From an uncultured Methanosarcinales archaeon (GTDB lineage Archaea; Nanobdellota; Nanobdellia; Woesearchaeales; DATDXC01), in assembly GCA_964510025.1 (NCBI GenBank), contig CAZDZV010000004.1:611-64610 (forward strand): a stretch of 64,000 nucleotides of DNA. Direction: 5' to 3'. Within the stretch, counting starts at the first letter, position 1; every line of letters starts with the position of its first letter. The translations under genes and the position numbers were made by a program. The notes below the pieces were generated by a model. That model was not told where the DNA came from and ran no database searches. It saw only the letters and a program-made list of their open reading frames with translations. Positions 1 to 64,000 of this stretch are shown in pieces.

Positions 1-1199
1 TGGAAAAATACTCCATGAGGCAGGAATATAAGAGAGGTGCATTTAAGAGATACATAAAGGAGATCATCAGCAATAAGGATTTTATCGTCAAGATCCAGAA
101 CAAGTTCCGCAAGGAACCTTTGGAGCAATGGTTTCCATGGAAGCCTATATGCGATAACTGCGGCAAGATAGCGACCACCAAAGTCATAGATATTGTGGAT
201 GACAAGGTGATGTATAAGTGCGAGGATTACAGTTTTGAGTCCACTACAGCCAAGGGCTGCGGCCATCAGGGCCTGAACGACCCTACGAAAGGCAACGGCA
301 AGCTCCTCTGGAAAAGCGAATGGGCCATGGGATGGGCGCACTGGAAGGTTGTTGCAGAAGGAGCTGGAAAGGAGTACCAGGTGCCTGGCTCCGCCTTCTG
401 GATAAACGCAGAGATATCAGAAAGGATCCTGGATTTCCCTGCCCCTGAGCCTGTCTTCTATGAGCACATAATGATCGACAACAAGAAGATGTCGGCATCT
501 CTGGGCAATGTGGTCTATCCCAGGGACTGGCTTGAGGTTGCCTCTCCTGAGCTGCTCCGTTTTTTCTATAACAAGAGGCTCATGAAGACAAGAAGCTTTT
601 CCTGGGCTGATCTGCCCAAATTATACGATGACCTGGACCATCACGCTCGTGTATACCATAAGAAAGAGAAGGTTGAGAATGAGAAAGAGCTTAAGCATAT
701 GCAGCGCCTTTATGAGATATCTGTGCCAGGGAAGGATAAGCCGCTGGACATGGCATATTCCCATGCCGCGATAGTCGCGCAGGTGTTTGAGGACCAGGAA
801 GACATGATCAGGAGCCTCAGGATGACAGGCCACTATAAAAGAGGCCAGCATGCAGCAATACTCGACAGGATCGGAAAAGCGAAGCTATGGGTCATGAAAT
901 ATGCGCCCGAGTCTGAAAGGTTCCAGATACAGCAAGATATCCCTGCAGGGCTGGAGCTCTCATCAGAACAGAAAAAAGCGCTGCACGATACAGCTGATAT
1001 CCTCAGGAAAAAAGAGTGGAACCAGGAGGAACTTTTCAACATGTTTTATGAGATAATAAAGAGCAACGATCTCAGTCCTGCTGAGTTTTTCAAGGCTGGC
1101 TATAATGTACTTCTGAACAAGGACAGGGGCCCGAAGCTGGCCCCTTTTATCCTTACATTGGGTAAGGAAAAGGTGATCCAGCTGTTTGAGAGGGTCTAA
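1..1199 (+). CDS. lysK: Class I lysyl-tRNA synthetase, C-terminal ~395 aa (5' end lies upstream of window)
   Basis: Frame is open back to nt 1. KMSKS-type motif appears as 'KMSASLGN'. Cys cluster 'CDNCGK...KCEDY...GCGHQG' is typical of the class I LysRS zinc insertion. Stop at 1197-1199. Confidence 0.7.
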   Translation, partial: EKYSMRQEYKRGAFKRYIKEIISNKDFIVKIQNKFRKEPLEQWFPWKPICDNCGKIATTKVIDIVDDKVMYKCEDYSFESTTAKGCGHQGLNDPTKGNGKLLWKSEWAMGWAHWKVVAEGAGKEYQVPGSAFWINAEISERILDFPAPEPVFYEHIMIDNKKMSASLGNVVYPRDWLEVASPELLRFFYNKRLMKTRSFSWADLPKLYDDLDHHARVYHKKEKVENEKELKHMQRLYEISVPGKDKPLDMAYSHAAIVAQVFEDQEDMIRSLRMTGHYKRGQHAAILDRIGKAKLWVMKYAPESERFQIQQDIPAGLELSSEQKKALHDTADILRKKEWNQEELFNMFYEIIKSNDLSPAEFFKAGYNVLLNKDRGPKLAPFILTLGKEKVIQLFERV

Positions 1200-1235
1200 T
1201 AAAAATAATCACCAATCGGTAGTTAAAAATAGAAA

Positions 1236-1244
1236 AATTTATAA
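1236..1244 (+). promoter_or_regulatory. TATA-like box 'tttataaag' about 18-25 nt upstream of the ATG at 1262, suggesting a leaderless transcript
   Basis: AT-rich 8-mer at archaeal promoter spacing. No SD-like sequence lies between it and the ATG. Confidence 0.2.
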
Positions 1245-1261
1245 AGATACCCGGGCTCCAG

Positions 1262-1789
1262 ATGAGCATGGATGACCTTCCGGATCTTGCAAGAGTGCCG
1301 TTGCTTCTGATAAGCTGCGGCACTCCAGGTGATATGGAGATAGTGCCTGTCCGGGAGGTTAGTTTCTGGTATCTTGGTCTGGATGACTGGGTGGATGTAA
1401 ACCTTCCTCAAGCCACATATATAGCAGAGCTTGTCGAGCGCAATAAGAGATTCGGCCTTCATTACGTAAGCAAGGATATGCAGGCAGATGCTGCATACTG
1501 TCATCTGAATTCAGGTACGCAAACAGACAAATCAAGGCTGACTGGCCTGTTGGTGCAGATGTCTGATTTAGAGATACCGTTGATTCAGGCTGCACCCTAC
1601 AGTGTTGAATGTGCTGTACAGGAGGCTTTTTCTTTTGGAGGCGGCTTGTTTGCGAGGGCTGGTGTAATGCGGGAACATATGAGGCAGGCGCCGGAACATC
1701 TGCTGTATACAGATGGCATCAACTGGTATGATGGATTCCCTGGCCCTATCCTGTCGCTGGCTGATGCCAGGTTCAAACCTGCAAAGTGA
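1262..1789 (+). CDS. Hypothetical protein (175 aa), no recognisable motifs
   Basis: Longest ORF in the lysK-lysC gap, same strand as its neighbours, with the TATA-like element upstream. Competing minus-strand ORFs are shorter. Confidence 0.35.
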   Translation: MSMDDLPDLARVPLLLISCGTPGDMEIVPVREVSFWYLGLDDWVDVNLPQATYIAELVERNKRFGLHYVSKDMQADAAYCHLNSGTQTDKSRLTGLLVQMSDLEIPLIQAAPYSVECAVQEAFSFGGGLFARAGVMREHMRQAPEHLLYTDGINWYDGFPGPILSLADARFKPAK

Positions 1790-1856
1790 TGTTACTATCT
1801 AAACAAAATGTTTTTAAATAGCTCTGATTCTAGCTTCTGAAAGCAGGTGAAAATCT

Positions 1857-3173
1857 ATGATTGTGATGAAGTTTGGCGGAAGCTCTGTTAAGAATGCAGA
1901 AAGGATAGCAAATGTTGCAAATATCATAAGATCCAGGCTGAAAGAGAAGCCCATAGTGGTTGTCTCTGCTCTGGGCGGCATAACTGATATGCTTATTGAT
2001 AGCGCAAACAAGGCCTTTCAGGGAAGGGATATCTCTGAAGACCTGGTAGGCATAGAAGAAAGGCATCATTCCACCTTAGGTGAGCTTAAGCTGGACACAA
2101 AGCTCGTTGACGCTGAACTTGAGGAGTTTCGTTCCTTGGCAAACAGGATCAAGGCTGTGAAGGAAGTGACCCTGGAGACCATGGACCACATCCAGAGCTT
2201 TGGGGAGAGGATGTCTGCAAAGATGGTGGCTGCCTATCTCAACAGCATAGGTGTTGTGGCAGAAGCCCATAATGCCTACGAGGTTGGCCTGATATCGAAC
2301 GATGAGCACGGCAATGCTGAGCCCCTTGGGGAGACAGAAGCAGAGCTAAGGAAGCATCTTATAGACAAAAGGTCAGTTCCTGTGATTACAGGATTCATAG
2401 CTAAAAACAAGGCTGGCAAGATCACAACCCTCGGAAGAGGCGGCTCTGACTATACAGCTGCTATAATAGGCGCAGCTTTAGGTGTCAGGGAGATTCAGAT
2501 ATGGACCGACGTAAACGGTGTGATGACGACCGATCCGAGGATAATCAAGAAGGCAAAGACAATACCTGAGATCAGCTTTGATGAGGCTTCTGAACTGGCC
2601 TTCTTTGGAGCAAAGGTCCTCCATCCAAAGACCATAATACCTGCCATGGAGAAAGACATACCTGTAAGGGTGTTGAACACCTACGAGCCGGATAACAAGG
2701 GCACAGTGATCCTTAGCAGGATCAAGGGCAAGAAGCAGGATGTAAAGGCCATCGCCTGCAAGAAAGACAATGTTTTGATGAATGTTGAATCATTGAGGAT
2801 GCTTAACGCCCACGGGTTTCTTGAAAAGCTGTTTTCGGTTTTTGCCAAGTATGGAAAAAGCGTAGATATGCTTGCCACTTCAGAGGTTTCAGTGTCTCTT
2901 ACCTTGGATGATGACAGTAACATCGACAAGATAGAGGAGGAATTGAGCAGGATAGCCAGCATCACTACCAAGAAGGGCAAGGCGATAGTGTGCGTTGTTG
3001 GTGGCGGCATGCATAATTCCAGGGGGATCATAGGGAGCATCTTTTCAGCCCTGAAGGATGTCCGCATCGAGATGGTGTCAGCAGGTGCATCTGAGATAAA
3101 CATAAGCTTCCTGGTCAGCAACGAGGATGCTGATAAGGCCGTAAAGGCCCTGCATAAGAAATATTTCGAATGA
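1857..3173 (+). CDS. lysC: Aspartate kinase
   Basis: N-terminus 'MKFGGSSV' matches the aspartokinase 'KFGG[ST]SV' signature. Length is 438 aa with C-terminal ACT-like repeats. SD 'aggtga' lies 7 nt upstream. Confidence 0.9.
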   Translation: MIVMKFGGSSVKNAERIANVANIIRSRLKEKPIVVVSALGGITDMLIDSANKAFQGRDISEDLVGIEERHHSTLGELKLDTKLVDAELEEFRSLANRIKAVKEVTLETMDHIQSFGERMSAKMVAAYLNSIGVVAEAHNAYEVGLISNDEHGNAEPLGETEAELRKHLIDKRSVPVITGFIAKNKAGKITTLGRGGSDYTAAIIGAALGVREIQIWTDVNGVMTTDPRIIKKAKTIPEISFDEASELAFFGAKVLHPKTIIPAMEKDIPVRVLNTYEPDNKGTVILSRIKGKKQDVKAIACKKDNVLMNVESLRMLNAHGFLEKLFSVFAKYGKSVDMLATSEVSVSLTLDDDSNIDKIEEELSRIASITTKKGKAIVCVVGGGMHNSRGIIGSIFSALKDVRIEMVSAGASEINISFLVSNEDADKAVKALHKKYFE

Positions 3174-3382
3174 AATTTGACAAGGAAAAGAGGCTTTTTC
3201 GCAGAAAGATCCTGTTTCTGCTTGTTATCTTGCTAAACGAGGCGATGATATGGTTTCTGGGAGACGAATATTTTCTCGGCACAAGTATAGCACGAATCGG
3301 CAGCTTCATCAGGATATTGCTGGCCATATTGCTCCTGATATCTGTCGGCCTCTATATAAAGGAGAAGATTATCGTTTCCTGA
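3170..3382 (+). CDS. Small membrane protein (70 aa, two predicted TM helices)
   Basis: Its ATG overlaps the lysC stop (ATGA). Two hydrophobic stretches 'ILFLLVILL' and 'ILLAILLLISVGL'. Confidence 0.3.
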   Translation: MKFDKEKRLFRRKILFLLVILLNEAMIWFLGDEYFLGTSIARIGSFIRILLAILLLISVGLYIKEKIIVS

Positions 3383-4802
3383 GGCTGTAGAAGACTCCGA
3401 TATTAGGGATCCTGTTCTTTGATCTTGCATTGTTGAAGTACTGTATGGCCTTCATCTTGAGGAAAGACATCATGAACTTGTATCTCGTCCCCAGGCTTAG
3501 GTAATGCGTGAACATGTAAGGGTATACTGTCTTGTTCTCATCAAGATACCTGTAGTATGCATAATCATGCCTTGTGCCCTTGGCTGTCCTTGCTATGGGC
3601 ATCACGCCGCAAAGGTAGAAATTGTTCTTTTCAAGCACCCTGCTTATGGCAGGCGCCTCTTTTCTCGAAAGGTCGACGAAATAGGCTCCCTTGCCCTGCT
3701 TTTTGATCATGCCGATCTCTTCCTGGACCTCCTTGAGCCTGTTCAGGTCTATCTTTCTGTATGCATCGTTTCTTATGATGACTATGCGCCTCCTGCACCT
3801 AAGGAAAATATATAGTATCCTTATGAACCAATAGTCTTCCCTGTTCACAAAGACTATATCTGCAGAATTCTCTATCTCCTTCTTGAAGTCCCTTACCAGA
3901 AACATAAAATTGTCATAGTCGCAGTTACCGAACCCCGGCTCACAGTAGCCGTAGTAATCCTCCATGCCCCCGATCTCGATAGCGCACGGCACACAGCCCC
4001 TTTTCTCTGTAATGTATATTGTTATCGGATGGAACGTAGTCACAAGATTCAGCGAATAATCGATACTATGTGTCCTTCCGTAGCTTGCAAGCCAGCTGTC
4101 AGCCATGCACGACATATTTTCAGCTATGCCGTAGCCCCTGTAGCCTGGATCCACGATCAACCCGGCAAATTCACAGATGTTAATCCATTCATATTCAAGC
4201 TCAAGATGCTTTGCGAATGCAAAGCCGATAACCTTGCCTTTATGGATCGCCAATACAGAGCCAAGCAGGTTGTGCATTATCTCGTCCCTGAGATGCTCCT
4301 TATCAGCATATGGTGATCTTGCATACGCCTTCTTCTTCAGCGCTGTTTTTGACAGCGCAGGGATATCATATCTTTTCTGGAAAAGCTCATGTATCTGCTC
4401 AAATATGCTGTCCTGGGTCAGGATATGGTTGCTGTCTGCAAGCTTGTATTCTATCATATATTCGTCCAGTATATGCGTGAGGTGGCATATCTCTTTTGTC
4501 AGCTTGTGCACAAAGTAGAATATCTTTGAATACCACACCTTCTTTGCTGCCCCATGCCTCAGGAAGCCGAAGAAGGAATATACCCTAAGCTTCCTGATTT
4601 CTGCTGCAAAATGGGTTTTTTGGAGCCTCTTCAGTATCTCATGAAACTCCTTGCATTGCAGCAGGCTGTCGATCCGATGATTGATGAAAGGGATCTCGGT
4701 GATATCCTTGTCATATGCAAAGAAGGCCAGCTTGACCAGGAATCTTTCGCTAAGCTCCATATCCTCAAAAGCCCTTATGAATCTCTCCATTCTAACGTAC
4801 AC
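3369..4802 (-). CDS. GNAT-fold acyltransferase-like protein (477 aa)
   Basis: 'GYRGYGIAENM' resembles GNAT motif A (R/Q-x-x-G-x-G/A). Immediately downstream of accC on the same strand. Start may be the Met at 4790 (MERF...). Confidence 0.45.
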   Translation of the reverse strand: MYVRMERFIRAFEDMELSERFLVKLAFFAYDKDITEIPFINHRIDSLLQCKEFHEILKRLQKTHFAAEIRKLRVYSFFGFLRHGAAKKVWYSKIFYFVHKLTKEICHLTHILDEYMIEYKLADSNHILTQDSIFEQIHELFQKRYDIPALSKTALKKKAYARSPYADKEHLRDEIMHNLLGSVLAIHKGKVIGFAFAKHLELEYEWINICEFAGLIVDPGYRGYGIAENMSCMADSWLASYGRTHSIDYSLNLVTTFHPITIYITEKRGCVPCAIEIGGMEDYYGYCEPGFGNCDYDNFMFLVRDFKKEIENSADIVFVNREDYWFIRILYIFLRCRRRIVIIRNDAYRKIDLNRLKEVQEEIGMIKKQGKGAYFVDLSRKEAPAISRVLEKNNFYLCGVMPIARTAKGTRHDYAYYRYLDENKTVYPYMFTHYLSLGTRYKFMMSFLKMKAIQYFNNARSKNRIPNIGVFYSLRKR

Positions 4803-6270
4803 CTGTCATCGTTACCCATTTGGGAACATCTTCTTCTTTGGCCACATCTATGTTCTCTGCAAAAAACACAGCAGCGAGCGCATAATCCCTCAACAGGCTC
4901 CTGTCATCTGTATCGCTCAGCAGGTCGATTATCCCTTTCTGCAAAAAATGCGTCGATATGGCATTGTTCCTGTAAGCCTCATCCTTCATTATCAGCTTGA
5001 AGAGCGGGATCGTCGTATCAACCCCGCTAATCTCAAATGAATCAAGGAATATCTGCATCCTCTTGATCGCTTCCTGCCTGTCCTGCCCCCATGAGATAAG
5101 CTTGGCAAGGAGGCTGTCATAAAAAGGCGTGACAATCGTGCCCTGCTTTACGCCTGTGTCCAGCCTGACATCTTTTCCCACCGGGGGCTGGTAGACAACT
5201 ATCCTGCCCTCAGATGGTATGAAGTTCCTTGCAGGAGACTCTGCACAGATCCTGCATTCTATGGCATGCCCCCTATGATTAATATCGCCCTGATTGTAGC
5301 TTAATTTCCCTGTTGCCGCCACTTTTATCTGCTCCTTGACAATGTCTATTCCGGTGATAAGCTCTGTGATGCCGTGCTCTACCTGTATCCTGGTGTTCAT
5401 CTCTATAAAATGGAATTTCTTTGCTGAATCCATCACAAACTCAACAGTACCTGCCCCCAGATACCCTATCGATTCTGCAAGCCTGACTGCATAGCTGCAT
5501 ACCTTCTCCCTTTCTGCATCCTCTAATATTGAGCACGGCGCTTCCTCGATCAGCTTCTGGTATTTCCTCTGGATGCTGCATTCCCTCTCATAAAAGTGTA
5601 TCACGTTTCCCTTGCCGTCGCCCATGACCTGCACCTCTATATGCCTGGGATTCTCCATATATTTTTCTATAAATACCTTGTCGCTGGAAAAGCTTTCCAT
5701 TGACTCCTTTTTTGCCTTCTCAAGGCAGTCGCTGAACTCATCCCTGTTCCTGACTATCCTCATGCCCTTGCCGCCACCGCCTGCACTGGCCTTTATCAGC
5801 ACAGGAAACCCGATCCGCTCAGCTACCTCAATCGCCTCTTCCACCTTGTGGATGTCATGCTCGGTCCCAGGAACAACCGGGATCCCTGCTTTCCTGGCCA
5901 TCTTTTTGGCCTCCAGTTTCAGACCTGTCTTTTCCAGATTTTCAGGGGTGGCCCCTATGAAACAGATATTGTTAGATCTGCACATCCTTGAGAAATCCGG
6001 ATTCTGGCTGAGGAAGCCGTAGCCTGGATGTATGGCATCTGCCTTAGCCTTCCTGGCTGCATTGATGATCTTTTCCATGTTCAGGTAGCTTTGGCTTGAT
6101 TCAGCTGCGCCAAGCAGCACTGCTTCATCTGCCTGCTCCTTGTGGATAGAATGCATATCTGCATCCGAATATACAGCTACAGTAGGGATGTCCAGCTCCT
6201 TGCATGCCCTGATTACCCTAACAGCTATCTCGCCCCTGTTTGCTACTAATATCTTCTTAAAAAGCCTCAT
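4792..6270 (-). CDS. accC: Biotin carboxylase subunit of acyl-CoA carboxylase
   Basis: 'MRLFKKILVANRGEIAVRVIRA' N-terminus and 'KASAGGGGKGMRIV' ATP-grasp glycine loop. The ATG at 6270 overlaps the accB stop (ATGA). The ORF-track start at 6342 is probably too far upstream. Confidence 0.9.
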   Translation of the reverse strand: MRLFKKILVANRGEIAVRVIRACKELDIPTVAVYSDADMHSIHKEQADEAVLLGAAESSQSYLNMEKIINAARKAKADAIHPGYGFLSQNPDFSRMCRSNNICFIGATPENLEKTGLKLEAKKMARKAGIPVVPGTEHDIHKVEEAIEVAERIGFPVLIKASAGGGGKGMRIVRNRDEFSDCLEKAKKESMESFSSDKVFIEKYMENPRHIEVQVMGDGKGNVIHFYERECSIQRKYQKLIEEAPCSILEDAEREKVCSYAVRLAESIGYLGAGTVEFVMDSAKKFHFIEMNTRIQVEHGITELITGIDIVKEQIKVAATGKLSYNQGDINHRGHAIECRICAESPARNFIPSEGRIVVYQPPVGKDVRLDTGVKQGTIVTPFYDSLLAKLISWGQDRQEAIKRMQIFLDSFEISGVDTTIPLFKLIMKDEAYRNNAISTHFLQKGIIDLLSDTDDRSLLRDYALAAVFFAENIDVAKEEDVPKWVTMTGVR

Positions 6271-6767
6271 TCCAGTTCCACCAGCATATCCCCTTCCTGC
6301 ACCATATCTTTCTCTTTTACATGAACTTTCCTTATCCTGCATTTCTTCTTGGCCATGATGTCATTTTCTATCTTCATGGACATCAGGGAGAGTATCTTGC
6401 TCCCCTCTTCCACCTGCTGGCTCTCGCGGACATATACCTTGGATATTACCCCCGGCATTGGCGCCAGGATCCTGTCTTCAGCAAAGTCATCCCTGGATGA
6501 TTGGACTGCCTCTTCTGCGATTTCCTCAAATGCTGCATCCATGATAAGGCCATCGATAAGAAGCCTGTAGTCATCCTTCTCCTTGCGGATCAAAGAGATC
6601 TCAGATAGCCTGTGGCTTTCATCCACCAGAAGATAGTTGGCATCCTTCTTTTCAGGCACCACCCTAAACCTGTCTCTACCTATCGTGACCTTGTATATGC
6701 CATCCAAGCCACGTATTACAGACACCCTCTTTTTTTTGTCATTCAGCCTGACATTTAGTAAGCTCAT
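6267..6767 (-). CDS. accB: Biotin carboxyl carrier protein (biotinyl domain)
   Basis: 166 aa with a C-terminal biotinyl-domain-like '...SMKIEN...' (Met-Lys) followed by a hydrophobic core. Lies between the pccB and accC homologues with overlapping stops and starts. Confidence 0.75.
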   Translation of the reverse strand: MSLLNVRLNDKKKRVSVIRGLDGIYKVTIGRDRFRVVPEKKDANYLLVDESHRLSEISLIRKEKDDYRLLIDGLIMDAAFEEIAEEAVQSSRDDFAEDRILAPMPGVISKVYVRESQQVEEGSKILSLMSMKIENDIMAKKKCRIRKVHVKEKDMVQEGDMLVELE

Positions 6768-8284
6768 GTTGGAAAGGTAGTATGCTTCTTGGGATTAACC
6801 ACAGATCTCTTGTTTATCAGCGCGTCAAGCACCCCTATCAACGTATCTCTTGCCTTGTCTGGATGGACTATCATGTCCACCGAGCCTTTGCTTGCAGCTA
6901 GATACGGATTAAGATACTCATATTTGTAGTAATGGATCTTGTCATCCAGCGCCTTGTTGGAGCCTGCCTTGTTCCTGAACAGTATCTCGACAGCTTCCTC
7001 AGCCCCCATTACAGCTATCTTAGCGGTTGGCAGCGCCATGACCGCGTCAAACCCGATGTTTCTGGAGCCTAGAGCGATGTAGGCCCCTCCGAAAGCTTTT
7101 CTCAGTATGACAGCTATCTTCGGCACTGTTGCCTTGGATAGCGAATGAAGGATCTCAGACCCTTCCCTGATTATGCCGCCGTGCTCCTGCTCAAGCCCGG
7201 GCATATAGCCCGGCACATCGACCAGGGATATTACAGGAATGTTAAATGCGTCACAGAAATTCACAGCCCCTGCTATCTTCTGCGATGACTTTATGTCCAG
7301 ACAGCCCGCTTTCACCAGAGGCTGGTTCGATATTATCCCCACGCTTCTGCCGTCAAGCCTGGCGAACCCTACTACTGCATTCTTTGCGAAATTCTCGTGC
7401 ACCTCAAGAAAGCTTCCTGAGTCTACCAGGTCATTTATTACGCTATGGATGTCGTAAGCTTTTCCCTCATCTTCAGGAATGATATTTGAGAGCTTTGACC
7501 TTTGCATCGTAGAAATCTTTTTCCGTGGAGGATACTCTGTGTAGTTGGACGGGATATAGGAAAAGAGCCTTCTCAGGAGCATGATGCTTTCCCTTTCGCT
7601 CTTTGAGACAAAGTGCGCAATTCCTGATGTGCTGCTATGCACCTTGGCAGAACCAAGATCCTCTATTGACACCTCTTCCCCGATGACCTTCTTTATCACC
7701 TTTGGGCCTGTTATGAACATCTTGCTCAGCCCATCCACCATGAAGATAAAGTCAGTAAGCGCAGGTGAATATGCTGCTCCTCCTGCGCAAGGCCCGAGAA
7801 TCAGTGAAAACTGGGGCACGATCCCTGAAGCCTCTACGTTCAGGGAGAAGATCTTCGCATACTGGTCTAATGAGGATATGCCTTCCTCGATCCTTGCTCC
7901 TCCTGAATCAAGCATCGCTATTATAGGGCATCCAGTGTCGATCGCTGTCCTCATGAGCCTGGCTATCTGCCTTCCGTGCATCTCCCCCAGGGTGCCCCCA
8001 TGGGAACCGAAGTCCTGCGCAAAAACAAATACCCGTCTCTTGTCTATGGTTCCGTATCCGGTGACAACCCCGTCTGATAGCAGGTTTCTTTTGCCCATGC
8101 CGAATTCCCTGCAGTTATGCTGCAGGAACAGGCCTGTCTGTATGAAGCTGCCCTTGTCCAGGAGAAGATCTATCCTTTCCCATGCAGCAAGCTTGCCCTT
8201 GTCATGCTGCTTTTTCTCTGACTCCTTTCTTGTCTGTTCTGCCTCTTTTAGTTTCCTGTTGAATTCTGACAGTGGCTTGGCCAT
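6764..8284 (-). CDS. pccB: Acyl-CoA carboxylase carboxyltransferase subunit (propionyl-CoA carboxylase beta-like)
   Basis: 506 aa, with the two-domain carboxyltransferase length and 'GGAYIA'/'GGAAYS'-type glycine segments. Gene order pccB-accB-accC matches archaeal three-subunit carboxylases. Confidence 0.85.
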   Translation of the reverse strand: MAKPLSEFNRKLKEAEQTRKESEKKQHDKGKLAAWERIDLLLDKGSFIQTGLFLQHNCREFGMGKRNLLSDGVVTGYGTIDKRRVFVFAQDFGSHGGTLGEMHGRQIARLMRTAIDTGCPIIAMLDSGGARIEEGISSLDQYAKIFSLNVEASGIVPQFSLILGPCAGGAAYSPALTDFIFMVDGLSKMFITGPKVIKKVIGEEVSIEDLGSAKVHSSTSGIAHFVSKSERESIMLLRRLFSYIPSNYTEYPPRKKISTMQRSKLSNIIPEDEGKAYDIHSVINDLVDSGSFLEVHENFAKNAVVGFARLDGRSVGIISNQPLVKAGCLDIKSSQKIAGAVNFCDAFNIPVISLVDVPGYMPGLEQEHGGIIREGSEILHSLSKATVPKIAVILRKAFGGAYIALGSRNIGFDAVMALPTAKIAVMGAEEAVEILFRNKAGSNKALDDKIHYYKYEYLNPYLAASKGSVDMIVHPDKARDTLIGVLDALINKRSVVNPKKHTTFPT

Positions 8285-8302
8285 GATCTCACCTTTGGAT
8301 TT

Positions 8303-9184
8303 TTAGTTTATAAAGCTTTCCCTGCTGTTGTATATCTCCATTATCTTGTCATAATAAAGCCTTTTCTTGTCATCGCCTAGCTGCATGTAGGCGCTGAATA
8401 GCTGCTTATAGGTTGCCCTGAATTCATAAGCATCATGTATCGTGCTGATGTGTGCCAGCAGCTCCTTGATCATCTTCTCCCTGTCAGACAGCATGGCGTA
8501 TCTTTTGCTGTTGAAGACCTCTTCGCCGACTATCCTGCCGTCTTTCAGTGTGATCGCCCTGTCCACGAATTTTCTGTCATCTGGATCATGGGTGACCATC
8601 ACGATTGTTTTTTTAAGGTTGGTGTTTACATATCTGAGGTACTGCAGCAGCTCCTCTGAATTCTTAGAATCCAGGTTGGCAGTAGGCTCATCTGAAAAGA
8701 GTATCTCTGGATCATTGATAAGCGCCCTTGCAACCGACACCCTTTGTTTCTGGCCGCCTGAGAGCTCATGGGGCTTATGGGCAAGCCTGTCTTCCATGCC
8801 TAATATCTTCATCAGCTTTCCGGCCTGCTCTGTCGCATGCCCTGTATCGATACCAGCTGCGATGGCAGGAAGGTATATGTTTTCCAGCACGTTCAGCTCA
8901 GGGAACAGTATATGCTCCTGAAATATGAATCCGAACTTATTGAGCCTGAAATCGTTCTTCAGCTCTTCATTCAGGTCCAGCAGGTTTTCGCCTTCATAGA
9001 TGATCTTTCCTGAGTCCGGGCTGTCTATGAGCCCGATCTGGTTCAGCAGCGTTGATTTCCCAGAGCCTGACTTGCCCATGATTGCAAGAAACTCGCCCGG
9101 ATGTATCTCAAGATTGATGTCGCTTAGGGCATGGATAGGCACCTTTCCTACCATATATATCTTATTAAGCCCCTGGATGATCAT
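8303..9184 (-). CDS. ABC transporter ATP-binding protein (MacB/LolD-like) with ~60 aa C-terminal extension
   Basis: Walker A 'GKSGSGKST', signature 'LSGGQKQRVSVARAL', Walker B 'ILFSDEPT'. Confidence 0.85.
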   Translation of the reverse strand: MIIQGLNKIYMVGKVPIHALSDINLEIHPGEFLAIMGKSGSGKSTLLNQIGLIDSPDSGKIIYEGENLLDLNEELKNDFRLNKFGFIFQEHILFPELNVLENIYLPAIAAGIDTGHATEQAGKLMKILGMEDRLAHKPHELSGGQKQRVSVARALINDPEILFSDEPTANLDSKNSEELLQYLRYVNTNLKKTIVMVTHDPDDRKFVDRAITLKDGRIVGEEVFNSKRYAMLSDREKMIKELLAHISTIHDAYEFRATYKQLFSAYMQLGDDKKRLYYDKIMEIYNSRESFIN

Positions 9185-10389
9185 GCCTGTTCACCCCACA
9201 GCAAGGCTATTGTCTTCTGGTCAAGCATCCGCCTGACAGGTATGATGCCAGCCAGTATAGCAACTAAGATAAAACCCACAGCTGGCACGATCACGAACTG
9301 CCATTTTATTATAGGCACTATCATCCCTATCGGAAAAGGTATGGGGTTATTGGTGAAATATGGTATTACAAAAGCGTACATGCATAATGTGCTTATCAGG
9401 ATGCCGCAAATGCAGAAAAATAACGACTGCATGGTGTAGGACAAGACCACAGCATCCTTGCTGACACCTATGGCTTTCATCAGGCCGATATGCTTCTTCT
9501 TCTGTATAAGGTTAAGGTAAAGCACTATCACGATGGAAAAAGCTGCTACGAAAAGGCTGATCGTGCCCAGCACAAGCTCTATTATGGCAAAGCTGTCAGA
9601 GAGGTTTTCTGAAAGCCCCCGCCTCTCCCACCAGAAATATATCTTATCTGTGCCCGCGATGTTGAAGATATCCCTCTTTATCCTGAGCATATCCTGGTGC
9701 TTGGAAGTCTTTACAACCACAGCTGATGCCTGGTCCTGAAACCCTAGCAGCTCTTCGATCTCTTCTTCCCTGAAAAATATTTCAAGGTCGATATCATATA
9801 TGTTTGCGTCCAATACGCCCTTTATCTCATATTCCTTCTCTGCACTGCCAAAATTAATTATGATCTTGTCCCCCAGATCTGCCTTCAGCGAGTATTCCTC
9901 AAGATAGGACCCGTATTTGCCCGAAACATCCTTGCCTATCAGCACCTCATCCCTGTCCATCTTCTCTAGGAACTCGCCGGCTACCAGTGTCTGCCTGAGA
10001 TCTATCCCGGCTGCCGCATCTTCGTCGCTTATCGTCCTTGTGTCAAAGAACCTTGTCCTGTTCTCCAGTGTCGCAAATGCAGGGATGTGGTAGAAAGAGC
10101 TTACCCCGCTAACGCCCTTTATGCTTAGAATCTTTTTTTTCAGCTGTTCCACATCATCTATGAATTTGCCTTCCTCATCAGACTCGAGCTTTATATCTGA
10201 GGTCAGGAAATCCCTGATGTTCCTGTCCAGCCTCTCATTTACCCCCTCAAAAAATGACATGATAAACACGATATTGGCAAAAGCAGCAGATATTATGAGG
10301 ATGATCAGGATGAGCGTAGCTTTTTTTGACTTTGCTATGAACTTCCATGACAGGAAAAGAGCAAGCTTCAGCTCATTAGCTTTCATCAA
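9181..10389 (-). CDS. ABC transporter permease, FtsX/MacB-type with large extracytoplasmic domain
   Basis: N-terminal TM, then a ~230 aa loop, then three C-terminal TM helices. 4-nt overlap with the ATPase gene. Confidence 0.75.
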   Translation of the reverse strand: MMKANELKLALFLSWKFIAKSKKATLILIILIISAAFANIVFIMSFFEGVNERLDRNIRDFLTSDIKLESDEEGKFIDDVEQLKKKILSIKGVSGVSSFYHIPAFATLENRTRFFDTRTISDEDAAAGIDLRQTLVAGEFLEKMDRDEVLIGKDVSGKYGSYLEEYSLKADLGDKIIINFGSAEKEYEIKGVLDANIYDIDLEIFFREEEIEELLGFQDQASAVVVKTSKHQDMLRIKRDIFNIAGTDKIYFWWERRGLSENLSDSFAIIELVLGTISLFVAAFSIVIVLYLNLIQKKKHIGLMKAIGVSKDAVVLSYTMQSLFFCICGILISTLCMYAFVIPYFTNNPIPFPIGMIVPIIKWQFVIVPAVGFILVAILAGIIPVRRMLDQKTIALLWGEQA

Positions 10390-11519
10390 TACCCCTTTTT
10401 TCTAACCAAATATGCTCCGATAGCTATACCTGCTACAGCCAGAACGATCCAGAACAAAACCAGGGCAAGCTTGAATCCTGACCTGACATTCACGCTAAGC
10501 TCGTCTCTTAGCGTATGCGAGCCTCCGTCATCCTTGTATGATATTGCTACCTCAACATTCTTATCGCCGAACCCTCTTGGTATGAAAGTGAAGGCTATCT
10601 GCTCATCCTCTTCGCTCTTGATATTTCCAAGATATGCCTTCTGCTCCTCGCCGTCAACTGAAAAGACCACCTCTGTATTCTTTGCATCTCCTTTCCCGTT
10701 GTTCTCTACAACAAGGTATGCCAGCGCCTCCATGCCGCTCCGCAGAATAGCAGGCTCAAATTTCAGCTTCTGCACTCCTAGCTCAGCTATATTCATGATC
10801 TCTATGCCTATGTTCTGCGTTTCTGTATAGCTGTTCAGAAGGTTGTCCTCATACTCGATCTGCAGCGGGATAAAGTAAGAATCAGGCGTTATGGTCTCTG
10901 ACACGTAGAACTCAAGATCCACAGACCTTTCCTGATTGACATCGATCTCATCTATCAGGATCGTGTTGCTTCCCGCCAGCACAAAATTATCCGTGGTAGA
11001 GGTTATCCTTATGTTATTGGCGGTTCCTGTCCCTATATTCTTGAACTTCAGCTTTGCCACGAATCCCTCCTTCGGAGCTATGCTGCTTGCATCAGACTCA
11101 TAGAAGAAGATGATGTCCGGCTTGCCTGTTATCTTGATATTTGCAGTCTTCTTTATCGAAAGCTGGTCGGCAGCGGTTATCTGGAAGACTACAGGATAGT
11201 TGCCTGATACTGCGGTGCTGCTTGCCCTGAAATAGAAGGTTACCTGCTTTGAGCACCCGATGCAGATCGATTTCTCGATATCGGTCGTATCCTTTGTCTT
11301 CAGCACAATCGGCCCTTCCACCCTGGGTGTAACTTCCACGTCGCTGATGGACTTATCACCGTTATTCTGAAGCTGAAGGGTCACTGTAAAGTCATTGCCT
11401 GGCTCCACAACATTCGGGTCGATATCCTCAACTATGACATTCAGGTTCAGTGTGCCCACATCAGCAGAAACGATACAAGAGGCTATAAGGACAAATACCA
11501 ATATTCTGCAATTTATCAT
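10386..11519 (-). CDS. Secreted beta-sandwich-repeat (CARDB/DUF11-like) surface protein with C-terminal TM anchor
   Basis: Signal peptide 'MINCRILVFVLIASCIVSA' (start chosen at 11519; the ORF-track start at 11579 would overlap the upstream gene). Repeated ~100 aa Thr/Val/Asn-rich modules. C-terminal 'LVLFWIVLAVAGIAIGAYLVRKK'. 4-nt overlap with the permease gene. Confidence 0.5.
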   Translation of the reverse strand: MINCRILVFVLIASCIVSADVGTLNLNVIVEDIDPNVVEPGNDFTVTLQLQNNGDKSISDVEVTPRVEGPIVLKTKDTTDIEKSICIGCSKQVTFYFRASSTAVSGNYPVVFQITAADQLSIKKTANIKITGKPDIIFFYESDASSIAPKEGFVAKLKFKNIGTGTANNIRITSTTDNFVLAGSNTILIDEIDVNQERSVDLEFYVSETITPDSYFIPLQIEYEDNLLNSYTETQNIGIEIMNIAELGVQKLKFEPAILRSGMEALAYLVVENNGKGDAKNTEVVFSVDGEEQKAYLGNIKSEEDEQIAFTFIPRGFGDKNVEVAISYKDDGGSHTLRDELSVNVRSGFKLALVLFWIVLAVAGIAIGAYLVRKKGY

Positions 11520-11553
11520 CAGTTCACCTCTTTTTAGACAAAAATGGAGATTA

Positions 11554-12723
11554 TTATTTATTAATGTTTCTATATGCATAGAATTTTTTTTCTTTCCTGG
11601 CCATATCTCTCAGCAGCCTGCAGCATTCAAACCTGCTGCCGTATTTCCTTTCCAACGCACCTAGACGCATGACTATCTGGCCCAAGCCTGTCCTGTCCGC
11701 AAATCTCATAGGCCCCATCGTAGCTGGAGAAAATCCCATCCCGAAAACCATGGCTATGTCAAGCATCTGAGCATCATCTATGATGCCTTCTTCTATGCAT
11801 CTTGCTGACTCGTTTACTATGGTGAGGATCATCCTTTCCAGATAGTCTCCCCCTTTCCTTCTTTTTATCAGCCTGTACACTGCCTTATTCTCCCTTCCTT
11901 GAATGAAAAAACTTATATTCCCTTGTGCCATCTTTTTTAGCAGCTTTACATTCTTAAATCTGGGCATGCGCGACAAGTTTTCTGCAACATCAGCGCAAAG
12001 CCTGCTGCCTAATAGGTCCATCATCTGAAAAGGCCCGGCCAGCATGCCAAACCTCTTCATCATCATATCTGCCTTCTCTATGCCTAGGCCGTCCTGCAGG
12101 CATCTCAAAGCCTCACTAAGATAGAATGCGTTTATCCTGCTGATAAGGAAGCCAGGCCCATCATTTACCCTTATGGGCATCTTTCCAAGCTTGTGGAGAA
12201 GATGCATCATAGCCTTTGTGGTTTTTTCGCCTGTTTTTTTGCCTGCCACAACCTCAACAATAGGCCTGCTGTCTGCCGGATAGAAAAAATGCAGACCTAA
12301 AAAATTGCTTGGGTAGCGGTATGAGCCAGCCAGCGCAGCGACAGGGATAGAGCTGGTATTTGATGCTGCTATAGCCCTGCCTTCTATCTTCCTGAAGACG
12401 CTTTTCTTTATCCTTATATTCTCAGGTACAGCCTCTATGACCAGGTCGCAATCGTCCATATCATAGCTTTCTGTGACCTCAACGTATTTTTTGACTTCAG
12501 CATGAGATTTCTTTCTGGAATTGCCATAGGCAGCCCCTTTTTCCAACAGCCTGTTTATCGTAGCTTCTGTCTTGCGTCTTACCTTGAGCTTGACAGGGAT
12601 TTTCTTAAGGGCAAAAAACCTGGCTATGCTGCTGCCCATGAGCCCTGAACCTATCACGCATACCTTGCTTATCCTGTCATCAACAACCTCAGGCTTGATA
12701 TACCGTTTTCTTAGAAGCATCAT
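11554..12723 (-). CDS. 3-hydroxyacyl-CoA dehydrogenase
   Basis: Rossmann 'VCVIGSGLMGSSIA' plus a C-terminal 3HCDH-like domain. Start set at the Met-Met at 12723, 23 nt after the upstream stop. The ORF-track start at 12855 would overlap the upstream gene. Confidence 0.8.
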   Translation of the reverse strand: MMLLRKRYIKPEVVDDRISKVCVIGSGLMGSSIARFFALKKIPVKLKVRRKTEATINRLLEKGAAYGNSRKKSHAEVKKYVEVTESYDMDDCDLVIEAVPENIRIKKSVFRKIEGRAIAASNTSSIPVAALAGSYRYPSNFLGLHFFYPADSRPIVEVVAGKKTGEKTTKAMMHLLHKLGKMPIRVNDGPGFLISRINAFYLSEALRCLQDGLGIEKADMMMKRFGMLAGPFQMMDLLGSRLCADVAENLSRMPRFKNVKLLKKMAQGNISFFIQGRENKAVYRLIKRRKGGDYLERMILTIVNESARCIEEGIIDDAQMLDIAMVFGMGFSPATMGPMRFADRTGLGQIVMRLGALERKYGSRFECCRLLRDMARKEKKFYAYRNINK

Positions 12724-12745
12724 GCTGATGTATCTGACCAGGACA

Positions 12746-14074
12746 TTATTTGAGAATATGCTGGAATTTCCTTTCATAATCCACACCTGTATTGTAAGGA
12801 AAATCATGATAAAGGTAGACTTCTGCCTTAAGCTTTCTCTGGATGGCCTTTTCAATCTTCCTAAGGATTGTTTTTTTCTTCCCCTTTTTCAGCTGAAATT
12901 TCACCTTTTTGCCTTGAATGACAAAATTGCCTGTTATGGCTTCAGCTACCTCATGGTCCCTGTATATGGCTTGCTTGATGTCATTTGCAGAAATCCTGGC
13001 GCTGGTGGATTCACTCCTTCTGTTGCCTACAGCTACGAAAGGAAGCTTGAATTCAGGCATCAGCTCATGGTAGCCATGCCTTTGCAGCAGCTCCTTCATC
13101 CTTTCATTTGTGATTATCATCCCGCAATCGTGCGAATTATATCTGATCAGCGGTATCTTGGATGAGCCCAGTATAGTAAAAACAAGCTCTGAATCCATGT
13201 TGTTTTCAGGCAGTGACTCCAGGAATATGCGGCTGGGGAGATAGTTGAAGATAAATGGCGCTGCATCTACCTGGCCAAACAGCGCATTTCTAAGCTTTTT
13301 GTCTTTTTGCGCAGCTTTCCTTATCCTTATGCACTCTGCTGTCTCCTGAAAAAGGCTAAGCCCTAATTCTGATATGCCGAATGTGGCAAAATGCTTGTTT
13401 TCCCCGACGATAGAAGCTATATATTCCCTGAAGCTCTCAGAGAACCACTCTCCCCCTATGATGAAAAAGACATTCAGCGATTTCCAGTCAAGGCCCGCAT
13501 CCTTTCCATCCTCTACTATCTTCTTCAGATAGTTAGGATCTCCCACAAGGATTATTTGCTCAAAGTCATCCTTTATCTGCCTGATCAGAGCGATGACACT
13601 GTCGCTCCTTACACTTGTGTCTGTGCTTGGAAGTTCTGTATCGACCCTTACCCCCATGGGGTTGAAGTTGATAAGGTAGGTGCTGCGCCTGGATATCTCG
13701 AAATACATCTCAAGAAAGAGGTCAAGGGTCTTTTTTGTCATCTCCATCTCCCTTTCATCAACTGCTGCGTAGGAAAATTTTCCAGAATGGCCGCTGCTCA
13801 GCAGTATGGACCTTAGGCCGTCAAAACCTTTGACGCATAATTCCTTCAGCTTATATTTTGTGAACAGCTTATCCTTGTCCACTATGGGCACTTTCTGCTG
13901 AAAATCGGCCATGCTGCTGGCATCTATCCCATTGTAGATCTCATTGTAGGCTGCTGTTCCCTTCTTTGCCCTCTTGAATGCCCTGATGGCTTTCTTTTCG
14001 CTGCCTGAGCAGGGTGCCTGGCAGATAGACCTTCTGAAGGCATGTGCTTTCCTCGCTAATATATGCCGGTTCAT
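12746..14074 (-). CDS. Adenylate-forming enzyme, phenylacetate-CoA ligase/F390-synthetase-like
   Basis: 'LLSSGHSGKFSYA' resembles the PaaK 'SSGTTGKP' motif. About 440 aa, matching that family's length. Confidence 0.5.
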   Translation of the reverse strand: MNRHILARKAHAFRRSICQAPCSGSEKKAIRAFKRAKKGTAAYNEIYNGIDASSMADFQQKVPIVDKDKLFTKYKLKELCVKGFDGLRSILLSSGHSGKFSYAAVDEREMEMTKKTLDLFLEMYFEISRRSTYLINFNPMGVRVDTELPSTDTSVRSDSVIALIRQIKDDFEQIILVGDPNYLKKIVEDGKDAGLDWKSLNVFFIIGGEWFSESFREYIASIVGENKHFATFGISELGLSLFQETAECIRIRKAAQKDKKLRNALFGQVDAAPFIFNYLPSRIFLESLPENNMDSELVFTILGSSKIPLIRYNSHDCGMIITNERMKELLQRHGYHELMPEFKLPFVAVGNRRSESTSARISANDIKQAIYRDHEVAEAITGNFVIQGKKVKFQLKKGKKKTILRKIEKAIQRKLKAEVYLYHDFPYNTGVDYERKFQHILK

Positions 14075-14898
14075 TCTATCATCCTGTTGAAATTCTCCGC
14101 AAATATCTTCTCTTTTATCCTTCCTGGTATCCTTAGCTTTTTTATCGCCCTCACAAATTCCTTCATGCTGTGAAGCCTGCTTCCAAAAGGCGTGGGATAG
14201 TCTGTACCGAATATTATCTTGTCTTCCCCTATCCTCTGGATAAGGTCCATTGTAAGGATCTTAGCAATCTCATACGGGTAGGCAGCGGTGTCTATATATA
14301 CATTAGGATGCTTCTCCACCACCATAAAAGCCTCATTGTGCCATAGTGTGCCAAGGTGGGTAAGCATTATCTTGAGTTCCGGAAACCGGTTCGCCACCTC
14401 GTCAATGAGGATAGGGTTTGCCTGGTCAAGCTTCACCATGTCTGCAAAAGGCGTGGATCCTATATGGAATACCGCAGGGATCCCAAGCTTTGATATCTTT
14501 TCGTACACAGGAAAAACCCTCTTATCATTGGGATAGAAGTTCTGCAGAGGCGGGTGGAATTTGCAGCCCTTCATACCATATCTTTTAACTGCCTTTTCCA
14601 GCTCTGCATCAGCATCCTCTTTCAGAGGGTTCACAGATGCAAAGCCTATCAGGATATCAGAGTCTGCCAGAGAGGCTACATACTCGTTCGATGCAGTCAC
14701 GAGCGGAGCATCCACTGCATAAAGCACACATTTGGTTATGCCTGCTTCGTGCATCTGCCTGAATAGCATCTCCTTCTCCAGGTAAGGCATGACCTTGTCA
14801 TAGTCCTTATATACAGGATTTGAACCAAGCGTATCCTTTACCTTGCCTGACAGTGCCTTCTTTTCTATCATATGAACATGCGCATTGATTATTTCCAT
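14071..14898 (-). CDS. Metal-dependent amidohydrolase (amidohydrolase-2/TIM-barrel)
   Basis: N-terminal 'INAHVHM' HxH metal-binding motif with later His/Asp ligands. ATGA overlap with the downstream ligase gene. Confidence 0.6.
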   Translation of the reverse strand: MEIINAHVHMIEKKALSGKVKDTLGSNPVYKDYDKVMPYLEKEMLFRQMHEAGITKCVLYAVDAPLVTASNEYVASLADSDILIGFASVNPLKEDADAELEKAVKRYGMKGCKFHPPLQNFYPNDKRVFPVYEKISKLGIPAVFHIGSTPFADMVKLDQANPILIDEVANRFPELKIMLTHLGTLWHNEAFMVVEKHPNVYIDTAAYPYEIAKILTMDLIQRIGEDKIIFGTDYPTPFGSRLHSMKEFVRAIKKLRIPGRIKEKIFAENFNRMIE

Positions 14899-15686
14899 CT
14901 TAGCACCTTGTCCCAGAACGGGTCAAAAAGAGTGTATTGCGGAGCGTAGGATATCCTCCCCATCTTCAGGATTATCTTGACTATCTCCAGGCTCATCATC
15001 ACAGACGTAAGCCAGACCAGGGGCGCAAAGGCCCTGCCATGCTCTTTTCCCTGCACTATCTTATTGACTATGCCTTTTTCATAGTATTTTTCAGCGCCAT
15101 GTATCTTTGTAAGGCCTTTCAGTACAGAAAGGGATTCTTTTTCCAGAGCGCCATCAAGGCTCCTGCCTTTTGTAGGCAGCTTATATACATCCTCAAGGCT
15201 TGGTGTTTTTTTTGTGTAGACCCTGATGTTGCCGTACGGTATCGCCCATCCCTCCACCAAAGGGACGTTCAGCTTCCTGGCTGCCCTCGAAAGCAGGATG
15301 CATTCCCTGAGCCCGTCAAGCGCCAACGCTGCTGCATCGCATCCTTTCACAATCTTCTCTGCCTCGGTATGGTCTGAAAATTTTTCTATCCTTATCTCAG
15401 GATTGATGTCCTTCAGGAACCTTTCAGCCACATCCATTTTTGGCTTTCCCAGGGTTGAGGCAAAAGCGAATATTTGCCTGTTCCTGTTGGACGAATCGAA
15501 AACATCCCTATCCAGTATCTTTAGATGGCCTACACCAGCTCTCGCAAGCAGCTCTGCAACACAGCCCCCCAGCCCCCCCAGCCCAAAAACACCGACACAA
15601 GACTTTCTCAGCTTTTCCTGCTGCCTCTTTGTGAGCATCCCTACAGTTCTCTGTACAAGCTCATGATAGTTCTTGGACCAGTGCAA
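14889..15686 (-). CDS. ThiF/MoeB/HesA-family E1-like adenylyltransferase
   Basis: 'LRKSCVGVFGLGGLGGCVAELLARAGVGHLKILDRDVFDSSNRNRQ' is the canonical ThiF/MoeB nucleotide-binding segment. TTG start lies 2 nt after the M42 stop. Confidence 0.8.
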   Translation of the reverse strand: MHWSKNYHELVQRTVGMLTKRQQEKLRKSCVGVFGLGGLGGCVAELLARAGVGHLKILDRDVFDSSNRNRQIFAFASTLGKPKMDVAERFLKDINPEIRIEKFSDHTEAEKIVKGCDAAALALDGLRECILLSRAARKLNVPLVEGWAIPYGNIRVYTKKTPSLEDVYKLPTKGRSLDGALEKESLSVLKGLTKIHGAEKYYEKGIVNKIVQGKEHGRAFAPLVWLTSVMMSLEIVKIILKMGRISYAPQYTLFDPFWDKVLRWK

Positions 15687-15687
15687 T

Positions 15688-16692
15688 TTATCTCCTCAAA
15701 AGGCTGTAGAGCAGCTTGTAGGTGCTGCTGATGTCATCAAGGCTTGCAATAGTGAACGTCGTATGGACGTTCCTTACCGGGACGCAGACAACTGTGCATG
15801 GGATGCCCTCCTTGGATACCTCGATATTTGTGGCATCGGTAGTTCCCTTGTCATTTATCTCAAGCTGATACTTAATCCTGTTTTTCTTGGCTATGAGCTT
15901 CAGGTTGCTGTTTATCTTGCTGTCTGAGATCATATTTGTGTCCTCCACTGTGATGGCAGGCCCGTTCCCAAGGCAGATGTTTGCATCCTCCTGGCTGTCG
16001 TCAGCATCTGTCACGTCTACTGCGATGGCATAGTCAGGATCCAGCTTATAGGCATATGTAGAACCTCCGCTGAGACCTATCTCTTCCTGTATCGAAAAAA
16101 CATAGTATATCTCATGGGGGGACTTCTTCAGGCTTTTCGCCAGCTTCAGGAGCATGGCGCATCCTATCCTGTTGTCCAGCGCCTTAGAGCATACCTTGTT
16201 TCCCATCAGCATCGGTTGGGTCCTAAAGAAGATGTTTGAGCCGACCTCTACGCCTAAGCCAGTAAGCTCTTTCTTTGTCCGGCCTGTGTCAAGAACAATA
16301 TCCGAAAGCTTGAGGTTTTCCTCCAGCGGATCCCCCCTGGATATGTTCCTTGTCGTCAGGACGCCGTTTATCTCGCCTCTGCCTGCTCTGACAGATACTT
16401 TCTCGCCGATGAAAAGGTTGAAGTCCGCGGCGCCTACCGGCTCGACCCCGATAAATCCGTCGTGATGTATATTTTTCACAAGAAATCCTATCTCATCCAT
16501 ATGCGCAGCCAATAGCACCTTTTTTTTCCTGCCCTTGTGCACCGCAATAAGGTTTCCGAGCTTGTCGATCCGTATCTCATCAACATATGGTTTTATCTTC
16601 TTCCTGATGAAGTCCCTGACAGCTGTCTCAAATCCAGAAAGCCCATTCAATGATAATAGCTTTAGCAATAGAAACCTGTCCTCTTTTTTCAT
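15688..16692 (-). CDS. M42 family peptidase (FrvX/glutamyl aminopeptidase-like)
   Basis: 334 aa. N-terminal 'LSLNGLSGFE...AVHKGRKKKVLLAAHMDEIGF' is typical of the M42 family. Confidence 0.75.
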   Translation of the reverse strand: MKKEDRFLLLKLLSLNGLSGFETAVRDFIRKKIKPYVDEIRIDKLGNLIAVHKGRKKKVLLAAHMDEIGFLVKNIHHDGFIGVEPVGAADFNLFIGEKVSVRAGRGEINGVLTTRNISRGDPLEENLKLSDIVLDTGRTKKELTGLGVEVGSNIFFRTQPMLMGNKVCSKALDNRIGCAMLLKLAKSLKKSPHEIYYVFSIQEEIGLSGGSTYAYKLDPDYAIAVDVTDADDSQEDANICLGNGPAITVEDTNMISDSKINSNLKLIAKKNRIKYQLEINDKGTTDATNIEVSKEGIPCTVVCVPVRNVHTTFTIASLDDISSTYKLLYSLLRR

Positions 16693-16725
16693 CTGTCCAC
16701 CTAAATTAAAAAAATTAAAAAAAAA

Positions 16726-16875
16726 TTATCTTCTTGTTCTTCTCCTAGCAGTCCTTCTGGCTGTTGTTCTTCTTCCTGTGGTCCTTCTGGCTGTTGTTCG
16801 TCTCGCTGTCCTTTTTGCAGTTCTTCTTCCTGTCCTTCTTGTTGTCCTTTTTGCAGTTCTTCTTCTTGCTACCAT
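16726..16875 (-). CDS. Small (49 aa) extremely Arg/Thr-rich repetitive peptide
   Basis: Translation derived by hand: MVARRRTAKRTTRRTGRRTAKRTARRTTARRTTGRRTTARRTARRRTRR. Strong SD 'AAAGGAGGT' lies 6 nt upstream, T-tracts follow the stop, and a TATA-like 'atttatatac' sits ~55 nt upstream. Too short for the ORF track. Confidence 0.3.
   Translation of the reverse strand: MVARRRTAKRTTRRTGRRTAKRTARRTTARRTTGRRTTARRTARRRTRR
16741..16871. repeat. Imperfect tandem direct repeats (~30 nt x2, ~36 nt x2) inside the small Arg-rich ORF
   Basis: 'tccttctggctgttgttc..' occurs twice and 'tcctttttgcagttcttcttc..' occurs twice in direct succession. Confidence 0.6.
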
Positions 16876-16947
16876 TTTTTACCTCCTTTTTGTCTGGACT
16901 CGCCAAACATATAATTCCTCTCTAGAATTATGTATATAAATATCTTT

Positions 16948-18192
16948 CTATTTTATGTCTTCTATCCTTATCACAACTGTCTTTTCTTTTACAAAATCCT
17001 GCCTGTTTATTTCCTTCACAGCTTTTATCATGTTTTCTTCCATCGCATCATGGGTAGTCATGATCAGCGGAACTATCTTCTTGTTCGCCTCTTTCTGCTG
17101 CACCCCGGCGATGCTTATGTCGTTGTCTCCCAGTATCTTGGATATTTTTGCGAGCACGCCCGGCCTGTCTACTACCTGCGCCCGAAGGTAATACCTTGAG
17201 ATTATTTTTTTAATGTCCTTTGTCCTTGCATGGCGAAAACTATGATCCATCCTCTTGCCTTTTGCTATGTCTATTATGTCGCCGACAACTACGGTGGCTG
17301 TAGGCAGCTGCCCTGCGCCTTTTCCGTACAGCATGGTCTTGCCTGTGTTCTCCCCTATCACATAGACAGCATTAAGCTCATTTTTTACTGTAGCCAGCTC
17401 ATGGTCTGCAGGGATCATGGTGGGATGTACCCTTAGCTCTATCTCCTTGTTGATATTTTTTGCGATCGCCAGCAGCTTTATTGTGTAGTTAAGCTCTCTT
17501 GCATAGCTTAGGTCGTTCTTGCTGATCTTTGTTATGCCCCAGCTTAGTATGTCATCCTCAAGCCTGGCATCAAATGCCAGGGAAGACAGTATCACCAGCT
17601 TCTGTGCTGCATCCTTCCCCTCTACATCAAAGCTCGGGTCAGCTTCTGCGAATCCAAGCTTCTGCGCCTTCTTGAGCGCCTCCTCATAGGGCATGCCTTC
17701 CTCCATCTTGGTGAGTATATAGTTTGTAGTCCCGTTCAATATGCCGTATATCTCCCTTATGTTGTCTGAAAGATAGCTTTCTGTGATTGTCTTGACTATA
17801 GGTATGCAGCCGCCGACAGCTGCCTCAAACCCAAGCCCTGCCCTGTTTTTCCTTGCTGCCTCAAAAATCTCGTTGCCATACTTGGCAATGACTGCCTTGT
17901 TTGCCGTAACAACATGCTTTTTTTTCTTAAGCGCCTTCATGATGATGTCCTTTGCCGGATTGTAGCCGCCGATCAGCTCAACAACGATGTCTATAGAATC
18001 ATCATCTAATATCTCATTATAATCTTTGCAGACCTCCTTGATGCCCAGCTTTCTTGCTGCTGCCTCATCAAGGTCGCATACCTTAAGATTTATATCTAGC
18101 CCGGCTCTCTTCTTGGTCAGGCCTGACCTCACTATCTTGACAACACCGGCTCCTATCGTGCCTATGCCTATTAGACCCACATTAACCTGCAT
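16948..18192 (-). CDS. hom: Homoserine dehydrogenase with C-terminal ACT domain
   Basis: 'NVGLIGIGTIGAGVVKIV' NAD-binding N-terminus, a catalytic-domain-length middle, and a C-terminal ACT-like 'YYLRAQVVDRPGVLAKISKILG'. Confidence 0.9.
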   Translation of the reverse strand: MQVNVGLIGIGTIGAGVVKIVRSGLTKKRAGLDINLKVCDLDEAAARKLGIKEVCKDYNEILDDDSIDIVVELIGGYNPAKDIIMKALKKKKHVVTANKAVIAKYGNEIFEAARKNRAGLGFEAAVGGCIPIVKTITESYLSDNIREIYGILNGTTNYILTKMEEGMPYEEALKKAQKLGFAEADPSFDVEGKDAAQKLVILSSLAFDARLEDDILSWGITKISKNDLSYARELNYTIKLLAIAKNINKEIELRVHPTMIPADHELATVKNELNAVYVIGENTGKTMLYGKGAGQLPTATVVVGDIIDIAKGKRMDHSFRHARTKDIKKIISRYYLRAQVVDRPGVLAKISKILGDNDISIAGVQQKEANKKIVPLIMTTHDAMEENMIKAVKEINRQDFVKEKTVVIRIEDIK

Positions 18193-18236
18193 TTTCTCTG
18201 ATTATTCAACTTTTCTTTATAAATATTTTTATAGAA

Positions 18237-18908
18237 TCAGCTGAAATACCCGCATGTGACATTGACATAGTACGGATTCCTGGCAACATGGTCTATGATC
18301 TGAGTTGCCTCTCTTACGGTCTTCGTCACGCCAGCCCATACATCTCCAAAATGATCATGATGCCTGGCTTTCGGCGCCCTGAACGGAAACTCACCATCGA
18401 TGAAGCCGCCTGCCATTCTGTTGTAGGCCTCCCTTAGTCTTCCATTTTGCCTGAGATAACCGGCAACAGGGTTTTCCATAAGCCATCTTTTCAGTCTGCT
18501 CCTGTGAACCCTGAATCCTGAAAGCATTGCATTGCTTTCCATGACAGTTCCCTCAATACAGTAAGGTGCTACTGTTTCTGTGTCAGTGCCTATATAGACA
18601 AACAGTCTTTCTGTTGCGCGCCGCAGTCCTGTCTCGCCTACATCCATACTATCAGGCATATAGGGAGTCGACACCAGGATACTATTCCATCTTTCATATT
18701 CATGGAATGCCTGTGTAAAGCTTCCTGCACTTGCAACTGCAATCCGATGCTCCTCCAGCTGGCCGTCTGTTTGCAGGACATTGAAAGAAAGCGTCAGTTC
18801 AAGGTCATCATCAGGGCTAATCATATTATACAATTGCCTTACGACATCGTCTCTGGATGCTCCTGTAACCTTCACCCTCCGGATCTCTTCTGTGATAGAC
18901 ATGTGCAT
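18237..18908 (-). CDS. Hypothetical protein (223 aa)
   Basis: Single long ORF with coding-like composition and no recognisable motifs. Transcribed divergently from the sugar cluster. Confidence 0.4.
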   Translation of the reverse strand: MHMSITEEIRRVKVTGASRDDVVRQLYNMISPDDDLELTLSFNVLQTDGQLEEHRIAVASAGSFTQAFHEYERWNSILVSTPYMPDSMDVGETGLRRATERLFVYIGTDTETVAPYCIEGTVMESNAMLSGFRVHRSRLKRWLMENPVAGYLRQNGRLREAYNRMAGGFIDGEFPFRAPKARHHDHFGDVWAGVTKTVREATQIIDHVARNPYYVNVTCGYFS

Positions 18909-19133
18909 AGGAATCTCACCCTATTTATAAAAATTGCCGTGCGGGTGATGCAGTTTTTCACCACCATTTTGGGACGGATTTCTCGACGCAAATTTCAAAA
19001 AATTTATAAATCAGTGAAAAATTGAACCGTATAATATACGATTTACGGCGATCGAGACGCTACCAAAAACTGATTCCGCAGCGAGAATTTCTTTCTTAGA
19101 TGATTTTATTGAATATAGACGGAGGGATATAAG

Positions 19134-20444
19134 ATGAGACAAGCAGTGCAGTATGCAAAGTTTAGCAACTATGGTTTGAGCCAGCCAGATAGAAGTGTAA
19201 TGGGTACACATGGACAGTTAGTAGCTGGCACAGCTTTTGCTGATATAAGGGCGCAAGCCTTGCGTTTTTCACCCGATGAGAGGGTGGAAATGCTGAACAG
19301 GCCTTACGATCCAAAGATTTCAGCAGGCCTTTGGTTCTGGTTTGGCCAGCCATCCAGATTCCATGGGAACTACAAGCATTTTCAGGATCCTGAAAAAATG
19401 GACTGGCTTGCCCAAAGGGTCGTGGAGATGTCCAAATATGGGCTTAAGGCAGTTGAAGCCCATGAGCCTTGGGAGATAAATCCTGGCAATCTAGATTGGT
19501 ACAAAAGAATAAGAGAAGAAGCTGGAGTTGTCGTATCAGTTATTGCCGGTATAGGCGGAGATTTCAGGGCGACAGATGCAAGGCACGGCACCACATCAAG
19601 CCCTATTGGAGAGGTAAGGGATAAATATGCAACCCATACTGTAGATCAGCTGGAACTGGTGAAAAGGCTCTCTGAAGAACAGGGTCACCCTATCGTTGCA
19701 GTTTGTTGGCCGGGGATTGATGGATATACATACCCGATAGGAACTGATTTTTTTGATATGTGGGACAGGTTTGAAGCTGCTTTGGCAGAGGCAATGGACC
19801 GTGTTCCAGGTGTTCGTGTGGCTATTGAACCCAAGCCATATGAGCCAGCTATGAACAACATATGGAGGCACACTCCTAATGGGATGATCATGGCAAGGAA
19901 TGTGGAAGCCAGGCTAAGGGATCCAGTCAATATCGAATTACTGGCGCAGGGCCACGCATTGGTGGGATTAAATCCAGAGATAGGTCACGTGAAGATGGGA
20001 ATGGAAGATGTGCCATATGCATATGCCTCTGTGCTTCGGGACGGCAGGTTAGCACACACGCATATCAACGCGCAGCCAGCTGCTAATTTTGACCAGGACC
20101 TTAATGCTGGCGTTACCGGCTGGGAAGACATCGTCGGCCTTTTATATGTGGCCAGGATGTACGGATACAATGGATTCTTTGGCATCGACATAAATCCAGA
20201 GAAGCAGCCGGTTGAAGCCGCTATCGCGCATAACATCAACGCAATAGTGCATGCAAACGAAATAGTGAGCAACATGGACCATGGAAGAGTTCTTCAGTCA
20301 TACCATCGGCCCGATCAGTTCCAGGGATCGATTGAAGATGCTGTCCTAAGGGCAAGAGCTCGGGGTATGGACCCAGCAAAGCTAATACCTCAGGAAGTTG
20401 TACAGGAACTAGAGCAAAGACAAGTGCCTTGGGCTAAAGAATAA
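19134..20444 (+). CDS. Sugar isomerase of the xylose-isomerase-like TIM-barrel family (xylose/L-rhamnose isomerase-like)
   Basis: 'VRVAIEPKPYEP' matches the xylose-isomerase-family 'IEPKPxEP' motif. 436 aa. SD 'ggaggga' upstream. Confidence 0.6.
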   Translation: MRQAVQYAKFSNYGLSQPDRSVMGTHGQLVAGTAFADIRAQALRFSPDERVEMLNRPYDPKISAGLWFWFGQPSRFHGNYKHFQDPEKMDWLAQRVVEMSKYGLKAVEAHEPWEINPGNLDWYKRIREEAGVVVSVIAGIGGDFRATDARHGTTSSPIGEVRDKYATHTVDQLELVKRLSEEQGHPIVAVCWPGIDGYTYPIGTDFFDMWDRFEAALAEAMDRVPGVRVAIEPKPYEPAMNNIWRHTPNGMIMARNVEARLRDPVNIELLAQGHALVGLNPEIGHVKMGMEDVPYAYASVLRDGRLAHTHINAQPAANFDQDLNAGVTGWEDIVGLLYVARMYGYNGFFGIDINPEKQPVEAAIAHNINAIVHANEIVSNMDHGRVLQSYHRPDQFQGSIEDAVLRARARGMDPAKLIPQEVVQELEQRQVPWAKE

Positions 20445-20460
20445 TTTTTTTCCTTTTTTT
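20443..20460 (+). terminator. T-rich tract after the isomerase gene
   Basis: 'tttttttcctttttttac' immediately after the stop, consistent with an archaeal oligo-T terminator. Confidence 0.2.
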
Positions 20461-20488
20461 ACAAAAGAGGTAACCTAGGGGTGAGAAT

Positions 20489-21550
20489 ATGGTAGTGATA
20501 GCAGAAGAATATGATTGGAAGAGTTTTGCACGACAGGATACTGTCCGGACTTTCCGCTTGGCCAACCAGAGACAGGGGGGCATATCTGTATTCCTGACGA
20601 ATTTTGGGCCAACTGTCGTCAGGATCCTTGGTGTTGATGATAAGGGGCAACTGGAAGACCTCCTTCTGGGATACAGCACAGTTGAGGGATATCAGGAAGA
20701 CAGCTCCTACCAGGGAAGAATTGCTGTGGGCAGGGTAGCCAACAGGATTGGCAATGCAGCTTACAATGATCCCCACTCTCGAGAAAGAGTGAGGTTGCCG
20801 GCTAACGACGGGCCGCATACGCTCCATGGCGGTCCGAAGGGATGGAGCAGCCAGACATGGGATGTGGACAGCTATGCCCAGGGAAGCACCTCTGCAGCCA
20901 TAAGGTTCTCTTATCATTGCAACCATATGGAAGACGGATTTCCAGGAGATGTCGTAGCCTGGGTGACGGTGGAACTGACAAAGGATAATGAGCTTAGGTT
21001 CAGCTACATCCTGAACAATGAACAGGATCCATTCTGCCCGACGCCTGTCAATCTCACATTCCATGGCTATTTCAACCTTAACGGAGGCAATACAACTATA
21101 CATAATCATTTTCTCAGGACCAATGCTGACAGGGTGCTTCCGGTGCAAGACCTGATCCCCACCGGTGCGATCGCAGCTGTCGGTCCGATAGAGTACGGAA
21201 GATATGATTTCAGGGATGGCAGGGAGATAGGCGATGAAAAATGGTTTAAAGGACAAGGCTATGACAACTGCCTTGTGTTCCCTGATGGAGAACAGGGCAA
21301 AGCAGAGCTGTGGTCTCCATCAACAGGAAGAAGAGTAACAATGACGACAGACCAGCCGGCTGTTCAGCTTTATACAGGGTTTTTTCTGGAAGCTCCTTTC
21401 AGGCAGTTCCAGGGTGTCTGCCTTGAGCCGCAGCAGCTTGTTGATGCTGTAAACCATCCAGAATGGTGGGACCGGTTTGGAAATCCGTTTGTTGAGCCAG
21501 GAGCAGTATACAGTCACACCACAACCTATAAGTTTGAAGTCAAGAAATAG
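20489..21550 (+). CDS. galM: Aldose 1-epimerase (galactose mutarotase)
   Basis: 'VANRIGNAAY...PHTLHGGPKGWSSQTWDV' resembles the mutarotase NR/HGG motifs. 353 aa. Confidence 0.8.
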   Translation: MVVIAEEYDWKSFARQDTVRTFRLANQRQGGISVFLTNFGPTVVRILGVDDKGQLEDLLLGYSTVEGYQEDSSYQGRIAVGRVANRIGNAAYNDPHSRERVRLPANDGPHTLHGGPKGWSSQTWDVDSYAQGSTSAAIRFSYHCNHMEDGFPGDVVAWVTVELTKDNELRFSYILNNEQDPFCPTPVNLTFHGYFNLNGGNTTIHNHFLRTNADRVLPVQDLIPTGAIAAVGPIEYGRYDFRDGREIGDEKWFKGQGYDNCLVFPDGEQGKAELWSPSTGRRVTMTTDQPAVQLYTGFFLEAPFRQFQGVCLEPQQLVDAVNHPEWWDRFGNPFVEPGAVYSHTTTYKFEVKK

Positions 21551-21557
21551 ATGTAAT

Positions 21558-22721
21558 ATGAACACAGGAGATATTGCTCGACTATTAACTGAAGGAGAGG
21601 ATCTTTTTAGGAGACGCAAGCATCCTGTACAGCTTAGACCACCCAAAAGAGGACCGCATATCATAATAAGCCCTGAGCTGTCAGCCAAGGTCATGGCCAT
21701 GTCTCCTGCAGAGGAATCAGAGAGTCCTTTTTTCGTTAGCCCCGATGCGATCAGGAAGCCGGATCTGGCAAGGCCATATCATCCTGAAGGAGGCCACAGG
21801 TGGTGGCCGCTTCCAGAAGGCCAGAAAGGCTGGTCACTATACTTTCCACAGGGCACAACCGATTTTACCATGGAAAACTGGAGAGTCCCCCACAGCTTTG
21901 ATAAGGCAGCATTTCAGATTACAGAACAAGACATTGGTAGCGCAAAGCTTAGGGCTTTTATCAGTATGATTAACTCGATGGGAACCAATTTTGATACTAT
22001 AGTCGACCTGGATTACAGGATGCTCGCCTGTCCTGATGGTTGTGCTACATCCGCCATGCTTGCTGAAGATGTTAAGCATGTAGGCTACTCCCAAAAAATA
22101 AAATTCACCAATGATGGAAGACAACCCTGGAATTCAGAATATGGGATGATCGCCCCTTGGAGCATGGCCATGCTGCGTTCTGGCGAGCAAGCATGGATAG
22201 TCATGCCTACCCGGCGTGGAAGAGGTGATGAGATTGTGGATTATGGTATGGGCACTTCTGGAAATGGGGAAGTTCCGTCCTCCAGGTTTTTACTAAGGGA
22301 CGATTATGCGCTTATGAAAGCTGACGGAAGATACAGGGGAAAGAAAGGCCTTAGGCCGCATATATCAACTGGCTCTATTGCTGCAATTGATCTGGAAAGA
22401 GGCTGGCTTACAGTGATGCATGTTCCTGTAAGCAGGGCCGGAAGGTATCTGGACAATAGATGGGAGCCTGAAACCCGCTACCAGGGAACAGCCATAGACT
22501 GCTACAATGACAGTGGAGACATCGCAGCCGGAGGAAAGGAAAGCATGTTTGAGATCGAGGGGGTATGCCCTGTAAGGACTATCTCCCCCGGAAATAGCTT
22601 GTCCTTTACAGTCAAGCTTCATCATTTTCAGCTTACAGATGCAAGCAATATTGGGGTTTTGTACGAGGTCCTTAGGAATCTTGCAGGCGTCAACCTAAAC
22701 AGGGAACAATACAGGGCATAG
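21558..22721 (+). CDS. Hypothetical protein (387 aa) within sugar cluster
   Basis: Start set at the ATG right after the galM stop; the longer ORF-track start overlaps galM. No motif recognised. Confidence 0.45.
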   Translation: MNTGDIARLLTEGEDLFRRRKHPVQLRPPKRGPHIIISPELSAKVMAMSPAEESESPFFVSPDAIRKPDLARPYHPEGGHRWWPLPEGQKGWSLYFPQGTTDFTMENWRVPHSFDKAAFQITEQDIGSAKLRAFISMINSMGTNFDTIVDLDYRMLACPDGCATSAMLAEDVKHVGYSQKIKFTNDGRQPWNSEYGMIAPWSMAMLRSGEQAWIVMPTRRGRGDEIVDYGMGTSGNGEVPSSRFLLRDDYALMKADGRYRGKKGLRPHISTGSIAAIDLERGWLTVMHVPVSRAGRYLDNRWEPETRYQGTAIDCYNDSGDIAAGGKESMFEIEGVCPVRTISPGNSLSFTVKLHHFQLTDASNIGVLYEVLRNLAGVNLNREQYRA

Positions 22722-22722
22722 A

Positions 22723-23823
22723 ATGAAAAGAGCACCAGGAAGGATAGAGTTCATAGGGAACCATACTGACTACAATGGTGGCTGGGTGATAGCTGCAGCC
22801 ATAGACGCATACATCACAGCAAAAGCAGCGGCAAGAGATGATAACAGGATCTCCCTTGCCTCCAGGGCTCTGGATTCAGTGGTAGAGGTGCCGTCAGATA
22901 TCCTTGATGCAGCGCCAAAAGATATCCAGGCGAGGCTGGATGGGGATCTGAGATGGACCCGCTACCCCATCGGTGTTGCCTATTTTATGAGGCAGGCAGG
23001 AGCAGATATCCGTGGATTTGACATCGTCTTTGACAATACCCTGCCCCCCAATTCAGGCCTTTCGTCCTCAGCAGCGCTGGAGGTCTCAACATTGATGGAG
23101 CTGAAAACACTGTTTCCTTTTGACATGACACTGGAGCAGGCGGCGTTGCTCTGCCAAAGGGCAGAAAACGACATAGCTGACGTCCCCTGCGGCAACATGG
23201 ACCAGTTCGCCAGCCTTAATGGCGGATTGACCTATCTCGACTGCAGAACATTGGCCTATGAATCACTCCAGCTTCCGTCTGAATGGATGCTTGCCGTGCT
23301 GAACACAGGAGTCATGCACAACAACGAGGCCAAGGAAGGCTATCCTGCCAGAAGAAAGGAATGCTTCGAAGCTGCAGCCGCGCTTGGAGCAAAAGCCCTG
23401 AGAGATGCTGATATGGGATTGCTGGCATTTCATAAGGAGGATATGGGTGAGGCTAATTACAGGAGGGCCCGTCATGTGATCGGTGAGAACAGCCGGGTGC
23501 ATGAGGCAAGAGCAGTGCTCAGGTGGCATGGTCCCCTGGAAGAAAGATACAGAAGGCTTTATCATCTTATGAGGGCCTCTCATGAAAGCTCAAGGGATGA
23601 TTTCCAGAACAGCTGTAGAGAACTGGATGTCATGGCAGACATATGCTGGAGCAGAGGATTGGCAGCCAGGTTGTCTGGTGGGGGGTTTGGAGGGGCAGTT
23701 GCAGTAGTGCTGCCTGCTGCAAGGCAGCAGGAACTGTCAAGGATAGTCAAGGACTTCAATGCAGCTACAGGGGGCAATGCAACATCAGCAGTCTACAGGG
23801 TAGCGCAGGGAGCGTACAGGTGA
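22723..23823 (+). CDS. galK: Galactokinase-family GHMP sugar kinase
   Basis: 'GRIEFIGNHTDYNGG' matches the galactokinase signature (GR-x-N-LIGEH-x-DY). 'PPNSGLSSSAALEVS' matches the GHMP ATP motif. Confidence 0.85.
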   Translation: MKRAPGRIEFIGNHTDYNGGWVIAAAIDAYITAKAAARDDNRISLASRALDSVVEVPSDILDAAPKDIQARLDGDLRWTRYPIGVAYFMRQAGADIRGFDIVFDNTLPPNSGLSSSAALEVSTLMELKTLFPFDMTLEQAALLCQRAENDIADVPCGNMDQFASLNGGLTYLDCRTLAYESLQLPSEWMLAVLNTGVMHNNEAKEGYPARRKECFEAAAALGAKALRDADMGLLAFHKEDMGEANYRRARHVIGENSRVHEARAVLRWHGPLEERYRRLYHLMRASHESSRDDFQNSCRELDVMADICWSRGLAARLSGGGFGGAVAVVLPAARQQELSRIVKDFNAATGGNATSAVYRVAQGAYR

Positions 23824-23827
23824 TAAT

Positions 23828-25324
23828 ATGGTAGCAAATATACTGGCGATCGATCCAGGAGCGACGAATACAAAAGGCGTACTAAGGCGATACTCAAGAA
23901 CAGGAGATATAAGGCCGGATGTCGTCAGTAGCTATTCAGCTCCTTCAGCAACGGCCATCCAGGATGGCATTAGATGCGAAACAGCACCAGAAGCTATGTT
24001 TAAGATCCTAGCCGAGCTGCCTGAAAAAGAGAGGCAGAGGCTGAGGGCTATTGTCATCGCATCTCATGGAGCTACAGAAATCCCGATAGACAATTCAGGA
24101 AATCCTGTCTTTGGAGTTGTCTCGTATGATAATGGATGCTTCGATGAACATCAAGGAGAATTTTTTCAACGTTTCGGCAGCCCGGAAGACCAATACCTTA
24201 TGACCGGCACAGCCAGCTTCCCGAAAGGGATCAATGCTGCCCAGCAGTTGTATTTCTGGGAAAAGGAAAGGCGCGCATGGTTCGAGACAGCCGCGCATCT
24301 GCTCCCATTATCATCATACATGGCTTTCCTCCTGACAGGGAACAGGTTTACCTCTCATACGCATACACGGAACCATGCTTATCTTGAGAATACAGATGGT
24401 AGCTGGAGCAGGCCTGTGGTTGCTATGGGCTGGCAGAGGCTCTTCCCTGGGTTCAGAAGGTCCTTTGAGCCATATGGCACAGTAAGCAGGGCGGTTGCTG
24501 CTGGCTATCAGCTGCCTGCAGATTGCATGGTGGTGGCTGCCGGCCATGACACTTCTGTTGCGTCCCTCCTTGCCCCCAACTATATCAACACAGGCACATG
24601 GATATGCAACACCTGCGTCGGAGCTGACCGTGAGCTGACAGCTGAGATGGCAGGAATTGGCCTGGTGGTCAATGCAGACGTATACGACAAAAACCTTATG
24701 ACAATCATGGCAAGGCTTGGCCAGACAAGGGACGCTTACAGGGCAATGTACGGCAACAACCTTCCGGAGGATATTGCCTTCAAGGGGCTTAATTTCCTTG
24801 AGCCTGAGATAGTCCCGCTGGCTTTTATGGAGGGTGTAGGGGTATATCCTTCTTTGCCAGCTGCTGAGATACCCCTCTCCTTGAGGGGCAGCGGTGAAAA
24901 GCTGATCCACTCGCTATCGTTCTCTATCGCGATCGCAGAGGCTCTTTCGTCCATTATGACAAGCGACCCTGATGTGCCTTTAGGCAAAACACTAGGCGAC
25001 CTTTTGACAGAAGGCTACAGCGCCAAAGATGTTGTTATCGGAGGAAACTTTGTGAGGGATCTTGATGATGGAAGGATGGGAACATTTACAGAATTTTTCA
25101 GGAGGCTATACCCTGGAAAAGTCGAAAGATTCACCTTTGCTGAGCCTACAAGCTTTGCAGCCCACATATGTGCAGTGGCTGCTCTTGAAGGTACAACACC
25201 AGCAGAGTTGTCTGGGCGCATTGTAGCTCCGACAGAAGACATAAGCTATGGTAATCATGATATAGACCTAGCCCAAAGGGTAAGGGCTTGGGAAGCAGAC
25301 CTGGAAGATGTTGTGGAGGGATAA
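23828..25324 (+). CDS. FGGY-family carbohydrate kinase (rhamnulokinase/fuculokinase-like)
   Basis: 'ILAIDPGATNTKG' N-terminus and 'VVAAGHDTSVASLLA' like the RhaB 'GSHDTASAV' motif. 498 aa. Confidence 0.7.
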   Translation: MVANILAIDPGATNTKGVLRRYSRTGDIRPDVVSSYSAPSATAIQDGIRCETAPEAMFKILAELPEKERQRLRAIVIASHGATEIPIDNSGNPVFGVVSYDNGCFDEHQGEFFQRFGSPEDQYLMTGTASFPKGINAAQQLYFWEKERRAWFETAAHLLPLSSYMAFLLTGNRFTSHTHTRNHAYLENTDGSWSRPVVAMGWQRLFPGFRRSFEPYGTVSRAVAAGYQLPADCMVVAAGHDTSVASLLAPNYINTGTWICNTCVGADRELTAEMAGIGLVVNADVYDKNLMTIMARLGQTRDAYRAMYGNNLPEDIAFKGLNFLEPEIVPLAFMEGVGVYPSLPAAEIPLSLRGSGEKLIHSLSFSIAIAEALSSIMTSDPDVPLGKTLGDLLTEGYSAKDVVIGGNFVRDLDDGRMGTFTEFFRRLYPGKVERFTFAEPTSFAAHICAVAALEGTTPAELSGRIVAPTEDISYGNHDIDLAQRVRAWEADLEDVVEG

Positions 25325-25326
25325 GA

Positions 25327-25743
25327 ATGCCAGGATTGGTTGATATGCATCCAAAGGTTGGGATAAGGCCTACTATCGACGGCAGGCTAAGGGATGAGGT
25401 TTCTGTGAAAGAAACAGAAGCATGGGCTCAGGCAGCAGCCGAGTTCATTAGACAAAATGTGACATATACTGATGGCGAGCCAGTGGGGGTTTTGGTATCA
25501 CATGTAATAGGCAATGCAGAAGAAGCTGCAAGAGCAGCCAGCCATTTCAGCAGGAATGATGTGGGTGTGGAGATAACAGCGACCGACAAATGGTGCTATG
25601 GTACTGAAACGGTCAGTATGGATCCAGTTACGCAGAAAGCGCTGCTCCCGAAAAACGGCACAGAAAGACCAGGAAGGAGCAGACTACCGCGCCTGCAGCA
25701 CACTGGGGCCGTTGTACAGGCCCATCCAGCATTAAGATGGTAG
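25327..25743 (+). CDS. L-fucose isomerase N-terminal-domain-like ORF (139 aa), possibly a truncated gene remnant
   Basis: 'VGIRPTIDGR', 'VGVEITATDKWCYGTETVSMDP' and 'KNGTERPG' match remembered N-terminal FucI motifs ('IGIRPVIDGR', 'CWCYGSETIDMDP', 'FNGTERPG'). The ORF ends ~450 aa short of a full-length FucI. Confidence 0.45.
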   Translation: MPGLVDMHPKVGIRPTIDGRLRDEVSVKETEAWAQAAAEFIRQNVTYTDGEPVGVLVSHVIGNAEEAARAASHFSRNDVGVEITATDKWCYGTETVSMDPVTQKALLPKNGTERPGRSRLPRLQHTGAVVQAHPALRW

Positions 25744-27137
25744 CAATAAAAAAAATAGCAAGTTCACTGCGCAAAGAGCCCGGAGCTATGGGCTTTGCTG
25801 GAGGCAGTATGTCAGGATTTTGGCAGTCTGCTGTGGCGATACAGACAACAGGCGGATACATAGGGGCATCCTATGGCACCCAAAACCCGCTCTGGTGCTC
25901 CAAACAGCTGTATGGTGCGCTGCAGGGACAGCATGGTCCGGTAAAAGGCGAAAGGCTTGCAAACGAGCTCATGTATGCCCTCACAAAAGAGGTGCTGACC
26001 GCTCTTGCTGAGCAAGATATCTCAGCGCCAGAGGAAGCCATGCTTAGGGCTATTTCAGACCCTGCTATAGCCGATACGGTAAGGGCGTTTTACAGAAAGA
26101 ACGGCCTTCAGGGAGAGCTGCCCTTCACATATATTCTGAATGCTGCGGTAGCGCCTGACCTTGCTGTGTGGATGGCAACTTCTCAGGCAAGAGGCATAGA
26201 CAATTTTAATGACCTTACAGGACATAGGCTGTCGCACAGGGCCGAAAGGGTGGCTGTAATACCTCTTGTCTCATACGGCATACGTGAAGCCCAGATAGAA
26301 GATCTGATTGACCAGGGTTACAGGATATTCAAGACAAAGATGGGCGCCTATGATGATAGATATGAAAAAGGTTCAGTTGAGGATTTCATGAACATGATGA
26401 AAGTTGACAGAGAGAAGCTGCAGCTTGTGTCCAGGCTGACAGAATCCCTTGAGACCGACCTCACAGAAGATGGCCGGGTGCCGCTGTACCTTGACTTCAA
26501 CGGCCGGATCCCCAGCGACGATAGAGGGGTCAATCTCCTGCAAGCCTATATGGAGGTTGCGGCAAGCGTAAATGCCCTTGACAGGATAATAGTGGTCGAG
26601 GAGCCTTTTGAGGATATGAAATCAATGGGCAGCCAGTTTGATGTATTCAGGGATTTCATGGACAGATATGGTGTTACTATAGTAGCAGATGAATGCGCGC
26701 ATTCAGCTGAAGATGTGAGGGAACTGCTGGCTTTAGGGTGCAGGGGCTTTGCGCTTAAGCCAGCTGCAAAGACGCTGACTGAAACACTGAGGATGATAGA
26801 TATCATAACCGGGCACAACGACGCCAACCCAGATGACAACGCCTATTGCTTCTGCGCAGACCTCACAGTTGTCCCATCACTGGTGGAATGGAACCTGCAT
26901 GTCCAGGCAAGGCTTCCGCCATGGCCAGGGCTTGCTGAAGGGGTTAGGATGCTTGAATCAAACTGGATGCAGCACTATCTCTACAGAAATAGGTTGCCTG
27001 AAAGGTATCCCGCATCAGAAGTTGCATCCCCTGAAGGAGGTGTTTTCCTGCCGACAGCTGAGTGGTTCAGGACAGGGGGCAGGATCTTTCATCCTGGCGG
27101 ACAAATGCTGGAAAAAATTATGGCCACCTTACACTAA
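25737..27137 (+). CDS. Enolase-superfamily (MR-subgroup-like) putative sugar-acid dehydratase
   Basis: KxK 'FKTKMG', 'YLDFNGR' (DxN), 'IIVVEEPFE', 'TIVADECAHS' and 'FALKPAAKTLTETLRMIDI' occur in the order typical of MR/MLE barrels. The true start may be a later Met (around 25788 or 25809). Confidence 0.45.
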   Translation: MVAIKKIASSLRKEPGAMGFAGGSMSGFWQSAVAIQTTGGYIGASYGTQNPLWCSKQLYGALQGQHGPVKGERLANELMYALTKEVLTALAEQDISAPEEAMLRAISDPAIADTVRAFYRKNGLQGELPFTYILNAAVAPDLAVWMATSQARGIDNFNDLTGHRLSHRAERVAVIPLVSYGIREAQIEDLIDQGYRIFKTKMGAYDDRYEKGSVEDFMNMMKVDREKLQLVSRLTESLETDLTEDGRVPLYLDFNGRIPSDDRGVNLLQAYMEVAASVNALDRIIVVEEPFEDMKSMGSQFDVFRDFMDRYGVTIVADECAHSAEDVRELLALGCRGFALKPAAKTLTETLRMIDIITGHNDANPDDNAYCFCADLTVVPSLVEWNLHVQARLPPWPGLAEGVRMLESNWMQHYLYRNRLPERYPASEVASPEGGVFLPTAEWFRTGGRIFHPGGQMLEKIMATLH

Positions 27138-27139
27138 AA

Positions 27140-28284
27140 TGCAGAAGTATAACCTATTCACACCGACCAGCCATGTTGCAGTTACAGCTGAGGCAGGCAT
27201 GCTTACTGCCAGGTTTGGCGATATCGAGCCTTTTGCTGTCGCCCCGTGGGTTGGGGAAGAACTTCCGGATTCACTGCCACCTTTGATAAGGTATCTCAGA
27301 GGGGACTTTGATACGATATGCGGTGCTGGGCCAGAAGAAGGCTACATGCCGCATGGAGAGCCTGCCAATGGCACCTGGCGGCTGATTACCCGGAAAACCG
27401 CAGGCAATGTTGCATTCATGCATCTCCACATGCACACCACAAAACCCGAAGGTGCTGTTACGAAGACTGTTGTCTTGGCAGATGAGCCTGTTGTCTACAC
27501 ACAGACAAGATATGTGATGGATGCCCGGATACCATATGGCCACCATGCCATAGTCCGCATTCCAGAAGGCCATTCTGCAGCAGATGTTTCTACATCAGAT
27601 TTTGTCTTTGGCATGACCTATCCTGAAAGGTTCGATGGCGATGGCGGCACTCCCAGACTGGCAGTCGGCCAGGAGGTGATGTTAGCTGGGCAGACAATAG
27701 AGCTGCCTTTGTCAGATGGAGCCTATGTGCCCGTAGATCAATATTATCACCGGAAAGGGCATGATGACCTGTTTATGCTAAGCCATGACCCGAACGCAGA
27801 TTTCGCATGGACTGCTATGACAAACCGTAAAGAAGGCTATGTCTTCTTCACGCTTAAGGATCCAGGGACCCTGGCATCCACGCTTTTCTGGCTTTCCCAT
27901 TACGGTAGAAACCAGTCTCCATGGGGGGTTGACGGCCAACCAAGGCACGGATTTGTTATGGGGATAGAGGATGTTACAGCCTTCTTCTGCATGGGTGTCG
28001 AAGCCTCGCTAGGAAGAAATCCAAGGCATAGGCGATTATATGAAAGGCTGCAGGAGTTAGGGGTGAAAACCTCTGCAGCATTCTCAGCATCTGTGCCAAG
28101 GCCGATAAATTACATAATGGGTGCTGTTCCGGTAGCTGATGGGTTCACGGGGGTTAAGGCTATCACAGCAGATGGAGCGTCCATCACAATCATAGACAAG
28201 GGGGATACAGAACCAACAAGGGTTCCTGTATGCACCTCATGGCTTAAAGACGGAAATCTGGATGATATAATCGGAGGTAATTAA
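27140..28284 (+). CDS. Hypothetical protein (381 aa) within sugar cluster
   Basis: Start at the first ATG after the upstream stop; the ORF-track N-terminus overlaps the preceding gene. No motif recognised. Confidence 0.45.
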
Positions 28285-28285
28285 G

Positions 28286-29866
28286 ATGAGAGATGATATT
28301 GCATTGGGGGGAGATTTTAGTTCTACTGGTGTCACTGTCAGGGCTGTGAATATGGGGACTATGGAGATTCTTGACCGTCATCAGATAGCTGTGGATGAGA
28401 TTGCAGAAAGGATGGGTTACCGAACCCATGAAGGCATGCTGGTCGGGCCAGGAGGAGAATACACTCTGCCTGGCGAGGTGGTTGTGGAGGGTATTGAGAC
28501 TGCTATGGATATGGCTGCGCAACAAAGCAGTTTCCGGCCTGATGATGTTGTTGCGATGTCATGGTCGTTCCAGGGGCATCATACTGATTGGTGGACAAGG
28601 GCAGCTATGGATATTCTCGCAGACCCTGATCCGGATGTGCGCTTGGCAGAGCAGCTGAAAGGAAAATTTAGCTGTGATGGCCCTACATGGAAAGACGCTT
28701 CAACAGCTGCGGAGACAAGGCAGCTAAATGAGGCCATGGCAGCTCATGGCAGGCCGGTGATTGTTATGGCTGAAAGGTTCCCTGGCCCGCAGATATTCAA
28801 AAGAGCAGGCACCCCTGCATACGAAGACGCTGCGATGATAACATGCGGCAATGCAACTGCATCATATGTCATAACAGGCATCCCGTCCTTCTCTGGTCCA
28901 GGAGACGCTGCTGCATCCGGCTTCGTAAATCTTGAGACACTTGCCCTGGACCCAGAATCCATGAGTTTGATCGCTGCAGACCTGCATACCAAGATCAGGC
29001 AGGTCACTCATTCAGGATCGGAGATAGGTAAAGCATCCCCGTATTTCCAGAGCAAGGGCTTCACAAACCTGAGGTTATATGTAGGTGACCAGGACAATAT
29101 AAAGTCAGGAGCATATCTCTTGTTTGGGCCTGATGTGATACAGATCAGCCTTGGAACATCATATACTATTTCAATCGTCTCAGAAAGATATCTGCCTGGG
29201 TTTGAAGGCAATTTCGCAAGCAATGATGCTGAATTTCCCTATTTGTTGCTGCTCTGCAAGAGGATGGGATCAGACAGCATCTCAGAGGTCTTAGCCATGC
29301 ATCATTACAGAAAAACAGATTTTGACCGTGTAAGCAGGTCGCTGAGGGCAACTCATGTCGGCAATGACGGAAGGATGGCTTTGCCTTGGTTCCAGCCAGA
29401 AATCATTCCATATGCCCCTCATGCACCAGGTATGATACGCGAGGGCTACTCAAGGCCAAGCTTCCGCCATGACATACGGGCAGTGATAGAGGGCAATTCT
29501 GCATCTATGCGTCTTGCCACTGAGCGCTACCTAACTCAGGTAGAAAGCATGCACGCTTTATCATTTGCAGGAGGAGCTGCTCAGAACCCGGACATAACAC
29601 AGATATGGATCAATATGTTCGGGCTGCCGGGGTATTTCATGGAGCATGTTGAGGATGCTGCAGCGATAGGGGCTGCATTGACAGCTATGGCTGACCATCA
29701 GAACAATCATGGACAGCAGACTACACTATCATCTGTTGTGCAGAGATTCCTATCGGTAAATAAGCCCAGGGTGGTGCACCCAGATATGGATGCTGCTGGG
29801 ATCTACATAAAAGAATATCTACCAATGTTTGAACGATTTGAAGGAATGCATGCGCAGGGGAGATAA
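28286..29866 (+). CDS. FGGY-family carbohydrate kinase (xylulokinase-like)
   Basis: 'VIQISLGTSYTI' resembles the FGGY N-domain signature. 'FAGGAAQNPDITQIWINMFGLP' resembles the C-domain signature. Confidence 0.7.
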   Translation: MRDDIALGGDFSSTGVTVRAVNMGTMEILDRHQIAVDEIAERMGYRTHEGMLVGPGGEYTLPGEVVVEGIETAMDMAAQQSSFRPDDVVAMSWSFQGHHTDWWTRAAMDILADPDPDVRLAEQLKGKFSCDGPTWKDASTAAETRQLNEAMAAHGRPVIVMAERFPGPQIFKRAGTPAYEDAAMITCGNATASYVITGIPSFSGPGDAAASGFVNLETLALDPESMSLIAADLHTKIRQVTHSGSEIGKASPYFQSKGFTNLRLYVGDQDNIKSGAYLLFGPDVIQISLGTSYTISIVSERYLPGFEGNFASNDAEFPYLLLLCKRMGSDSISEVLAMHHYRKTDFDRVSRSLRATHVGNDGRMALPWFQPEIIPYAPHAPGMIREGYSRPSFRHDIRAVIEGNSASMRLATERYLTQVESMHALSFAGGAAQNPDITQIWINMFGLPGYFMEHVEDAAAIGAALTAMADHQNNHGQQTTLSSVVQRFLSVNKPRVVHPDMDAAGIYIKEYLPMFERFEGMHAQGR

Positions 29867-29869
29867 AAA

Positions 29870-30928
29870 ATGGTGAACGTTCTAGCAGAGCCGGAAGTTA
29901 TAATAGCTGGATTTGGAGATGAATATTCTTATTTTGCAGAAGAGCATCTGGCGTTTCTTGGAGAGAGGAGCATCCCGATCTCCCTGAGATTTGTCAGCTT
30001 TGATGATGATGCCAGGCTCGGATGCCTTGATGGGCTTACCAGAGAGGAGTTCAGCAGACGCACAGCTGCGTTGAAAGAAGCAGGGAAGATCAAGCATGTG
30101 ACCCAACTGACAGCTGATGAGCTTGATAGATATAAAGACATGATGCACCAGCATGGCGTGGGCGTGTGGGATATAGGCTCTGCAGTGGGCAAGCAGTATC
30201 TGGGCGATCCAGCTCATGCAGAGGAATATCAGCGCCAGCAGGAAAATACGATAAGGGTTGCCCATTTCTTTGGGACACCCAGGGTCAGGATGTTTAATTT
30301 CTATCCCGGAAGAAAAGGAGACCTTGCCCGGCCAGGAACCCCACAACGCCAAGAGTATGCACAGATGGCCTTAGGATATATCCAGGACCTGGCTGACCTA
30401 ATGAGAAGGGAAGCCTTGGCCGGCTTTTTAGAGGTCGAGACTGAGCTTCTTGGGCATGACGGGGCTTCCCTGATGGACTTCTGGAAAAAGGTAGGCAGAG
30501 ATAATATCTTTCTTTATTTCGACGGAGCCAACATGGTGAGACAGGATGAGCAAAGGCAGGGATTGTCTTTGCAGACCTACAATGACATGGTTCCTGGCCT
30601 TGGCGGGCTGCATATAAAAGATGCTGTCTACAGCAGACTGGAGCCTGGGCAGTCAAGAGAAGAAGCACCATGGCCTCATGTGCCGGTCGGGCAGGGCGAT
30701 GCTGATTACGAGCTTGTGCTTCAGGATTTCAGGGAGAGGATCCATTCAGTACGGTCCAGGTTGGAACATGCGCGATTGCCCGGGTATGTGGGTGTGGTTC
30801 TTGAGCCGCATCTGAAAGCCCCTGGCCAGTTCGGAGGATTTACTGGTTCATTATACCAGAAAGCCGTAGATGCGCTGGTTGAGCAGTTGGGGATAGCGCA
30901 TATTGGGCATCAGGATCTAGCAAGGTGA
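29870..30928 (+). CDS. Sugar-phosphate isomerase/epimerase (xylose-isomerase-like TIM barrel, AP-endonuclease-2 family)
   Basis: Length and scattered E/D/H metal-ligand pattern ('FLEVETELLGHDG') resemble that family. Weak call. Confidence 0.4.
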   Translation: MVNVLAEPEVIIAGFGDEYSYFAEEHLAFLGERSIPISLRFVSFDDDARLGCLDGLTREEFSRRTAALKEAGKIKHVTQLTADELDRYKDMMHQHGVGVWDIGSAVGKQYLGDPAHAEEYQRQQENTIRVAHFFGTPRVRMFNFYPGRKGDLARPGTPQRQEYAQMALGYIQDLADLMRREALAGFLEVETELLGHDGASLMDFWKKVGRDNIFLYFDGANMVRQDEQRQGLSLQTYNDMVPGLGGLHIKDAVYSRLEPGQSREEAPWPHVPVGQGDADYELVLQDFRERIHSVRSRLEHARLPGYVGVVLEPHLKAPGQFGGFTGSLYQKAVDALVEQLGIAHIGHQDLAR

Positions 30929-30932
30929 CTAT

Positions 30933-32174
30933 ATGGTTCTGAATGTAGCTTTAGCAGGTGTTAAGCCGTGTGGCGTGTCAGCTGCTCATATGGACGCGAT
31001 CGCCAGCCTGCAGGCTGAAGGCCTGGTAGAGCTGGTTGCGCTGGCAGAGATGAATCTCAGCAACCTCCATCCAGAAAGATGGAAAGGCCCGGCAAGGGCG
31101 CTGCTTGAGGGTGATGCTCGGCTGTATGATGACTTCAGCAATATGATGCAGCATGAGCGTGTAGATGCTGTCACAATAGCAACACCCCACCATCTCCATG
31201 TGCCTATGGCTGCTGAAGCTCTTGAAAATGGGTCCCATGTTTTTCTGGAAAAGCCGCCTGCACTGACCATGGGCAGCGGAAGAGAGCTTTTGTCTTCAGG
31301 CAAGACAGTAGGAGTCAACTATATGTATGCTGCTGCTGAATCTGCGCTAGAGCTTGCAGCAAGGATAGCTGACCTTGGAGAGCTTACCCATATCGTAGGC
31401 ATCGGCAAGTGGATGAGATGGAAAGAGTACTTTTCTAGAGCATCCTGGGCTGGCAAAGCATTTGTTGATGATGTTCCTGTACTGGACGGCTGCCTATTCA
31501 ACCAGTTTGGCCATCTGCTCAACCAGATCCTCATGTTTTCCGGTGCATCGCCTCAGGCTGTAAGAGCCGAGCTGTACAGGGGGCACACCTCGACAGAGAT
31601 GGAAGACACAGCCTGCTTAAGCATAAGGACAGATGGGCCTGAACTTCTGTTATACTGCACTGTCTGCCATACACAGGAGGAGCCGTATGAGGTCTATATT
31701 TACGGCTCAAAAGCTAGCGCTCACTGGACTCCTGGCAGATATGAGATCAGAGACTTAGAGGGCCGGACAATAGAAAAAAAGACATTCAAAGAGACATGGG
31801 CCTCTCTTATCCAGAGGAACTACAGGGACTTCATAGCGGCAGTGCAGGAGCAACGAGAGCCGATTGTAGCTTTAGAAAGAGGATTGCTGCCGACCCTCAT
31901 AGTAAACGCAGCCTATGTTTCTGCAGGCTATAGCATAAGGCAGGTGCCTGAGCACGCCATGGTTGAGCCCTACCAGGCAGAAAAACCAGGCACTACAGCC
32001 GGCATCCAGACAGACAAGGTTACAGTTGTCCCTATCCGCGCAGTTGGCCAGCTGATAGATGATGCATCCAAGATGCGTAGGATGTTCAGCGAGATGTCTG
32101 GCTTATCATGGGGAAGGCAAACAGGATATGTATCAATATCTGGTCTTGAATTTGATCCAGGGAGGTTAAGATGA
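30933..32174 (+). CDS. Gfo/Idh/MocA-family NAD(P)-dependent oxidoreductase
   Basis: 'VDAVTIATPHHLHVPMAAEALENGSHVFLEKP' is the classic Gfo/Idh/MocA 'ATP-x-x-H...EKP' segment. Confidence 0.75.
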   Translation: MVLNVALAGVKPCGVSAAHMDAIASLQAEGLVELVALAEMNLSNLHPERWKGPARALLEGDARLYDDFSNMMQHERVDAVTIATPHHLHVPMAAEALENGSHVFLEKPPALTMGSGRELLSSGKTVGVNYMYAAAESALELAARIADLGELTHIVGIGKWMRWKEYFSRASWAGKAFVDDVPVLDGCLFNQFGHLLNQILMFSGASPQAVRAELYRGHTSTEMEDTACLSIRTDGPELLLYCTVCHTQEEPYEVYIYGSKASAHWTPGRYEIRDLEGRTIEKKTFKETWASLIQRNYRDFIAAVQEQREPIVALERGLLPTLIVNAAYVSAGYSIRQVPEHAMVEPYQAEKPGTTAGIQTDKVTVVPIRAVGQLIDDASKMRRMFSEMSGLSWGRQTGYVSISGLEFDPGRLR

Positions 32175-33439
32175 CGATAGATGTCACAGTAGGCGGGCTT
32201 GCATGCTTAGATGTTGTGCCAGACATATCCCGAAGCAGGCAGGTAGTAGAACAGATATTTGGCATTGATGCCTCAAACGTGAAGCCTGGGCAGCTATATT
32301 TCCTTGATAAGCCCATACCTGCTGAGAAAGCAACCCTTTTCTGGGCACTTGTAGGGGACGCAGTAGTAAATGCAGGCGGCATTGTCTCTAACACAGGCGG
32401 CTCTTTGCACAGGCTGGGTTTTGATACCAGACTGATGACAAGGTTAGGGATGGATACAATCGGTGAAAGGATAGCTGATATCTATACGCAAGCTGGCTAT
32501 TCTGCTCAGTTTAGCAGAGAAGGCTCGACATCCTTCACTGTAGTTGCAAATCTGCCTGCTGGAAGATCATTCTTCCATTTTCCCCTGAGGCAATGGGGCT
32601 ATGACGATATTGACTTCGATGTTGTCGGAAACTCCAAGTTTTTTTTGGCTGGCTACCCCAACCTTATACAAAGCCTTTGGCAGGGTAATGGAGAAGGGCT
32701 GGGTAGAATATTAACAGAGGCTAAAAAAAGGGGGGCAACCACCATGGTTGACTTCTCCAACATAGACCCGTCCAAGCCGCCCAGCCAGGGTGATTGGGCA
32801 TCTATCCTGAGGAACTACACAATGGATATCTTTTTTCCAAGCGCAGAAGAAGGCATGTACATGCTGATGCCTGATAGGTACAGGCAGGTATGCGGCCAAA
32901 GGGACAGCTATAACAGCACCAGGCCGGAAGATGAGCATAAGTCCTTTGACAGCTTTGTCACATACGACGATGTCGATGAGCTCACAGGAATCCTTATCAG
33001 GCAGTATGGTGTATCCATAGCAGGCGTTAAGATAGGTGAAAAGGGATTCTACCTTAAGACAAGAAAGCAGCCTGTTGTACATGACCAGCTCGGCAGGGGA
33101 TTAGAAGGGTTTAGAGAATATGGAAGGGAATATTATTTTCCAGCTTTCCAGCCGAGGCAGATAATGGGCACAACAGGGGCAGGAGATGCACTTATTGCGG
33201 GTTTTCTTGGCGGGATGAGCAGCCGCTATGAGCTGGAAGAAGCTGGCTTGTGCGCAGTCATGGTTGCAGCAGAATGCCTTGAAGCAGCTGATTCCACGAG
33301 CAGCATCAGGAGATGGGTAGCTACCCAGGACAGGATAGTGCATACAGGTCCGCTAGCTGCCCTTGATCTGCCCGGTTCTTTTTCAGCCAAGAAGATCAAC
33401 AACAAGGGCTATCACGCATATCATAAAGATGTACGATAA
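32171..33439 (+). CDS. PfkB/ribokinase-family carbohydrate kinase
   Basis: C-terminal 'GTTGAGDALIAGFLGG' is the PfkB 'DTxGAGD' signature. ATGA overlap with the upstream gene. Confidence 0.8.
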   Translation: MTIDVTVGGLACLDVVPDISRSRQVVEQIFGIDASNVKPGQLYFLDKPIPAEKATLFWALVGDAVVNAGGIVSNTGGSLHRLGFDTRLMTRLGMDTIGERIADIYTQAGYSAQFSREGSTSFTVVANLPAGRSFFHFPLRQWGYDDIDFDVVGNSKFFLAGYPNLIQSLWQGNGEGLGRILTEAKKRGATTMVDFSNIDPSKPPSQGDWASILRNYTMDIFFPSAEEGMYMLMPDRYRQVCGQRDSYNSTRPEDEHKSFDSFVTYDDVDELTGILIRQYGVSIAGVKIGEKGFYLKTRKQPVVHDQLGRGLEGFREYGREYYFPAFQPRQIMGTTGAGDALIAGFLGGMSSRYELEEAGLCAVMVAAECLEAADSTSSIRRWVATQDRIVHTGPLAALDLPGSFSAKKINNKGYHAYHKDVR

Positions 33440-34643
33440 TTTCCAGACAGCAATTGCAGCAGCTGCATATATTACCTCTAGGATTGCTTCATCTTCTCCG
33501 GTCGCATTGCAAGACAAGAGGACATTAACGATTGGCTCTAAGAGGATATATCTCCCTGAGCTTGACGGCGCTTCAAGGCATGTCGTCGATGTAGAGGATA
33601 TAGTCCTGAGAGTAACTAGTAACCACACTTTCGAGGTTGATGATTACCGAGATGATTACAGGCCAGCTGAGAAGGTAAGAAGGGCTCTTGCAAGGACCGG
33701 CTTCACTCCCCGATCAAGATTCAGCCGACGTCATGCGAGGAATCTTGAGAGATATGGCTATCTTTTTGACGAGCAAAGGTGGCACCGCCATCTTGAGCAT
33801 ATAGTAGAGCATAATCCTGAAGCAGAGCCTCTTGCCAAAGCTGCCCATGGCTATGATATCACAATGGTAAGCCAGGCATATATTGATATGCTTATCATAA
33901 GGGAGGGCTTCCTGCCCAAGCTGGGAAGGGCTGCGCTGGTTGCGGGCGCCGGAGCAGCTGCAGGAGCCGGTCTGGCAGCATTGCACCATATAAGCCCGGC
34001 AGTGCAACAGCTATGGGAGCATTATGTGGATCTGCTCCATTTCAGCGAATTTAGCTCGTATTGGGCAAATATGGGCGTAAGAGCAGCAGCCAACACCGCA
34101 ACTGTGCTTGCTTCATTCCTTTTGGGAGATATTTGCGCGCAGTATATAGAGGGCAGAGGCTTTGACAGCAGACGCTTCGCAAATACAGCAAGGACAACAA
34201 ACAAATATGGGATTGAATTTACAGCTGTCTATGAGCTTCTTAACATGATGCCAAAAGCCTTGCTAGGCAGCGAAGCCCTTGGCTCTCTTGCAAAGGCAGT
34301 AGTTGATGTTGTCGGCTACGGGTGCAGCATCGTCCATCCAAGGCATGTCTATCTTATGTCTCAGGAAAAGCCGGATTGGTTGTGGGGGCATTTCAGGTAT
34401 GTCCGCTCCATACAAGCTGCGCTTAAGGACAGGAAGCTCAGGAAAAGATGGTGGATGATGAACAAGGGAGCGATGTTCTGGATCCCTTTCCAGACCTGGA
34501 ACAGGGTTGCTAATGCGCCTGAGGAGGCTGTATTCTATGTTTCATTGGCAATGCCTGTCTGGACCGTATTCATGTCTTTGGTGTCCAACCAGAAAAGGGA
34601 TCTGCTCGAGCTTGAGCAGGCGATGGCTCTGTTAGATAGGTAA
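33429..34643 (+). CDS. Hypothetical protein (~405 aa), Ala/Gly-rich hydrophobic segments
   Basis: Long ORF overlapping the pfkB end by 11 nt. No recognised motif. Confidence 0.4.
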   Translation: MYDNFQTAIAAAAYITSRIASSSPVALQDKRTLTIGSKRIYLPELDGASRHVVDVEDIVLRVTSNHTFEVDDYRDDYRPAEKVRRALARTGFTPRSRFSRRHARNLERYGYLFDEQRWHRHLEHIVEHNPEAEPLAKAAHGYDITMVSQAYIDMLIIREGFLPKLGRAALVAGAGAAAGAGLAALHHISPAVQQLWEHYVDLLHFSEFSSYWANMGVRAAANTATVLASFLLGDICAQYIEGRGFDSRRFANTARTTNKYGIEFTAVYELLNMMPKALLGSEALGSLAKAVVDVVGYGCSIVHPRHVYLMSQEKPDWLWGHFRYVRSIQAALKDRKLRKRWWMMNKGAMFWIPFQTWNRVANAPEEAVFYVSLAMPVWTVFMSLVSNQKRDLLELEQAMALLDR

Positions 34644-34689
34644 CAAAATCTTTATAAATGAACATTCTGTTCCAGAATATCGTGATACA

Positions 34690-35703
34690 ATGAAGAAACT
34701 AAAAGTAGGCATATTCGGGGCAACAGGCATGGTAGGCCAAGAGCTCCTGAAGGTTCTTTTCGGCAGAAATTTTCCAATCGAGAAGCTCAGATTGTATGCT
34801 TCCTCACGCTCTGAGGGAAAGCATCTTGAGACACCCATGGGGACCATCACAGTGGAGAATGCAGACAAGGCAGATTTTTCAGAGCTTGACATGGCTTTCT
34901 TCGCTATCGGCAAGGGCTGGCCAAAGGAAAACGCCCCGAAGGCAGTTGAAGCAGGCTGCATTGTGATTGATAATTCATCTACTTTCAGGTATGATGACGA
35001 TGTTCCGTTGATCATCCCTGAGATAAATCCTGATGCTCTAGCTGATTCAAAGCTGATAGCGAACCCCAACTGCACAACAGCCATAGCTGCTATCCCGCTA
35101 TGGGTTATCTACAGGAACTTTGGGTTGAAGAAGGTCATCATATCCACATATCAGGCAGCAAGCGGAGCCGGGAACGGCGGCATGGAGGAGCTTGAGGCAG
35201 AGACCAAAAAAGCGCTGGATGGCGAAAAGCCAGGCAGCATGATATTTGCATATCCTCTTCCCTTTAATGTCATTCCGCATATAGACAGCTTTCAGGACAA
35301 CCAGTACACAAGGGAGGAGATGAAGGTGGTCTGGGAGACGCATAAGATATTTGGAGACAGCAATATACCCATCTCATGCACCTGTGTGAGGATCCCCACG
35401 ATGAGGACGCATTCTGAATCTATCGTGGTTGAGACTGAGAAGCCTGTGGACCCGGATAAGCTGAGGCAGCTGCTGAAGAAAACACCTGGCGTCAAGGTCA
35501 AGGATGATCCGGCAAACAACATCTACCCTATGCCTATGAATGCAACAGAGCAGTATGATGTAGAGGTGGGAAGGATAAGGCAGAACCTGATATTCAAGGA
35601 CCATGGCATAGAGTTCTTCGTTGCAGGCGACCAGATCCTGAAAGGCGCTGCCCTGAATGCAGTGCAGATAGGGGAGCTTATTGTGAAGCAGCGCTTCGGG
35701 TAG
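34690..35703 (+). CDS. asd: Aspartate-semialdehyde dehydrogenase
   Basis: 'KVGIFGATGMVGQELL' NAD-binding N-terminus and active-site 'IANPNCTTAIAA'. Confidence 0.9.
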   Translation: MKKLKVGIFGATGMVGQELLKVLFGRNFPIEKLRLYASSRSEGKHLETPMGTITVENADKADFSELDMAFFAIGKGWPKENAPKAVEAGCIVIDNSSTFRYDDDVPLIIPEINPDALADSKLIANPNCTTAIAAIPLWVIYRNFGLKKVIISTYQAASGAGNGGMEELEAETKKALDGEKPGSMIFAYPLPFNVIPHIDSFQDNQYTREEMKVVWETHKIFGDSNIPISCTCVRIPTMRTHSESIVVETEKPVDPDKLRQLLKKTPGVKVKDDPANNIYPMPMNATEQYDVEVGRIRQNLIFKDHGIEFFVAGDQILKGAALNAVQIGELIVKQRFG

Positions 35704-36694
35704 GGTAAGCTATACTGTGCACTGCAGCCACAATCCTTGCTTCCGCCCAAAAATATTTTCTTTCCAGCCAGTTCATCTTGGCTCTGCTTATGCCCCAGAC
35801 AGTGAAAAAACCCTCTGAATCTCTTGTCAGTGCAGTGTCATAGCCGCTGTCATCCAGCCTCAGCGCCAGATCCAGGCTTACACCATAGCTGTAGGCATCC
35901 ATGAGCAGCAGGTTGGCTTTTTCTGCTCCATGATGCACCTGCCTGTAAGCCCTTTTCCAGGCTGCAGCCACCTTGTGTGTCAGTGGCAGCTTAAGGTATT
36001 TGAATTCCTTTTCTGAGAGCCTGTCGTAGCAGCATCTCTTCAGGTATACAAAATCAGCATTTTGCCTGGCTGCAAATGCAGCTGCATTGTCAGTGGCATC
36101 GCCGCAGGCCCGCAGCGCCACTACCAGCATCGGGCCAGCCATAGACAGAATATCCTCATAGGGCACAGACTCTGTGCCTCTTCCATAGGCAGCTGTTGCA
36201 GCTCCGCTGGTTGCAGCTATCTGGCCCCTGGTGTCTATTGTGCCGTTTAAGAAAAAGGCGTTTTGTATACCGAGCTTTAATGCTCTTCTTATAGCTGGTC
36301 CGTTCTGGTCGATGCCCAAAAAGTGGCTATAGGCCAATACATCCCTGAAGCCCTCCTGTACCATCTGCATGACATCTCCTTCTCCGCAGCATAGCTCAAC
36401 TATAACAGAAGGCCTGTGCTCATCCAGCAAAAGAACTTCCAATACGCTTGAGTAGCTGTGCTGGTGGGGTATCCATATTTTCCTGTAATCTCTGAGCAGC
36501 TCATTTGTGGCTGCAGGTGCTTTTAAGCCGCTTACCATATCTGCAATCAGACTGCCCACTGACAGCTCTTCAGCGATATCATGTCTGACATATAGGTGTT
36601 TTCTGGCTTGCTCTCTGTCAAACAATCCTACGCTGTGTTTCAGCAAGAACTCTTCTGTATGCTTTAGCCTTCGCTCCAGCCTAGCCCTTTTCAT
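35678..36694 (-). CDS. Putative class I SAM-dependent methyltransferase-like protein
   Basis: 'SVIVELCCGEGDVM' resembles methyltransferase motif I (hh-D/E-hGCGxG). 338 aa. Weak call. Confidence 0.35.
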   Translation of the reverse strand: MKRARLERRLKHTEEFLLKHSVGLFDREQARKHLYVRHDIAEELSVGSLIADMVSGLKAPAATNELLRDYRKIWIPHQHSYSSVLEVLLLDEHRPSVIVELCCGEGDVMQMVQEGFRDVLAYSHFLGIDQNGPAIRRALKLGIQNAFFLNGTIDTRGQIAATSGAATAAYGRGTESVPYEDILSMAGPMLVVALRACGDATDNAAAFAARQNADFVYLKRCCYDRLSEKEFKYLKLPLTHKVAAAWKRAYRQVHHGAEKANLLLMDAYSYGVSLDLALRLDDSGYDTALTRDSEGFFTVWGISRAKMNWLERKYFWAEARIVAAVHSIAYPTRSAASQ

Positions 36695-36746
36695 GATTTT
36701 AGGATATTAGGCTCATTTAAAAAATTAACTATTAAGAAATAGTAAA

Positions 36747-36965
36747 CTATTTTTTCTTCTTTTTCCTTGTTTTGCGCTTCTTGGCTGGCCTGACGCTTCT
36801 GAGCACTTTCTTTGCATTTGCTCCGATGATGGCTATTCCCAGGCCGATCAGCAGAAATGCCCACCAATACTCCTTGTTGAATCCAAGATACACAACAGCC
36901 AGGAAGATAAATATCAGGGAAGCAGAAAGATACAAATCTCCTATTACTGTTTTTCTTAGTTTCAT
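36747..36965 (-). CDS. Small membrane protein with poly-Lys tail (72 aa)
   Basis: Two hydrophobic helices then 'RPAKKRKTRKKKKK'. Could be an artefact of an A-rich spacer. Confidence 0.25.
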   Translation of the reverse strand: MKLRKTVIGDLYLSASLIFIFLAVVYLGFNKEYWWAFLLIGLGIAIIGANAKKVLRSVRPAKKRKTRKKKKK

Positions 36966-36997
36966 CCTAAACCTCAGAATAAAAGAAAAAAAAGGTT

Positions 36998-37489
36998 TTA
37001 TGGAACCTTTACGATCAATTCTCCAGCTGTAGACTTGTCAAAATCCTTTCCACCTGGGTCAATCGTATACTTCAAAGAGATTGTTGCTTGTACTTTTTCA
37101 TCATCGTCAGCTAGATCATCGCATGTTCCAATTGAACCATCACGATCGAAAACCACAGTGCCAACATCATTTGTTCCACCTGTTTTATCAAGTGACACCG
37201 CTCCCGCCTGTGCCAAGCAACTATTAGTGTCGTCTTTTATCTCTGAAGTATCCAAAATATCCACATCATCATTCAGGGTGTTCTTAATCTTCAAGCTAAG
37301 TGTACCTGTAGTAGCGCTCCATTTGTCACAAAACAATCCGCTCCCGGTTGGCAGCGTACATTTCTCAGGCAGCATCTCTGTCGGCTTGATGAAATACATC
37401 AATGCGCCTATGGCAATAAGCACAACTAAAATAGCCCAGCCATAGGTCATCAAGAATTCCATAGCAGCTTGTCCTTTTTTTATCATCAT
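36998..37489 (-). CDS. Archaeal type IV pilin-like protein with class III signal peptide
   Basis: 'MMIKKGQAAMEFLMTYGWAILVVLIAIGALMYF': basic leader, Q at +1, E at +5 (QAAMEF). Same 5' context 'aagaggtgaaaaaATG' as the upstream paralogue. The ORF track extends the N-terminus by 10 aa. Confidence 0.75.
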   Translation of the reverse strand: MMIKKGQAAMEFLMTYGWAILVVLIAIGALMYFIKPTEMLPEKCTLPTGSGLFCDKWSATTGTLSLKIKNTLNDDVDILDTSEIKDDTNSCLAQAGAVSLDKTGGTNDVGTVVFDRDGSIGTCDDLADDDEKVQATISLKYTIDPGGKDFDKSTAGELIVKVP

Positions 37490-37502
37490 TTTTTCACCTC
37501 TT

Positions 37503-38099
37503 TTATGGTATCTTAACAATCAGTTGACCTGCTGTGACCTTAGCGAACCCAACAAGTGAATCTGCATCTGCGCCTGCGCCACCGGGTGCGCTATCAGCCC
37601 CAAGAGAAATTTCATCTGTAAAATTCAAACTCACTTGCCCTTGTAATTTTTCGCCAGCAACTATAAGATCGGTAGCAGCACCATAGCAGGTGTCAGCTGC
37701 ATCTTCATCAGCAAGTCCATCCCTACCAAAAACAACTGTCGCTGTACCTTCTTTAGGCAATTGAACAGATACATCTGATGGGTTAGTATATCCCACTAGA
37801 TCTGAATCGACATTTGCATAGCACCTGTCCCCATCATCGTTTTCAATAAAAGACGTGGTTGATACATACAAAGGCTCAGTCATTGAGTTCTTAATCAATA
37901 AAGTAATCTCTGATCCAACTGAATCAGCGCCCCACTGTTCGCAAAATATTCCGCTTCCAGTTGGCAGCGTACATTTCTCTGGTATCATCTCAGTCGGCTT
38001 GATGAAATACATCAATGCGCCGATTGCAATTAAAACAACCAAGATTGCCCAGCCATAAGTCATCAAGAATTCCATAGCAGCTTGAGCTTTTCTTCTCAT
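37503..38099 (-). CDS. Archaeal type IV pilin-like protein with class III signal peptide (paralogue)
   Basis: 'MRRKAQAAMEFLMTYGWAILVVLIAIGALMYFIKPTEMIPEKCTLPTGSG'. The first ~45 aa are nearly identical to the neighbouring gene. C-terminal '...GQLIVKIP'. Confidence 0.8.
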   Translation of the reverse strand: MRRKAQAAMEFLMTYGWAILVVLIAIGALMYFIKPTEMIPEKCTLPTGSGIFCEQWGADSVGSEITLLIKNSMTEPLYVSTTSFIENDDGDRCYANVDSDLVGYTNPSDVSVQLPKEGTATVVFGRDGLADEDAADTCYGAATDLIVAGEKLQGQVSLNFTDEISLGADSAPGGAGADADSLVGFAKVTAGQLIVKIP

Positions 38100-38160
38100 T
38101 TTTTCACCTCTTTTGTTGACATTTGTAGGAACATAACCTACTTACCTTATCTTTGGCACA

Positions 38161-38180
38161 ACTTATATATAAACTTTTTG
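38161..38180 (-). promoter_or_regulatory. TATA-like element upstream of the tandem pilin genes
   Basis: The minus strand reads 'tttatatataagt', ~65-75 nt upstream of the ATG at 38099, with SD 'gaggtg'. Confidence 0.25.
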
Positions 38181-38204
38181 TTTTTGAATATACTAGTATA
38201 GGGA

Positions 38205-41200
38205 TTATGTACCCCACCTCCAGACTCTCGCCTCGACAATAGTAGGCCCCCACATGAAAGGTATCCTGCCTATGCTTACTGTCTCGACATCCAGATCATT
38301 GGCTCCGAACTTCACAAACAGCAGTCCATCATCATCAAAATCAAGCTGGTCAAAAAGCCTGCATATGGCATTGTTTATGGCATCCTGATCATAGTCTGTA
38401 TCGCAGGAAGTGAAAGCGTTGAATGTGCAGTTTGCAGAGCTGTTATAGCTGTTAGGTATAGGCACATCAGCATATGTCCCATCCTCAAATCCAAGCGTCC
38501 AGATGCAGCCCTCTGCCTTTGCAAAGACGCCAGTGTAGTTCATGTCCATCCTTATCCCTATAGTATATATAGCCATGTCATCTGCAGAGCCGATTGATAC
38601 GTTATGGCTGCCCTGTGCTGTTGATATCCTGACAGTATTGTTCCCTGGTCCGAGCAGACCCACAGGGATATTAACTATATATGGGTCTCCCAGATAAGAG
38701 TACTCAACCCCGTAATCAGATATGTTATAGAATGTGTCCCATGCAGAGCCGTTCCACACAGATGCCCTGTCCGTCCATCTTTCTCCTGAATAGGATGTCA
38801 GCTTGGCATCATACAGCAGGACCTGGGGGGGCACTGTAAACGATCCCTGGGTTATATTGTTGCTGAACCTCGGGCTTTCGACGATCACAGGTATCCTTGC
38901 GTATTCAGTCTGGTTCAGCTCAAGGCTGTAGTTGAACTCGATGTATGAATCAGGATATAGCTCATTGCTCACGTTGCCTGTCACATTTGCTGTCTGGGCT
39001 GCAAACTGCAGCTCGATCATGTCGCTGGCTATCTGCCTGTAGATGTCCATCAGCTGCGCAGCATCATTGGCATCATAGGCATGGCTGCAGTCATCGCAGC
39101 ATGCTATATCGTCCATCAGGCCTGTATCTGCTCCAGAGCCGAAAGCCACCGAATATATCCTTATGCCGAACCTGTCAAAAGCATCGCATGCCTTCTGCAC
39201 AGCCTCGTCCTCTGCTCCGCTTAGGTCGTAGTTGCTCCTGGTGCCGATCCTTGTGTTGGCCTCTCCGTCGCTCATCACAAGCATGGACATGAACCTGTCA
39301 TAAGACAGCTCATCGTCGCTCCACTTCAGCGTAAGGTTGAGGTTCCTGAACCTCCAAAGGTCATTGTCGTCATCTGTGTGCAGGCAGCCTGTTGTTGTGC
39401 CGGAAAACAGCCTTATCTCAACATCTGAGCTGTTCAGCACCATCACCGGAACATCTAGCAGAACCTCCTGCCACTCATTGTCTCCTGACCATCTTTGGTA
39501 GTCGATCCTTCCTATATACTGTCCGTTTACGTAAACGCAATCATAAGAATCAGGATTGACATCCAGCGCCTCAAATCTCAGCAGTCCTGCCCTTATCTGG
39601 TCTGTGCCTATGCCTGTATTAAAGACCACGCTGGACGACTCTGCCCCGTCATCCAGCACGACAAGGCTTGGATCAGAAAAGCTTGAATCATGAATCTCCG
39701 AGCTATGCTCCCAGGCTATCAGCTCAACATGCTTCAGGTCCCAGTCATCCTGTTCCCCTGCTGTGTCAAAGCACCCGTTTACATTTGCTCCTGTGACAGT
39801 TATATTATTGGTGCCTGTGTTGGCAACGCTGTAATTTATCTTTACGCTTTCCAGCACCGGCGTCCTTGAGGTGTTTGCAGTTGAGAGGTTTGCCCTCCAC
39901 TGTATATATCTGGAATCTGCCTGGGCTATTGGCCCCGCATCATCATAGGCAGCGCTGCTCCATGCGAAATTATCCCACGAACCATCTGGAACAGCAACGT
40001 CTCCTGTCCTGATCTCAAGGTATATGCTTGTACCGGCTGGCAGCTCATTTTCCCAGCTTATGCTGCCCCAGTCAGCATCGCCCCCTGCATAGTATACCGG
40101 GCTCATTATCCAGCCGTCAGCTGAATATTCTGACGTGAGGTCCCCTTCCTCCATCTCTGGCCCAAAGCTGAGAAAGCTGTCATTCATCGAGAGGTATTGC
40201 GCAGCTATCCAGTCATCAGACCTCGCAGCGTTGGAAAGCCTGAGCTCATCTATCATTCCGTCAAGCTCCTCTTCCCCGCCTGTTCCGTCATGCATCCTGG
40301 TGTTCCCATAGCCTGCCCTGATGTCCCCTGAATGGGCATAGAGCCTCCTGCCTTCCCCAGCGCCAAATTCAGTTCCATCCAGGTATCCTTCAAAGCAGTC
40401 GCCGCAAAAATTATCAGTTCCGTCCCTGAGCCTCAGGGCCACATAATGCCATTCTCCTGTACCGATGCCTGTGCTGAGCCATGTGCCGTCCCAGTCGCTC
40501 TGCCCTGAATCCCTGTTCCATCCTCCAACATATGCATTTCCCGAGCTTAGGTATATATTCAGTCCTCTTGTGCCGCCTCCCTGCTCATATATGATATTCT
40601 TTGCACCTCCATCGATGGTGTCTGCCCTGAACAGCACCTCTATGGTCTTGTCATCCCATGGACCGCCATCGTTTATCTCATCGCTGTTGGCTATTGTGCT
40701 GTAGTCGTTGTTGCCATCATAATCGTAGGCTCCATCCACGATGCCTGAGCTAGAGCCCGGGCAGTTGCCGCATCCAAGATCATTGTTGAAGGAGCTGGAA
40801 TCCTGGTCATCATCCATATGGTACACCCCGATGAAATCATCATCCCATACAGCTGCAGCATCCTGGTCATCTGGTGCGCCGTTGTTGCCGTAGTATACCC
40901 ATATATAACCTGTATCAGAATAGCCGTCTATAGATGCCCTGACCCATACATATGAGCTCCCGCCTTCATCCCATTCCTCTATCTCATGGGCCAGCTGCGC
41001 TCCCTCGTCATCCACAAACCTTATGTCCTGTCCCATGTCCTGGGTTTCGCTGTAGTCTATCCTGGTGCTGTCCAGCCTCACAAGCACTGGAAAATCAGGC
41101 AACTCCCCTTGTCCTGAATTATCAAACGCTATCTTCCTCCTTTTCAGCCAGGCGCTGTCCCACCATGCGTCAGCCTGCTTCAGCACTGCGTCTCCGGGAG

Positions 41201-43082
41201 ATGCCATGACATCCACAAGGCTCTCTGAGCATGCCTGGAAATCTGCCTGGGAGCTTGTGCTCCATTCCCCATATGCAATCCCTGAACTTGGCAGCCACTC
41301 CTCTTTTATTGGATATGAGCATGTATGCCAGCCTGTGCTGTCGTCGTCGTTTGACTCGCACATGCGTCCGAGATAGTGGCCGTTAAGGAACACGCAGTCC
41401 CTGTAGCCATCCTCAACGTCAACGCCTCTGCCGAACAAGGTGAGCCGTGATTTGACAAAAGCGCTCTTGTTGACATCCAGGTTGAAGCTGATCTCTGCAG
41501 ACACAGGCCCTGTGTCCCCGAGATGCCTTGCTGTGCTGTCTGATTGCACCTTCATCTCGCTGCCATACAGCGCTCTTTTCTCAGTCAGCAGCTCTGCAGC
41601 TGTATTTATTCCGCACGATATGCATGTCCACCCGCACCATTCGTCGTAATAGTCATCGATCCTGGACTGCAATGAAGCGTTGTCCCCGGAAAAGGGATGG
41701 AAGGAGCAGACAGGACTGGTCCTTTTTCCGTAGCCTACCAGGCTCACCTCGTTGCCCGGGACGCTTAGCATCTCCTCCACGAATGTCTTGTCTGAACCCT
41801 GGGCAACCCTGTCTCTTCTCTCATGGCAGGGAGAAGATCCGTCGCATATTCCAGGCTCGCTGCAGTCTATATCAACATCGCATCCCCTCATAGAGCCGGT
41901 CCTGTCTGTTATCAGGACAGCATCTGATTTGCCGCCGTAAAAGAAAGTTATGTTCTCTATGCCCAGCCTTATGGGCACTGTTGCCTTGCTTATGGTGTTA
42001 TAGTCCAGCGCCGCTGAGAACACCGAATCGTTGACAAATACGCTTTGCGGCACTGTTGACGTGCTTGTCTCGAACACAGTAACATTGCCCACTGTGAAAT
42101 ACACAGGAGTATTGGACATGAAGTGAAGGAACATGTTGATATTGTTGACCATGCCAGGTATGTAGAAGGAATCATAGATGTTTATGATGCCGTCGATGCC
42201 CGGAAAGAAATATCGTTTCCTGGTTATGTTGTTATAGGCGCCGAGCTCTGATGTCTGGAACTTCAGCTTGAAATATCCTCCTCCGATATATGCATCCTTT
42301 GTAGAGTTGAACGAAAAGAGCATGATGTTGTCTCCCGCGTCAAAATTCGATAGGTAGCTCTCGTTGATCACCCATTTGTCAGCTGTTAGGTTGTGGGGAG
42401 CTGGGCTGGGAGAGACAGCGTAGCTGCCTGAGAAGTTGCCGTTCACATACAGCTCAAAGCTCGAGCCTGCATCCAGCTCCATATACCCATAGTCGATAGA
42501 TGTCAGGGATATAGGGAGCGACAGTATGCCTGTAATGTTCCCCTCTCCGATATATCCTCCGAAATACAGGTAAGCTGCAGAGGTCCGCTCATTTATTTCA
42601 GAAAGGAACACCCTGGATGTCAGGCCTTCCACAGCCCTGTCTTTCTCCATGCCGGTGACCATCTGCTTGGAGGAAATAAGCTGCGTGACAGGCCTGTCTG
42701 TCGATGTGAAGATCGGGTCATCATACCCTTCCACCCAGATGCCGATGCTGTAATCATTGGGTATCAGGGAGCCGATCGTAAGGTTTAAGAGCTGCCTTGC
42801 CTTCTGCTCGCTTCCCTCTATCTGGAACCTCAGGATCTGCTCGACCACTGTCCTGTTGAAATCTGTTACGTTCGTGTTGTTCAGGAAAGCTGCAATATCT
42901 GCATCATCAAACTCGCGCAGCTCCATATCAGAAAGCAGCTGTATCATGTCAGAGGAATAATATACCGCAGAGGTGGTGTCCTGCGCCCTGAGATAGAACA
43001 TGGGCATGAGGATTATCACCACTATTATGAGCATGACTGCGATAAGTGCATCTAGACTAAATAGTATCCCGTTTCTGCCCAT
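38205..43082 (-). CDS. Giant surface adhesin-like protein (1625 aa): pilin-like N-terminal anchor, VWA MIDAS site, LamG-like domain
   Basis: N-terminus 'MGRNGILFSLDALIAVMLIIVVII' (G-1, hydrophobic helix, D+6). MIDAS-like 'VLITDRTGSM'. Laminin_G_3-like 'WHYVALRL...EGYLDG...DELRLSNAARSDDWIAAQY'. Later VWA-like 'LVMSDGEAN...IRIYSVAFGSGADTGL'. Asp-rich stretches and many N-x-S/T sequons. N- and C-terminal ~150 aa are homologous to the second giant gene. Confidence 0.75.
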   Translation of the reverse strand: MGRNGILFSLDALIAVMLIIVVIILMPMFYLRAQDTTSAVYYSSDMIQLLSDMELREFDDADIAAFLNNTNVTDFNRTVVEQILRFQIEGSEQKARQLLNLTIGSLIPNDYSIGIWVEGYDDPIFTSTDRPVTQLISSKQMVTGMEKDRAVEGLTSRVFLSEINERTSAAYLYFGGYIGEGNITGILSLPISLTSIDYGYMELDAGSSFELYVNGNFSGSYAVSPSPAPHNLTADKWVINESYLSNFDAGDNIMLFSFNSTKDAYIGGGYFKLKFQTSELGAYNNITRKRYFFPGIDGIINIYDSFYIPGMVNNINMFLHFMSNTPVYFTVGNVTVFETSTSTVPQSVFVNDSVFSAALDYNTISKATVPIRLGIENITFFYGGKSDAVLITDRTGSMRGCDVDIDCSEPGICDGSSPCHERRDRVAQGSDKTFVEEMLSVPGNEVSLVGYGKRTSPVCSFHPFSGDNASLQSRIDDYYDEWCGWTCISCGINTAAELLTEKRALYGSEMKVQSDSTARHLGDTGPVSAEISFNLDVNKSAFVKSRLTLFGRGVDVEDGYRDCVFLNGHYLGRMCESNDDDSTGWHTCSYPIKEEWLPSSGIAYGEWSTSSQADFQACSESLVDVMASPGDAVLKQADAWWDSAWLKRRKIAFDNSGQGELPDFPVLVRLDSTRIDYSETQDMGQDIRFVDDEGAQLAHEIEEWDEGGSSYVWVRASIDGYSDTGYIWVYYGNNGAPDDQDAAAVWDDDFIGVYHMDDDQDSSSFNNDLGCGNCPGSSSGIVDGAYDYDGNNDYSTIANSDEINDGGPWDDKTIEVLFRADTIDGGAKNIIYEQGGGTRGLNIYLSSGNAYVGGWNRDSGQSDWDGTWLSTGIGTGEWHYVALRLRDGTDNFCGDCFEGYLDGTEFGAGEGRRLYAHSGDIRAGYGNTRMHDGTGGEEELDGMIDELRLSNAARSDDWIAAQYLSMNDSFLSFGPEMEEGDLTSEYSADGWIMSPVYYAGGDADWGSISWENELPAGTSIYLEIRTGDVAVPDGSWDNFAWSSAAYDDAGPIAQADSRYIQWRANLSTANTSRTPVLESVKINYSVANTGTNNITVTGANVNGCFDTAGEQDDWDLKHVELIAWEHSSEIHDSSFSDPSLVVLDDGAESSSVVFNTGIGTDQIRAGLLRFEALDVNPDSYDCVYVNGQYIGRIDYQRWSGDNEWQEVLLDVPVMVLNSSDVEIRLFSGTTTGCLHTDDDNDLWRFRNLNLTLKWSDDELSYDRFMSMLVMSDGEANTRIGTRSNYDLSGAEDEAVQKACDAFDRFGIRIYSVAFGSGADTGLMDDIACCDDCSHAYDANDAAQLMDIYRQIASDMIELQFAAQTANVTGNVSNELYPDSYIEFNYSLELNQTEYARIPVIVESPRFSNNITQGSFTVPPQVLLYDAKLTSYSGERWTDRASVWNGSAWDTFYNISDYGVEYSYLGDPYIVNIPVGLLGPGNNTVRISTAQGSHNVSIGSADDMAIYTIGIRMDMNYTGVFAKAEGCIWTLGFEDGTYADVPIPNSYNSSANCTFNAFTSCDTDYDQDAINNAICRLFDQLDFDDDGLLFVKFGANDLDVETVSIGRIPFMWGPTIVEARVWRWGT

Positions 43083-43092
43083 CTAGCACCTC

Positions 43093-44043
43093 TCATATCT
43101 CCCAGTTCAGTAAGGTCAGGTTATACCTTTCAAGATGGCCTGAATCCAGCTTTACCCAGTCAGGCGTGAAGTTGATCCTGTAGTCTCCGTCTCCAGAATC
43201 TGTCCAGTAATGATAGTCTATTATGCTGCTGTCCCCATGGACGCTGAGCCCCTGTTCGCTTACTTTTATCAGGTTGACCATGCTCTCTATGCCGCAGCAG
43301 CCTGAGCTTGTCAGGTTGTTCTCGAATCTCATCAGGAAGCTCGGTGCATCCCCGCTGTCCACATAATATGAGTTCTCGATGTGCTCCATCAGGTTGCTGA
43401 CGTTCCATTTAACCTTCTTGAAGGTATAGTTGCCTTGATAGGGTGTTGCATTTATGACATTGGTTATCCTGCCAAGGCTGTAGACGATATACAGGGGATC
43501 CTCAAAGCTGTTGATCTTTATCTGGGACTCTATCTGCTGCTCCCTTCTCCAGGATGCGATGCCTGCCGTGTCATCTATGTAAAAAGAGATATTTGTCCAT
43601 ACGACCACATGCCACGGGTCTGTCTGGAAGATATCTGTTTCATGAAGCACCATGCTGACATTTATCTTCAGCTTGTTGGATTCCAGCCTAATATTCTCGA
43701 GCCATTGGGGCAGAGTAGAGCCTATCATCAGGGTGGAATTGGTGCTGTTCACTGTCCCGTACAGCAGGGCTTCCATGAACATCTCCTCAGTATTGTTCAG
43801 GAACTTCCCTTCCCTTATGATATACTCCTCCAGGGCCATCAGCGCCCTGTATGAGCTGATATATATTCCTCTCTCGACGTCCCTCTCAAGGTCCTTGACA
43901 AAATCATTCATCGAGTCTACTCTCATCTCTATCACAGACATCCTCTCGTTTATCCTTTTGTAGCTCGGCATCATGAACACAAAAAGGAAAACAAAAAGGA
44001 AAGCTATCGTCATCAAAGTGAAATACATGCCTTTTTTTTTCAT
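43093..44043 (-). CDS. Membrane-anchored pilin-like/secreted protein (316 aa)
   Basis: N-terminus 'MKKKGMYFTLMTIAFLFVFLFVF' (basic leader + G + hydrophobic helix) with an N-x-S/T-rich ectodomain. Start set at the Met overlapping the upstream stop. Confidence 0.5.
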   Translation of the reverse strand: MKKKGMYFTLMTIAFLFVFLFVFMMPSYKRINERMSVIEMRVDSMNDFVKDLERDVERGIYISSYRALMALEEYIIREGKFLNNTEEMFMEALLYGTVNSTNSTLMIGSTLPQWLENIRLESNKLKINVSMVLHETDIFQTDPWHVVVWTNISFYIDDTAGIASWRREQQIESQIKINSFEDPLYIVYSLGRITNVINATPYQGNYTFKKVKWNVSNLMEHIENSYYVDSGDAPSFLMRFENNLTSSGCCGIESMVNLIKVSEQGLSVHGDSSIIDYHYWTDSGDGDYRINFTPDWVKLDSGHLERYNLTLLNWEI

Positions 44044-47000
44044 CTCCACACCCTCGCCTCCACAACTGTGGGCCCCCACATGAAAGGTATCTTGCCTATG
44101 CTTACTGTCTCGACATCCAGGTCTGAGGGCCCGAATTTTGCAAACAATCTGCCGTCATCGTCAAAGTCAAGCTGCTGGAAGAGCCTGCACATAGCGTCAT
44201 TGACAGCGTCATCCTTGAATTCTGCGCCGCAGTCAGTGCTATCTGTAAAATTGCAGTCCTTTGTGCCGTTGTAGCTAGCTGGTATCATCATGCTTATGTT
44301 TTGGCCGTCCTCGAACATAAGGCTCCAGTTGCATCCCTCTGCCTTGGAAAACACCCCTGAATAGCTCAGGTTTATCTTTATGCCGAGCGTATAGATGGCC
44401 CTGTCAGCAGGGCTTCCGCCAACCCATTCCACTGCGCCTGAGCCGGTCTGTATCCATACTTGATTTTCTCCCTCATGGGTATAGCTCACAGGGATGCTTA
44501 TTATGAATGGGTCGCCTAGAGCATGGTAGTCATAGGACATCTCAGAAAGGTTGAATATATCTATGTAGCCTGTATCCAGCAGCCCCAGATAGCTTGCCCA
44601 CCTGTCGTCTGAATATGATGTTACTTTTGCCTCGAGCAGCTTTGATTCAGATGGTACAAAGAAGCTTCCCTTTGTCTGGTTATTGTTGAATCTCGGAGTC
44701 TCCAGAGTCAAAGGTATCACTGAATAGTCCAGTGATTCATCTATATCCTGATAGACAAACTCTATATAGGATCCCCTTCTTATGACAGAGCTAACGTTGG
44801 ATGAAAGGCTCAGGTTTATCACCTGGGATTCATAGGCAATCTCATAGGCTATAGTGCTGTATATCAGGGCAAGGTCCTCAGCGTTTGAGCCCTTGTAGAA
44901 CTTGCCGTTCGAGACGTTCGCTATCTTCGCTAAAGTGGACGAGCCTGCGTCGCTGCCGAAGCCTTTCGTATATATTGTTATATCGTATTCCTTGGAGATG
45001 TTCTCCGAGAGGTTGATCGCCTCCTCGATGGCCGCTTCTCCGCATTCAGAGCCGTCCAGGCACACATTGGCCTCCCCATCAGTCATCAGCACGATGTATC
45101 TTTTCTCGGCAGTTCCGTTGTTGATGAGTATAGAAGCGCTTCTTTCTATAGCGCACGATAGGCATGTAAGCCCGCTATCTGCATGATATCCCTCGATCTC
45201 CTCATAAAGCATGGTGCGGTTAAGGCTGAGATTGGTGGCGCTGGTGACGCCTGTGCCGTACCTTACAAGCCCAAGCTGGACCTTGTCGCCCAGGATTATC
45301 TCGTCGACGAATTCCCGGTCAAGCTTCTTTGCCAGCCTGATCCTGACAGAATCGCAGATATAGCAGCTCCCGTTTTCAGCTATGCACATCTCGCCCGAGC
45401 ATCCATATCTCTCGCCTATAGGCTCAGACAGGCCGGGGATGCATTGCTCTGTGTTTTCCGTAGCACCCTTGCAGTGGTCTTCTGTGTCACAGCAGGCATT
45501 GCTTGTATCTGTAGAGCAAAGGATCGCCCCGCAGCAATAGTCCATATATGTATAGCATCTTGTCTCAGTGCAGCATCTGACCTCTTCCTGCTCGCATTCA
45601 TATTCAAGCGTTGTCTCATCGCAGCAGCACAGTCCGGAGCACAGGCTGCATTCGCTGCAGCTGACATAGCCCGGATCGCATGAGGCTTCCTCTGTGCAGT
45701 AGAAGGCTCCGTATCTTGTCTGGCCAGTATAGCATTCTGATGCAAGGCATGTGGGATTGAGGGGGTCTCCTGGATCATATGGCCTCCAGCTGATATCATT
45801 GAATATTGGATAGTATATTTCCTCTCCAGGCAGGCATTCATCTGGCGCGCCGCAAAATGGCTTATCCCTGTATACGCAGTTGCAGTAGTAGGCATTCCAG
45901 TCTTTTTCAGACGCGTTGCAGCTGCCTATGCCCGGCCTGCATAGACTGAACGATGTGACGCTATTGCCGTTCTCATCATATCCATAGATCAGCCCAAGAT
46001 TATCGCATATCCTGTCCCCGTAGCTGTCCCTCTGGTACCAGGCACAGTCCTTATACTCATGGAAGCACTGTCCGTCCGGGCAAAACCCAGCAGGGCATGC
46101 TGCTGCACCGCATTCAACAAGCGTGTCATAGCTGAGGCTTCCGTTGGAATAAGGATGAGATGGCGGACAGTCTGTGCTGCAGTTGTCCATCCATAGGCAC
46201 TCTCTGTCGCTGTATACTATTTTTTCAAAATCAGGTGCATCAAAAAAAGCCTCAGGCGCATAAGCCTCGTCTGCCACAGGCCTCTCTGGTGGGCAGTGCG
46301 ATGTCTCGTACCTGCACCAGTCAGGCATATCACCTATGCCGTCATCAGGGCAGCTTGACTGGTTAAGGGCCATAGCATGAGACATTATCTCTCTGTCTGT
46401 CAGTATCCTTTTGTGTATAGCCAGCTCATCCATGCTTGCCCTAAGCTGGCAGCAGCTCTCACTGTACCTGTATCCGATATAGAGCATCTTCCCTATCTGG
46501 ATGGTTCTTCCTCCCCCTGTACCGACCATATGGCCGTCTACATATATCTGGGATTCTGTCTTATTTACAGTAACGGCAATATGCTGCCATTTATCATTTT
46601 TCAGATAAGCTGACGGTGATTGCACCCGAGCATACCAGCAGATGTTTCCTTGTTCAGGGCAGTTGCTGGAAACATAATCCTGCAGGTACCACCAGTTGCC
46701 GTCAGCTCTGGCGTCGAGCAGGTATTGGGATCCCTGGTTCCAGTCTGCTTTTCTCATCCAGAACTCTATTGTCATCGCTTCTGGATCGCCCAGGTCATCC
46801 TCTATCCTTATGAATTGTGAGCCTGTGAATTCTGCAGAGCTGCCGATGACGCCCGTGTCAAGGCCCAGGGCCCCTGAGACATTGACAGTTCTGTTCCATC
46901 CTGATGAGTCCTGCAGCGGCATGCTGTCGAAATGCAGCAACAGCAATGTGTCCTGGTCCGGCCTGATCTCCCTTGAATCCATGCACTCCCTCATGCTGTT

Positions 47001-48227
47001 CGAGGTGTCTGTCACCAGAACAACATCAGATGTCGAGATATTTTTTTCAGCAAGCCCGAACCTGAATGGTATGGTCTTCTTTGACATTTCTGTGTAGTTA
47101 AGCAGATTGGACAGGGTATAGTTGGATATTGTTCTCTGGATAGTGCCGACTCCGGTGTGCTGGTAGACAGTGGTATTGCCTATATTAAAGAAAGTTGACA
47201 CGCTGGCAGCCGGGTTTACTGCATAATCCAGGTAGACCTTCATGGATTTCAGCAGCCCCTGGACAAAAAAGGAAGAATAAAGGTTTATAACCCCGTCTAT
47301 CTCTGGCAGCCAAAAGGTCTCAGTTATGATGTTCCCCCCCTCATATCCGCCGTAGCTGATGCAGCTGCCGTAGCCCCCGCAAATTATCTCATACTTGTCA
47401 TAGAGGTTGGAGGTTGTGTATCCTACCCTTATGAATCCTCCCCCTATGTAAGCATCCTGGATATCATGGAAAGCTACTGTTACATAGTTATCTCCTGCAT
47501 GGAAAAAGCTTGTGTTGGCCTCGATGATGGTTGGTATGGCCTCGGCAGTCTGATTTGTGGCATTAAACCTTCCCACAAATGCGTTGTTCACGAAAAGGTC
47601 AAAATCCTGGACCACCCTCATCTCTATATAGAACGAGTTCACGCTGCTTATCTCCCACGGCAGCACGATCTTTTTGGTGATATTGCCGTTGCCCACGTAT
47701 CCGCCGAAGTACGAATAGACTGCAGATATCTTCTCATCCAGCTCAGACAGGAATACCCTTGAGGTGAATCCCTCGATAGCCTTTTCCCTTTCTATGCCTG
47801 ACACCAGGGCCTTGGCTGAGATGAGCTGCCTCACCCTGCCCAGGGTGTTGTTGAAAACAGGATCATCATATCCCTCTACCCAGAAGCCGAAGTTGACCCG
47901 GCCAGGTATAACATCCCTGGTCGTCAGGTTCATCAGCTTTTCAGCTCTTTCATGATCTCCAGCTACCTTGAATCTCAGCACCTGCTCCATGATCGTCCTG
48001 TTGTAGTCAGTGACATTGCTGTTGTTAAGAAGCTCCCTGACAGCAGCATCATCTATCTCGCCTACCTTTATCTTTGACAGGGACTGCACGATATCGCTTG
48101 AAAAATACATTATCTGGGGATCCTCTTCCTGCTTCACATAAAACATCGGTATTATCACCAGTACAGATATTATGAGCACTGTGGCGATCGTTGCATCAAT
48201 GCTGAAAAAAACACCTCTCTTCACCAT
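44040..48227 (-). CDS. Giant surface adhesin-like protein (1395 aa), paralogue with extreme Cys-rich insert
   Basis: 'MVKRGVFFSIDATIATVLIISVLVII' N-terminus. MIDAS-like 'VVLVTDTSNSM'. LamG-like 'WQHIAVTV...IYVDGHMVG...MDELAIHKRILTDREI'. ~330 aa segment with more than 60 Cys. VWA-like 'IVLMTDGEAN...ITIYTKGFGSDAGSS'. C-terminus '...DFDDDGRLFAKFGPSDLDVETVSIGKIPFMWGPTVVEARVWR' matches the first giant. Confidence 0.75.
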   Translation of the reverse strand: MVKRGVFFSIDATIATVLIISVLVIIPMFYVKQEEDPQIMYFSSDIVQSLSKIKVGEIDDAAVRELLNNSNVTDYNRTIMEQVLRFKVAGDHERAEKLMNLTTRDVIPGRVNFGFWVEGYDDPVFNNTLGRVRQLISAKALVSGIEREKAIEGFTSRVFLSELDEKISAVYSYFGGYVGNGNITKKIVLPWEISSVNSFYIEMRVVQDFDLFVNNAFVGRFNATNQTAEAIPTIIEANTSFFHAGDNYVTVAFHDIQDAYIGGGFIRVGYTTSNLYDKYEIICGGYGSCISYGGYEGGNIITETFWLPEIDGVINLYSSFFVQGLLKSMKVYLDYAVNPAASVSTFFNIGNTTVYQHTGVGTIQRTISNYTLSNLLNYTEMSKKTIPFRFGLAEKNISTSDVVLVTDTSNSMRECMDSREIRPDQDTLLLLHFDSMPLQDSSGWNRTVNVSGALGLDTGVIGSSAEFTGSQFIRIEDDLGDPEAMTIEFWMRKADWNQGSQYLLDARADGNWWYLQDYVSSNCPEQGNICWYARVQSPSAYLKNDKWQHIAVTVNKTESQIYVDGHMVGTGGGRTIQIGKMLYIGYRYSESCCQLRASMDELAIHKRILTDREIMSHAMALNQSSCPDDGIGDMPDWCRYETSHCPPERPVADEAYAPEAFFDAPDFEKIVYSDRECLWMDNCSTDCPPSHPYSNGSLSYDTLVECGAAACPAGFCPDGQCFHEYKDCAWYQRDSYGDRICDNLGLIYGYDENGNSVTSFSLCRPGIGSCNASEKDWNAYYCNCVYRDKPFCGAPDECLPGEEIYYPIFNDISWRPYDPGDPLNPTCLASECYTGQTRYGAFYCTEEASCDPGYVSCSECSLCSGLCCCDETTLEYECEQEEVRCCTETRCYTYMDYCCGAILCSTDTSNACCDTEDHCKGATENTEQCIPGLSEPIGERYGCSGEMCIAENGSCYICDSVRIRLAKKLDREFVDEIILGDKVQLGLVRYGTGVTSATNLSLNRTMLYEEIEGYHADSGLTCLSCAIERSASILINNGTAEKRYIVLMTDGEANVCLDGSECGEAAIEEAINLSENISKEYDITIYTKGFGSDAGSSTLAKIANVSNGKFYKGSNAEDLALIYSTIAYEIAYESQVINLSLSSNVSSVIRRGSYIEFVYQDIDESLDYSVIPLTLETPRFNNNQTKGSFFVPSESKLLEAKVTSYSDDRWASYLGLLDTGYIDIFNLSEMSYDYHALGDPFIISIPVSYTHEGENQVWIQTGSGAVEWVGGSPADRAIYTLGIKINLSYSGVFSKAEGCNWSLMFEDGQNISMMIPASYNGTKDCNFTDSTDCGAEFKDDAVNDAMCRLFQQLDFDDDGRLFAKFGPSDLDVETVSIGKIPFMWGPTVVEARVWR

Positions 48228-48724
48228 ACATACAGCACCAGTCTTATTATCTGTGAGTCGTAGTTGACAAACCTCAGGATCTTGATGAGCTGCTCGGGAT
48301 CTGAATCCTTGTAGTTAGCGCCGATCTCATCCACTCCATCTATGTTCACTGTATTATTGTCCTTATCTTCAAATGTGACGTAGTAGTTCCTGTCTGTCGA
48401 AAGGAGCAGCCTCGACCTGTCATAATCAGCCAGTGCGATATTGTTGAAGTTGCCCACCTTGTTGGCATCCAGGTCCATGCTTCCGTTTGTAAGCCCGATT
48501 ATCACCGCATTTCCTGGTTCCCAGTCTGCGGGATAGCCGCTTGAAACGAGATAGTTTGATACAAGCTTTGCATCGATCAGCAGGTTATCCATGCCCTGTT
48601 CCTTTACATCAAGTGCAGAGGTGCTGTACTGATAGAAGATATAGATGCCTACAGAGAATATCAGCAGCGCTATAGCGATGTCAGCTCCCCACATCTGCGC
48701 TTTAGTTGATGTATATCGTTCCAT
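48221..48724 (-). CDS. Pilin-like protein (167 aa) with N-terminal hydrophobic helix
   Basis: 'MERYTSTKAQMWGADIAIALLIFSVGIYIF' has class-III-like A-1/Q+1 with D at +6. Overlaps both neighbouring genes. Confidence 0.5.
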   Translation of the reverse strand: MERYTSTKAQMWGADIAIALLIFSVGIYIFYQYSTSALDVKEQGMDNLLIDAKLVSNYLVSSGYPADWEPGNAVIIGLTNGSMDLDANKVGNFNNIALADYDRSRLLLSTDRNYYVTFEDKDNNTVNIDGVDEIGANYKDSDPEQLIKILRFVNYDSQIIRLVLYVW

Positions 48725-49079
48725 TTGTCTTGTTTATTATGTTTATGCCCTTGGTGATGGTCCCGGTGACATTAGGTATCTCTTTCCAGAAATCCTGGTT
48801 GTCGGCATGGATGATCACATATTTTCCTTCTATGGATATTGAATAGTTCTTGGTAAGCAGCTTCTCAGGCAGAGTGAATTCCCTGACATAGCCGTCTACG
48901 ACCCTTGCGGCCAGATTTACCTCTTTCTGTATCTTGCTTACCACAGAATCCGCAACCAACAGGAACTTGTTCCTGTTCACTACAGTTGTGTTGTATGCCA
49001 CTGCTCCCATCACAATGGCAAATATGAATAGCATGCCTCCCACAAGAAGCATGAATTCCGTTGATGCCTGCGACTTCAT
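48702..49079 (-). CDS. Archaeal type IV pilin-like protein, class III signal peptide
   Basis: 'MKSQASTEFMLLVGGMLFIFAIVMGAVA': Q+1, E+5, then a hydrophobic helix. Confidence 0.7.
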   Translation of the reverse strand: MKSQASTEFMLLVGGMLFIFAIVMGAVAYNTTVVNRNKFLLVADSVVSKIQKEVNLAARVVDGYVREFTLPEKLLTKNYSISIEGKYVIIHADNQDFWKEIPNVTGTITKGINIINKTNGTIYIN

Positions 49080-49492
49080 GTTGAGTTTATGAATACATAT
49101 CCCTCGTTCGCTTCTACGCTTACATATTGGTATCCCTCTGATGTTTTTATGCTGCCCTTCAAAGGGATAGGAGACAAATAGAAGATATCAGATTCGCCCA
49201 TCCTTGTCTGTACCTTGAAGGATATCTCATAGGCGACATCAGTCGGATCTGCAGGATCAAGGCTATTGAGGTTCACTGAATTTACCCCGCCCGGCATGTA
49301 TATCTTGATGGTGGTTTTGGTCGGCGCGCCGTAGTAGTAGATGGATTCAGCAGTATCGACGATCTCCTTGGATATCTGGTCTATCTGGTTTGTATTTATC
49401 GTGCCTCTGACCTCAGACGAATAATGAGAGGATACAGCTATTATCGACAGAGCTATGAAAGTGGCCACTCCAACAACAAGCACGTATTCCAA
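49076..49492 (-). CDS. Pilin-like protein; annotated TTG start probably too short (upstream in-frame '...RLGQVGLEY' gives a class III signal)
   Basis: From the TTG: 'LEYVLVVGVATFIALSIIAVS'. The in-frame upstream codons read 'ISREIRLGQ|VGLEYVLVV' (Q+1/E+5) with no ATG or GTG. A possible ATT start lies 7 nt after SD 'AAGAGGTG' at ~49528. Confidence 0.55.
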   Translation of the reverse strand: MEYVLVVGVATFIALSIIAVSSHYSSEVRGTINTNQIDQISKEIVDTAESIYYYGAPTKTTIKIYMPGGVNSVNLNSLDPADPTDVAYEISFKVQTRMGESDIFYLSPIPLKGSIKTSEGYQYVSVEANEGYVFINST

Positions 49493-49690
49493 GCCTACCT
49501 GTCCCAGCCTTATTTCTCGAGAAATTCCTATACACCTCTTGGTGGAATATATAAATTACTACTATATAAATTTAATCATATTCTCTCATCCAGCATCCGG
49601 AATATAGTCACTATCTCAGAATTAATACATAGCTTTAAAAAACAAATAGGCAGATAGTATAATTGGGTAGTGGTCAATATAGAATTTAGA
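49493..49690. promoter_or_regulatory. Divergent promoter region between the pilin/adhesin operon (-) and the assembly-machinery operon (+)
   Basis: AT-rich. Duplicated 'atataaatt' boxes ('gaatatataaattactactatataaattt') and SD-like elements facing both ways. Confidence 0.3.
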
Positions 49691-50536
49691 ATGGATGAGA
49701 AAAATATATCCGAAACTGAAAAAGAGCTGATAGGATACATACAAAAGCTGCTTTCTGAAAACCATACTAAGGATGATATCAAAAAAGCATTGCTGGAAGT
49801 GGGATGGCCGGAAGACTATGTAGCATCTATCCTTGAAAACACCGAAAAGCCGCTGATGCAGCCTGCTGATTCTGCGCCAGCTGACCTAAAGACCTATGAG
49901 ACAGAATTTGATAAGATAGTGGATCTGGCAAAAGAAAAAGGGAGCATAAAGGTATCAGCTCTGGCAAAGCATCTGGGAGCAGACAAGAAAAATATCGAGG
50001 AGTGGGCCACTATCCTTGAAGAGCACAACCTTGTTAAGATATATTACCCGCTGATTGGCGAAGCAGAGGTAAGAAAGACAGACTATAAGCCGCCGAAAAA
50101 GCCGAAAAGGCAGCCAAAGAAGGATAAGCCAAAGAAGGATAAGCCAAAAAAGACAGCAAACAGGCCTCTTTGTGTCTCGATAATAGCTGTCCTGTTTTTC
50201 ATCTCAGGCGGCTTTAGCCTTATTTACAGCCTTTTCCTGATGATACAGGGCGGGATGGGAGCTGCTTCAGCAAGCGCAGTGCCTATCGGCGGCCCGATCA
50301 TAGCAGAGATGATTAAGGGATTCTACATCTTCATAGTATTTATCCAGGTATTGGTTGGCGCCTTTTCGATCCTCATAGGGTTGGGCTTATGGAACCTGAA
50401 GAACTGGGCAAGGATAACCGCTATAGTCCTTCACGCCATAGGTATGCTGACCATAATAATGATACCGATATCCATTCTGATCATATATCTTCTTTCGAAA
50501 AAAAGCACCAAGCAGGCATTCATGGAAGTGAGATAA
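49691..50536 (+). CDS. Membrane protein with cytoplasmic winged-helix-like N-domain, Lys/Pro repeat linker and 4 TM helices
   Basis: 'KGSIKVSALAKHLGADKKNIEEWATILEEHNLVKIYYPLIGEAEV' looks wHTH-like. Linker 'KPPKKPKRQPKKDKPKKDKPKK'. C-terminal half is hydrophobic. An alternative GTG start lies at 49670. Confidence 0.5.
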   Translation: MDEKNISETEKELIGYIQKLLSENHTKDDIKKALLEVGWPEDYVASILENTEKPLMQPADSAPADLKTYETEFDKIVDLAKEKGSIKVSALAKHLGADKKNIEEWATILEEHNLVKIYYPLIGEAEVRKTDYKPPKKPKRQPKKDKPKKDKPKKTANRPLCVSIIAVLFFISGGFSLIYSLFLMIQGGMGAASASAVPIGGPIIAEMIKGFYIFIVFIQVLVGAFSILIGLGLWNLKNWARITAIVLHAIGMLTIIMIPISILIIYLLSKKSTKQAFMEVR

Positions 50537-50537
50537 G

Positions 50538-52052
50538 GTGGAAGAGATAGACAGGTATGAGGTAACTGCCGATGAGATAAAGGCAGAAGTCCGCATACTT
50601 GGCGGAAAAGGCATCATGAACACATACAACCTCATAGTGCCAACTGTCAGCAAGCCCACGATGGCACTCATAGAAGAGCTGAAGCAGGAGCTTATCATGA
50701 ACGTGAAGGTCAGCGCTGCTGAGATCCTGGATCCGAAGATCATGAACAAGCTTAAGCAGAAGTTCAAGGAAGAGTCCCAGCAGATGCTTAAGAAAAAGGT
50801 GCCCACCTTGGATGAGGACGCAAGAAATTTCCTGGTTGGCATCCTTCTTCATGACATGCTTGGCTTCGGCAAGACAGAATTTCTCCTGAATGATGGCGAC
50901 CTGGAGGAGATCATCATCAATTCCGCAACAGAGCCCGTGAGGGTGTACCATAAGAAGTTCGGCTGGCTGGAGACCAACATAAGCATCGAATCCGAAGACA
51001 AGATACAGAACTTCAGCAACATGATCGCAAGAAGGGTAGGAAGGCAGATCAACACCCTTAATCCCCTGCTTGACGCCCATCTGATCACAGGAGACAGGGC
51101 CAATGCTGTCTTTTACCCTATAGCAAACAAAGGGAATACTATTACCATCAGAAAATTTGCCAGGGACCCCTGGACTGTAACTGACTTCATAACGAACAGG
51201 ACATCAAATGCAGATATCTTTGCGCTTATCTGGCTCGCCATGCAGTATGAGATGAACATAATAATCAGCGGAGGCACAGGCTCGGGAAAGACAAGCTTGC
51301 TGAACGTTTGCATGCCGTTTATCCCGCCAAACCAGAGGATCATAAGCATTGAGGATACAAGGGAGCTGCAGCTTCCTAAGTTCCTTTACTGGTGCCCTCT
51401 GACGACAAGGCAGCCTAATCCTGAGGGAAAAGGCGAGGTTACTATGCTTGATCTGCTCGTAAATTCGTTAAGGATGAGGCCAGACAGGATCATACTTGGA
51501 GAGATAAGGAGGAAGACAGAGGCCCAGGTCCTTTTCGAGGCAATGCACACCGGCCACAGCGTCTATGCCACCATACACGCGGATTCCACAAAAGAGACCA
51601 TACAGAGGCTTATAAATCCGCCTATCAGCGTTCCCAAGAATCTGCTCTCAGCCGTAAACCTGAACGTGGTCATGTTCAGGGAAAGGAGAAGGACATTGAG
51701 AAGGGTCTACCAGGTCGGCGAATTCGTTGTAGGCGAAGAGGCCCAGAACATATCGGTCAAGCAGAATGTGCTTTTCAGGTGGAAGCCTTCCAACGATAGC
51801 ATTGTCCAGCATTCGCCGTCGGTCAGGATCTACGAGGACCTGAGCAGGCACACCGGTCTCTCAGAATCAGAGATAAAGAAAGATCTGGAAGGAAAGAAGA
51901 AGGTGCTGAGCTACATGGTGAAAAATAAGATCCGAAGCCTGAATGAGGTGGGCAAGGTGATGAAGGATTTCTACCTGGACCCCAATGGAGTTGTTGATGC
52001 TGTGGAGAAGAATGTTCACCCTGAAAAGATATTAGGTAGTCACGATGTTTAA
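50538..52052 (+). CDS. Type II/IV secretion-family assembly ATPase (FlaI/PilB/GspE/VirB11-like)
   Basis: Walker A 'IIISGGTGSGKTSLLN', Asp box 'RPDRIILGEIRR', His box 'MHTGHSVYATIHAD'. GTG start. Confidence 0.85.
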   Translation: MEEIDRYEVTADEIKAEVRILGGKGIMNTYNLIVPTVSKPTMALIEELKQELIMNVKVSAAEILDPKIMNKLKQKFKEESQQMLKKKVPTLDEDARNFLVGILLHDMLGFGKTEFLLNDGDLEEIIINSATEPVRVYHKKFGWLETNISIESEDKIQNFSNMIARRVGRQINTLNPLLDAHLITGDRANAVFYPIANKGNTITIRKFARDPWTVTDFITNRTSNADIFALIWLAMQYEMNIIISGGTGSGKTSLLNVCMPFIPPNQRIISIEDTRELQLPKFLYWCPLTTRQPNPEGKGEVTMLDLLVNSLRMRPDRIILGEIRRKTEAQVLFEAMHTGHSVYATIHADSTKETIQRLINPPISVPKNLLSAVNLNVVMFRERRRTLRRVYQVGEFVVGEEAQNISVKQNVLFRWKPSNDSIVQHSPSVRIYEDLSRHTGLSESEIKKDLEGKKKVLSYMVKNKIRSLNEVGKVMKDFYLDPNGVVDAVEKNVHPEKILGSHDV

Positions 52053-52938
52053 GATTCCATATGCCCTGCTTCCCGAGCCTGCATTGCAGAAAAATTCATC
52101 TTTCTTCATCGGGCTTGGCGCTGCGCTCGAAAAGTCATTTCCATTCCTTAAGCTGGCCCTCAAGCAGGCTGAGACAGACTATTCGCCGAGGGAATACCTC
52201 AGCATGTGCCTTATGGCCAGCACCATCTTTTTCTTTTTTTTCCTTTCCTTCCTGACATTTGTCCTGCTGATACTGGACGTTGATAACTTTTTCCTCATGG
52301 CTCTGATGGCTGCCACTGCGATAACCATGTTCGCATTTTTCCAGCAGATAAGCTATCCTAAGATACATGCGAACAGGCGGCTGCGGGATATTGAGAGGAA
52401 CCTGCTCAGCGCCCTGCAGAACATCCTGATCCAGCTCAACTCTGGCGTGCCCTTGTTTGAGACAATGGTCAATGTCTCAAAAGAGGATTATGGTGAGATA
52501 TCCAAGGAGTTCTCCAAGGCTGTAAAGGCTATAAACGGAGGCAAAGACCAGATAGAGGCGCTGGAAGATATGGCTGCAATCAACCCGTCATTATTCTTCA
52601 GGAGAGCTATTTGGCAGCTAGTCAACGGCATGAAATCAGGTGCTAATATGACCACGGTCATACAGGAGATAATAGACCTCCTCGCAGAGGAGCAGATCCT
52701 GCAGATCCAAAGGTATGGTAGCCAGCTGAACCCCTTGGCCATGTTCTATATGCTGGTAGTGGTGATTGCTCCCTCGCTGGGCATGACATTCATGCTCGTC
52801 CTTTCATCATTTATCAGCCTTCCGGAGGTCATGACAAAGATGATGTTTTGGGGGGTATACGCGCTGGTTACTTTCTTCCAGATAATGTTCATGGGCATCA
52901 TTAAGTCAAAGAGGCCCAATTTGCTTCAGAGTGATTAG
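52045..52938 (+). CDS. T2SSF-domain membrane protein (FlaJ/TadB/TadC-like), first half
   Basis: Its ATG overlaps the ATPase stop. Single T2SSF-like repeat with flanking TM helices. Confidence 0.7.
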   Translation: MFKIPYALLPEPALQKNSSFFIGLGAALEKSFPFLKLALKQAETDYSPREYLSMCLMASTIFFFFFLSFLTFVLLILDVDNFFLMALMAATAITMFAFFQQISYPKIHANRRLRDIERNLLSALQNILIQLNSGVPLFETMVNVSKEDYGEISKEFSKAVKAINGGKDQIEALEDMAAINPSLFFRRAIWQLVNGMKSGANMTTVIQEIIDLLAEEQILQIQRYGSQLNPLAMFYMLVVVIAPSLGMTFMLVLSSFISLPEVMTKMMFWGVYALVTFFQIMFMGIIKSKRPNLLQSD

Positions 52939-52940
52939 AA

Positions 52941-53912
52941 ATGTATCAGTTTTTAGCCAATTTTTTTCCGAAAAAAGTACAGCAGGACTATGTTAACCTG
53001 TTGAGGTATTCAAACATCAAGATAAACCCTAGGCGGTTCATAGGCTTCGTTGGATTTTTCGGTTTTTTGCTGGCCCTTACTGTTGCGTTCTACGCATCAT
53101 GGTTTTTTGGGCTTTCCTTCTGGCTGTTTTTCTTTGGATTCTTTGTTCTTGCGCAGGTTACTGTATATTTCTACCTGGTGTTGAGGGCTGATTCAAAATC
53201 AAGATTTGTTGAAAGCATACTTCCTGACGTGCTGCAGCTTATGGCATCCAACCTCAGGGCTGGCCTGACCACTGACAAGGCGCTTTTGCTTTCCGCAAGG
53301 CCAGAGTTTGGATCGTTCAAGGATGAGATAAACCATGTCGGCAAGCAGATAGCAATGGGAAAAGAGATAGGCGCTGCCTTGGTGGATATGAGCAAGAAGA
53401 TCAAGTCTGAGAGGCTTGGCAAGACTGTTTCACTGGTAGTGTCCGGCCTTCAGGCAGGCGGCGAACTTGCTGCCCTCCTCGAGCAGACAGCGAAGAATCT
53501 CAGGCAGCAAAGCCTTGTGGACGACAGGATCAGGGCTAATGCTATGATGTATGTCATCTTCATATTCGTAGCCGTCTGTTTGGGAGCCCCTGGCCTTTTT
53601 GGGCTGAGCTCTTTCCTTGTGGAGGTCCTGCAGAGCGCGATAGGCACCCTTGACGTACCACAGAACATAGGGGCGTCGGTGCCGATCTCATTCTCTGAGA
53701 TCTCGATAGGCAATGATTTCATTATGATGTTCTCTGTAGTCTTTCTGATAACCTCCTCCATAATGGGTTCGCTGATCCTCGGCCTGATATCGAAGGGCAA
53801 GGAGAGGGATGGCATCAAATGGATACCCATACTGATAGCTGCAAGCCTCGCTGTCTTCTTTATCAGCCGGATAGTCGTCAAATCACTTGTCGGAGACCTA
53901 TTCCAATTTTAA
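52941..53912 (+). CDS. T2SSF-domain membrane protein (FlaJ/TadB/TadC-like), second half
   Basis: Starts 2 nt after the previous stop. Second T2SSF-like repeat ('LPDVLQLMASNLRAGLTTDKAL...') with TM helices. Confidence 0.7.
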   Translation: MYQFLANFFPKKVQQDYVNLLRYSNIKINPRRFIGFVGFFGFLLALTVAFYASWFFGLSFWLFFFGFFVLAQVTVYFYLVLRADSKSRFVESILPDVLQLMASNLRAGLTTDKALLLSARPEFGSFKDEINHVGKQIAMGKEIGAALVDMSKKIKSERLGKTVSLVVSGLQAGGELAALLEQTAKNLRQQSLVDDRIRANAMMYVIFIFVAVCLGAPGLFGLSSFLVEVLQSAIGTLDVPQNIGASVPISFSEISIGNDFIMMFSVVFLITSSIMGSLILGLISKGKERDGIKWIPILIAASLAVFFISRIVVKSLVGDLFQF

Positions 53913-53932
53913 ATTCGTAAACTTTATATATC

Positions 53933-54649
53933 ATGCACTATAGGTATTTTTTGATGGCTATAGAGAGGATAGCGACAGGCATAGCCGGGCTGGACGGCCT
54001 TGTGGGAGGCGGATTCAAGCGCAACACCATAAACCTTATAGCTGGAGCTCCTGGCACAGGAAAGACCATATTCGCTGTCCAGTTTATCATGGAGGGGATA
54101 AGGAAAGGGGAGCCCGGCGTCTACATAACTTTCGAGGAAAAGAAGAAAAATGTCTATGAAGACATGCTGGAATTTGGATGGGATCTTGAAAAAGCCGAGA
54201 AGGAGGGGAAATTTATCTTTATGGAATACACCCCTGAGCAGGTCAAGAACATCCTGACAGAAGGCGGAGGCATTGTTGAGTCAGTTATCGAGAAGACAAA
54301 AGCAAGAAGGATAGTCATTGACTCCATAACCTCATTCACCCTGCTCTATGGGGACGAGCTTACAAAAAAAGAGGCTGCACTTGCCTTATTTGAGCTGATC
54401 TCAAAGTGGAACTGCACCGGGCTTCTGACGTCCCAGGATATCTCCAAGGATGAACTTACGATATCAACTGCGCTGGAGTTTGAGGTTGACGGCATAATCC
54501 TTGTTTATCATGTCAGAAAAAAAGGCACAAGGATAAGGGCTATAGAGATACTTAAGATGAGGGGTACAAAGATACCTGAAAAGACATTCCAGCTTGAGAT
54601 AACAAATAAGGGTATCAAGATCAATACCCAGAAGATAGAGATGCTGTAA
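53933..54649 (+). CDS. KaiC/RecA-superfamily ATPase (FlaH-like)
   Basis: 'IATGIAGLDGLVGGGFKRNTINLIAGAPGTGKTIFAVQF' is the KaiC/RadA-like P-loop context. 238 aa, matching FlaH size. Confidence 0.7.
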   Translation: MHYRYFLMAIERIATGIAGLDGLVGGGFKRNTINLIAGAPGTGKTIFAVQFIMEGIRKGEPGVYITFEEKKKNVYEDMLEFGWDLEKAEKEGKFIFMEYTPEQVKNILTEGGGIVESVIEKTKARRIVIDSITSFTLLYGDELTKKEAALALFELISKWNCTGLLTSQDISKDELTISTALEFEVDGIILVYHVRKKGTRIRAIEILKMRGTKIPEKTFQLEITNKGIKINTQKIEML

Positions 54650-54663
54650 AAAAAGGTGATAGG

Positions 54664-55842
54664 ATGATAAAGGTTAAGGAACTGATGGTCAAGGATGTAA
54701 TAACGATAAATGCTGATGAGAGCGCCTATAGGGCAAGCGAGATCATGGCTGACAATTCTGTAAGCTGCCTTATAGTGATGGAAGACAGCAAGCCTATCGG
54801 CGTTTTAAGCGAGAGAAGCCTGGTGCATGACGTCCTTCTTAAGGAAAAAAATCCTAAAGACACCAGGGTTTCAGACATAATGAAAAAGATCAGCACCATG
54901 GGCCCTGATGAGCATTTCTTTTCCCTGGTTGAATACATGAGAAAGAACAACCTCAGGAGGGTTGTCATCGTAGATAAGGGCCAGCTGGCAGGCATCGTCA
55001 CAGAGACAGATGTCGTAAGGACATCCATAAGGCTCCAGAACTACCTGGAATCCAAGGCAATGGGAAAGGCAAAGAAAGGCGCTCTCATGAACAAGCTGGG
55101 CGACATACAGTTCGGCGTAAGAAAGATGAGCGCCGGATACAAGGACCTCAATGAGATCCTGCATGGAGGTTTTCCCTACAACAAGAGCATATTGCTGGTG
55201 GGCTCGCCTGGTTCAGGCAAGGGCCTGGTTGCTTTCACCTATATGAAGGAAGGGCTCATCTCGAAAAATAAGGTGGTTTATATCTGTATGAACGAGTTTC
55301 TCAAGGATATAGAGGGGCTCTTTGCATCTATTGGGGTGGATATAAACGATCATCTGAAGAAAGGCAATTTTGGCCTGATAAATATGTATAAGCAGATAAT
55401 CGATGACCCAAAAAGGATATTTAACGAGGAAGACCAGCTCCTGCTGAAGGAGTTTTCAGTCATCAAGGAGACGCTTCTTAACATAATCAAGGAATCAGAG
55501 GTCCCTATAAGGTGCGTTGTAAATGTCATTACCCAGTCATTGGTACTCCACAAGGAAGGAGTGGTCTATAAGTTCATATTGAGGCTGAATAATCTCCTAA
55601 AGGAGAACAACATTACTTCCCTCTTCTTTATCCACAGGGGGAAGAAAGATGACCAGTTTTCGGTCTCTATGGAGGAGATCATGGACGGGGTCCTGGATTT
55701 CAGCACAGAGAATGTGGGGCCACATGAGAAGAGGATTCTTACCCTGAAAAAGATGAAGCCTGAATTTGCCCATCTCCCGCTATACTACTACTACCAGTTT
55801 GACCGCACCAGGAACATGATGATAGACAGGATGAAGGATTAG
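54664..55842 (+). CDS. CBS-pair + KaiC-like ATPase-domain fusion protein with atypical Walker A (GSGKG)
   Basis: Two CBS-like repeats (aa 1-125; 'VKDVITI...', 'RRVVIVDKGQLAGIVTETDVV'). KaiC-like 'ILHGGFPYNKSILLVGSPGSGKGLVAFTY', with Gly replacing the Ser/Thr after the P-loop Lys. Confidence 0.65.
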   Translation: MIKVKELMVKDVITINADESAYRASEIMADNSVSCLIVMEDSKPIGVLSERSLVHDVLLKEKNPKDTRVSDIMKKISTMGPDEHFFSLVEYMRKNNLRRVVIVDKGQLAGIVTETDVVRTSIRLQNYLESKAMGKAKKGALMNKLGDIQFGVRKMSAGYKDLNEILHGGFPYNKSILLVGSPGSGKGLVAFTYMKEGLISKNKVVYICMNEFLKDIEGLFASIGVDINDHLKKGNFGLINMYKQIIDDPKRIFNEEDQLLLKEFSVIKETLLNIIKESEVPIRCVVNVITQSLVLHKEGVVYKFILRLNNLLKENNITSLFFIHRGKKDDQFSVSMEEIMDGVLDFSTENVGPHEKRILTLKKMKPEFAHLPLYYYYQFDRTRNMMIDRMKD

Positions 55843-55879
55843 AAAGCATTAAATAGGATTAGCTGATTTAGGGGGCAAA

Positions 55880-56227
55880 ATGAAAAAGACCATCATAGGA
55901 CTGACTGAGAAAGTGACGATAATAGGAAAGAAGAAGAGCCAGAAAAGGCTCATAGCTAAGGTGGATACAGGCGCCACAAAAAGCTCCATGGATTCCCGGC
56001 TTGCTGCCAGGATGCATCTTGGGCCGGTCATAAAGACAAAGCTTGTTAAGTCAGCTCACGGCAACAGGCTGAGGCCTGTGATAGAGGCCCATATAAAGAT
56101 TGCAGGCAAGAAGCTGAAAGCAGAATTCACCCTGGCAGACAGGATACACATGAAATATCACGTTCTCATAGGACAGAACATCCTTAAGCACGGATTTCTT
56201 ATCGATCCCTCTAAAAGAAGCAAATGA
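55880..56227 (+). CDS. Retropepsin-like aspartyl protease (RimK-associated)
   Basis: 'AKVDTGATKSSM' carries the D-T-G-A aspartic-protease active-site motif. 115 aa. 4-nt overlap with the following RimK-like gene. Confidence 0.55.
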   Translation: MKKTIIGLTEKVTIIGKKKSQKRLIAKVDTGATKSSMDSRLAARMHLGPVIKTKLVKSAHGNRLRPVIEAHIKIAGKKLKAEFTLADRIHMKYHVLIGQNILKHGFLIDPSKRSK

Positions 56228-57315
56228 AAGCAGGCTTAATATCATTGCAGAGCAAGAGTTCCCTTATGATAGTGGAGGCCCTCAAGAAGTATTTCACCAA
56301 TGTGGATAGCCTTGATATCAGGAAGATGGAAGCTAACCTTAGCGGAAGGGACCTGGAGATACTCTACGAGGGCAAAGCCTTCAAGGAATATGACATGATA
56401 TATGCGAGAGGGTCCTTTCGCTATACACCGTTGCTCAGGACGCTGACAAAGGCCAAAGAAGATTCTGCCTACATGCCTATACAGGCAGAGGCATATACAA
56501 TCGGCCATGACAAGCTGCTTACCCATCTTGTCCTCCAGCAGTATAAGATACCTATGCCAAGGACATACCTTACAAGCTCTGCCAAGGCAGCTAAAAAGAT
56601 CCTGAAAAAGATAAACTATCCTATCATCATGAAATTCCCTTCTGGCACAGGCGGCAAAGGCGTCATGTTTGCTGAGTCATTTGCTGCAGCTTCTTCCATG
56701 ATGGATGCGCTGGAGACTCTTCGTCAGCCATTCATACTTCAGGAATATATAGAGACAGGCGGCACAGACACAAGGGCGATTGTTGTCGGAAACAAGGTCA
56801 TAGCTGCCATGAGAAGAAAAGCGGTTGTGGGAGAAAAAAGGAGCAATATCCACGCAGGCGGCCTAGGAGAGCCCATACTGCTGGATGAGCATACCAGAAA
56901 GATCGCTTGCGACGTCTCTGCTGCCATCGCAGCCAAGATATGTGCAGTGGACATACTGGATTCACCCAAAGGCCCCCTGGTGATTGAGGTCAACCTAAGC
57001 CCCGGACTGCAGGGCATCACAAAGACCACAAAAGTAGATGTAGCTGATAAGACAGCAAAATATCTGTTTGAGGAGACCAAGAAGTTTAGGGATACAGGCA
57101 AAAAAGCAGACACAAAAAAGGTGATGAAAGAGCTAAATCTTGACTATAAAGAGGCAGAACAGAACATCCTGACTAACCTGGATTTTAGGGCTCAGCGTAT
57201 TCTTCTGCCAAAGATAGTCACCGAAATAACCGGATTCAATGATAAGCAGGAGCTGCTGATCAAGGCTAAGAAGGGCAATATTGAGATAAAAGAGTACAAT
57301 ATAAACGACAAGTAA
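56224..57315 (+). CDS. RimK-family ATP-grasp ligase (alpha-L-glutamate ligase-like)
   Basis: ATP-grasp features: 'PIIMKFPSGTGGKGVMF', 'ILQEYIETGGTDTRAIVVGNKV', 'IEVNLSPGLQGI'. Confidence 0.8.
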   Translation: MKAGLISLQSKSSLMIVEALKKYFTNVDSLDIRKMEANLSGRDLEILYEGKAFKEYDMIYARGSFRYTPLLRTLTKAKEDSAYMPIQAEAYTIGHDKLLTHLVLQQYKIPMPRTYLTSSAKAAKKILKKINYPIIMKFPSGTGGKGVMFAESFAAASSMMDALETLRQPFILQEYIETGGTDTRAIVVGNKVIAAMRRKAVVGEKRSNIHAGGLGEPILLDEHTRKIACDVSAAIAAKICAVDILDSPKGPLVIEVNLSPGLQGITKTTKVDVADKTAKYLFEETKKFRDTGKKADTKKVMKELNLDYKEAEQNILTNLDFRAQRILLPKIVTEITGFNDKQELLIKAKKGNIEIKEYNINDK

Positions 57316-57353
57316 TTTAAATGCAGCTGCATTCTAGGCCATTGGGGGTATAA

Positions 57354-60300
57354 TTGAGACAATATCTGCTAGCTTTCATGTTTTTGATGTGTCTCTGCAG
57401 CATAGCAGCAGCCCAGCACTGGATAACCGGCCAGGTTCTGGATGCAATGGATGGGACACTTGCTGATGGTAGGAAAGTCGCTCTCTTCTATCCGGGCTCC
57501 CCGGAAATAAACGCCACAGATGTTATCGGTGAACAGGGCATGAGCGGAACAGGCAGCTATTATATGATTGACATAGAGAGCATAGACGAGGATTGGCAGC
57601 CGGGCGAGATTGTGTCTGTGAAGGTTGTGGAGAATAATAGCGGATATGCCACCAGGACAATTGCAGTCAACCTTAGTTCTGACAGCTTTGATGTGGCTGA
57701 CATCATGACCCTGAAGAAACTGGGCGATGCCATAAGCTGGCTGTCGGCTATGCAGAAGGATGGGTTGGTCGATTCTTATGAAGGAGACGATGAAGATTAT
57801 GCATATACATACGATCAGGCCCTGGCGGTCATTGCGTTTACGCTGGCTGATGAGACAGATAAGGCAGCTGCGGTGCTGGACAAGATGCAGGAGCTTCAGC
57901 TTGCCAATGGTGCATGGTACCAGTGTTATGATGCTGTAACCTCATCCATAGGGCATGGCGGCTGTTATCTTTACCCGACCGGCGACATATCATGGATAGT
58001 TATGGCAGTCAATTTCTATGAGCATAAGACAGAAGATGCTGGCTATCGGGAGATGGCGCTGAGAGCCTTATCATGGCTTGACAGCGTGAGAAACACAGAT
58101 CCGTTGCAGGAAGACTACGGCTCATTAGATTTATGCAGGGGACCCGCATGCACCTACCCGGAAGCCATAAGTACAGAAAACAACTATGATGCTTATTCAG
58201 CCTACTATTACAGGGGGGTCCTGGATAGGAATGCATCCTTAATAGACAGGGCGCTTCTGATCAAGAAGTATCTTGTGGAAGAGATGTGGTCCAACTCATC
58301 TGCATCCAACGGCCCTTTTCATGACATAGGCGTCTTCTGGGTAGGATTTGACGATTTTGGGTTCTATACTGATCCGCAAAGCTGGGCAATACTGGCTCTG
58401 GGTTCAAAGGGGCCTGAAGGTGAAAATTTCACCCGGGCTCTGGAATGGCTCTACAGCTACGGGTATGGGTATGGCAGCACCCGCCACAACCAGACATATA
58501 ATCCTGAGATAGACGGCTTTGACTACTGGACAAAGCCATCCAAAGACTCCATCTGGGTGGAGGGCACAGAAGGTGTTGCTGCTGCCTATTATTCCATAGG
58601 CGACAACGTGAAAGGAGACTATTTGCACGGACAGGTGCTGCAGGATATCAACGGCGGCCTGATCTATTCATTCTCAGAGACCGATCCTGACAGCATAAGA
58701 TGGAATGAAAATTGGCGTCATAATTCAGTAGCCAGCACATCATGGTTCTATTTCAATGAGCAAAAGGCGAACCCATTTGTCCTGGATATCAGCTTGGATT
58801 CAGAGATCCCTCTCTCAAAAGGCTGGAACCTGTTTTCGCCACCTGGCGGACTGGATGCACAGGGCGTCAATCTTGAGGTTGAGGCTGGCTGGAATCTGCT
58901 GGGATATTCAGGTGAAGATGCATTTTACTGGCTTAATGCCTCTGTCTCCAACAGCTCAGAAACAAGGTCAGTTGCCGATGCCGATGAATGGCTCCAGCCG
59001 ACCGTATATTACTTTGACGTCAGCTATAGGTTTGTGCCAGGAAATGACGATTATCTGCGGCGAGGCAGAGGATACTGGCTGTACAGCACTGTCAACCTGA
59101 CTATAACATTTGACAGTCTGATGATATCCTCATTCAACTGGTCTAAGGTAAGAATAAGAAAAGGGGAAGTTGTCAAGACTTTGTCAGAAGCTCAATCATC
59201 AGGATGGCTTCAGTCTACAATATACTATTTCGACACAGCATCCCAGCAGTACCGGTTCATCCCCGATGACAGGGATATTATCGGTTCCTATGAGGGCTAC
59301 TGGCTGCTGGCTTTCCAGGACAATCTTTCGCTGATATTCGAATTTGACATATGCCAGCACCTTCAGAGCTGCTCATATTCTACATACCTTAGATGTAATC
59401 CTGCTGTAGAAGCTCTGACAACAGAGGCCTTTGATGAAGATACCCTAGAGCACTTCTGGAAGGATTTGGCAGCTCTTGAGGATAGCGGCAGTCTAGAATC
59501 TGTTGAGCCCCAGGATATTGATGATGAATATGTTTACCTCACAGAGGATGAGCAAAAGAGGATTGTCGCAGCTGACTCAGCCCATGCTGTCTGGGTTGAC
59601 AAGAATGGCCTTGTGCCGTGGAGATTAGCAGGCTATGACTACCAGGAGCTGTCTGGCTTGTTCAAGGGATTCTTCTCAGAATCAGGCTCAGGCTGTTATT
59701 TCCTGTCGTTGATAGACAGTAATCCGGCAGATGCATATCATTATATCACACAGAATGGGCTGCTGGAGGACAATAAGATAGGCACATTCTATGCGGTCTT
59801 GGAGGACATAAGGTCTGATTTCAGGCACGGCATATCCTCAAGGGACCCTACACATGAGCCTTATACTGTTGCAGAGGCTCTTACAGAATACGATGAATAT
59901 CAAACAAGGGTCAGCAGAAGAGGGTGCCACAGCATGACCAGGATACTGTTGGCCTTGATGAGGAGCATCAACATTCCTGGTGAAGAGACCCGATTAGGTG
60001 TGTGGTTTGACTTCGGCCATTCCTCTGCTGCCTGGCCGTCATTGTCCAAGGTTCTCCCGCATGGAGATAATATCTACAACGCCCTGGTCAAGGCCACTCC
60101 TTCGGATAGGCTATTGCCTGACTATTCCTATTATGGGGAAGATGTCCTATGCGGCACCGAAAGGCCGTGCATTTCCCACAGGCATACATCCTTGAATGCA
60201 GTGACATACCCGTCCGCCTACACCAAAAACCGGTGCTGCAATCCTGCACAATATGAGCACACAGACTGCCAAGAATACCTGCATTACGAGCATGATCCTT

Positions 60301-60434
60301 ACCTGACAGCTTATGAGATAGCTTCTGCAGCAGATGCGATATCAGCCCTGTGCCAGGGCCAAGCGATCCCACTAGCCTCTATCGAAGACCAGCCCATAGA
60401 ATGTCTTGACTACATACCCGGCTACATACCCTAG
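57354..60434 (+). CDS. Large secreted protein (1026 aa), alpha/alpha-toroid (terpenoid-cyclase/A2M-like) region suspected
   Basis: TTG start gives signal peptide 'MRQYLLAFMFLMCLCSIAAAQ'. Repeated aromatic motifs spaced ~45-60 aa apart ('DQALAVIAF', 'NGAWYQ', 'WIVMAVNFY', 'WAILALG') suggest helical-hairpin repeats. Cys/Tyr-rich C-terminal region. Confidence 0.55.
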   Translation: MRQYLLAFMFLMCLCSIAAAQHWITGQVLDAMDGTLADGRKVALFYPGSPEINATDVIGEQGMSGTGSYYMIDIESIDEDWQPGEIVSVKVVENNSGYATRTIAVNLSSDSFDVADIMTLKKLGDAISWLSAMQKDGLVDSYEGDDEDYAYTYDQALAVIAFTLADETDKAAAVLDKMQELQLANGAWYQCYDAVTSSIGHGGCYLYPTGDISWIVMAVNFYEHKTEDAGYREMALRALSWLDSVRNTDPLQEDYGSLDLCRGPACTYPEAISTENNYDAYSAYYYRGVLDRNASLIDRALLIKKYLVEEMWSNSSASNGPFHDIGVFWVGFDDFGFYTDPQSWAILALGSKGPEGENFTRALEWLYSYGYGYGSTRHNQTYNPEIDGFDYWTKPSKDSIWVEGTEGVAAAYYSIGDNVKGDYLHGQVLQDINGGLIYSFSETDPDSIRWNENWRHNSVASTSWFYFNEQKANPFVLDISLDSEIPLSKGWNLFSPPGGLDAQGVNLEVEAGWNLLGYSGEDAFYWLNASVSNSSETRSVADADEWLQPTVYYFDVSYRFVPGNDDYLRRGRGYWLYSTVNLTITFDSLMISSFNWSKVRIRKGEVVKTLSEAQSSGWLQSTIYYFDTASQQYRFIPDDRDIIGSYEGYWLLAFQDNLSLIFEFDICQHLQSCSYSTYLRCNPAVEALTTEAFDEDTLEHFWKDLAALEDSGSLESVEPQDIDDEYVYLTEDEQKRIVAADSAHAVWVDKNGLVPWRLAGYDYQELSGLFKGFFSESGSGCYFLSLIDSNPADAYHYITQNGLLEDNKIGTFYAVLEDIRSDFRHGISSRDPTHEPYTVAEALTEYDEYQTRVSRRGCHSMTRILLALMRSINIPGEETRLGVWFDFGHSSAAWPSLSKVLPHGDNIYNALVKATPSDRLLPDYSYYGEDVLCGTERPCISHRHTSLNAVTYPSAYTKNRCCNPAQYEHTDCQEYLHYEHDPYLTAYEIASAADAISALCQGQAIPLASIEDQPIECLDYIPGYIP

Positions 60435-61372
60435 ATCCAGTTCTTTTTCTTGAAATAAGCGAGCATAGATACGCCCACAACAATCATCACGCCCCACACC
60501 ACAAAGTATCCTGCCCTCCATTCCAGCTCCGGCATATACCTGAAGTTCATTCCATACACCCCTGCTATGAATGTAAGTGGGATAAAGATTGAAGCAAATA
60601 CTGTCAACACCTTCATTACCTCGTTCATGTTGTTGGAAACAGATGACATGTACACGTCAAAGGTGTTGGAAATCGCCTCCCTCTGGTTGTCCAGAAGGTC
60701 ATAGACCCTTATAGAATGGTCGTAGACATCCCTGAAGTAAGGGATTGACTTGTCAGATATGAACCTGTATCCTTTTCTCGCCAGAAATGACAGCTTCTCC
60801 CTTTGAGGGAGGATTGTCTTCTTGATCGATATTATCTGCCGCTTCAGATCAAGTATCTTTGACATGTGTCCAGGGGATGCTTTCTTGGTAACTGCCTCTT
60901 CAAGATCCTCTATCTCGTCATCGATCTCTTCCAGCACCGGAAAGAAATTGTCTATCTCGATGTCGATAAGCTGGTGCAGTATGAAATCCGTGCCGTTCTT
61001 CAGGAGCCTGCCCAGCTTCTTCTTGTTTTTCTTCAGCTTTTCGAAGCTCTCCAGCTCAGCTTTGTGGTTGGTTATGATGTAGTTCCTGCCAAGGATAAAG
61101 TCAAGCTCCACCAGTTCTATCCCCTTTTTCTTCTGGCAGCCGTAGAAGATGCAGAACAGATAGTCCACGAAATCCTCCACCTTGATCCTAGTATTCGGAT
61201 TTTCTATGTCCTCAACAGTGACAGGATGCAGCTTGAAAGCCTTTTGCAGAATCTGAGATTCCTTGGCTGTAATGTCATACACGTCGATCCATAGCCTTTT
61301 GTTCTTGATCCTGCCTAGCTCTCCAATCTCCGCTTTCCGTAGTTTCCTGTCAAAATAAAATATCTCTATCAT
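60431..61372 (-). CDS. corA: CorA-family magnesium transporter
   Basis: C-terminal two TM helices with 'AGVYGMNF' (GMN motif). 313 aa. Confidence 0.85.
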   Translation of the reverse strand: MIEIFYFDRKLRKAEIGELGRIKNKRLWIDVYDITAKESQILQKAFKLHPVTVEDIENPNTRIKVEDFVDYLFCIFYGCQKKKGIELVELDFILGRNYIITNHKAELESFEKLKKNKKKLGRLLKNGTDFILHQLIDIEIDNFFPVLEEIDDEIEDLEEAVTKKASPGHMSKILDLKRQIISIKKTILPQREKLSFLARKGYRFISDKSIPYFRDVYDHSIRVYDLLDNQREAISNTFDVYMSSVSNNMNEVMKVLTVFASIFIPLTFIAGVYGMNFRYMPELEWRAGYFVVWGVMIVVGVSMLAYFKKKNWI

Positions 61373-62625
61373 TTAAACAGCAGGTCCTTTCTCAATATGA
61401 TCGTCTGGCTTCTTTTTGGGCCGACCGACAGTATGGATATTGGAACACCTGTAAGTTCCTCGATTTTCTTGACATATCTGAATGCTGCTTCAGGCAGCCC
61501 ATCCAGGCTTCTTATGTCAGATATGTCAGAGTTCCAGCCTTCTGTCTCTTCATATACAGGCTCAGCTTTCTCGATGTCTGCTGTTGGGTAATCCTTTACT
61601 GTTCTGCCCCCTATCCTGTAGCCTGTGCAGTATCTTATCTTCTTGAAATCAGAAAAGCAGTCCAGCTTTGTGACTGCTATGGATGTCAGGCCGTTTATTT
61701 TTGCTGCATATCTGGTGATCACAGAATCAAACCAGCCTGTCCTTCTCGCCCTGCCTGTTGTGGTCCCGTACTCAGCTCCCCTTTTCCTGAGTACCTTGCC
61801 TAGGTAGTATTCCTCTCCCTGGTTGGCTTTTTTTATATCATCTTCTGACAGCTCGTCATCCTTGTTTTCATTGACCGTCTGCTCATCTGTTCCCAGCTCT
61901 GTCGGGAACGGCCCTCTGCCCACCCTTGTCGTATAGGCCTTTACAATCGCTATCACTTCATTGATCTTTGTGGGGCCGATGCCCAGCCCGGTGCAGGCCC
62001 CTCCTGCAGTAGGATTGGATGATGTGACAAAAGGATATGTGCCGTGGTCTATGTCAAGCATGGTTCCCTGCGCACCTTCCACAAGGATGCTCTTTCCGGA
62101 CCTCAGGGCCTCATCCAGAACCGCATATGTATCCTTAACAAGGGGGCTCAGCTTTTTCGCTTCTGCAGTGTCTTTCTTCACAAAATCAGACATCCTCATC
62201 CCCGTCCGCTCTATCTTGGCCATGTAACAGGGGCCGATGCCTCTCCCTGTGGTTCCTACCTTCTTTCCTGTCTTCTTATCTTGCGATACCTGTTCCTCTG
62301 TGATGACATGCGCAGAACCGCTTATCAGTAGGTTAGTCTCAGAAATCTTGAATCCTTTTTCTTCCAGGTCTGTTATCTCCTTTATTATCTGTTTTGGATA
62401 GATCACCATCCCGTTGCCGCAGATGCTGAGCTTCCCGTTATGGATGATGCCTGAAGGGAGTAGATGGAACTTATATTTCTTATCATGGACAACCACTGTA
62501 TGCCCGGCATTATTTCCGCCTGTTGCCCTGGCTATAACATCAGCCCTTTCAGCAAGAAAATCCACTATCTTGCCTTTGCCTTCATCACCCCATTGGGCCC
62601 CTACCACAGCTATTGTCTTGCCCAT
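61369..62625 (-). CDS. purA: Adenylosuccinate synthetase
   Basis: 'VVGAQWGDEGKGKIVD' P-loop and 'GGNNAGHTV'. Confidence 0.9.
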   Translation of the reverse strand: MGKTIAVVGAQWGDEGKGKIVDFLAERADVIARATGGNNAGHTVVVHDKKYKFHLLPSGIIHNGKLSICGNGMVIYPKQIIKEITDLEEKGFKISETNLLISGSAHVITEEQVSQDKKTGKKVGTTGRGIGPCYMAKIERTGMRMSDFVKKDTAEAKKLSPLVKDTYAVLDEALRSGKSILVEGAQGTMLDIDHGTYPFVTSSNPTAGGACTGLGIGPTKINEVIAIVKAYTTRVGRGPFPTELGTDEQTVNENKDDELSEDDIKKANQGEEYYLGKVLRKRGAEYGTTTGRARRTGWFDSVITRYAAKINGLTSIAVTKLDCFSDFKKIRYCTGYRIGGRTVKDYPTADIEKAEPVYEETEGWNSDISDIRSLDGLPEAAFRYVKKIEELTGVPISILSVGPKRSQTIILRKDLLFK

Positions 62626-62790
62626 AGAAAAACTTAAGATATCATACTATATAAAGTTTTCTAACACTGGACAGCGCTTATTTTGCCGAATCAGGTTGTT
62701 ACAGACACTGAAAAAGCAAAATTCACTGGCCACTGGCCACATGACATGTATGCGTCAGCTATTTAAACTAAAAATGCCAATAAATCCTAT

Positions 62791-63549
62791 GTGATAGCCA
62801 ATAGTTTTATCTTCCTGGACAAGATAGGCGAGAAGCTCGAGAAAAGCATCTGGCAGCAGGGTATCCTAAGCTGGGATCAGTTTCTGGCGGCAAAATCAGT
62901 CAAAGGCATATCAAGGAAAAGAAAGATGTACTACGACAGGATTGTTTTGCAGGCTCGCTCTGCATTGTATAGCCAATGCTCAGGATACTTCATAGGCAGG
63001 CTTCCGCAATGCGAAAACTGGAGGCTATATGATAACTTCAAAGATCAGGCTGTTTTCCTGGATATCGAGACATCCGGCATGAGCAGGTATGATGACATCA
63101 CAGTGTTCGGCATATTTGACGGAATAAACACAAAAACAATGATCCGCGGGATAAACATGGACTACAAAGAGCTTAAGAAGGAGCTCGATAGGTATAAGCT
63201 TATAGTAACCTACAATGGCTCTACCTTTGACATACCTTTCATCAGGAAAAGATACCCAAGGCTCCTGCCGCAGGTTCCCAATTTTGATCTCAGGGTAGCT
63301 TGCCAGCGCGTCAACCTCACTGGCGGCCTCAAGGAGATAGAGAAGAAGTTCGGCATAGAGAGGAGCAAGATAGTAGAGGATATGTATGGGGGAGATGCAC
63401 TAAGGCTATGGAAGATGTACAGGGTGACAGGCGACTCATACTATCTCAAGCTTCTTGTTGAATACAATGAAGAGGATGTCTACAATCTCAAGAAGATAGC
63501 AGACACTGTGACAGCGAGGCTCAAGCATGAATGTCTTGCAGAAGGTTAG
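62791..63549 (+). CDS. RNase-H-like 3'-5' exonuclease-domain protein (DnaQ/YprB-like)
   Basis: 'AVFLDIETSGMS' (Exo I D-x-E) and 'YNGSTFDIPFI' (Exo II-like). GTG start. Confidence 0.5.
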   Translation: MIANSFIFLDKIGEKLEKSIWQQGILSWDQFLAAKSVKGISRKRKMYYDRIVLQARSALYSQCSGYFIGRLPQCENWRLYDNFKDQAVFLDIETSGMSRYDDITVFGIFDGINTKTMIRGINMDYKELKKELDRYKLIVTYNGSTFDIPFIRKRYPRLLPQVPNFDLRVACQRVNLTGGLKEIEKKFGIERSKIVEDMYGGDALRLWKMYRVTGDSYYLKLLVEYNEEDVYNLKKIADTVTARLKHECLAEG

Positions 63550-64000
63550 GATACTTGGAGATGCTGGAAAATGGGATAGTTGCGCCAGCTCAAGCTCCGG
63601 AAGAAAGGTGCAGACAGATGACAGGATAGGCAATGCATCCAGCTGCGGGATCTGCCATTCTTTCACTGAAAACGGAAGATGCATCTCATTGTTCAAGACA
63701 CTGATGACAAACAGCTGCAGCTTTGACTGCCGATACTGCCAGAATTCTTCGCATTGTGACAGGAAAGCAACAGCATATCAGCCTGAAGAGCTGGCAAGGG
63801 TCTTCATGCACCTGTATGTCCGGAATTTTGTCGAAGGACTGTTCCTCTCATCCGGGATTGCAGGGGATCCTGACAGGACAATTGAATTAGGAAATACAGG
63901 TTATTCAGATAGATTAAGAAAAGAGGCTCTTAAGTTGTTCAGAAAATATTATCATCCCCTTTTGATGCAGTTAATGAAACGGTCAGATTTCCTGGTGGTG
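63527..64000 (+). CDS. Radical-SAM-like protein, 5' part (continues past window end)
   Basis: Translated by hand in frame 2: '...NSCSFDCRYCQNSSH' gives a CxxxCxxC cluster. Open to the window end. The ATG at 63527 overlaps the upstream gene by 23 nt. Confidence 0.35.
   Translation, partial: MNVLQKVRILGDAGKWDSCASSSSGRKVQTDDRIGNASSCGICHSFTENGRCISLFKTLMTNSCSFDCRYCQNSSHCDRKATAYQPEELARVFMHLYVRNFVEGLFLSSGIAGDPDRTIELGNTGYSDRLRKEALKLFRKYYHPLLMQLMKRSDFLVV

Follow-up and report, generated by a model that had tools for sequence, protein, structure and literature searches.

A cysteine-rich module shares the vWA MIDAS loop with a lectin-type domain in a pilin-like giant adhesin of a predicted DPANN archaeon

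Archaeal type IV pilus loci of the Epd-like kind, designated 'System 1' and known in methanogens and DPANN archaea, have two platform genes as their hallmark (bioRxiv 10.64898/2026.04.22.720090), and KaiC-family ATPases have been noted as associated with type IV pili (PMC4858521). The two large DUF2341 proteins of such loci were described by Makarova in 2016 as PilY-like tip adhesins (PMC4858521). PilY1 and PilY-like proteins are large and pilus-associated, with a cysteine-enriched vWA domain that holds a complete MIDAS (PMC4858521; PMC9210963), all of which applies equally to the archaeal protein considered here, ORF A. Two large DUF2341 proteins are likewise predicted in Methanococcus-type Epd loci (PMC4858521), and here too two large paralogues, ORF A and ORF B, are encoded side by side, although DUF2341 is present in ORF B only (Pfam E=3.5e-13).

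Both giants lie in a stretch of 64,000 nucleotides, referred to here as the window, and their surroundings are those of a type IV pilus locus of the archaeal, Epd-like System 1 kind (Table 1). The genes for a T2SSE-family ATPase and two platform proteins begin 2.3 kb from ORF A on the opposite strand, with two KaiC-like ATPase genes downstream of them, and in total six pilin-like ORFs adjoin ORF A and the pilus genes. The three small ORFs upstream of ORF A, with a weak match to DUF7266, are probably minor pilins, to judge by their leaders, and the two tandem paralogues, the 5' parts of which are 83% identical over 186 nt, are probable major pilins. PurA is also encoded in the window, and all of its named best matches are from Woesearchaeota or Nanoarchaeota; by these matches the host would be a Woesearchaeota-type DPANN archaeon.

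Table 1. Features of the two giant adhesin genes and the neighbouring pilus genes (positions are those of the window; a slash in a leader separates the charged start from the hydrophobic stretch)
Feature	Residues	Position	Strand	Remarks
ORF B, paralogous giant adhesin	1625 aa	38205..43082	-	DUF2341 + LamG
ORF B large Asp-rich insert with DUF2341 and LamG	~aa 506-1262	39297-41567	-	different vWA loop
ORF B loop after MIDAS	25 aa	41820-41888	-	4 Cys; RGCDVDIDCSEPGICDGSSPCHERR
ORF A, giant pilin-like vWA adhesin	1395 aa	44040..48227	-	one uninterrupted ORF; carries Cys-rich module
N-terminal signal peptide of class III (type IV pilin-like), with hydrophobic helix		48138..48227	-	MVKRG/VFFSIDATIATVLIISVLVIIPMF, by inspection only
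Family-specific N-terminal domain	aa 31-395	47043..48137	-	no Pfam match
vWA strand beta1 and MIDAS	aa 400-412	46992..47030	-	SDVVLVTD407-T-S409-N-S411-M
'Stem' cysteine just after MIDAS (SM-x-x-C)	Cys415	46983..46985	-	nearly invariant, C36 of A4
LamG / ConA-like lectin jelly-roll, first part of insert	aa 424-620	46368..46958	-	Laminin_G_3
Cys-rich module, second part of insert	aa 624-960	45348..46358	-	43 Cys, 31-34 conserved
Last four module Cys, ancestral short 4-Cys loop before helix alpha1	aa 943-959	45351..45401	-	CSGEMCIAENGSCYIC
Rest of vWA domain	aa 961-1130	44838..45347	-	MIDAS Thr1021 (GLTCLSC), Asp1050 (LMTDGEAN)
Family-specific C-terminal domain	aa 1131-1395	44043..44837	-	identity to homologues
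Pilin-like ORF between both giants	328 aa	43093..44079	-	MKKKG/MYFTLMTIAF..., by inspection only
Small pilin-like ORFs, three, upstream of ORF A		49076-49492, 48702-49079, 48221-48724	-	hydrophobic class III-like leaders
Tandem paralogous small pilins, two		36998-37519, 37503-38099	-	leader KGQ/KAQ-AAMEFLMTYGWAILVVL (here the slash marks alternatives)
T2SSE-family ATPase		50538-52052	+	Pfam T2SSE E=1e-36
T2SSF platform proteins, two		52045-52938, 52941-53912	+	Pfam T2SSF E=5e-16, 3e-15
KaiC-like ATPases, two, downstream of platform genes		53933..55842	+	PF06745 E=4e-59, 2e-27

A protein identical to ORF A (P0001) is known from an NCBI contig of 157.6 kb, and 37 homologues, annotated 'VWA domain-containing protein', were found in Woese-, Nano- and Aenigmarchaeota. 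Its type IV pilin character is indicated by the leader, judged by eye (MVKRG/VFFSIDA...), together with the type IV pilus genes nearby, and the homologues retain the K/R-G-hydrophobic motif at their own N-termini. The N-terminal domain is 36-45% identical to those of family-1 homologues and 40% identical to that of ORF B, with corresponding values of 43-53% and 50% for the C-terminal domain; Pfam matched neither DUF2341 nor the C-terminal beta-propeller domain of PilY1/PilC in ORF A. The vWA domain is recognised by both Pfam VWA (PF00092; E=6e-8, 33.5 bits, gathering cut-off 23.8) and VWA_2 (PF13519; E=3.9e-7, 31.1 bits, cut-off 27). Its MIDAS is complete, formed by D407-x-S409-x-S411, T1021 and D1050: the D, S, S and M of the first strand are invariant in a 17-sequence alignment (A4), and columns T642, D671 and G672 in the remainder of the domain are invariant or nearly so; metal binding is putative.

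In sequence, the vWA domain of ORF A departs from a contiguous Rossmann-like fold and is split, with strand beta1 sitting 550 aa upstream of helix alpha1 and the beta1-alpha1 loop occupied, directly after the DxSxS motif, by a 550-aa insert made up of a LamG domain followed by the Cys-rich module. In ORF A the Pfam VWA match sets in only at position 34 of the profile, 550 aa downstream of beta1, whereas the minimal homologue P0006 is matched from position 3. In an AlphaFold2 model of aa 380-1140 built from 17 sequences, pLDDT was about 95 for aa 400-407, 77-97 for aa 961-1135 and 55-86 for the LamG domain, so that the vWA and LamG parts were modelled well and the Cys-rich module, mostly below 50 in this context, was not; modelled alone from a five-sequence alignment the module reached a pLDDT of 32 and a pTM of 0.16. 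Foldseek searches with the larger model gave top matches of LamG type only, and the best PDB matches of the LamG domain were ConA-like jelly rolls, namely the receptor-binding domains of clostridial neurotoxins and an arabinanase domain of GH43. Membership of the LamG / ConA-like lectin group is also indicated by Pfam Laminin_G_3 (PF13385; E=3.3e-18, aa 468-614, 66.7 bits, gathering cut-off 27.6), and carbohydrate binding is putative.

The Cys-rich module is a genuine feature of the encoded protein. It runs from 'SSCPDDG...' to '...CYICDS', and the first-pass annotation had placed it well, at 45350-46350, quoting peptides that all fall in one uninterrupted ORF, while overstating its cysteine content: more than 60 in about 330 aa was claimed, and 43 in 337 aa (12.8%) are present, of 58 in the whole protein. 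The enrichment is nevertheless extreme beside the other ORFs of the window (n=40), in which cysteine makes up 1.1% of residues and no 337-aa stretch has more than 12 (binomial P ~1e-31). The coding frame of the segment is free of stop codons and each of the five other frames has 5-28; the recognised LamG and vWA domains border it in the same frame; and neither DNA tandem repeats in the segment nor, with hhalign, internal repeats in the module were detected. A template repeat of a diversity-generating retroelement was also sought, and no repeat involving 45348-46358 was found within 36000-50000, nor a reverse transcriptase among the ORFs scanned in the window. The cysteines include CC and CCC runs and are mostly spaced at intervals of 4-8. 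Acidic charge, with 61 Asp and Glu residues in this copy, was considered as a defining property and dropped, as net charge spans -44 to -3 among the homologues, and therefore no conserved binding surface is evident.

Module homologues are very few. An exhaustive HMMER search of 1.84 billion protein representatives brought only six proteins to E<=1e-3, and full-length homologues, 27-45% identical (P0039-P0042, P0044 and one ORF on L004), come from only about five other clusters, one of them from Aenigmarchaeota. A further candidate, P0043, a gliding-motility protein of Bacteroidota (weak match, E=1.6e-5), did not recur with the profile and was set aside as a short Cys-hairpin coincidence. The homologues are built on another pilin-like scaffold and keep the same MIDAS-LamG-Cys-vWA order, with a LamG domain accompanying the module in every case, so that a cassette common to two pilin scaffolds is observed and the module is part of a LamG-Cys insertion rather than free-standing. 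It is the cysteines that are conserved: identity is 85% at Cys positions and 23% elsewhere in the module, and 31 of the 43 are invariant.

Comparison with ORF B bears out the view in the first-pass annotation that the module was gained by insertion and, within the window, belongs to the second giant only, ORF B having 27 cysteines in 1625 aa and no such module; what was inserted into the MIDAS loop is, however, larger than the module, which fills that loop jointly with the LamG domain. The companion statement, that an Asp-rich stretch poor in Cys takes its place in the paralogue, was mistaken, since the large insert of ORF B is located in another loop of the vWA domain, the one that immediately precedes the 'MLVMSDGEAN' strand, and a 25-aa loop with 4 Cys stands at the position in question. 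The last four cysteines of the module align with this short loop, and similar loops are found in P0004, P0034, P0023 and P0025.

Across related adhesins the loop after the MIDAS ranges from 13 to 941 aa, and Cys-rich expansions of it recur in many DPANN homologues of ORF A, so within this protein family the module is not the oddity that it had been taken to be. An even-Cys rule holds for this loop: in counts that are not phylogenetically independent, 24 of 35 family members have an even number of loop cysteines (0, 2, 4, 8, 10, 16, 20, 36, 38, 42, 46, 48 and 56 were seen), and in nine more a single loop Cys is joined by one in helix alpha1, for an even total in 33 of 35, the exceptions being P0016 and P0020 with five loop Cys each. 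The modules themselves all have odd counts (43, 41, 41, 41, 35, 35 and 35), each made even by the stem cysteine. Even counts favour complete disulfide pairing over metal binding. The loop expansions of other DPANN family members, such as P0011, P0002, P0007, P0010, P0023 and P0025, resemble that of ORF A in lying directly after DxSxS-M, in their even Cys number, in the stem Cys after the MIDAS and in a C-x-x-C just before helix alpha1, and P0023 and P0025 share a LamG/ConA-like domain as well; but they vary from 39 to 941 aa and are missed by the module profile. Either these loops expanded independently or they have diverged too far to be recognised. The module HMM has no significant match to the Cys-rich loops of family-1 homologues, and therefore a common origin of all loop expansions is not claimed.

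The reading that we consider moderately likely takes ORF A to be a PilY1-like adhesin of the 'modular pilin' kind, and its Cys module to be an all-disulfide scaffold that shapes binding specificity. The 43 cysteines of the module and stem Cys415 would form 22 disulfides, one of which would close the base of the insert. By canonical vWA topology the loop after the MIDAS should lie on the MIDAS face, and the scaffold would thus hold the lectin domain over this ligand-binding face and re-shape it; the re-shaped face would in turn determine which ligand, on a host cell or a surface, is bound, and the disulfides would make the tip of a load-bearing filament robust to force and proteolysis. The parts of this proposal differ in strength. 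The disulfide-bonded state is very likely, as judged from the pattern of cysteines; position at the pilus tip is inferred; and a role of the insert in binding specificity, suggested by its place next to the MIDAS, is plausible.

A disulfide-rich module might instead have a mechanical or redox role, as a rigid stalk, a protective shield, or a set of force-sensitive disulfides that gate exposure of the MIDAS. There is precedent in PilY1, the vWA domain of which contains 7 of the protein's 11 cysteines, with Cys152 affecting surface sensing and a force-sensitive role proposed for the cysteines of the domain (PMC9210963). Strong conservation of Cys only, rather than of surface residues or charge, suits such a role, and an insert between the MIDAS and helix alpha1 could occlude the site. 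The constant company of a lectin-type LamG domain speaks against it, as does the hypervariable length and sequence of the loop, which is more typical of specificity determinants, and the locus shows no obvious signalling partner; on balance we regard this account as unlikely.

The first-pass annotation had left the choice between a disulfide-knotted and a metal-binding module undecided, and of these the first has held up and the second has fared poorly on Cys parity, spacing and composition. A metal-thiolate domain, metallothionein-like or with Zn or Fe-S, might serve at the pilus tip to capture or detect metals, or to attach to surfaces of metal or mineral. It would agree with the very dense cysteines, CC and CCC runs included, and with the many acidic residues of ORF A's copy. 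Anoxic habitats, which are less favourable to extracellular disulfides, are home to many DPANN archaea; the habitat here is likely to be anoxic as well, and no gene for a thiol-disulfide oxidoreductase was found among the ORFs scanned in the window. The even-Cys rule nonetheless weighs against metal-thiolate binding, with loop counts of 2, 10, 38, 42 and 46 that are not multiples of 4, and so does motif content, as the seven module sequences have only 1-3 CxxC and 0-7 His each and no CxxCH, the haem-binding motif of multihaem cytochromes. The composition of ORF A's module, with about 12% aromatic residues beside the 12.8% Cys, is unlike that of metallothioneins, the acidity is not conserved among homologues, and no metallothionein or zinc-finger family of Pfam matched at E<=10, all of which makes this explanation quite improbable.

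Descent from a common Cys-rich domain (EGF, granulin, TNFR, furin-like or keratin-associated repeats) that has since diverged is a still weaker prospect, and one that we rate as highly improbable. In its favour are the spacing CC-x4-C-x6-CC-x4-C-x7-CC-x5-C, which we take to be superficially like the CC ladders of granulins, and a marginal PDB profile match to NELL1 (E=4.9). The domain searches called for in the first-pass annotation were widened to all of Pfam at E<=10, with EGF, granulin, metallothionein and keratin-associated profiles among those covered, and on five module sequences they matched nothing save DUF3604 in one member (E=0.22); NCBIfam had no match, the PDB held no significant relative by single sequence or by profile, and the absence of internal repeats and the handful of homologues in so large a search speak against a common domain as well. 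That the stretch is no real protein feature, be it low-complexity sequence translated from a non-coding repeat or through a frameshift, against which the first-pass annotation had cautioned, or a product of faulty assembly, can be dismissed as virtually impossible, given 1395 codons in one open frame, flanking domains in the same frame, no tandem repeats and six homologues that keep the module from end to end.

To return to the disulfide scaffold, the Cys module constitutes a new domain family for annotation, and the pattern of loops across the family gives a hint of the site at which these adhesins evolve their specificity. A broader idea, possible but rather doubtful, is that the post-MIDAS loop of DPANN pilus adhesins is a diversification hot-spot in which disulfide-locked lectin cassettes are grown, replaced and even passed between pilin scaffolds that are unrelated to each other, in this case the Woesearchaeota-type giant adhesin and the Aenigmarchaeota short-pilin family, and so decide to which host cell an episymbiont attaches. 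If this is true, the cassettes would follow the logic of receptor-binding proteins such as those of phage tail fibres, on a vWA base. DPANN archaea are mostly uncultured episymbionts whose host recognition and attachment are largely unexplained, and the locus offers a concrete and testable candidate, a pilus-associated vWA adhesin with a predicted metal-dependent binding face that bears a lectin domain and a very rare module of disulfide type. Confirmation of extracellular disulfides in organisms that often come from anoxic habitats would raise the question of how they are formed.

Several known systems resemble ORF A in part. Beyond the features shared with PilY1, ORF A is without DUF2341 and without a match to the PilY1 C-terminal domain, has 50 cysteines between the MIDAS strand and the DG strand as against 7 in the vWA domain of PilY1, and carries a pilin-like leader where PilY1 is itself no pilin. 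RrgA of Streptococcus pneumoniae and its relatives are also tip adhesins in which insertions flank the vWA MIDAS and shape the binding site (PMC8179133), but they belong to an unrelated, sortase-assembled pilus, are bacterial, and have arms that are short and not Cys-rich. PilB, a bimodular type IV pilin, and PilC of Streptococcus sanguinis likewise join a class III signal peptide or pilin N-terminus to a bulky adhesion module; that of PilB is a vWA domain whose functional MIDAS has protruding 'arms' on its flanks, and PilC serves the same pilus with a ConA-like lectin module, the type of domain that ORF A also uses (PMC8179133). The sequence likeness seen with PilB and PilC consists of common vWA and LamG domain matches, and ORF A differs in combining vWA and lectin in one protein, in its additional family-specific N-terminal (~400 aa) and C-terminal (265 aa) domains and in its archaeal host. 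The lectin is nested within the vWA MIDAS loop, and the 'arm' is a 550-aa insert that includes the 43-Cys module.

The Cys-rich module of ORF A, the giant vWA adhesin, is extremely enriched in cysteine, with 43 Cys in 337 residues (12.8%; binomial P ~1e-31 relative to the other ORFs of the window) where the first-pass annotation had given it more than 60; the protein as a whole has 58. By comparison, 40 ORFs from the rest of the window have a mean Cys content of 1.1% and a maximum of 12 Cys per 337 aa. The module is the latter part of an insertion of 550 aa, LamG followed by the Cys module, that interrupts the vWA domain in its beta1-alpha1 loop, and several lines of evidence place it there. 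Pfam recognises Laminin_G_3 (aa 468-614) and VWA (aa 962-1121) in ORF A, the latter match beginning only at profile position 34, and the absent start of the domain, strand beta1 with the MIDAS motif D407-T-S409-N-S411, is found at aa 400-412, 550 residues upstream. In P0006, a minimal family member of 850 aa, the MIDAS motif is contiguous with the remaining domain and the Pfam VWA match runs from profile position 3. A curated alignment of 17 sequences shows little or no variation at the MIDAS residues D, S, S, T1021 and D1050, and an AlphaFold2 model of aa 380-1140 has pLDDT ~95 in beta1, 77-97 in aa 961-1135, 55-86 in the LamG part and mostly <50 in the Cys module; Foldseek searches with this model return ConA-like jelly rolls, corresponding to the LamG part. 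By canonical vWA/I-domain topology, the loop would lie on the MIDAS face.

Features of the pilus locus and its surroundings (window positions)
Feature	Position	Strand	Description
Tandem small pilins	36998-37519 and 37503-38099	minus	near-identical leaders KGQ/KAQ-AAMEFLMTYGWAILVVLIAIGAL
ORF B	38205-43082		1625 aa
ORF B large insert	39297-41567		~aa 506-1262; DUF2341, LamG and unassigned Asp-rich regions
ORF A	44040-48227	minus	single uninterrupted 1395-aa ORF; contains the peptides quoted by the first-pass annotation
Cys-rich module	45348-46358	minus	aa 624-960 of ORF A, from SSCPDDGIGDMPDWCRYETSHCPP to CSGEMCIAENGSCYICDS
288-aa ORF	49670-50536	plus	separates the adhesin/pilin operon from the divergent machinery operon
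Retropepsin-like/'Zn_protease' and RimK-type ATP-grasp genes	55880-57315	plus	directly downstream of the KaiC-like ATPases
1026-aa ORF	57354-60434	plus	TTG start; adjoins the pilus locus

The paralogous giant, ORF B, is 40% identical to ORF A across the first ~410 aa and 45% across the last ~350 aa, and at the site of the insertion it has just a 25-aa loop with 4 Cys, which aligns to the final four Cys of the module. Restriction of the module to one of the two giants, as originally proposed, is borne out, whereas the claim that an Asp-rich stretch takes its place in the paralogue is mistaken: the large insert of ORF B comes after the helix that follows the MIDAS Thr and before the strand MLVMSDGEAN, in a different vWA loop that presumably occupies the opposite face. 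This second site carries Cys-poor inserts, and the family thus has two separate insertion hot-spots, one Cys-rich and next to the MIDAS, the other Cys-poor and elsewhere.

The post-MIDAS loop is clearly an insertion hot-spot, as numerous other family members have Cys-rich expansions there: P0011 has 10 Cys in 39 aa, P0002 and P0007 have 16-20 Cys in ~115 aa, and P0023 and P0025 have 46-56 Cys in ~900 aa, LamG/ConA-like domains included. The module profile leaves these expansions undetected, so that common descent of all of them is unproven. The JGI metagenome protein P0025 has an independent Cys-rich insert in this loop (aa ~740-1000), in which units of the form 'CC-x2-3-C ... VPYGSC(I)DGEDCC-x2-CDP' are arrayed in tandem ahead of a repeated ANYTQANYSYYM motif, with no profile relation to the module of ORF A.

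Relatives of the module itself are few. Five module sequences match no Pfam family at E<=10, NCBIfam gives no match, and the PDB holds no sequence relative by single-sequence or profile search. When 1.84 billion cluster representatives were searched exhaustively with HMMER (E<=1e-3), six proteins were returned: the self-match, three full-length relatives (P0039, P0040 and P0041, at 45%, 37% and 35% identity), the partial P0042, whose cluster contains RLI98336.1 from a Guaymas Aenigmatarchaeota MAG, and a short match judged spurious; a metagenome scan added one further locus, L004. These relatives have another, short pilin-type N-terminus (KG/xTPVIS...) and another C-terminal domain than ORF A, and share its cassette order of MIDAS strand, LamG, Cys module and rest of the vWA domain. 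When ORF A is searched part by part with BLAST, its N- and C-terminal domains match the Woesearchaeota-type family, and its LamG and Cys module match the second family only, so that the cassette is common to two pilin scaffolds. The gene for P0041 (contig L001, 5191-8412) is flanked by genes for ribosomal proteins and RNA polymerase subunits, outside any pilus locus.

The N-termini of ORF A (MVKRG/VFFSIDA...) and ORF B (MGRNG/ILFSLDA...), K/R-G followed by a hydrophobic helix, are predicted class III, type IV pilin-like leaders. Similar leaders occur in six smaller same-strand ORFs, two of which are tandem paralogues with QAAMEFLMTYGWAILVVL; the 5' parts of these two are 83% identical across 186 nt, each has 4-5 Cys in its globular part, and they are likely the major pilins. 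Genes transcribed divergently from those of the adhesins and pilins encode a T2SSE ATPase, a pair of T2SSF platform proteins and two KaiC-like ATPases. A pair of platform genes is characteristic of archaeal 'System 1' (Epd-like) loci of methanogens and some DPANN (bioRxiv 10.64898/2026.04.22.720090), and such loci with two large DUF2341 proteins, proposed as PilY-like tip adhesins, have been described (Makarova et al., 2016; PMC4858521). The 288-aa ORF, with weak saposin-B-like and MarR-like matches (E ~2e-4 to 7e-4, under cut-offs), could be a regulator of the locus, and the 1026-aa ORF, with a hydrophobic N-terminus, 18 Cys (several clustered C-terminally) and no Pfam match, may likewise be secreted or exposed at the cell surface. 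Homologues of ORF A are annotated as VWA proteins from Woese-, Nano- and Aenigmarchaeota, and every named best match of the window's PurA is from Woesearchaeota or Nanoarchaeota. Window positions 1-35700 are metabolically rich for a DPANN-type genome, encoding aspartokinase, homoserine and aspartate-semialdehyde dehydrogenases, biotin carboxylase with carboxyltransferase, and a sugar cluster of aldose epimerase, galactokinase, and FGGY and PfkB kinases.

In the favoured mechanism, ORF A and ORF B would be modular pilins of PilY-like type that associate with the pilus and bind a ligand carboxylate through the vWA MIDAS, and in ORF A a lectin domain would be anchored over the MIDAS face by a disulfide-locked module, giving a composite site of protein, metal and glycan unlike that of ORF B. 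The main rival, in which the role of the module is mechanical or redox and not recognition, is motivated by PilY1, a precedent for ORF A whose vWA domain is rich in Cys and has been linked to the sensing of force.

As to the chemistry of the module, an extracellular scaffold with all its Cys paired in disulfides, the probable state, fits its Cys features better than metal-thiolate clusters. Across six sequences, identity to ORF A is 85% at Cys positions versus 23% elsewhere, and 31 of the 43 module Cys are invariant (32 in a 5-sequence alignment). The module count is odd in all homologues (43, 41, 41, 41, 35, 35, 35) and becomes even with an invariant Cys four residues past the MIDAS motif (SM-x-x-C415). 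Among 35 family members, whose loops between the MIDAS and helix alpha1 are 13 to 941 aa long, loop Cys are even in 24 and a further nine have one loop Cys and one in alpha1 ('AKC'), for an even number in 33 of 35 phylogenetically non-independent cases (0, 2, 4, 8, 10, 16, 20, 36, 38, 42, 46, 48, 56); P0016 and P0020, with 5 Cys each, are the exceptions. The extra LamG Cys specific to ORF A form two pairs (C523/C530 and C592/C593), module Cys are for the most part 4-8 residues apart, CxxC is rare (1-3 per module), CxxCH absent from the modules and His scarce, and aromatics make up ~12% of the ORF A module. Neither an internal repeat within the module nor a DGR-like template was found. An artefact or frameshift is excluded, since only the coding frame is open across the stretch, it contains no DNA tandem repeat, and recognised domains flank it in the same frame.

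Pilus adhesins that combine a vWA domain with insertions close to its MIDAS are already known, and the 'arms' beside the MIDAS in PilB, a T4P pilin, and RrgA, an adhesin of sortase pili, are precedents for the ORF A insert. What is new is the nesting within the MIDAS loop of a lectin and a 43-Cys module without known relatives, the sharing of this cassette by two archaeal pilin scaffolds, and the pattern of even Cys numbers in a hypervariable loop across DPANN homologues.

Follow-up and report, generated by a model that had tools for sequence, protein, structure and literature searches.

What is a pair of adjacent KaiC-like genes doing directly behind the assembly genes of a pilus, and why does the second of them combine a tandem CBS pair with a P-loop that has lost its metal-ligating residue? 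DPANN archaea are mostly host-dependent episymbionts, for which pili are prime candidates for host attachment, and to our knowledge the regulation of these pili is largely unexplored. The pair in question, here called KaiC-1 (ORF 1) and CBS-KaiC (ORF 2), lies in a 64,000-nt stretch of archaeal DNA that was analysed as a whole and is referred to as the window (Table 1). A preliminary description of the pair proposed that energy or adenylate status gates filament assembly, which is a reasonable hypothesis. The reading that we favor, with a probability of about one half, is that the pair constitutes a conserved accessory module of a DPANN type IV pilus locus, which would form an ArlH-like ring, sense ligands through its CBS domains and act on the pilus ATPase.

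Table 1 Positions of the KaiC pair, its sequence elements and the surrounding genes within the window
Feature	Position	Strand	Details
KaiC-1, predicted single-domain KaiC-like ATPase	53954..54649	+	231 aa; PF06745 E=3.9e-59
CBS-KaiC	54664..55842	+	392 aa; tandem CBS pair, helical linker, degenerate KaiC/RecA-fold domain
CBS pair (Bateman module), residues 4-125	54673..55038	+	PF00571, two stretches
Degenerate Walker A GSPGSGKG, residues 180-187	55201..55224	+	Gly187 instead of Mg2+-ligating Ser/Thr
N210-E211 replacing catalytic Glu-Glu (KaiC CI E77/E78)	55291..55296	+	alignment
N287 replacing Walker B Asp	55522..55524	+	hhhhD = CVVN; VIDS -> VVNV (alignment)
TATA-box-like TTTATATA	53923..53930	+	centre ~27 nt ahead of ATG 53954; from inspection of the sequence
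Pilus assembly ATPase, T2SSE / FlaI-TadA type	50538..52052	+	504 aa; PF00437 E=1e-36
Platform gene 1, TadC/FlaJ-like	52045-52938	+	single T2SSF domain, PF00482
Platform gene 2, TadC/FlaJ-like	52941-53912	+	single T2SSF domain, PF00482
Poorly conserved protein	49670..50536	+	288 aa; directly upstream of ATPase gene
Divergent pilin and adhesin arm	36998..49519	-	N-termini, Pfam LamG/VWA
Three small pilin-like genes	49076-~49519, 48702-49079, 48221-48724	-	
Two giant LamG + VWA proteins	44040-48227, 38205-43082	-	class-III-signal-like N-termini
Two tandem pilin paralogues	37503-38099, 36998-37519	-	
RimB-like retropepsin	55880-56227	+	PF05618 E=2e-16; 37 nt downstream of CBS-KaiC
RimK ATP-grasp ligase	56224-57315	+	PF08443 E=3e-45

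The genomic setting is that of a pilus. FlaI and FlaJ homologues had been reported as neighbors of the pair, and the two KaiC-like genes indeed stand immediately downstream of a T2SSE ATPase gene and two TadC-type platform genes (PF00482, E=5e-16 and 3e-15). With 297 bits against an NCBIfam FlaI cutoff of 550, the ATPase is not the archaellum FlaI. The split platform pair is also present in the related loci L002, L006, L170 and the P0008 locus, and in L002, L006 and the P0008 locus a gene occupies the position of the 288-aa protein, with only ~24% of its length aligning between loci. The pilin and adhesin arm, whose N-termini are of the types KGQA followed by AMEFLMTYGWAILVV, MKSQASTEFMLLVGG, and RG followed by VFFSIDATIATVLII, recurs in the same three loci. 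No Arl accessory families were detected at the locus, that is, no archaellins and no ArlF/G/CDE/X, and by its predicted gene content the locus is a non-archaellum pilus system. A function in anti-phage defence was considered separately and rejected, since PADLOC gives only marginal superfamily matches (mad8 23 bits, AbiO 20 bits).

The first protein of the pair had been described as a 238-aa FlaH-like protein of KaiC/RecA fold with an intact GAPGTGKT P-loop, of which the fold and the motif stand, while its length and its family are better given differently. Specifically, the longest ORF (53933-54649) encodes 238 aa, with the PF06745 match spanning residues 14-233, but the orthologues, which are 62-76% identical and all begin M-A-I-K/E-R-I, measure 231-234 aa and no entry for the 238-aa form was found in the protein collection, so that translation probably starts at ATG 53954 and yields 231 aa. 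Of five related loci that were read, four (L001, L002, L006 and L007) have a TTTA(T/A)A(T/A)A-like element ahead of KaiC-1, at ~-24 to -37; in the fifth, L008, the listed TTG start is uncertain. The corresponding TTTATATA in the window may give the KaiC pair a promoter of its own, with an mRNA that would be leaderless or nearly so; such strings are common in AT-rich spacers, so the promoter role is only inferred.

As to its family, KaiC-1 scores 200.3 bits against PF06745 (gathering cutoff 26.6) and carries intact Walker A GAPGTGKT, catalytic FEE, Walker B VIDS and LKMRGT motifs in the alignments. All catalytic motifs are kept by the protein and its orthologues, and with Walker A, Walker B and the catalytic Glu-Glu in place KaiC-1 looks hydrolysis-competent. 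The curated archaellum models give 43.4 bits for ArlH (NF052589, cutoff 215) and 48.4 bits for FlaH (PRK06067, cutoff 194), far under their cutoffs, and the solved-structure matches of KaiC-1 at E<=1e-3 do not include FlaH 4YDS. Among solved structures, true KaiC proteins come closest to KaiC-1 (E=9e-67); the protein aligns to both CI and CII of KaiC, and its 152 bits against the KaiC model fall under the equivalog cutoff of 408. By sequence comparison, KaiC-1 is thus best described as a KaiC-CI-like single-domain ATPase and is not FlaH-like at the family level.

The second gene begins 14 nt after the stop codon of KaiC-1, behind a Shine-Dalgarno-like GGTGA at 54655-54659. That its 392-aa product joins a tandem CBS pair to a KaiC-like domain, as originally claimed, is borne out by Pfam, an AlphaFold model (mean pLDDT 72.5) and Foldseek. 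PF00571 matches in two stretches (E=2.8e-20, 72.8 bits, cutoff 24) and PF06745 over residues 157-365 (E=1.7e-27, 96.8 bits, cutoff 26.6), and the C-terminal domain of the model matches PH0284 and KaiC CI (Foldseek E ~2e-15, target TM ~0.75). Solved CBS proteins, the best being 4fry, MJ1225 and Ta0289, match residues 2-128. CBS2 contains the ribose-binding-type motif G-h-h-T-x-x-D as GIVTETD, in which subclade A shows no variation at G110, I111, V112, T113, T115 and D116, and the CBS1 motif reads GVLSERS in the window protein and G-h-h-T-E-R-D in subclade B. Taking the E-values together with conservation in 25 homologues, the predicted domain matches of ORF 1 and ORF 2 are not due to chance. 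CBS-KaiC reaches 38.1 bits against ArlH NF052589 (cutoff 215), 39.6 against FlaH PRK06067 (cutoff 194) and 65 against the KaiC equivalog model (cutoff 408), and its match to FlaH 4YDS is weak (E=8.5e-6). No further KaiC or CBS genes were found by tblastn in the 64-kb window, and a fusion of this kind, which had not been recognised at first sight either, has no description in the searchable literature.

The RecA-like fold, together with the presence of PH0284 and the RadA paralogue Sso2452 (2w0m) among the solved relatives, might also fit a role of both proteins as RadA-paralogue-type (aRadC-like) recombination mediators for DNA moved through the pilus. This is most improbable: the match of KaiC-1 to KaiC (E=9e-67) is far stronger than that to RadA/RadB (E ~1e-3 to 1e-8), and the module contains no DNA-binding or nuclease genes. 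Furthermore, we know of no parallel among recombination mediators for the fusion of a dead ATPase to a CBS pair, which counts against such a role.

The structural context raises the question of what the RecA-type domain of CBS-KaiC can still do. Its Walker A remains non-canonical once aligned, with GSPGSGKG matching column for column the GxxGxGKT of KaiC-1, PH0284, PH0186 and KaiC, so that the reported replacement of the Ser/Thr by Gly is upheld. The initial suspicion of impaired catalysis is strengthened, at the level of prediction, by the alignment of the Walker B and catalytic Glu positions, which adds N210 and N287 to G187. Specifically, MNE of CBS-KaiC aligns with the FEE/LEE of KaiC-1, PH0284 and KaiC, and KKMKPE stands in the place of the trans-acting LKMRG motif. 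None of the 26 sequences compared, from the window protein and 25 further members, has the first catalytic Glu. In the 25 further members, the Walker B Asp position is held by Asn in 22, Asp in two and Ser in one, and the Walker A Ser/Thr position by Gly in 15, Ser/Thr in seven and another residue in three. Judging from these alignments, it is not the P-loop Gly that characterises the family; no member retains the first catalytic Glu, and hardly any the Walker B Asp.

With the first catalytic Glu gone from every member and the Walker B Asp from all but a few, CBS-KaiC is predicted to be an anciently inactivated pseudo-ATPase and not a decaying gene. A decaying pseudogene is ruled out by ORFs that are intact in all members and by many invariant positions, and intact ORFs with many invariant residues at 33-57% identity thus point to purifying selection on the protein. 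For the same genome pairs, identity amounts to 48-54% for CBS-KaiC, 69-76% for KaiC-1 and 68-73% for the pilus ATPase; the faster evolution of CBS-KaiC would be as expected for a regulatory pseudoenzyme.

A protein of this kind might nevertheless retain nucleotide. The RecA site of CBS-KaiC could still bind ATP and perhaps autophosphorylate, making it the lone ArlH equivalent and leaving KaiC-1 with a separate role. Consistent with this, almost every member retains the P-loop Lys together with the glycine-rich loop, and GKS/T is kept in seven of the 25 other members, so that nucleotide binding in the RecA pocket may persist in some of the family; ArlH itself works as a non-hydrolysing ATP binder (PMC5019145). 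However, the Walker B D122N mutant of FlaH loses most ATP binding (PMC5019145), and because the natural residue at this position is Asn in CBS-KaiC, as in 22 of the 25 other members, a weak Mg-ATP site may be argued by analogy. Most members of the subclade of the window protein, moreover, are without the Mg2+-ligating Ser/Thr, and the P-loop is wholly lost in members P0023 and P0165 (GPTSFEKK/R). We consider an ATP-binding CBS-KaiC that acts on its own unlikely.

The distribution of the family provides the second line of argument. CBS-KaiC proteins are rare: 1.84 billion representative proteins yield ~12 clusters, and 4 of 185,579 species genomes encode one; the labels are Woesearchaeota or Nanoarchaeota with one exception. 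The fusion, whose second domain is KaiC-like, is mostly linked to pilus loci. A canonical KaiC gene adjoins CBS-KaiC in nine of ten distinct loci and T2SSF/TadC platform genes do so in seven of ten, with the ATPase-TadC-TadC order conserved, although these raw adjacency counts overstate the evidence because most loci come from related, broadly syntenic genomes which also share purA and CorA. KaiC-1 lies beside the T2SSE/TadC operon in the window, L002, L006/L007, L008, the P0008 locus, L001 (which has a single platform gene before the pair and CorA upstream) and L170, and in subclade A the KaiC gene directly precedes CBS-KaiC and has the same orientation, the two being 0-53 nt apart where coordinates were read. 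In L003, the gene upstream of CBS-KaiC encodes an IS DDE transposase, not KaiC, and the 243-aa gene in L008 encodes a secreted protein, not KaiC.

The wider synteny of the related loci, which includes purA, CorA and RimBK, is also what might be expected if the pair were a general KaiC-type signalling module (one of the 'signal transduction hubs') with transcription or other targets as its output, and if its adjacency to the pilus genes merely reflected lineage-specific gene order. The subclade-B loci L168 and L169 carry CBS-KaiC and its KaiC partner with no T2SSE or T2SSF within 10 kb, and the pilin-like N-termini there are only weak; a possible separate promoter ahead of KaiC-1 would likewise fit an independent module. 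Precedent for a transcriptional output comes from CirA of Haloferax, a pleiotropic KaiC-like protein that adjoins the arl genes and acts on arl transcription (PMC10983859). Yet the pair follows the platform genes directly and on the same strand in six subclade-A loci, the divergent subclade-B locus L170 keeps it beside the pilus operon despite a changed orientation, and no DNA-binding domain or KaiB-like partner is seen in or beside the pair. A general signalling role is therefore possible but, in our assessment, doubtful.

A further candidate target is encoded on the other side of the pair. RimB and RimK lie on the same strand behind a short gap in the window and at the same position in L002, L006/L007 and L008, which could mean that the pair regulates this post-translational glutamylation system by nucleotide sensing, and not the pilus. 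We regard this as very unlikely, given that RimB and RimK are absent beside the pair in L001, the P0008 locus, L170, L168 and L169, all of which have the KaiC partner. Whether RimB and RimK belong to the KaiC module at all is uncertain.

How, then, might an accessory module of the pilus locus operate? CBS-KaiC would be a KaiC paralogue whose RecA domain long ago lost the residues that coordinate Mg2+ and activate water, and which gained an N-terminal CBS pair. Both proteins would be produced together, their genes being tightly coupled, and would form a hetero-oligomeric ring of RecA type or a stack of rings, with the dead CBS-KaiC as scaffold and sensor and with ATP turnover or autophosphorylation contributed by KaiC-1. 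In turn, an adenosyl ligand on the CBS pair would alter the state of the ring, such that the CBS module would replace the ligand sensing lost from the dead nucleotide pocket. The ring would then bind to the hexameric ATPase of the pilus, in the way that ArlH docks on ArlI, and turn pilus assembly on or off. This proposal builds on KaiC-family ATPases being recurrent neighbors and predicted regulators of archaeal pilus loci (PMC4858521), and on ArlH, a KaiC-like protein that binds ATP without hydrolysis (PMC5019145) and whose contact with the motor ATPase is nucleotide-dependent (PMC5019145; PMC8978795). In its most specific form, an ArlH-like control ring for a non-motility pilus, in which an active subunit alternates or stacks with a dead CBS subunit and energy or second-messenger state of the symbiont gates the pilus and hence host attachment, the model is tentative.

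If the pair does control the pilus ATPase, it would represent a compact, biochemically tractable KaiC-type regulator of a non-archaellum filament and an example of a pseudoenzyme paired with its active paralogue. As such, its CBS sensor could couple energy or nucleotide status to the assembly of a surface structure, and would give the proposed archaeal signalling hubs built on KaiC-like ATPases a new input domain. As the association of KaiC-like proteins with pili and the ArlH precedent are already known, the advance is an incremental one; the pair is probably a new, putative regulatory addition to pilus machinery of a known kind.

Comparison with known systems delineates what is shared and what is particular to this pair. 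ArlH/FlaH likewise has one KaiC/RecA-fold domain, and its gene lies next to those of a type-IV-filament ATPase and a platform protein; it forms rings and regulates the ATPase via a nucleotide-dependent contact (PMC5019145, PMC8978795), so that by analogy CBS-KaiC plausibly works like ArlH. In contrast, the Walker A Ser/Thr and Walker B Asp that CBS-KaiC has lost are still present in ArlH, which has neither a CBS pair nor a second active KaiC partner. KaiC-1, for its part, by its domain, motifs and gene context fits the description of the pilus-associated single-domain KaiC-like ATPases (arCOG01171/01174/01175 class). Such KaiC-family genes have been described within or beside predicted pilus operons, some of them with two tadC-like genes, and proposed to encode regulators (Makarova et al. 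2016, PMC4858521). The described cases differ in being canonical, sometimes with KaiB or DEATH-like partners, and the searchable literature on them does not mention an obligate partner that combines a CBS pair with a dead KaiC domain.

Cyanobacterial KaiC shares PF06745 with KaiC-1, and its Walker A, Glu-Glu, Walker B and Lys/Arg-finger motifs align; two consecutive KaiC-type domains with different roles, furthermore, recall CI and CII. Whereas KaiC is a CI-CII fusion of ~500 aa, the domains here are encoded by two single-domain genes, one of them with a dead domain, and the positions of S431/T432 are Glu-Phe in KaiC-1 and Glu-Glu in CBS-KaiC (alignments read by eye). Neither in the window nor in the related loci is the pair flanked by a KaiB-like (thioredoxin-fold) gene, and no KaiA was seen adjacent.

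A parallel in organization is offered by the Subsystem 4B pilus loci of Thermoproteus tenax, where a RecA/KaiC-like ATPase and CBS proteins are encoded beside the filament cluster (bioRxiv 10.64898/2026.04.22.720090). By analogy, this suggests the same regulatory logic as in the DPANN pair. In the T. tenax loci, the CBS and RecA-like parts belong to separate proteins, and both pilus subsystem and phylum are different; no fusion or inactivation is described for them, and in the System 1 section and a term search of the text no KaiC accessory was found for the two-platform system 1 of DPANN (bioRxiv 10.64898/2026.04.22.720090).

Finally, CBS-KaiC resembles the CBS-pair effector fusions, such as IMPDH, MgtE, ClC, AMPK gamma and CBS-pyrophosphatase, in its tandem CBS domains with a ribose-binding-type motif, placed N-terminal to the effector domain and joined to it by a helical connector. 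What sets CBS-KaiC apart from these proteins is the nature of the effector, which is predicted to be a dead RecA-type domain in place of an enzyme or channel.

The preliminary description had proposed two adjacent genes, KaiC-1, a KaiC-like ATPase gene, and CBS-KaiC, a fusion of 392 aa, and both are present on the forward strand, with the fusion laid out as claimed. Specifically, two stretches match the CBS model PF00571 (E=2.8e-20) and form a tandem pair at about residues 4-125; a helical linker then leads into a KaiC domain at residues 157-365 (PF06745, E=1.7e-27). AlphaFold predicts a C-terminal RecA-type alpha/beta domain in a model of moderate overall quality, in which pLDDT averages 72.5 and the linker and residues 150-169 come out poorly. 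Among solved structures, this domain is matched best by PH0284 and by the CI domain of KaiC (Foldseek E about 2e-15, target TM about 0.75). In CBS2, the ribose-binding-type motif G-h-h-T-x-x-D reads GIVTETD, with G110, I111, V112, T113, T115 and D116 invariant in subclade A, the window's branch of the family; in CBS1 the window has GVLSERS, and subclade B, the other branch, has G-h-h-T-E-R-D. This conservation makes ligand binding by the CBS pair plausible, and the candidate ligands AMP, ADP, ATP, SAM and c-di-AMP would be indistinguishable from sequence.

Features of the window and of related loci (L-numbers)
Feature	Position	Strand	Remark
Sugar-metabolism-type run	28286-35703	+	FGGY kinase, xylose-isomerase-like TIM barrel, GFO/IDH/MocA oxidoreductase, PfkB kinase, aspartate-semialdehyde dehydrogenase
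Tandem pilin paralogues	36998-38099	-	173 and 198 aa
Giant protein, 1625 aa	38205-43082	-	pilin-like class III signal-peptide N-terminus, LamG + VWA, DUF2341
Giant protein, 1395 aa	44040-48227	-	pilin-like class III signal-peptide N-terminus, LamG + VWA; central region very Cys-rich
Pilin-like gene	49076-49519	-	
Pilus ATPase, T2SSE/FlaI-TadA-type	50538-52052		297 bits vs archaellum FlaI cutoff 550
TATA-box-like TTTATATA element	53923-53930	+	centre ~27 nt upstream of ATG 53954
KaiC-1 ORF	53933-54649	+	single KaiC/RecA-fold domain, PF06745 E=3.9e-59
CBS-KaiC ORF	54664-55842	+	starts 14 nt after KaiC-1; GGTGA ribosome-binding-like sequence
RimB-like retropepsin (PF05618) + RimK ATP-grasp ligase	55880-57315	+	37-nt gap after CBS-KaiC; 4-nt mutual overlap
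1026-aa protein	57354-60434	+	hydrophobic signal-peptide-like N-terminus (read by eye); no Pfam match
CorA Mg2+ transporter	60431-61372	-	
IS-family DDE transposase	L003 1-684	+	also in L004, L005; msrB downstream of CBS-KaiC
Third KaiC paralogue	L006 8525-9247	+	canonical
Third KaiC paralogue	L002 6775-7575	-	inverted, degenerate (GVSGTMKS, IEQ), beside IS66 transposase
189-aa DUF7504/weakly KaiC-like proteins	L168 15206-15775; L169 18372-18941	+	no P-loop (VDPKTCQS)

Beyond its layout, the fusion has a degenerate active site. The non-canonical P-loop noted earlier withstands alignment to KaiC-1, PH0284, PH0186 and KaiC, where it stays GSPGSGKG with Gly187 at the Mg2+-ligating Ser/Thr position; the lesion, however, is wider than had been seen. 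In these alignments the first catalytic Glu is replaced by Asn210 (MNE where FEE/LEE is expected), CVVN (Asn287) stands in place of the Walker B hhhhD, and the LKMRG motif reads KKMKPE. The family was collected by a word-indexed search (13 proteins), by searching 1.84 billion representatives with a profile and, for further members, through a profile of the divergent branch; the motifs of 26 sequences, the window protein and 25 others, were then tabulated. None of the 26 has the first catalytic Glu, whose place is taken by Asn, Lys, Gly or Thr. Among the 25 other members, the Walker B Asp position holds Asn in 22, Asp in 2 and Ser in 1, and the Walker A Ser/Thr position holds Gly in 15, Ser/Thr in 7 and other residues in 3; two family members have lost the P-loop entirely. 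Subclade A combines a short linker with GKG, CMNE and KKMKPE, and in subclade B the linker is longer by about 10-20 residues and several members keep a canonical GK(S/T). These motif states and the two subclades indicate that loss of the catalytic machinery is ancestral to the family and that the P-loop Gly is a later, partial change within it. Intact ORFs and many invariant positions at 33-57% identity rule out a decaying gene, and CBS-KaiC is best described as a predicted conserved pseudo-ATPase.

The KaiC-like protein ArlH binds but does not hydrolyse ATP, assembles into hexamers and contacts the motor ATPase in a manner that depends on nucleotide (PMC5019145, PMC8978795), and CBS-KaiC alone might be its ATP-binding analogue. 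An engineered FlaH Walker B mutant, D122N, loses most ATP binding (PMC5019145); the natural Walker B Asn and the missing Mg2+ ligand, read with that result, argue that the RecA pocket of CBS-KaiC would bind Mg-ATP poorly, and we consider such an analogue unlikely.

KaiC-1, by comparison, has intact motifs in the alignments: Walker A GAPGTGKT, the Glu-Glu pair ITFEE, Walker B RIVIDSIT and a trans-acting LKMRGT. Its true start is probably ATG 53954, since orthologues in related loci have 231-234 aa with the N-terminus M-A-I-K/E-R-I and the 238-aa form was not found in the protein collection, where neighbouring window proteins occur. Of the five related loci read, four (L001, L002, L006, L007) also have an element resembling TTTATATA at about -24 to -37, and the fifth is L008, whose listed start, a TTG, is uncertain; the element hints at a separate archaeal promoter. 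The label "FlaH-like" has to be dropped: KaiC-1 scores 43 bits where the cutoff is 215, lies in the wrong operon context and is not a FlaH/ArlH family member.

Gene order around CBS-KaiC (TadC, platform protein)
Locus	Subclade	Order
Window	A	ATPase, TadC, TadC, KaiC-1, CBS-KaiC, RimB, RimK
L002	A	window's order + inserted degenerate third KaiC and IS66
L006/L007	A	window's order + 256-aa gene and canonical third KaiC
L008	A	TadC fragment, 243-aa gene, KaiC-1, CBS-KaiC, RimB, RimK
P0008 locus	A	ATPase, TadC, TadC, KaiC, CBS-KaiC
L001	A	CorA, one TadC, KaiC-1, CBS-KaiC
L003-L005	A	IS transposase directly upstream of CBS-KaiC
L170	B	ATPase, TadC, TadC, KaiC-2, KaiC-1 operon, convergent with CBS-KaiC
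L168, L169	B	CBS-KaiC convergent with canonical KaiC-2; weak pilin-like N-termini nearby

A canonical KaiC adjoins CBS-KaiC in nine of ten loci and platform genes do so in seven of ten, counts that overstate independent observations because many of the genomes are related and broadly syntenic. The transposase makes L003-L005, a Woesearchaeota UBA9638-type locus, uninformative on context; their pilus and KaiC-1 context appears broken by rearrangement, and the CBS-KaiC ORF is still intact. No T2SSE or T2SSF occurs within 10 kb in L168 and L169, as might be expected if the pair were a general KaiC signalling module acting on something other than the pilus; set beside the seven loci with platform genes, this alternative is possible yet doubtful. 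The 189-aa proteins of L168 and L169 lie within a few kb of the CBS-KaiC/KaiC-2 pair and are one more degenerate KaiC-like paralogue, of a more extreme form. KaiC-2 of L170 is a distinct canonical type and is also the partner of CBS-KaiC in L168 and L169. In relatives, a third KaiC paralogue, missing from the window, lies between the second platform gene and KaiC-1, and KaiC paralogues per pilus locus therefore vary from two to three. In the genome pairs compared, CBS-KaiC is the fastest-evolving cytoplasmic component (48-54% identity, against 69-76% for KaiC-1, 68-73% for the pilus ATPase and 53-66% for platform proteins).

Partnership of the pair with the downstream RimB/RimK would fit their position in the window, in L002, L006/L007 and L008; that position is not kept in L001, the P0008 locus or L170, and we regard this reading as highly improbable. 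The known bacterial RimK substrate is ribosomal protein bS6, which archaea are not known to have. The gene for the 1026-aa protein sits between RimK and CorA.

The window's two consecutive platform genes carry one T2SSF domain each; together with the ATPase score, this rules out an archaellum. Pilin-like genes with class III signal-peptide-type N-termini lie on the opposite strand. The tandem paralogues have almost identical N-terminal parts (KGQA/AMEFLMTYGWAILVVLIAIGALMYFIKPTEM) and are probably major pilins from a recent duplication, and the giant LamG/VWA proteins, with counterparts in L002, L006 and the P0008 locus, are probably pilus-borne adhesins. For the pilin-like gene at 49076-49519, the longest canonical ORF begins at a TTG inside the apparent mature N-terminus (…RLG/QVGLEYVLVVG); an upstream in-frame ATT, about 7 nt past a GAGGTG Shine-Dalgarno-like sequence, would yield a proper class III signal peptide, (M)SREIRLG/Q, which makes a non-canonical ATT start probable. 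The L002 orthologue also lacks the upstream ATG, and that of L006 reads MLKKRG/QVAVEY. Metabolism is usually reduced in DPANN genomes, so the sugar-metabolism-type run stands out.

KaiC-family ATPases recur beside archaeal pilus loci as predicted regulators (PMC4858521), and CirA, another KaiC-like protein beside arl genes, represses motility genes (PMC10983859). Here a KaiC-type gene with intact motifs is tightly coupled to a dead paralogue gene with a conserved CBS module, and the position of the pair after the platform genes is kept. We propose, at a probability of roughly 0.5, that KaiC-1 and CBS-KaiC assemble together, as a mixed RecA-type ring or as stacked rings, in which the dead subunit would bring in the CBS sensor and might also supply the KaiC-1 active site with a trans-acting Lys of KKMKPE; ligand occupancy of the sensor would alter the ring, which could then dock on the pilus ATPase and gate pilus assembly. 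The RecA-type fold might also recall a recombination mediator, the role for the pair to which we give least credence.

The family is rare: full-length profile matches form about 12 clusters at 50% identity among 1.84 billion representatives, those ranked below covering the CBS region only, and a pattern scan of 185,579 species, one genome each, returned 4 loci, labelled Nanoarchaeota, Woesearchaeota (two) and, for one 8-kb contig, Methanosarcinales. KaiC-1 on the latter is 91% identical to that of L006, which suggests that the contig may be mis-binned. As the preliminary description had supposed, the fusion is provisionally undescribed, none having been found in the searchable literature, outside which lies a survey possibly listing archaeal KaiC domain fusions.

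Taken together, KaiC-like ATPases at archaeal pilus loci are an established theme, and a function for the CBS-KaiC pair is only predicted here; the CBS-KaiC architecture is well supported, as is its coupling to an active paralogue, and both are provisionally new. The locus matches a kind of pilus system with two platform genes that is known from methanogens and DPANN (PMC4858521; bioRxiv 10.64898/2026.04.22.720090). Unlike a clock KaiC, KaiC-1 is single-domain and lacks the phosphorylation-site pair, and it fits the known pilus-associated single-domain archaeal KaiC-like ATPases. The closest mention of the fusion's components, in the same preprint, is of RecA-like and CBS proteins beside the subsystem 4B pilus loci of Thermoproteus tenax, separate there and fused in CBS-KaiC.
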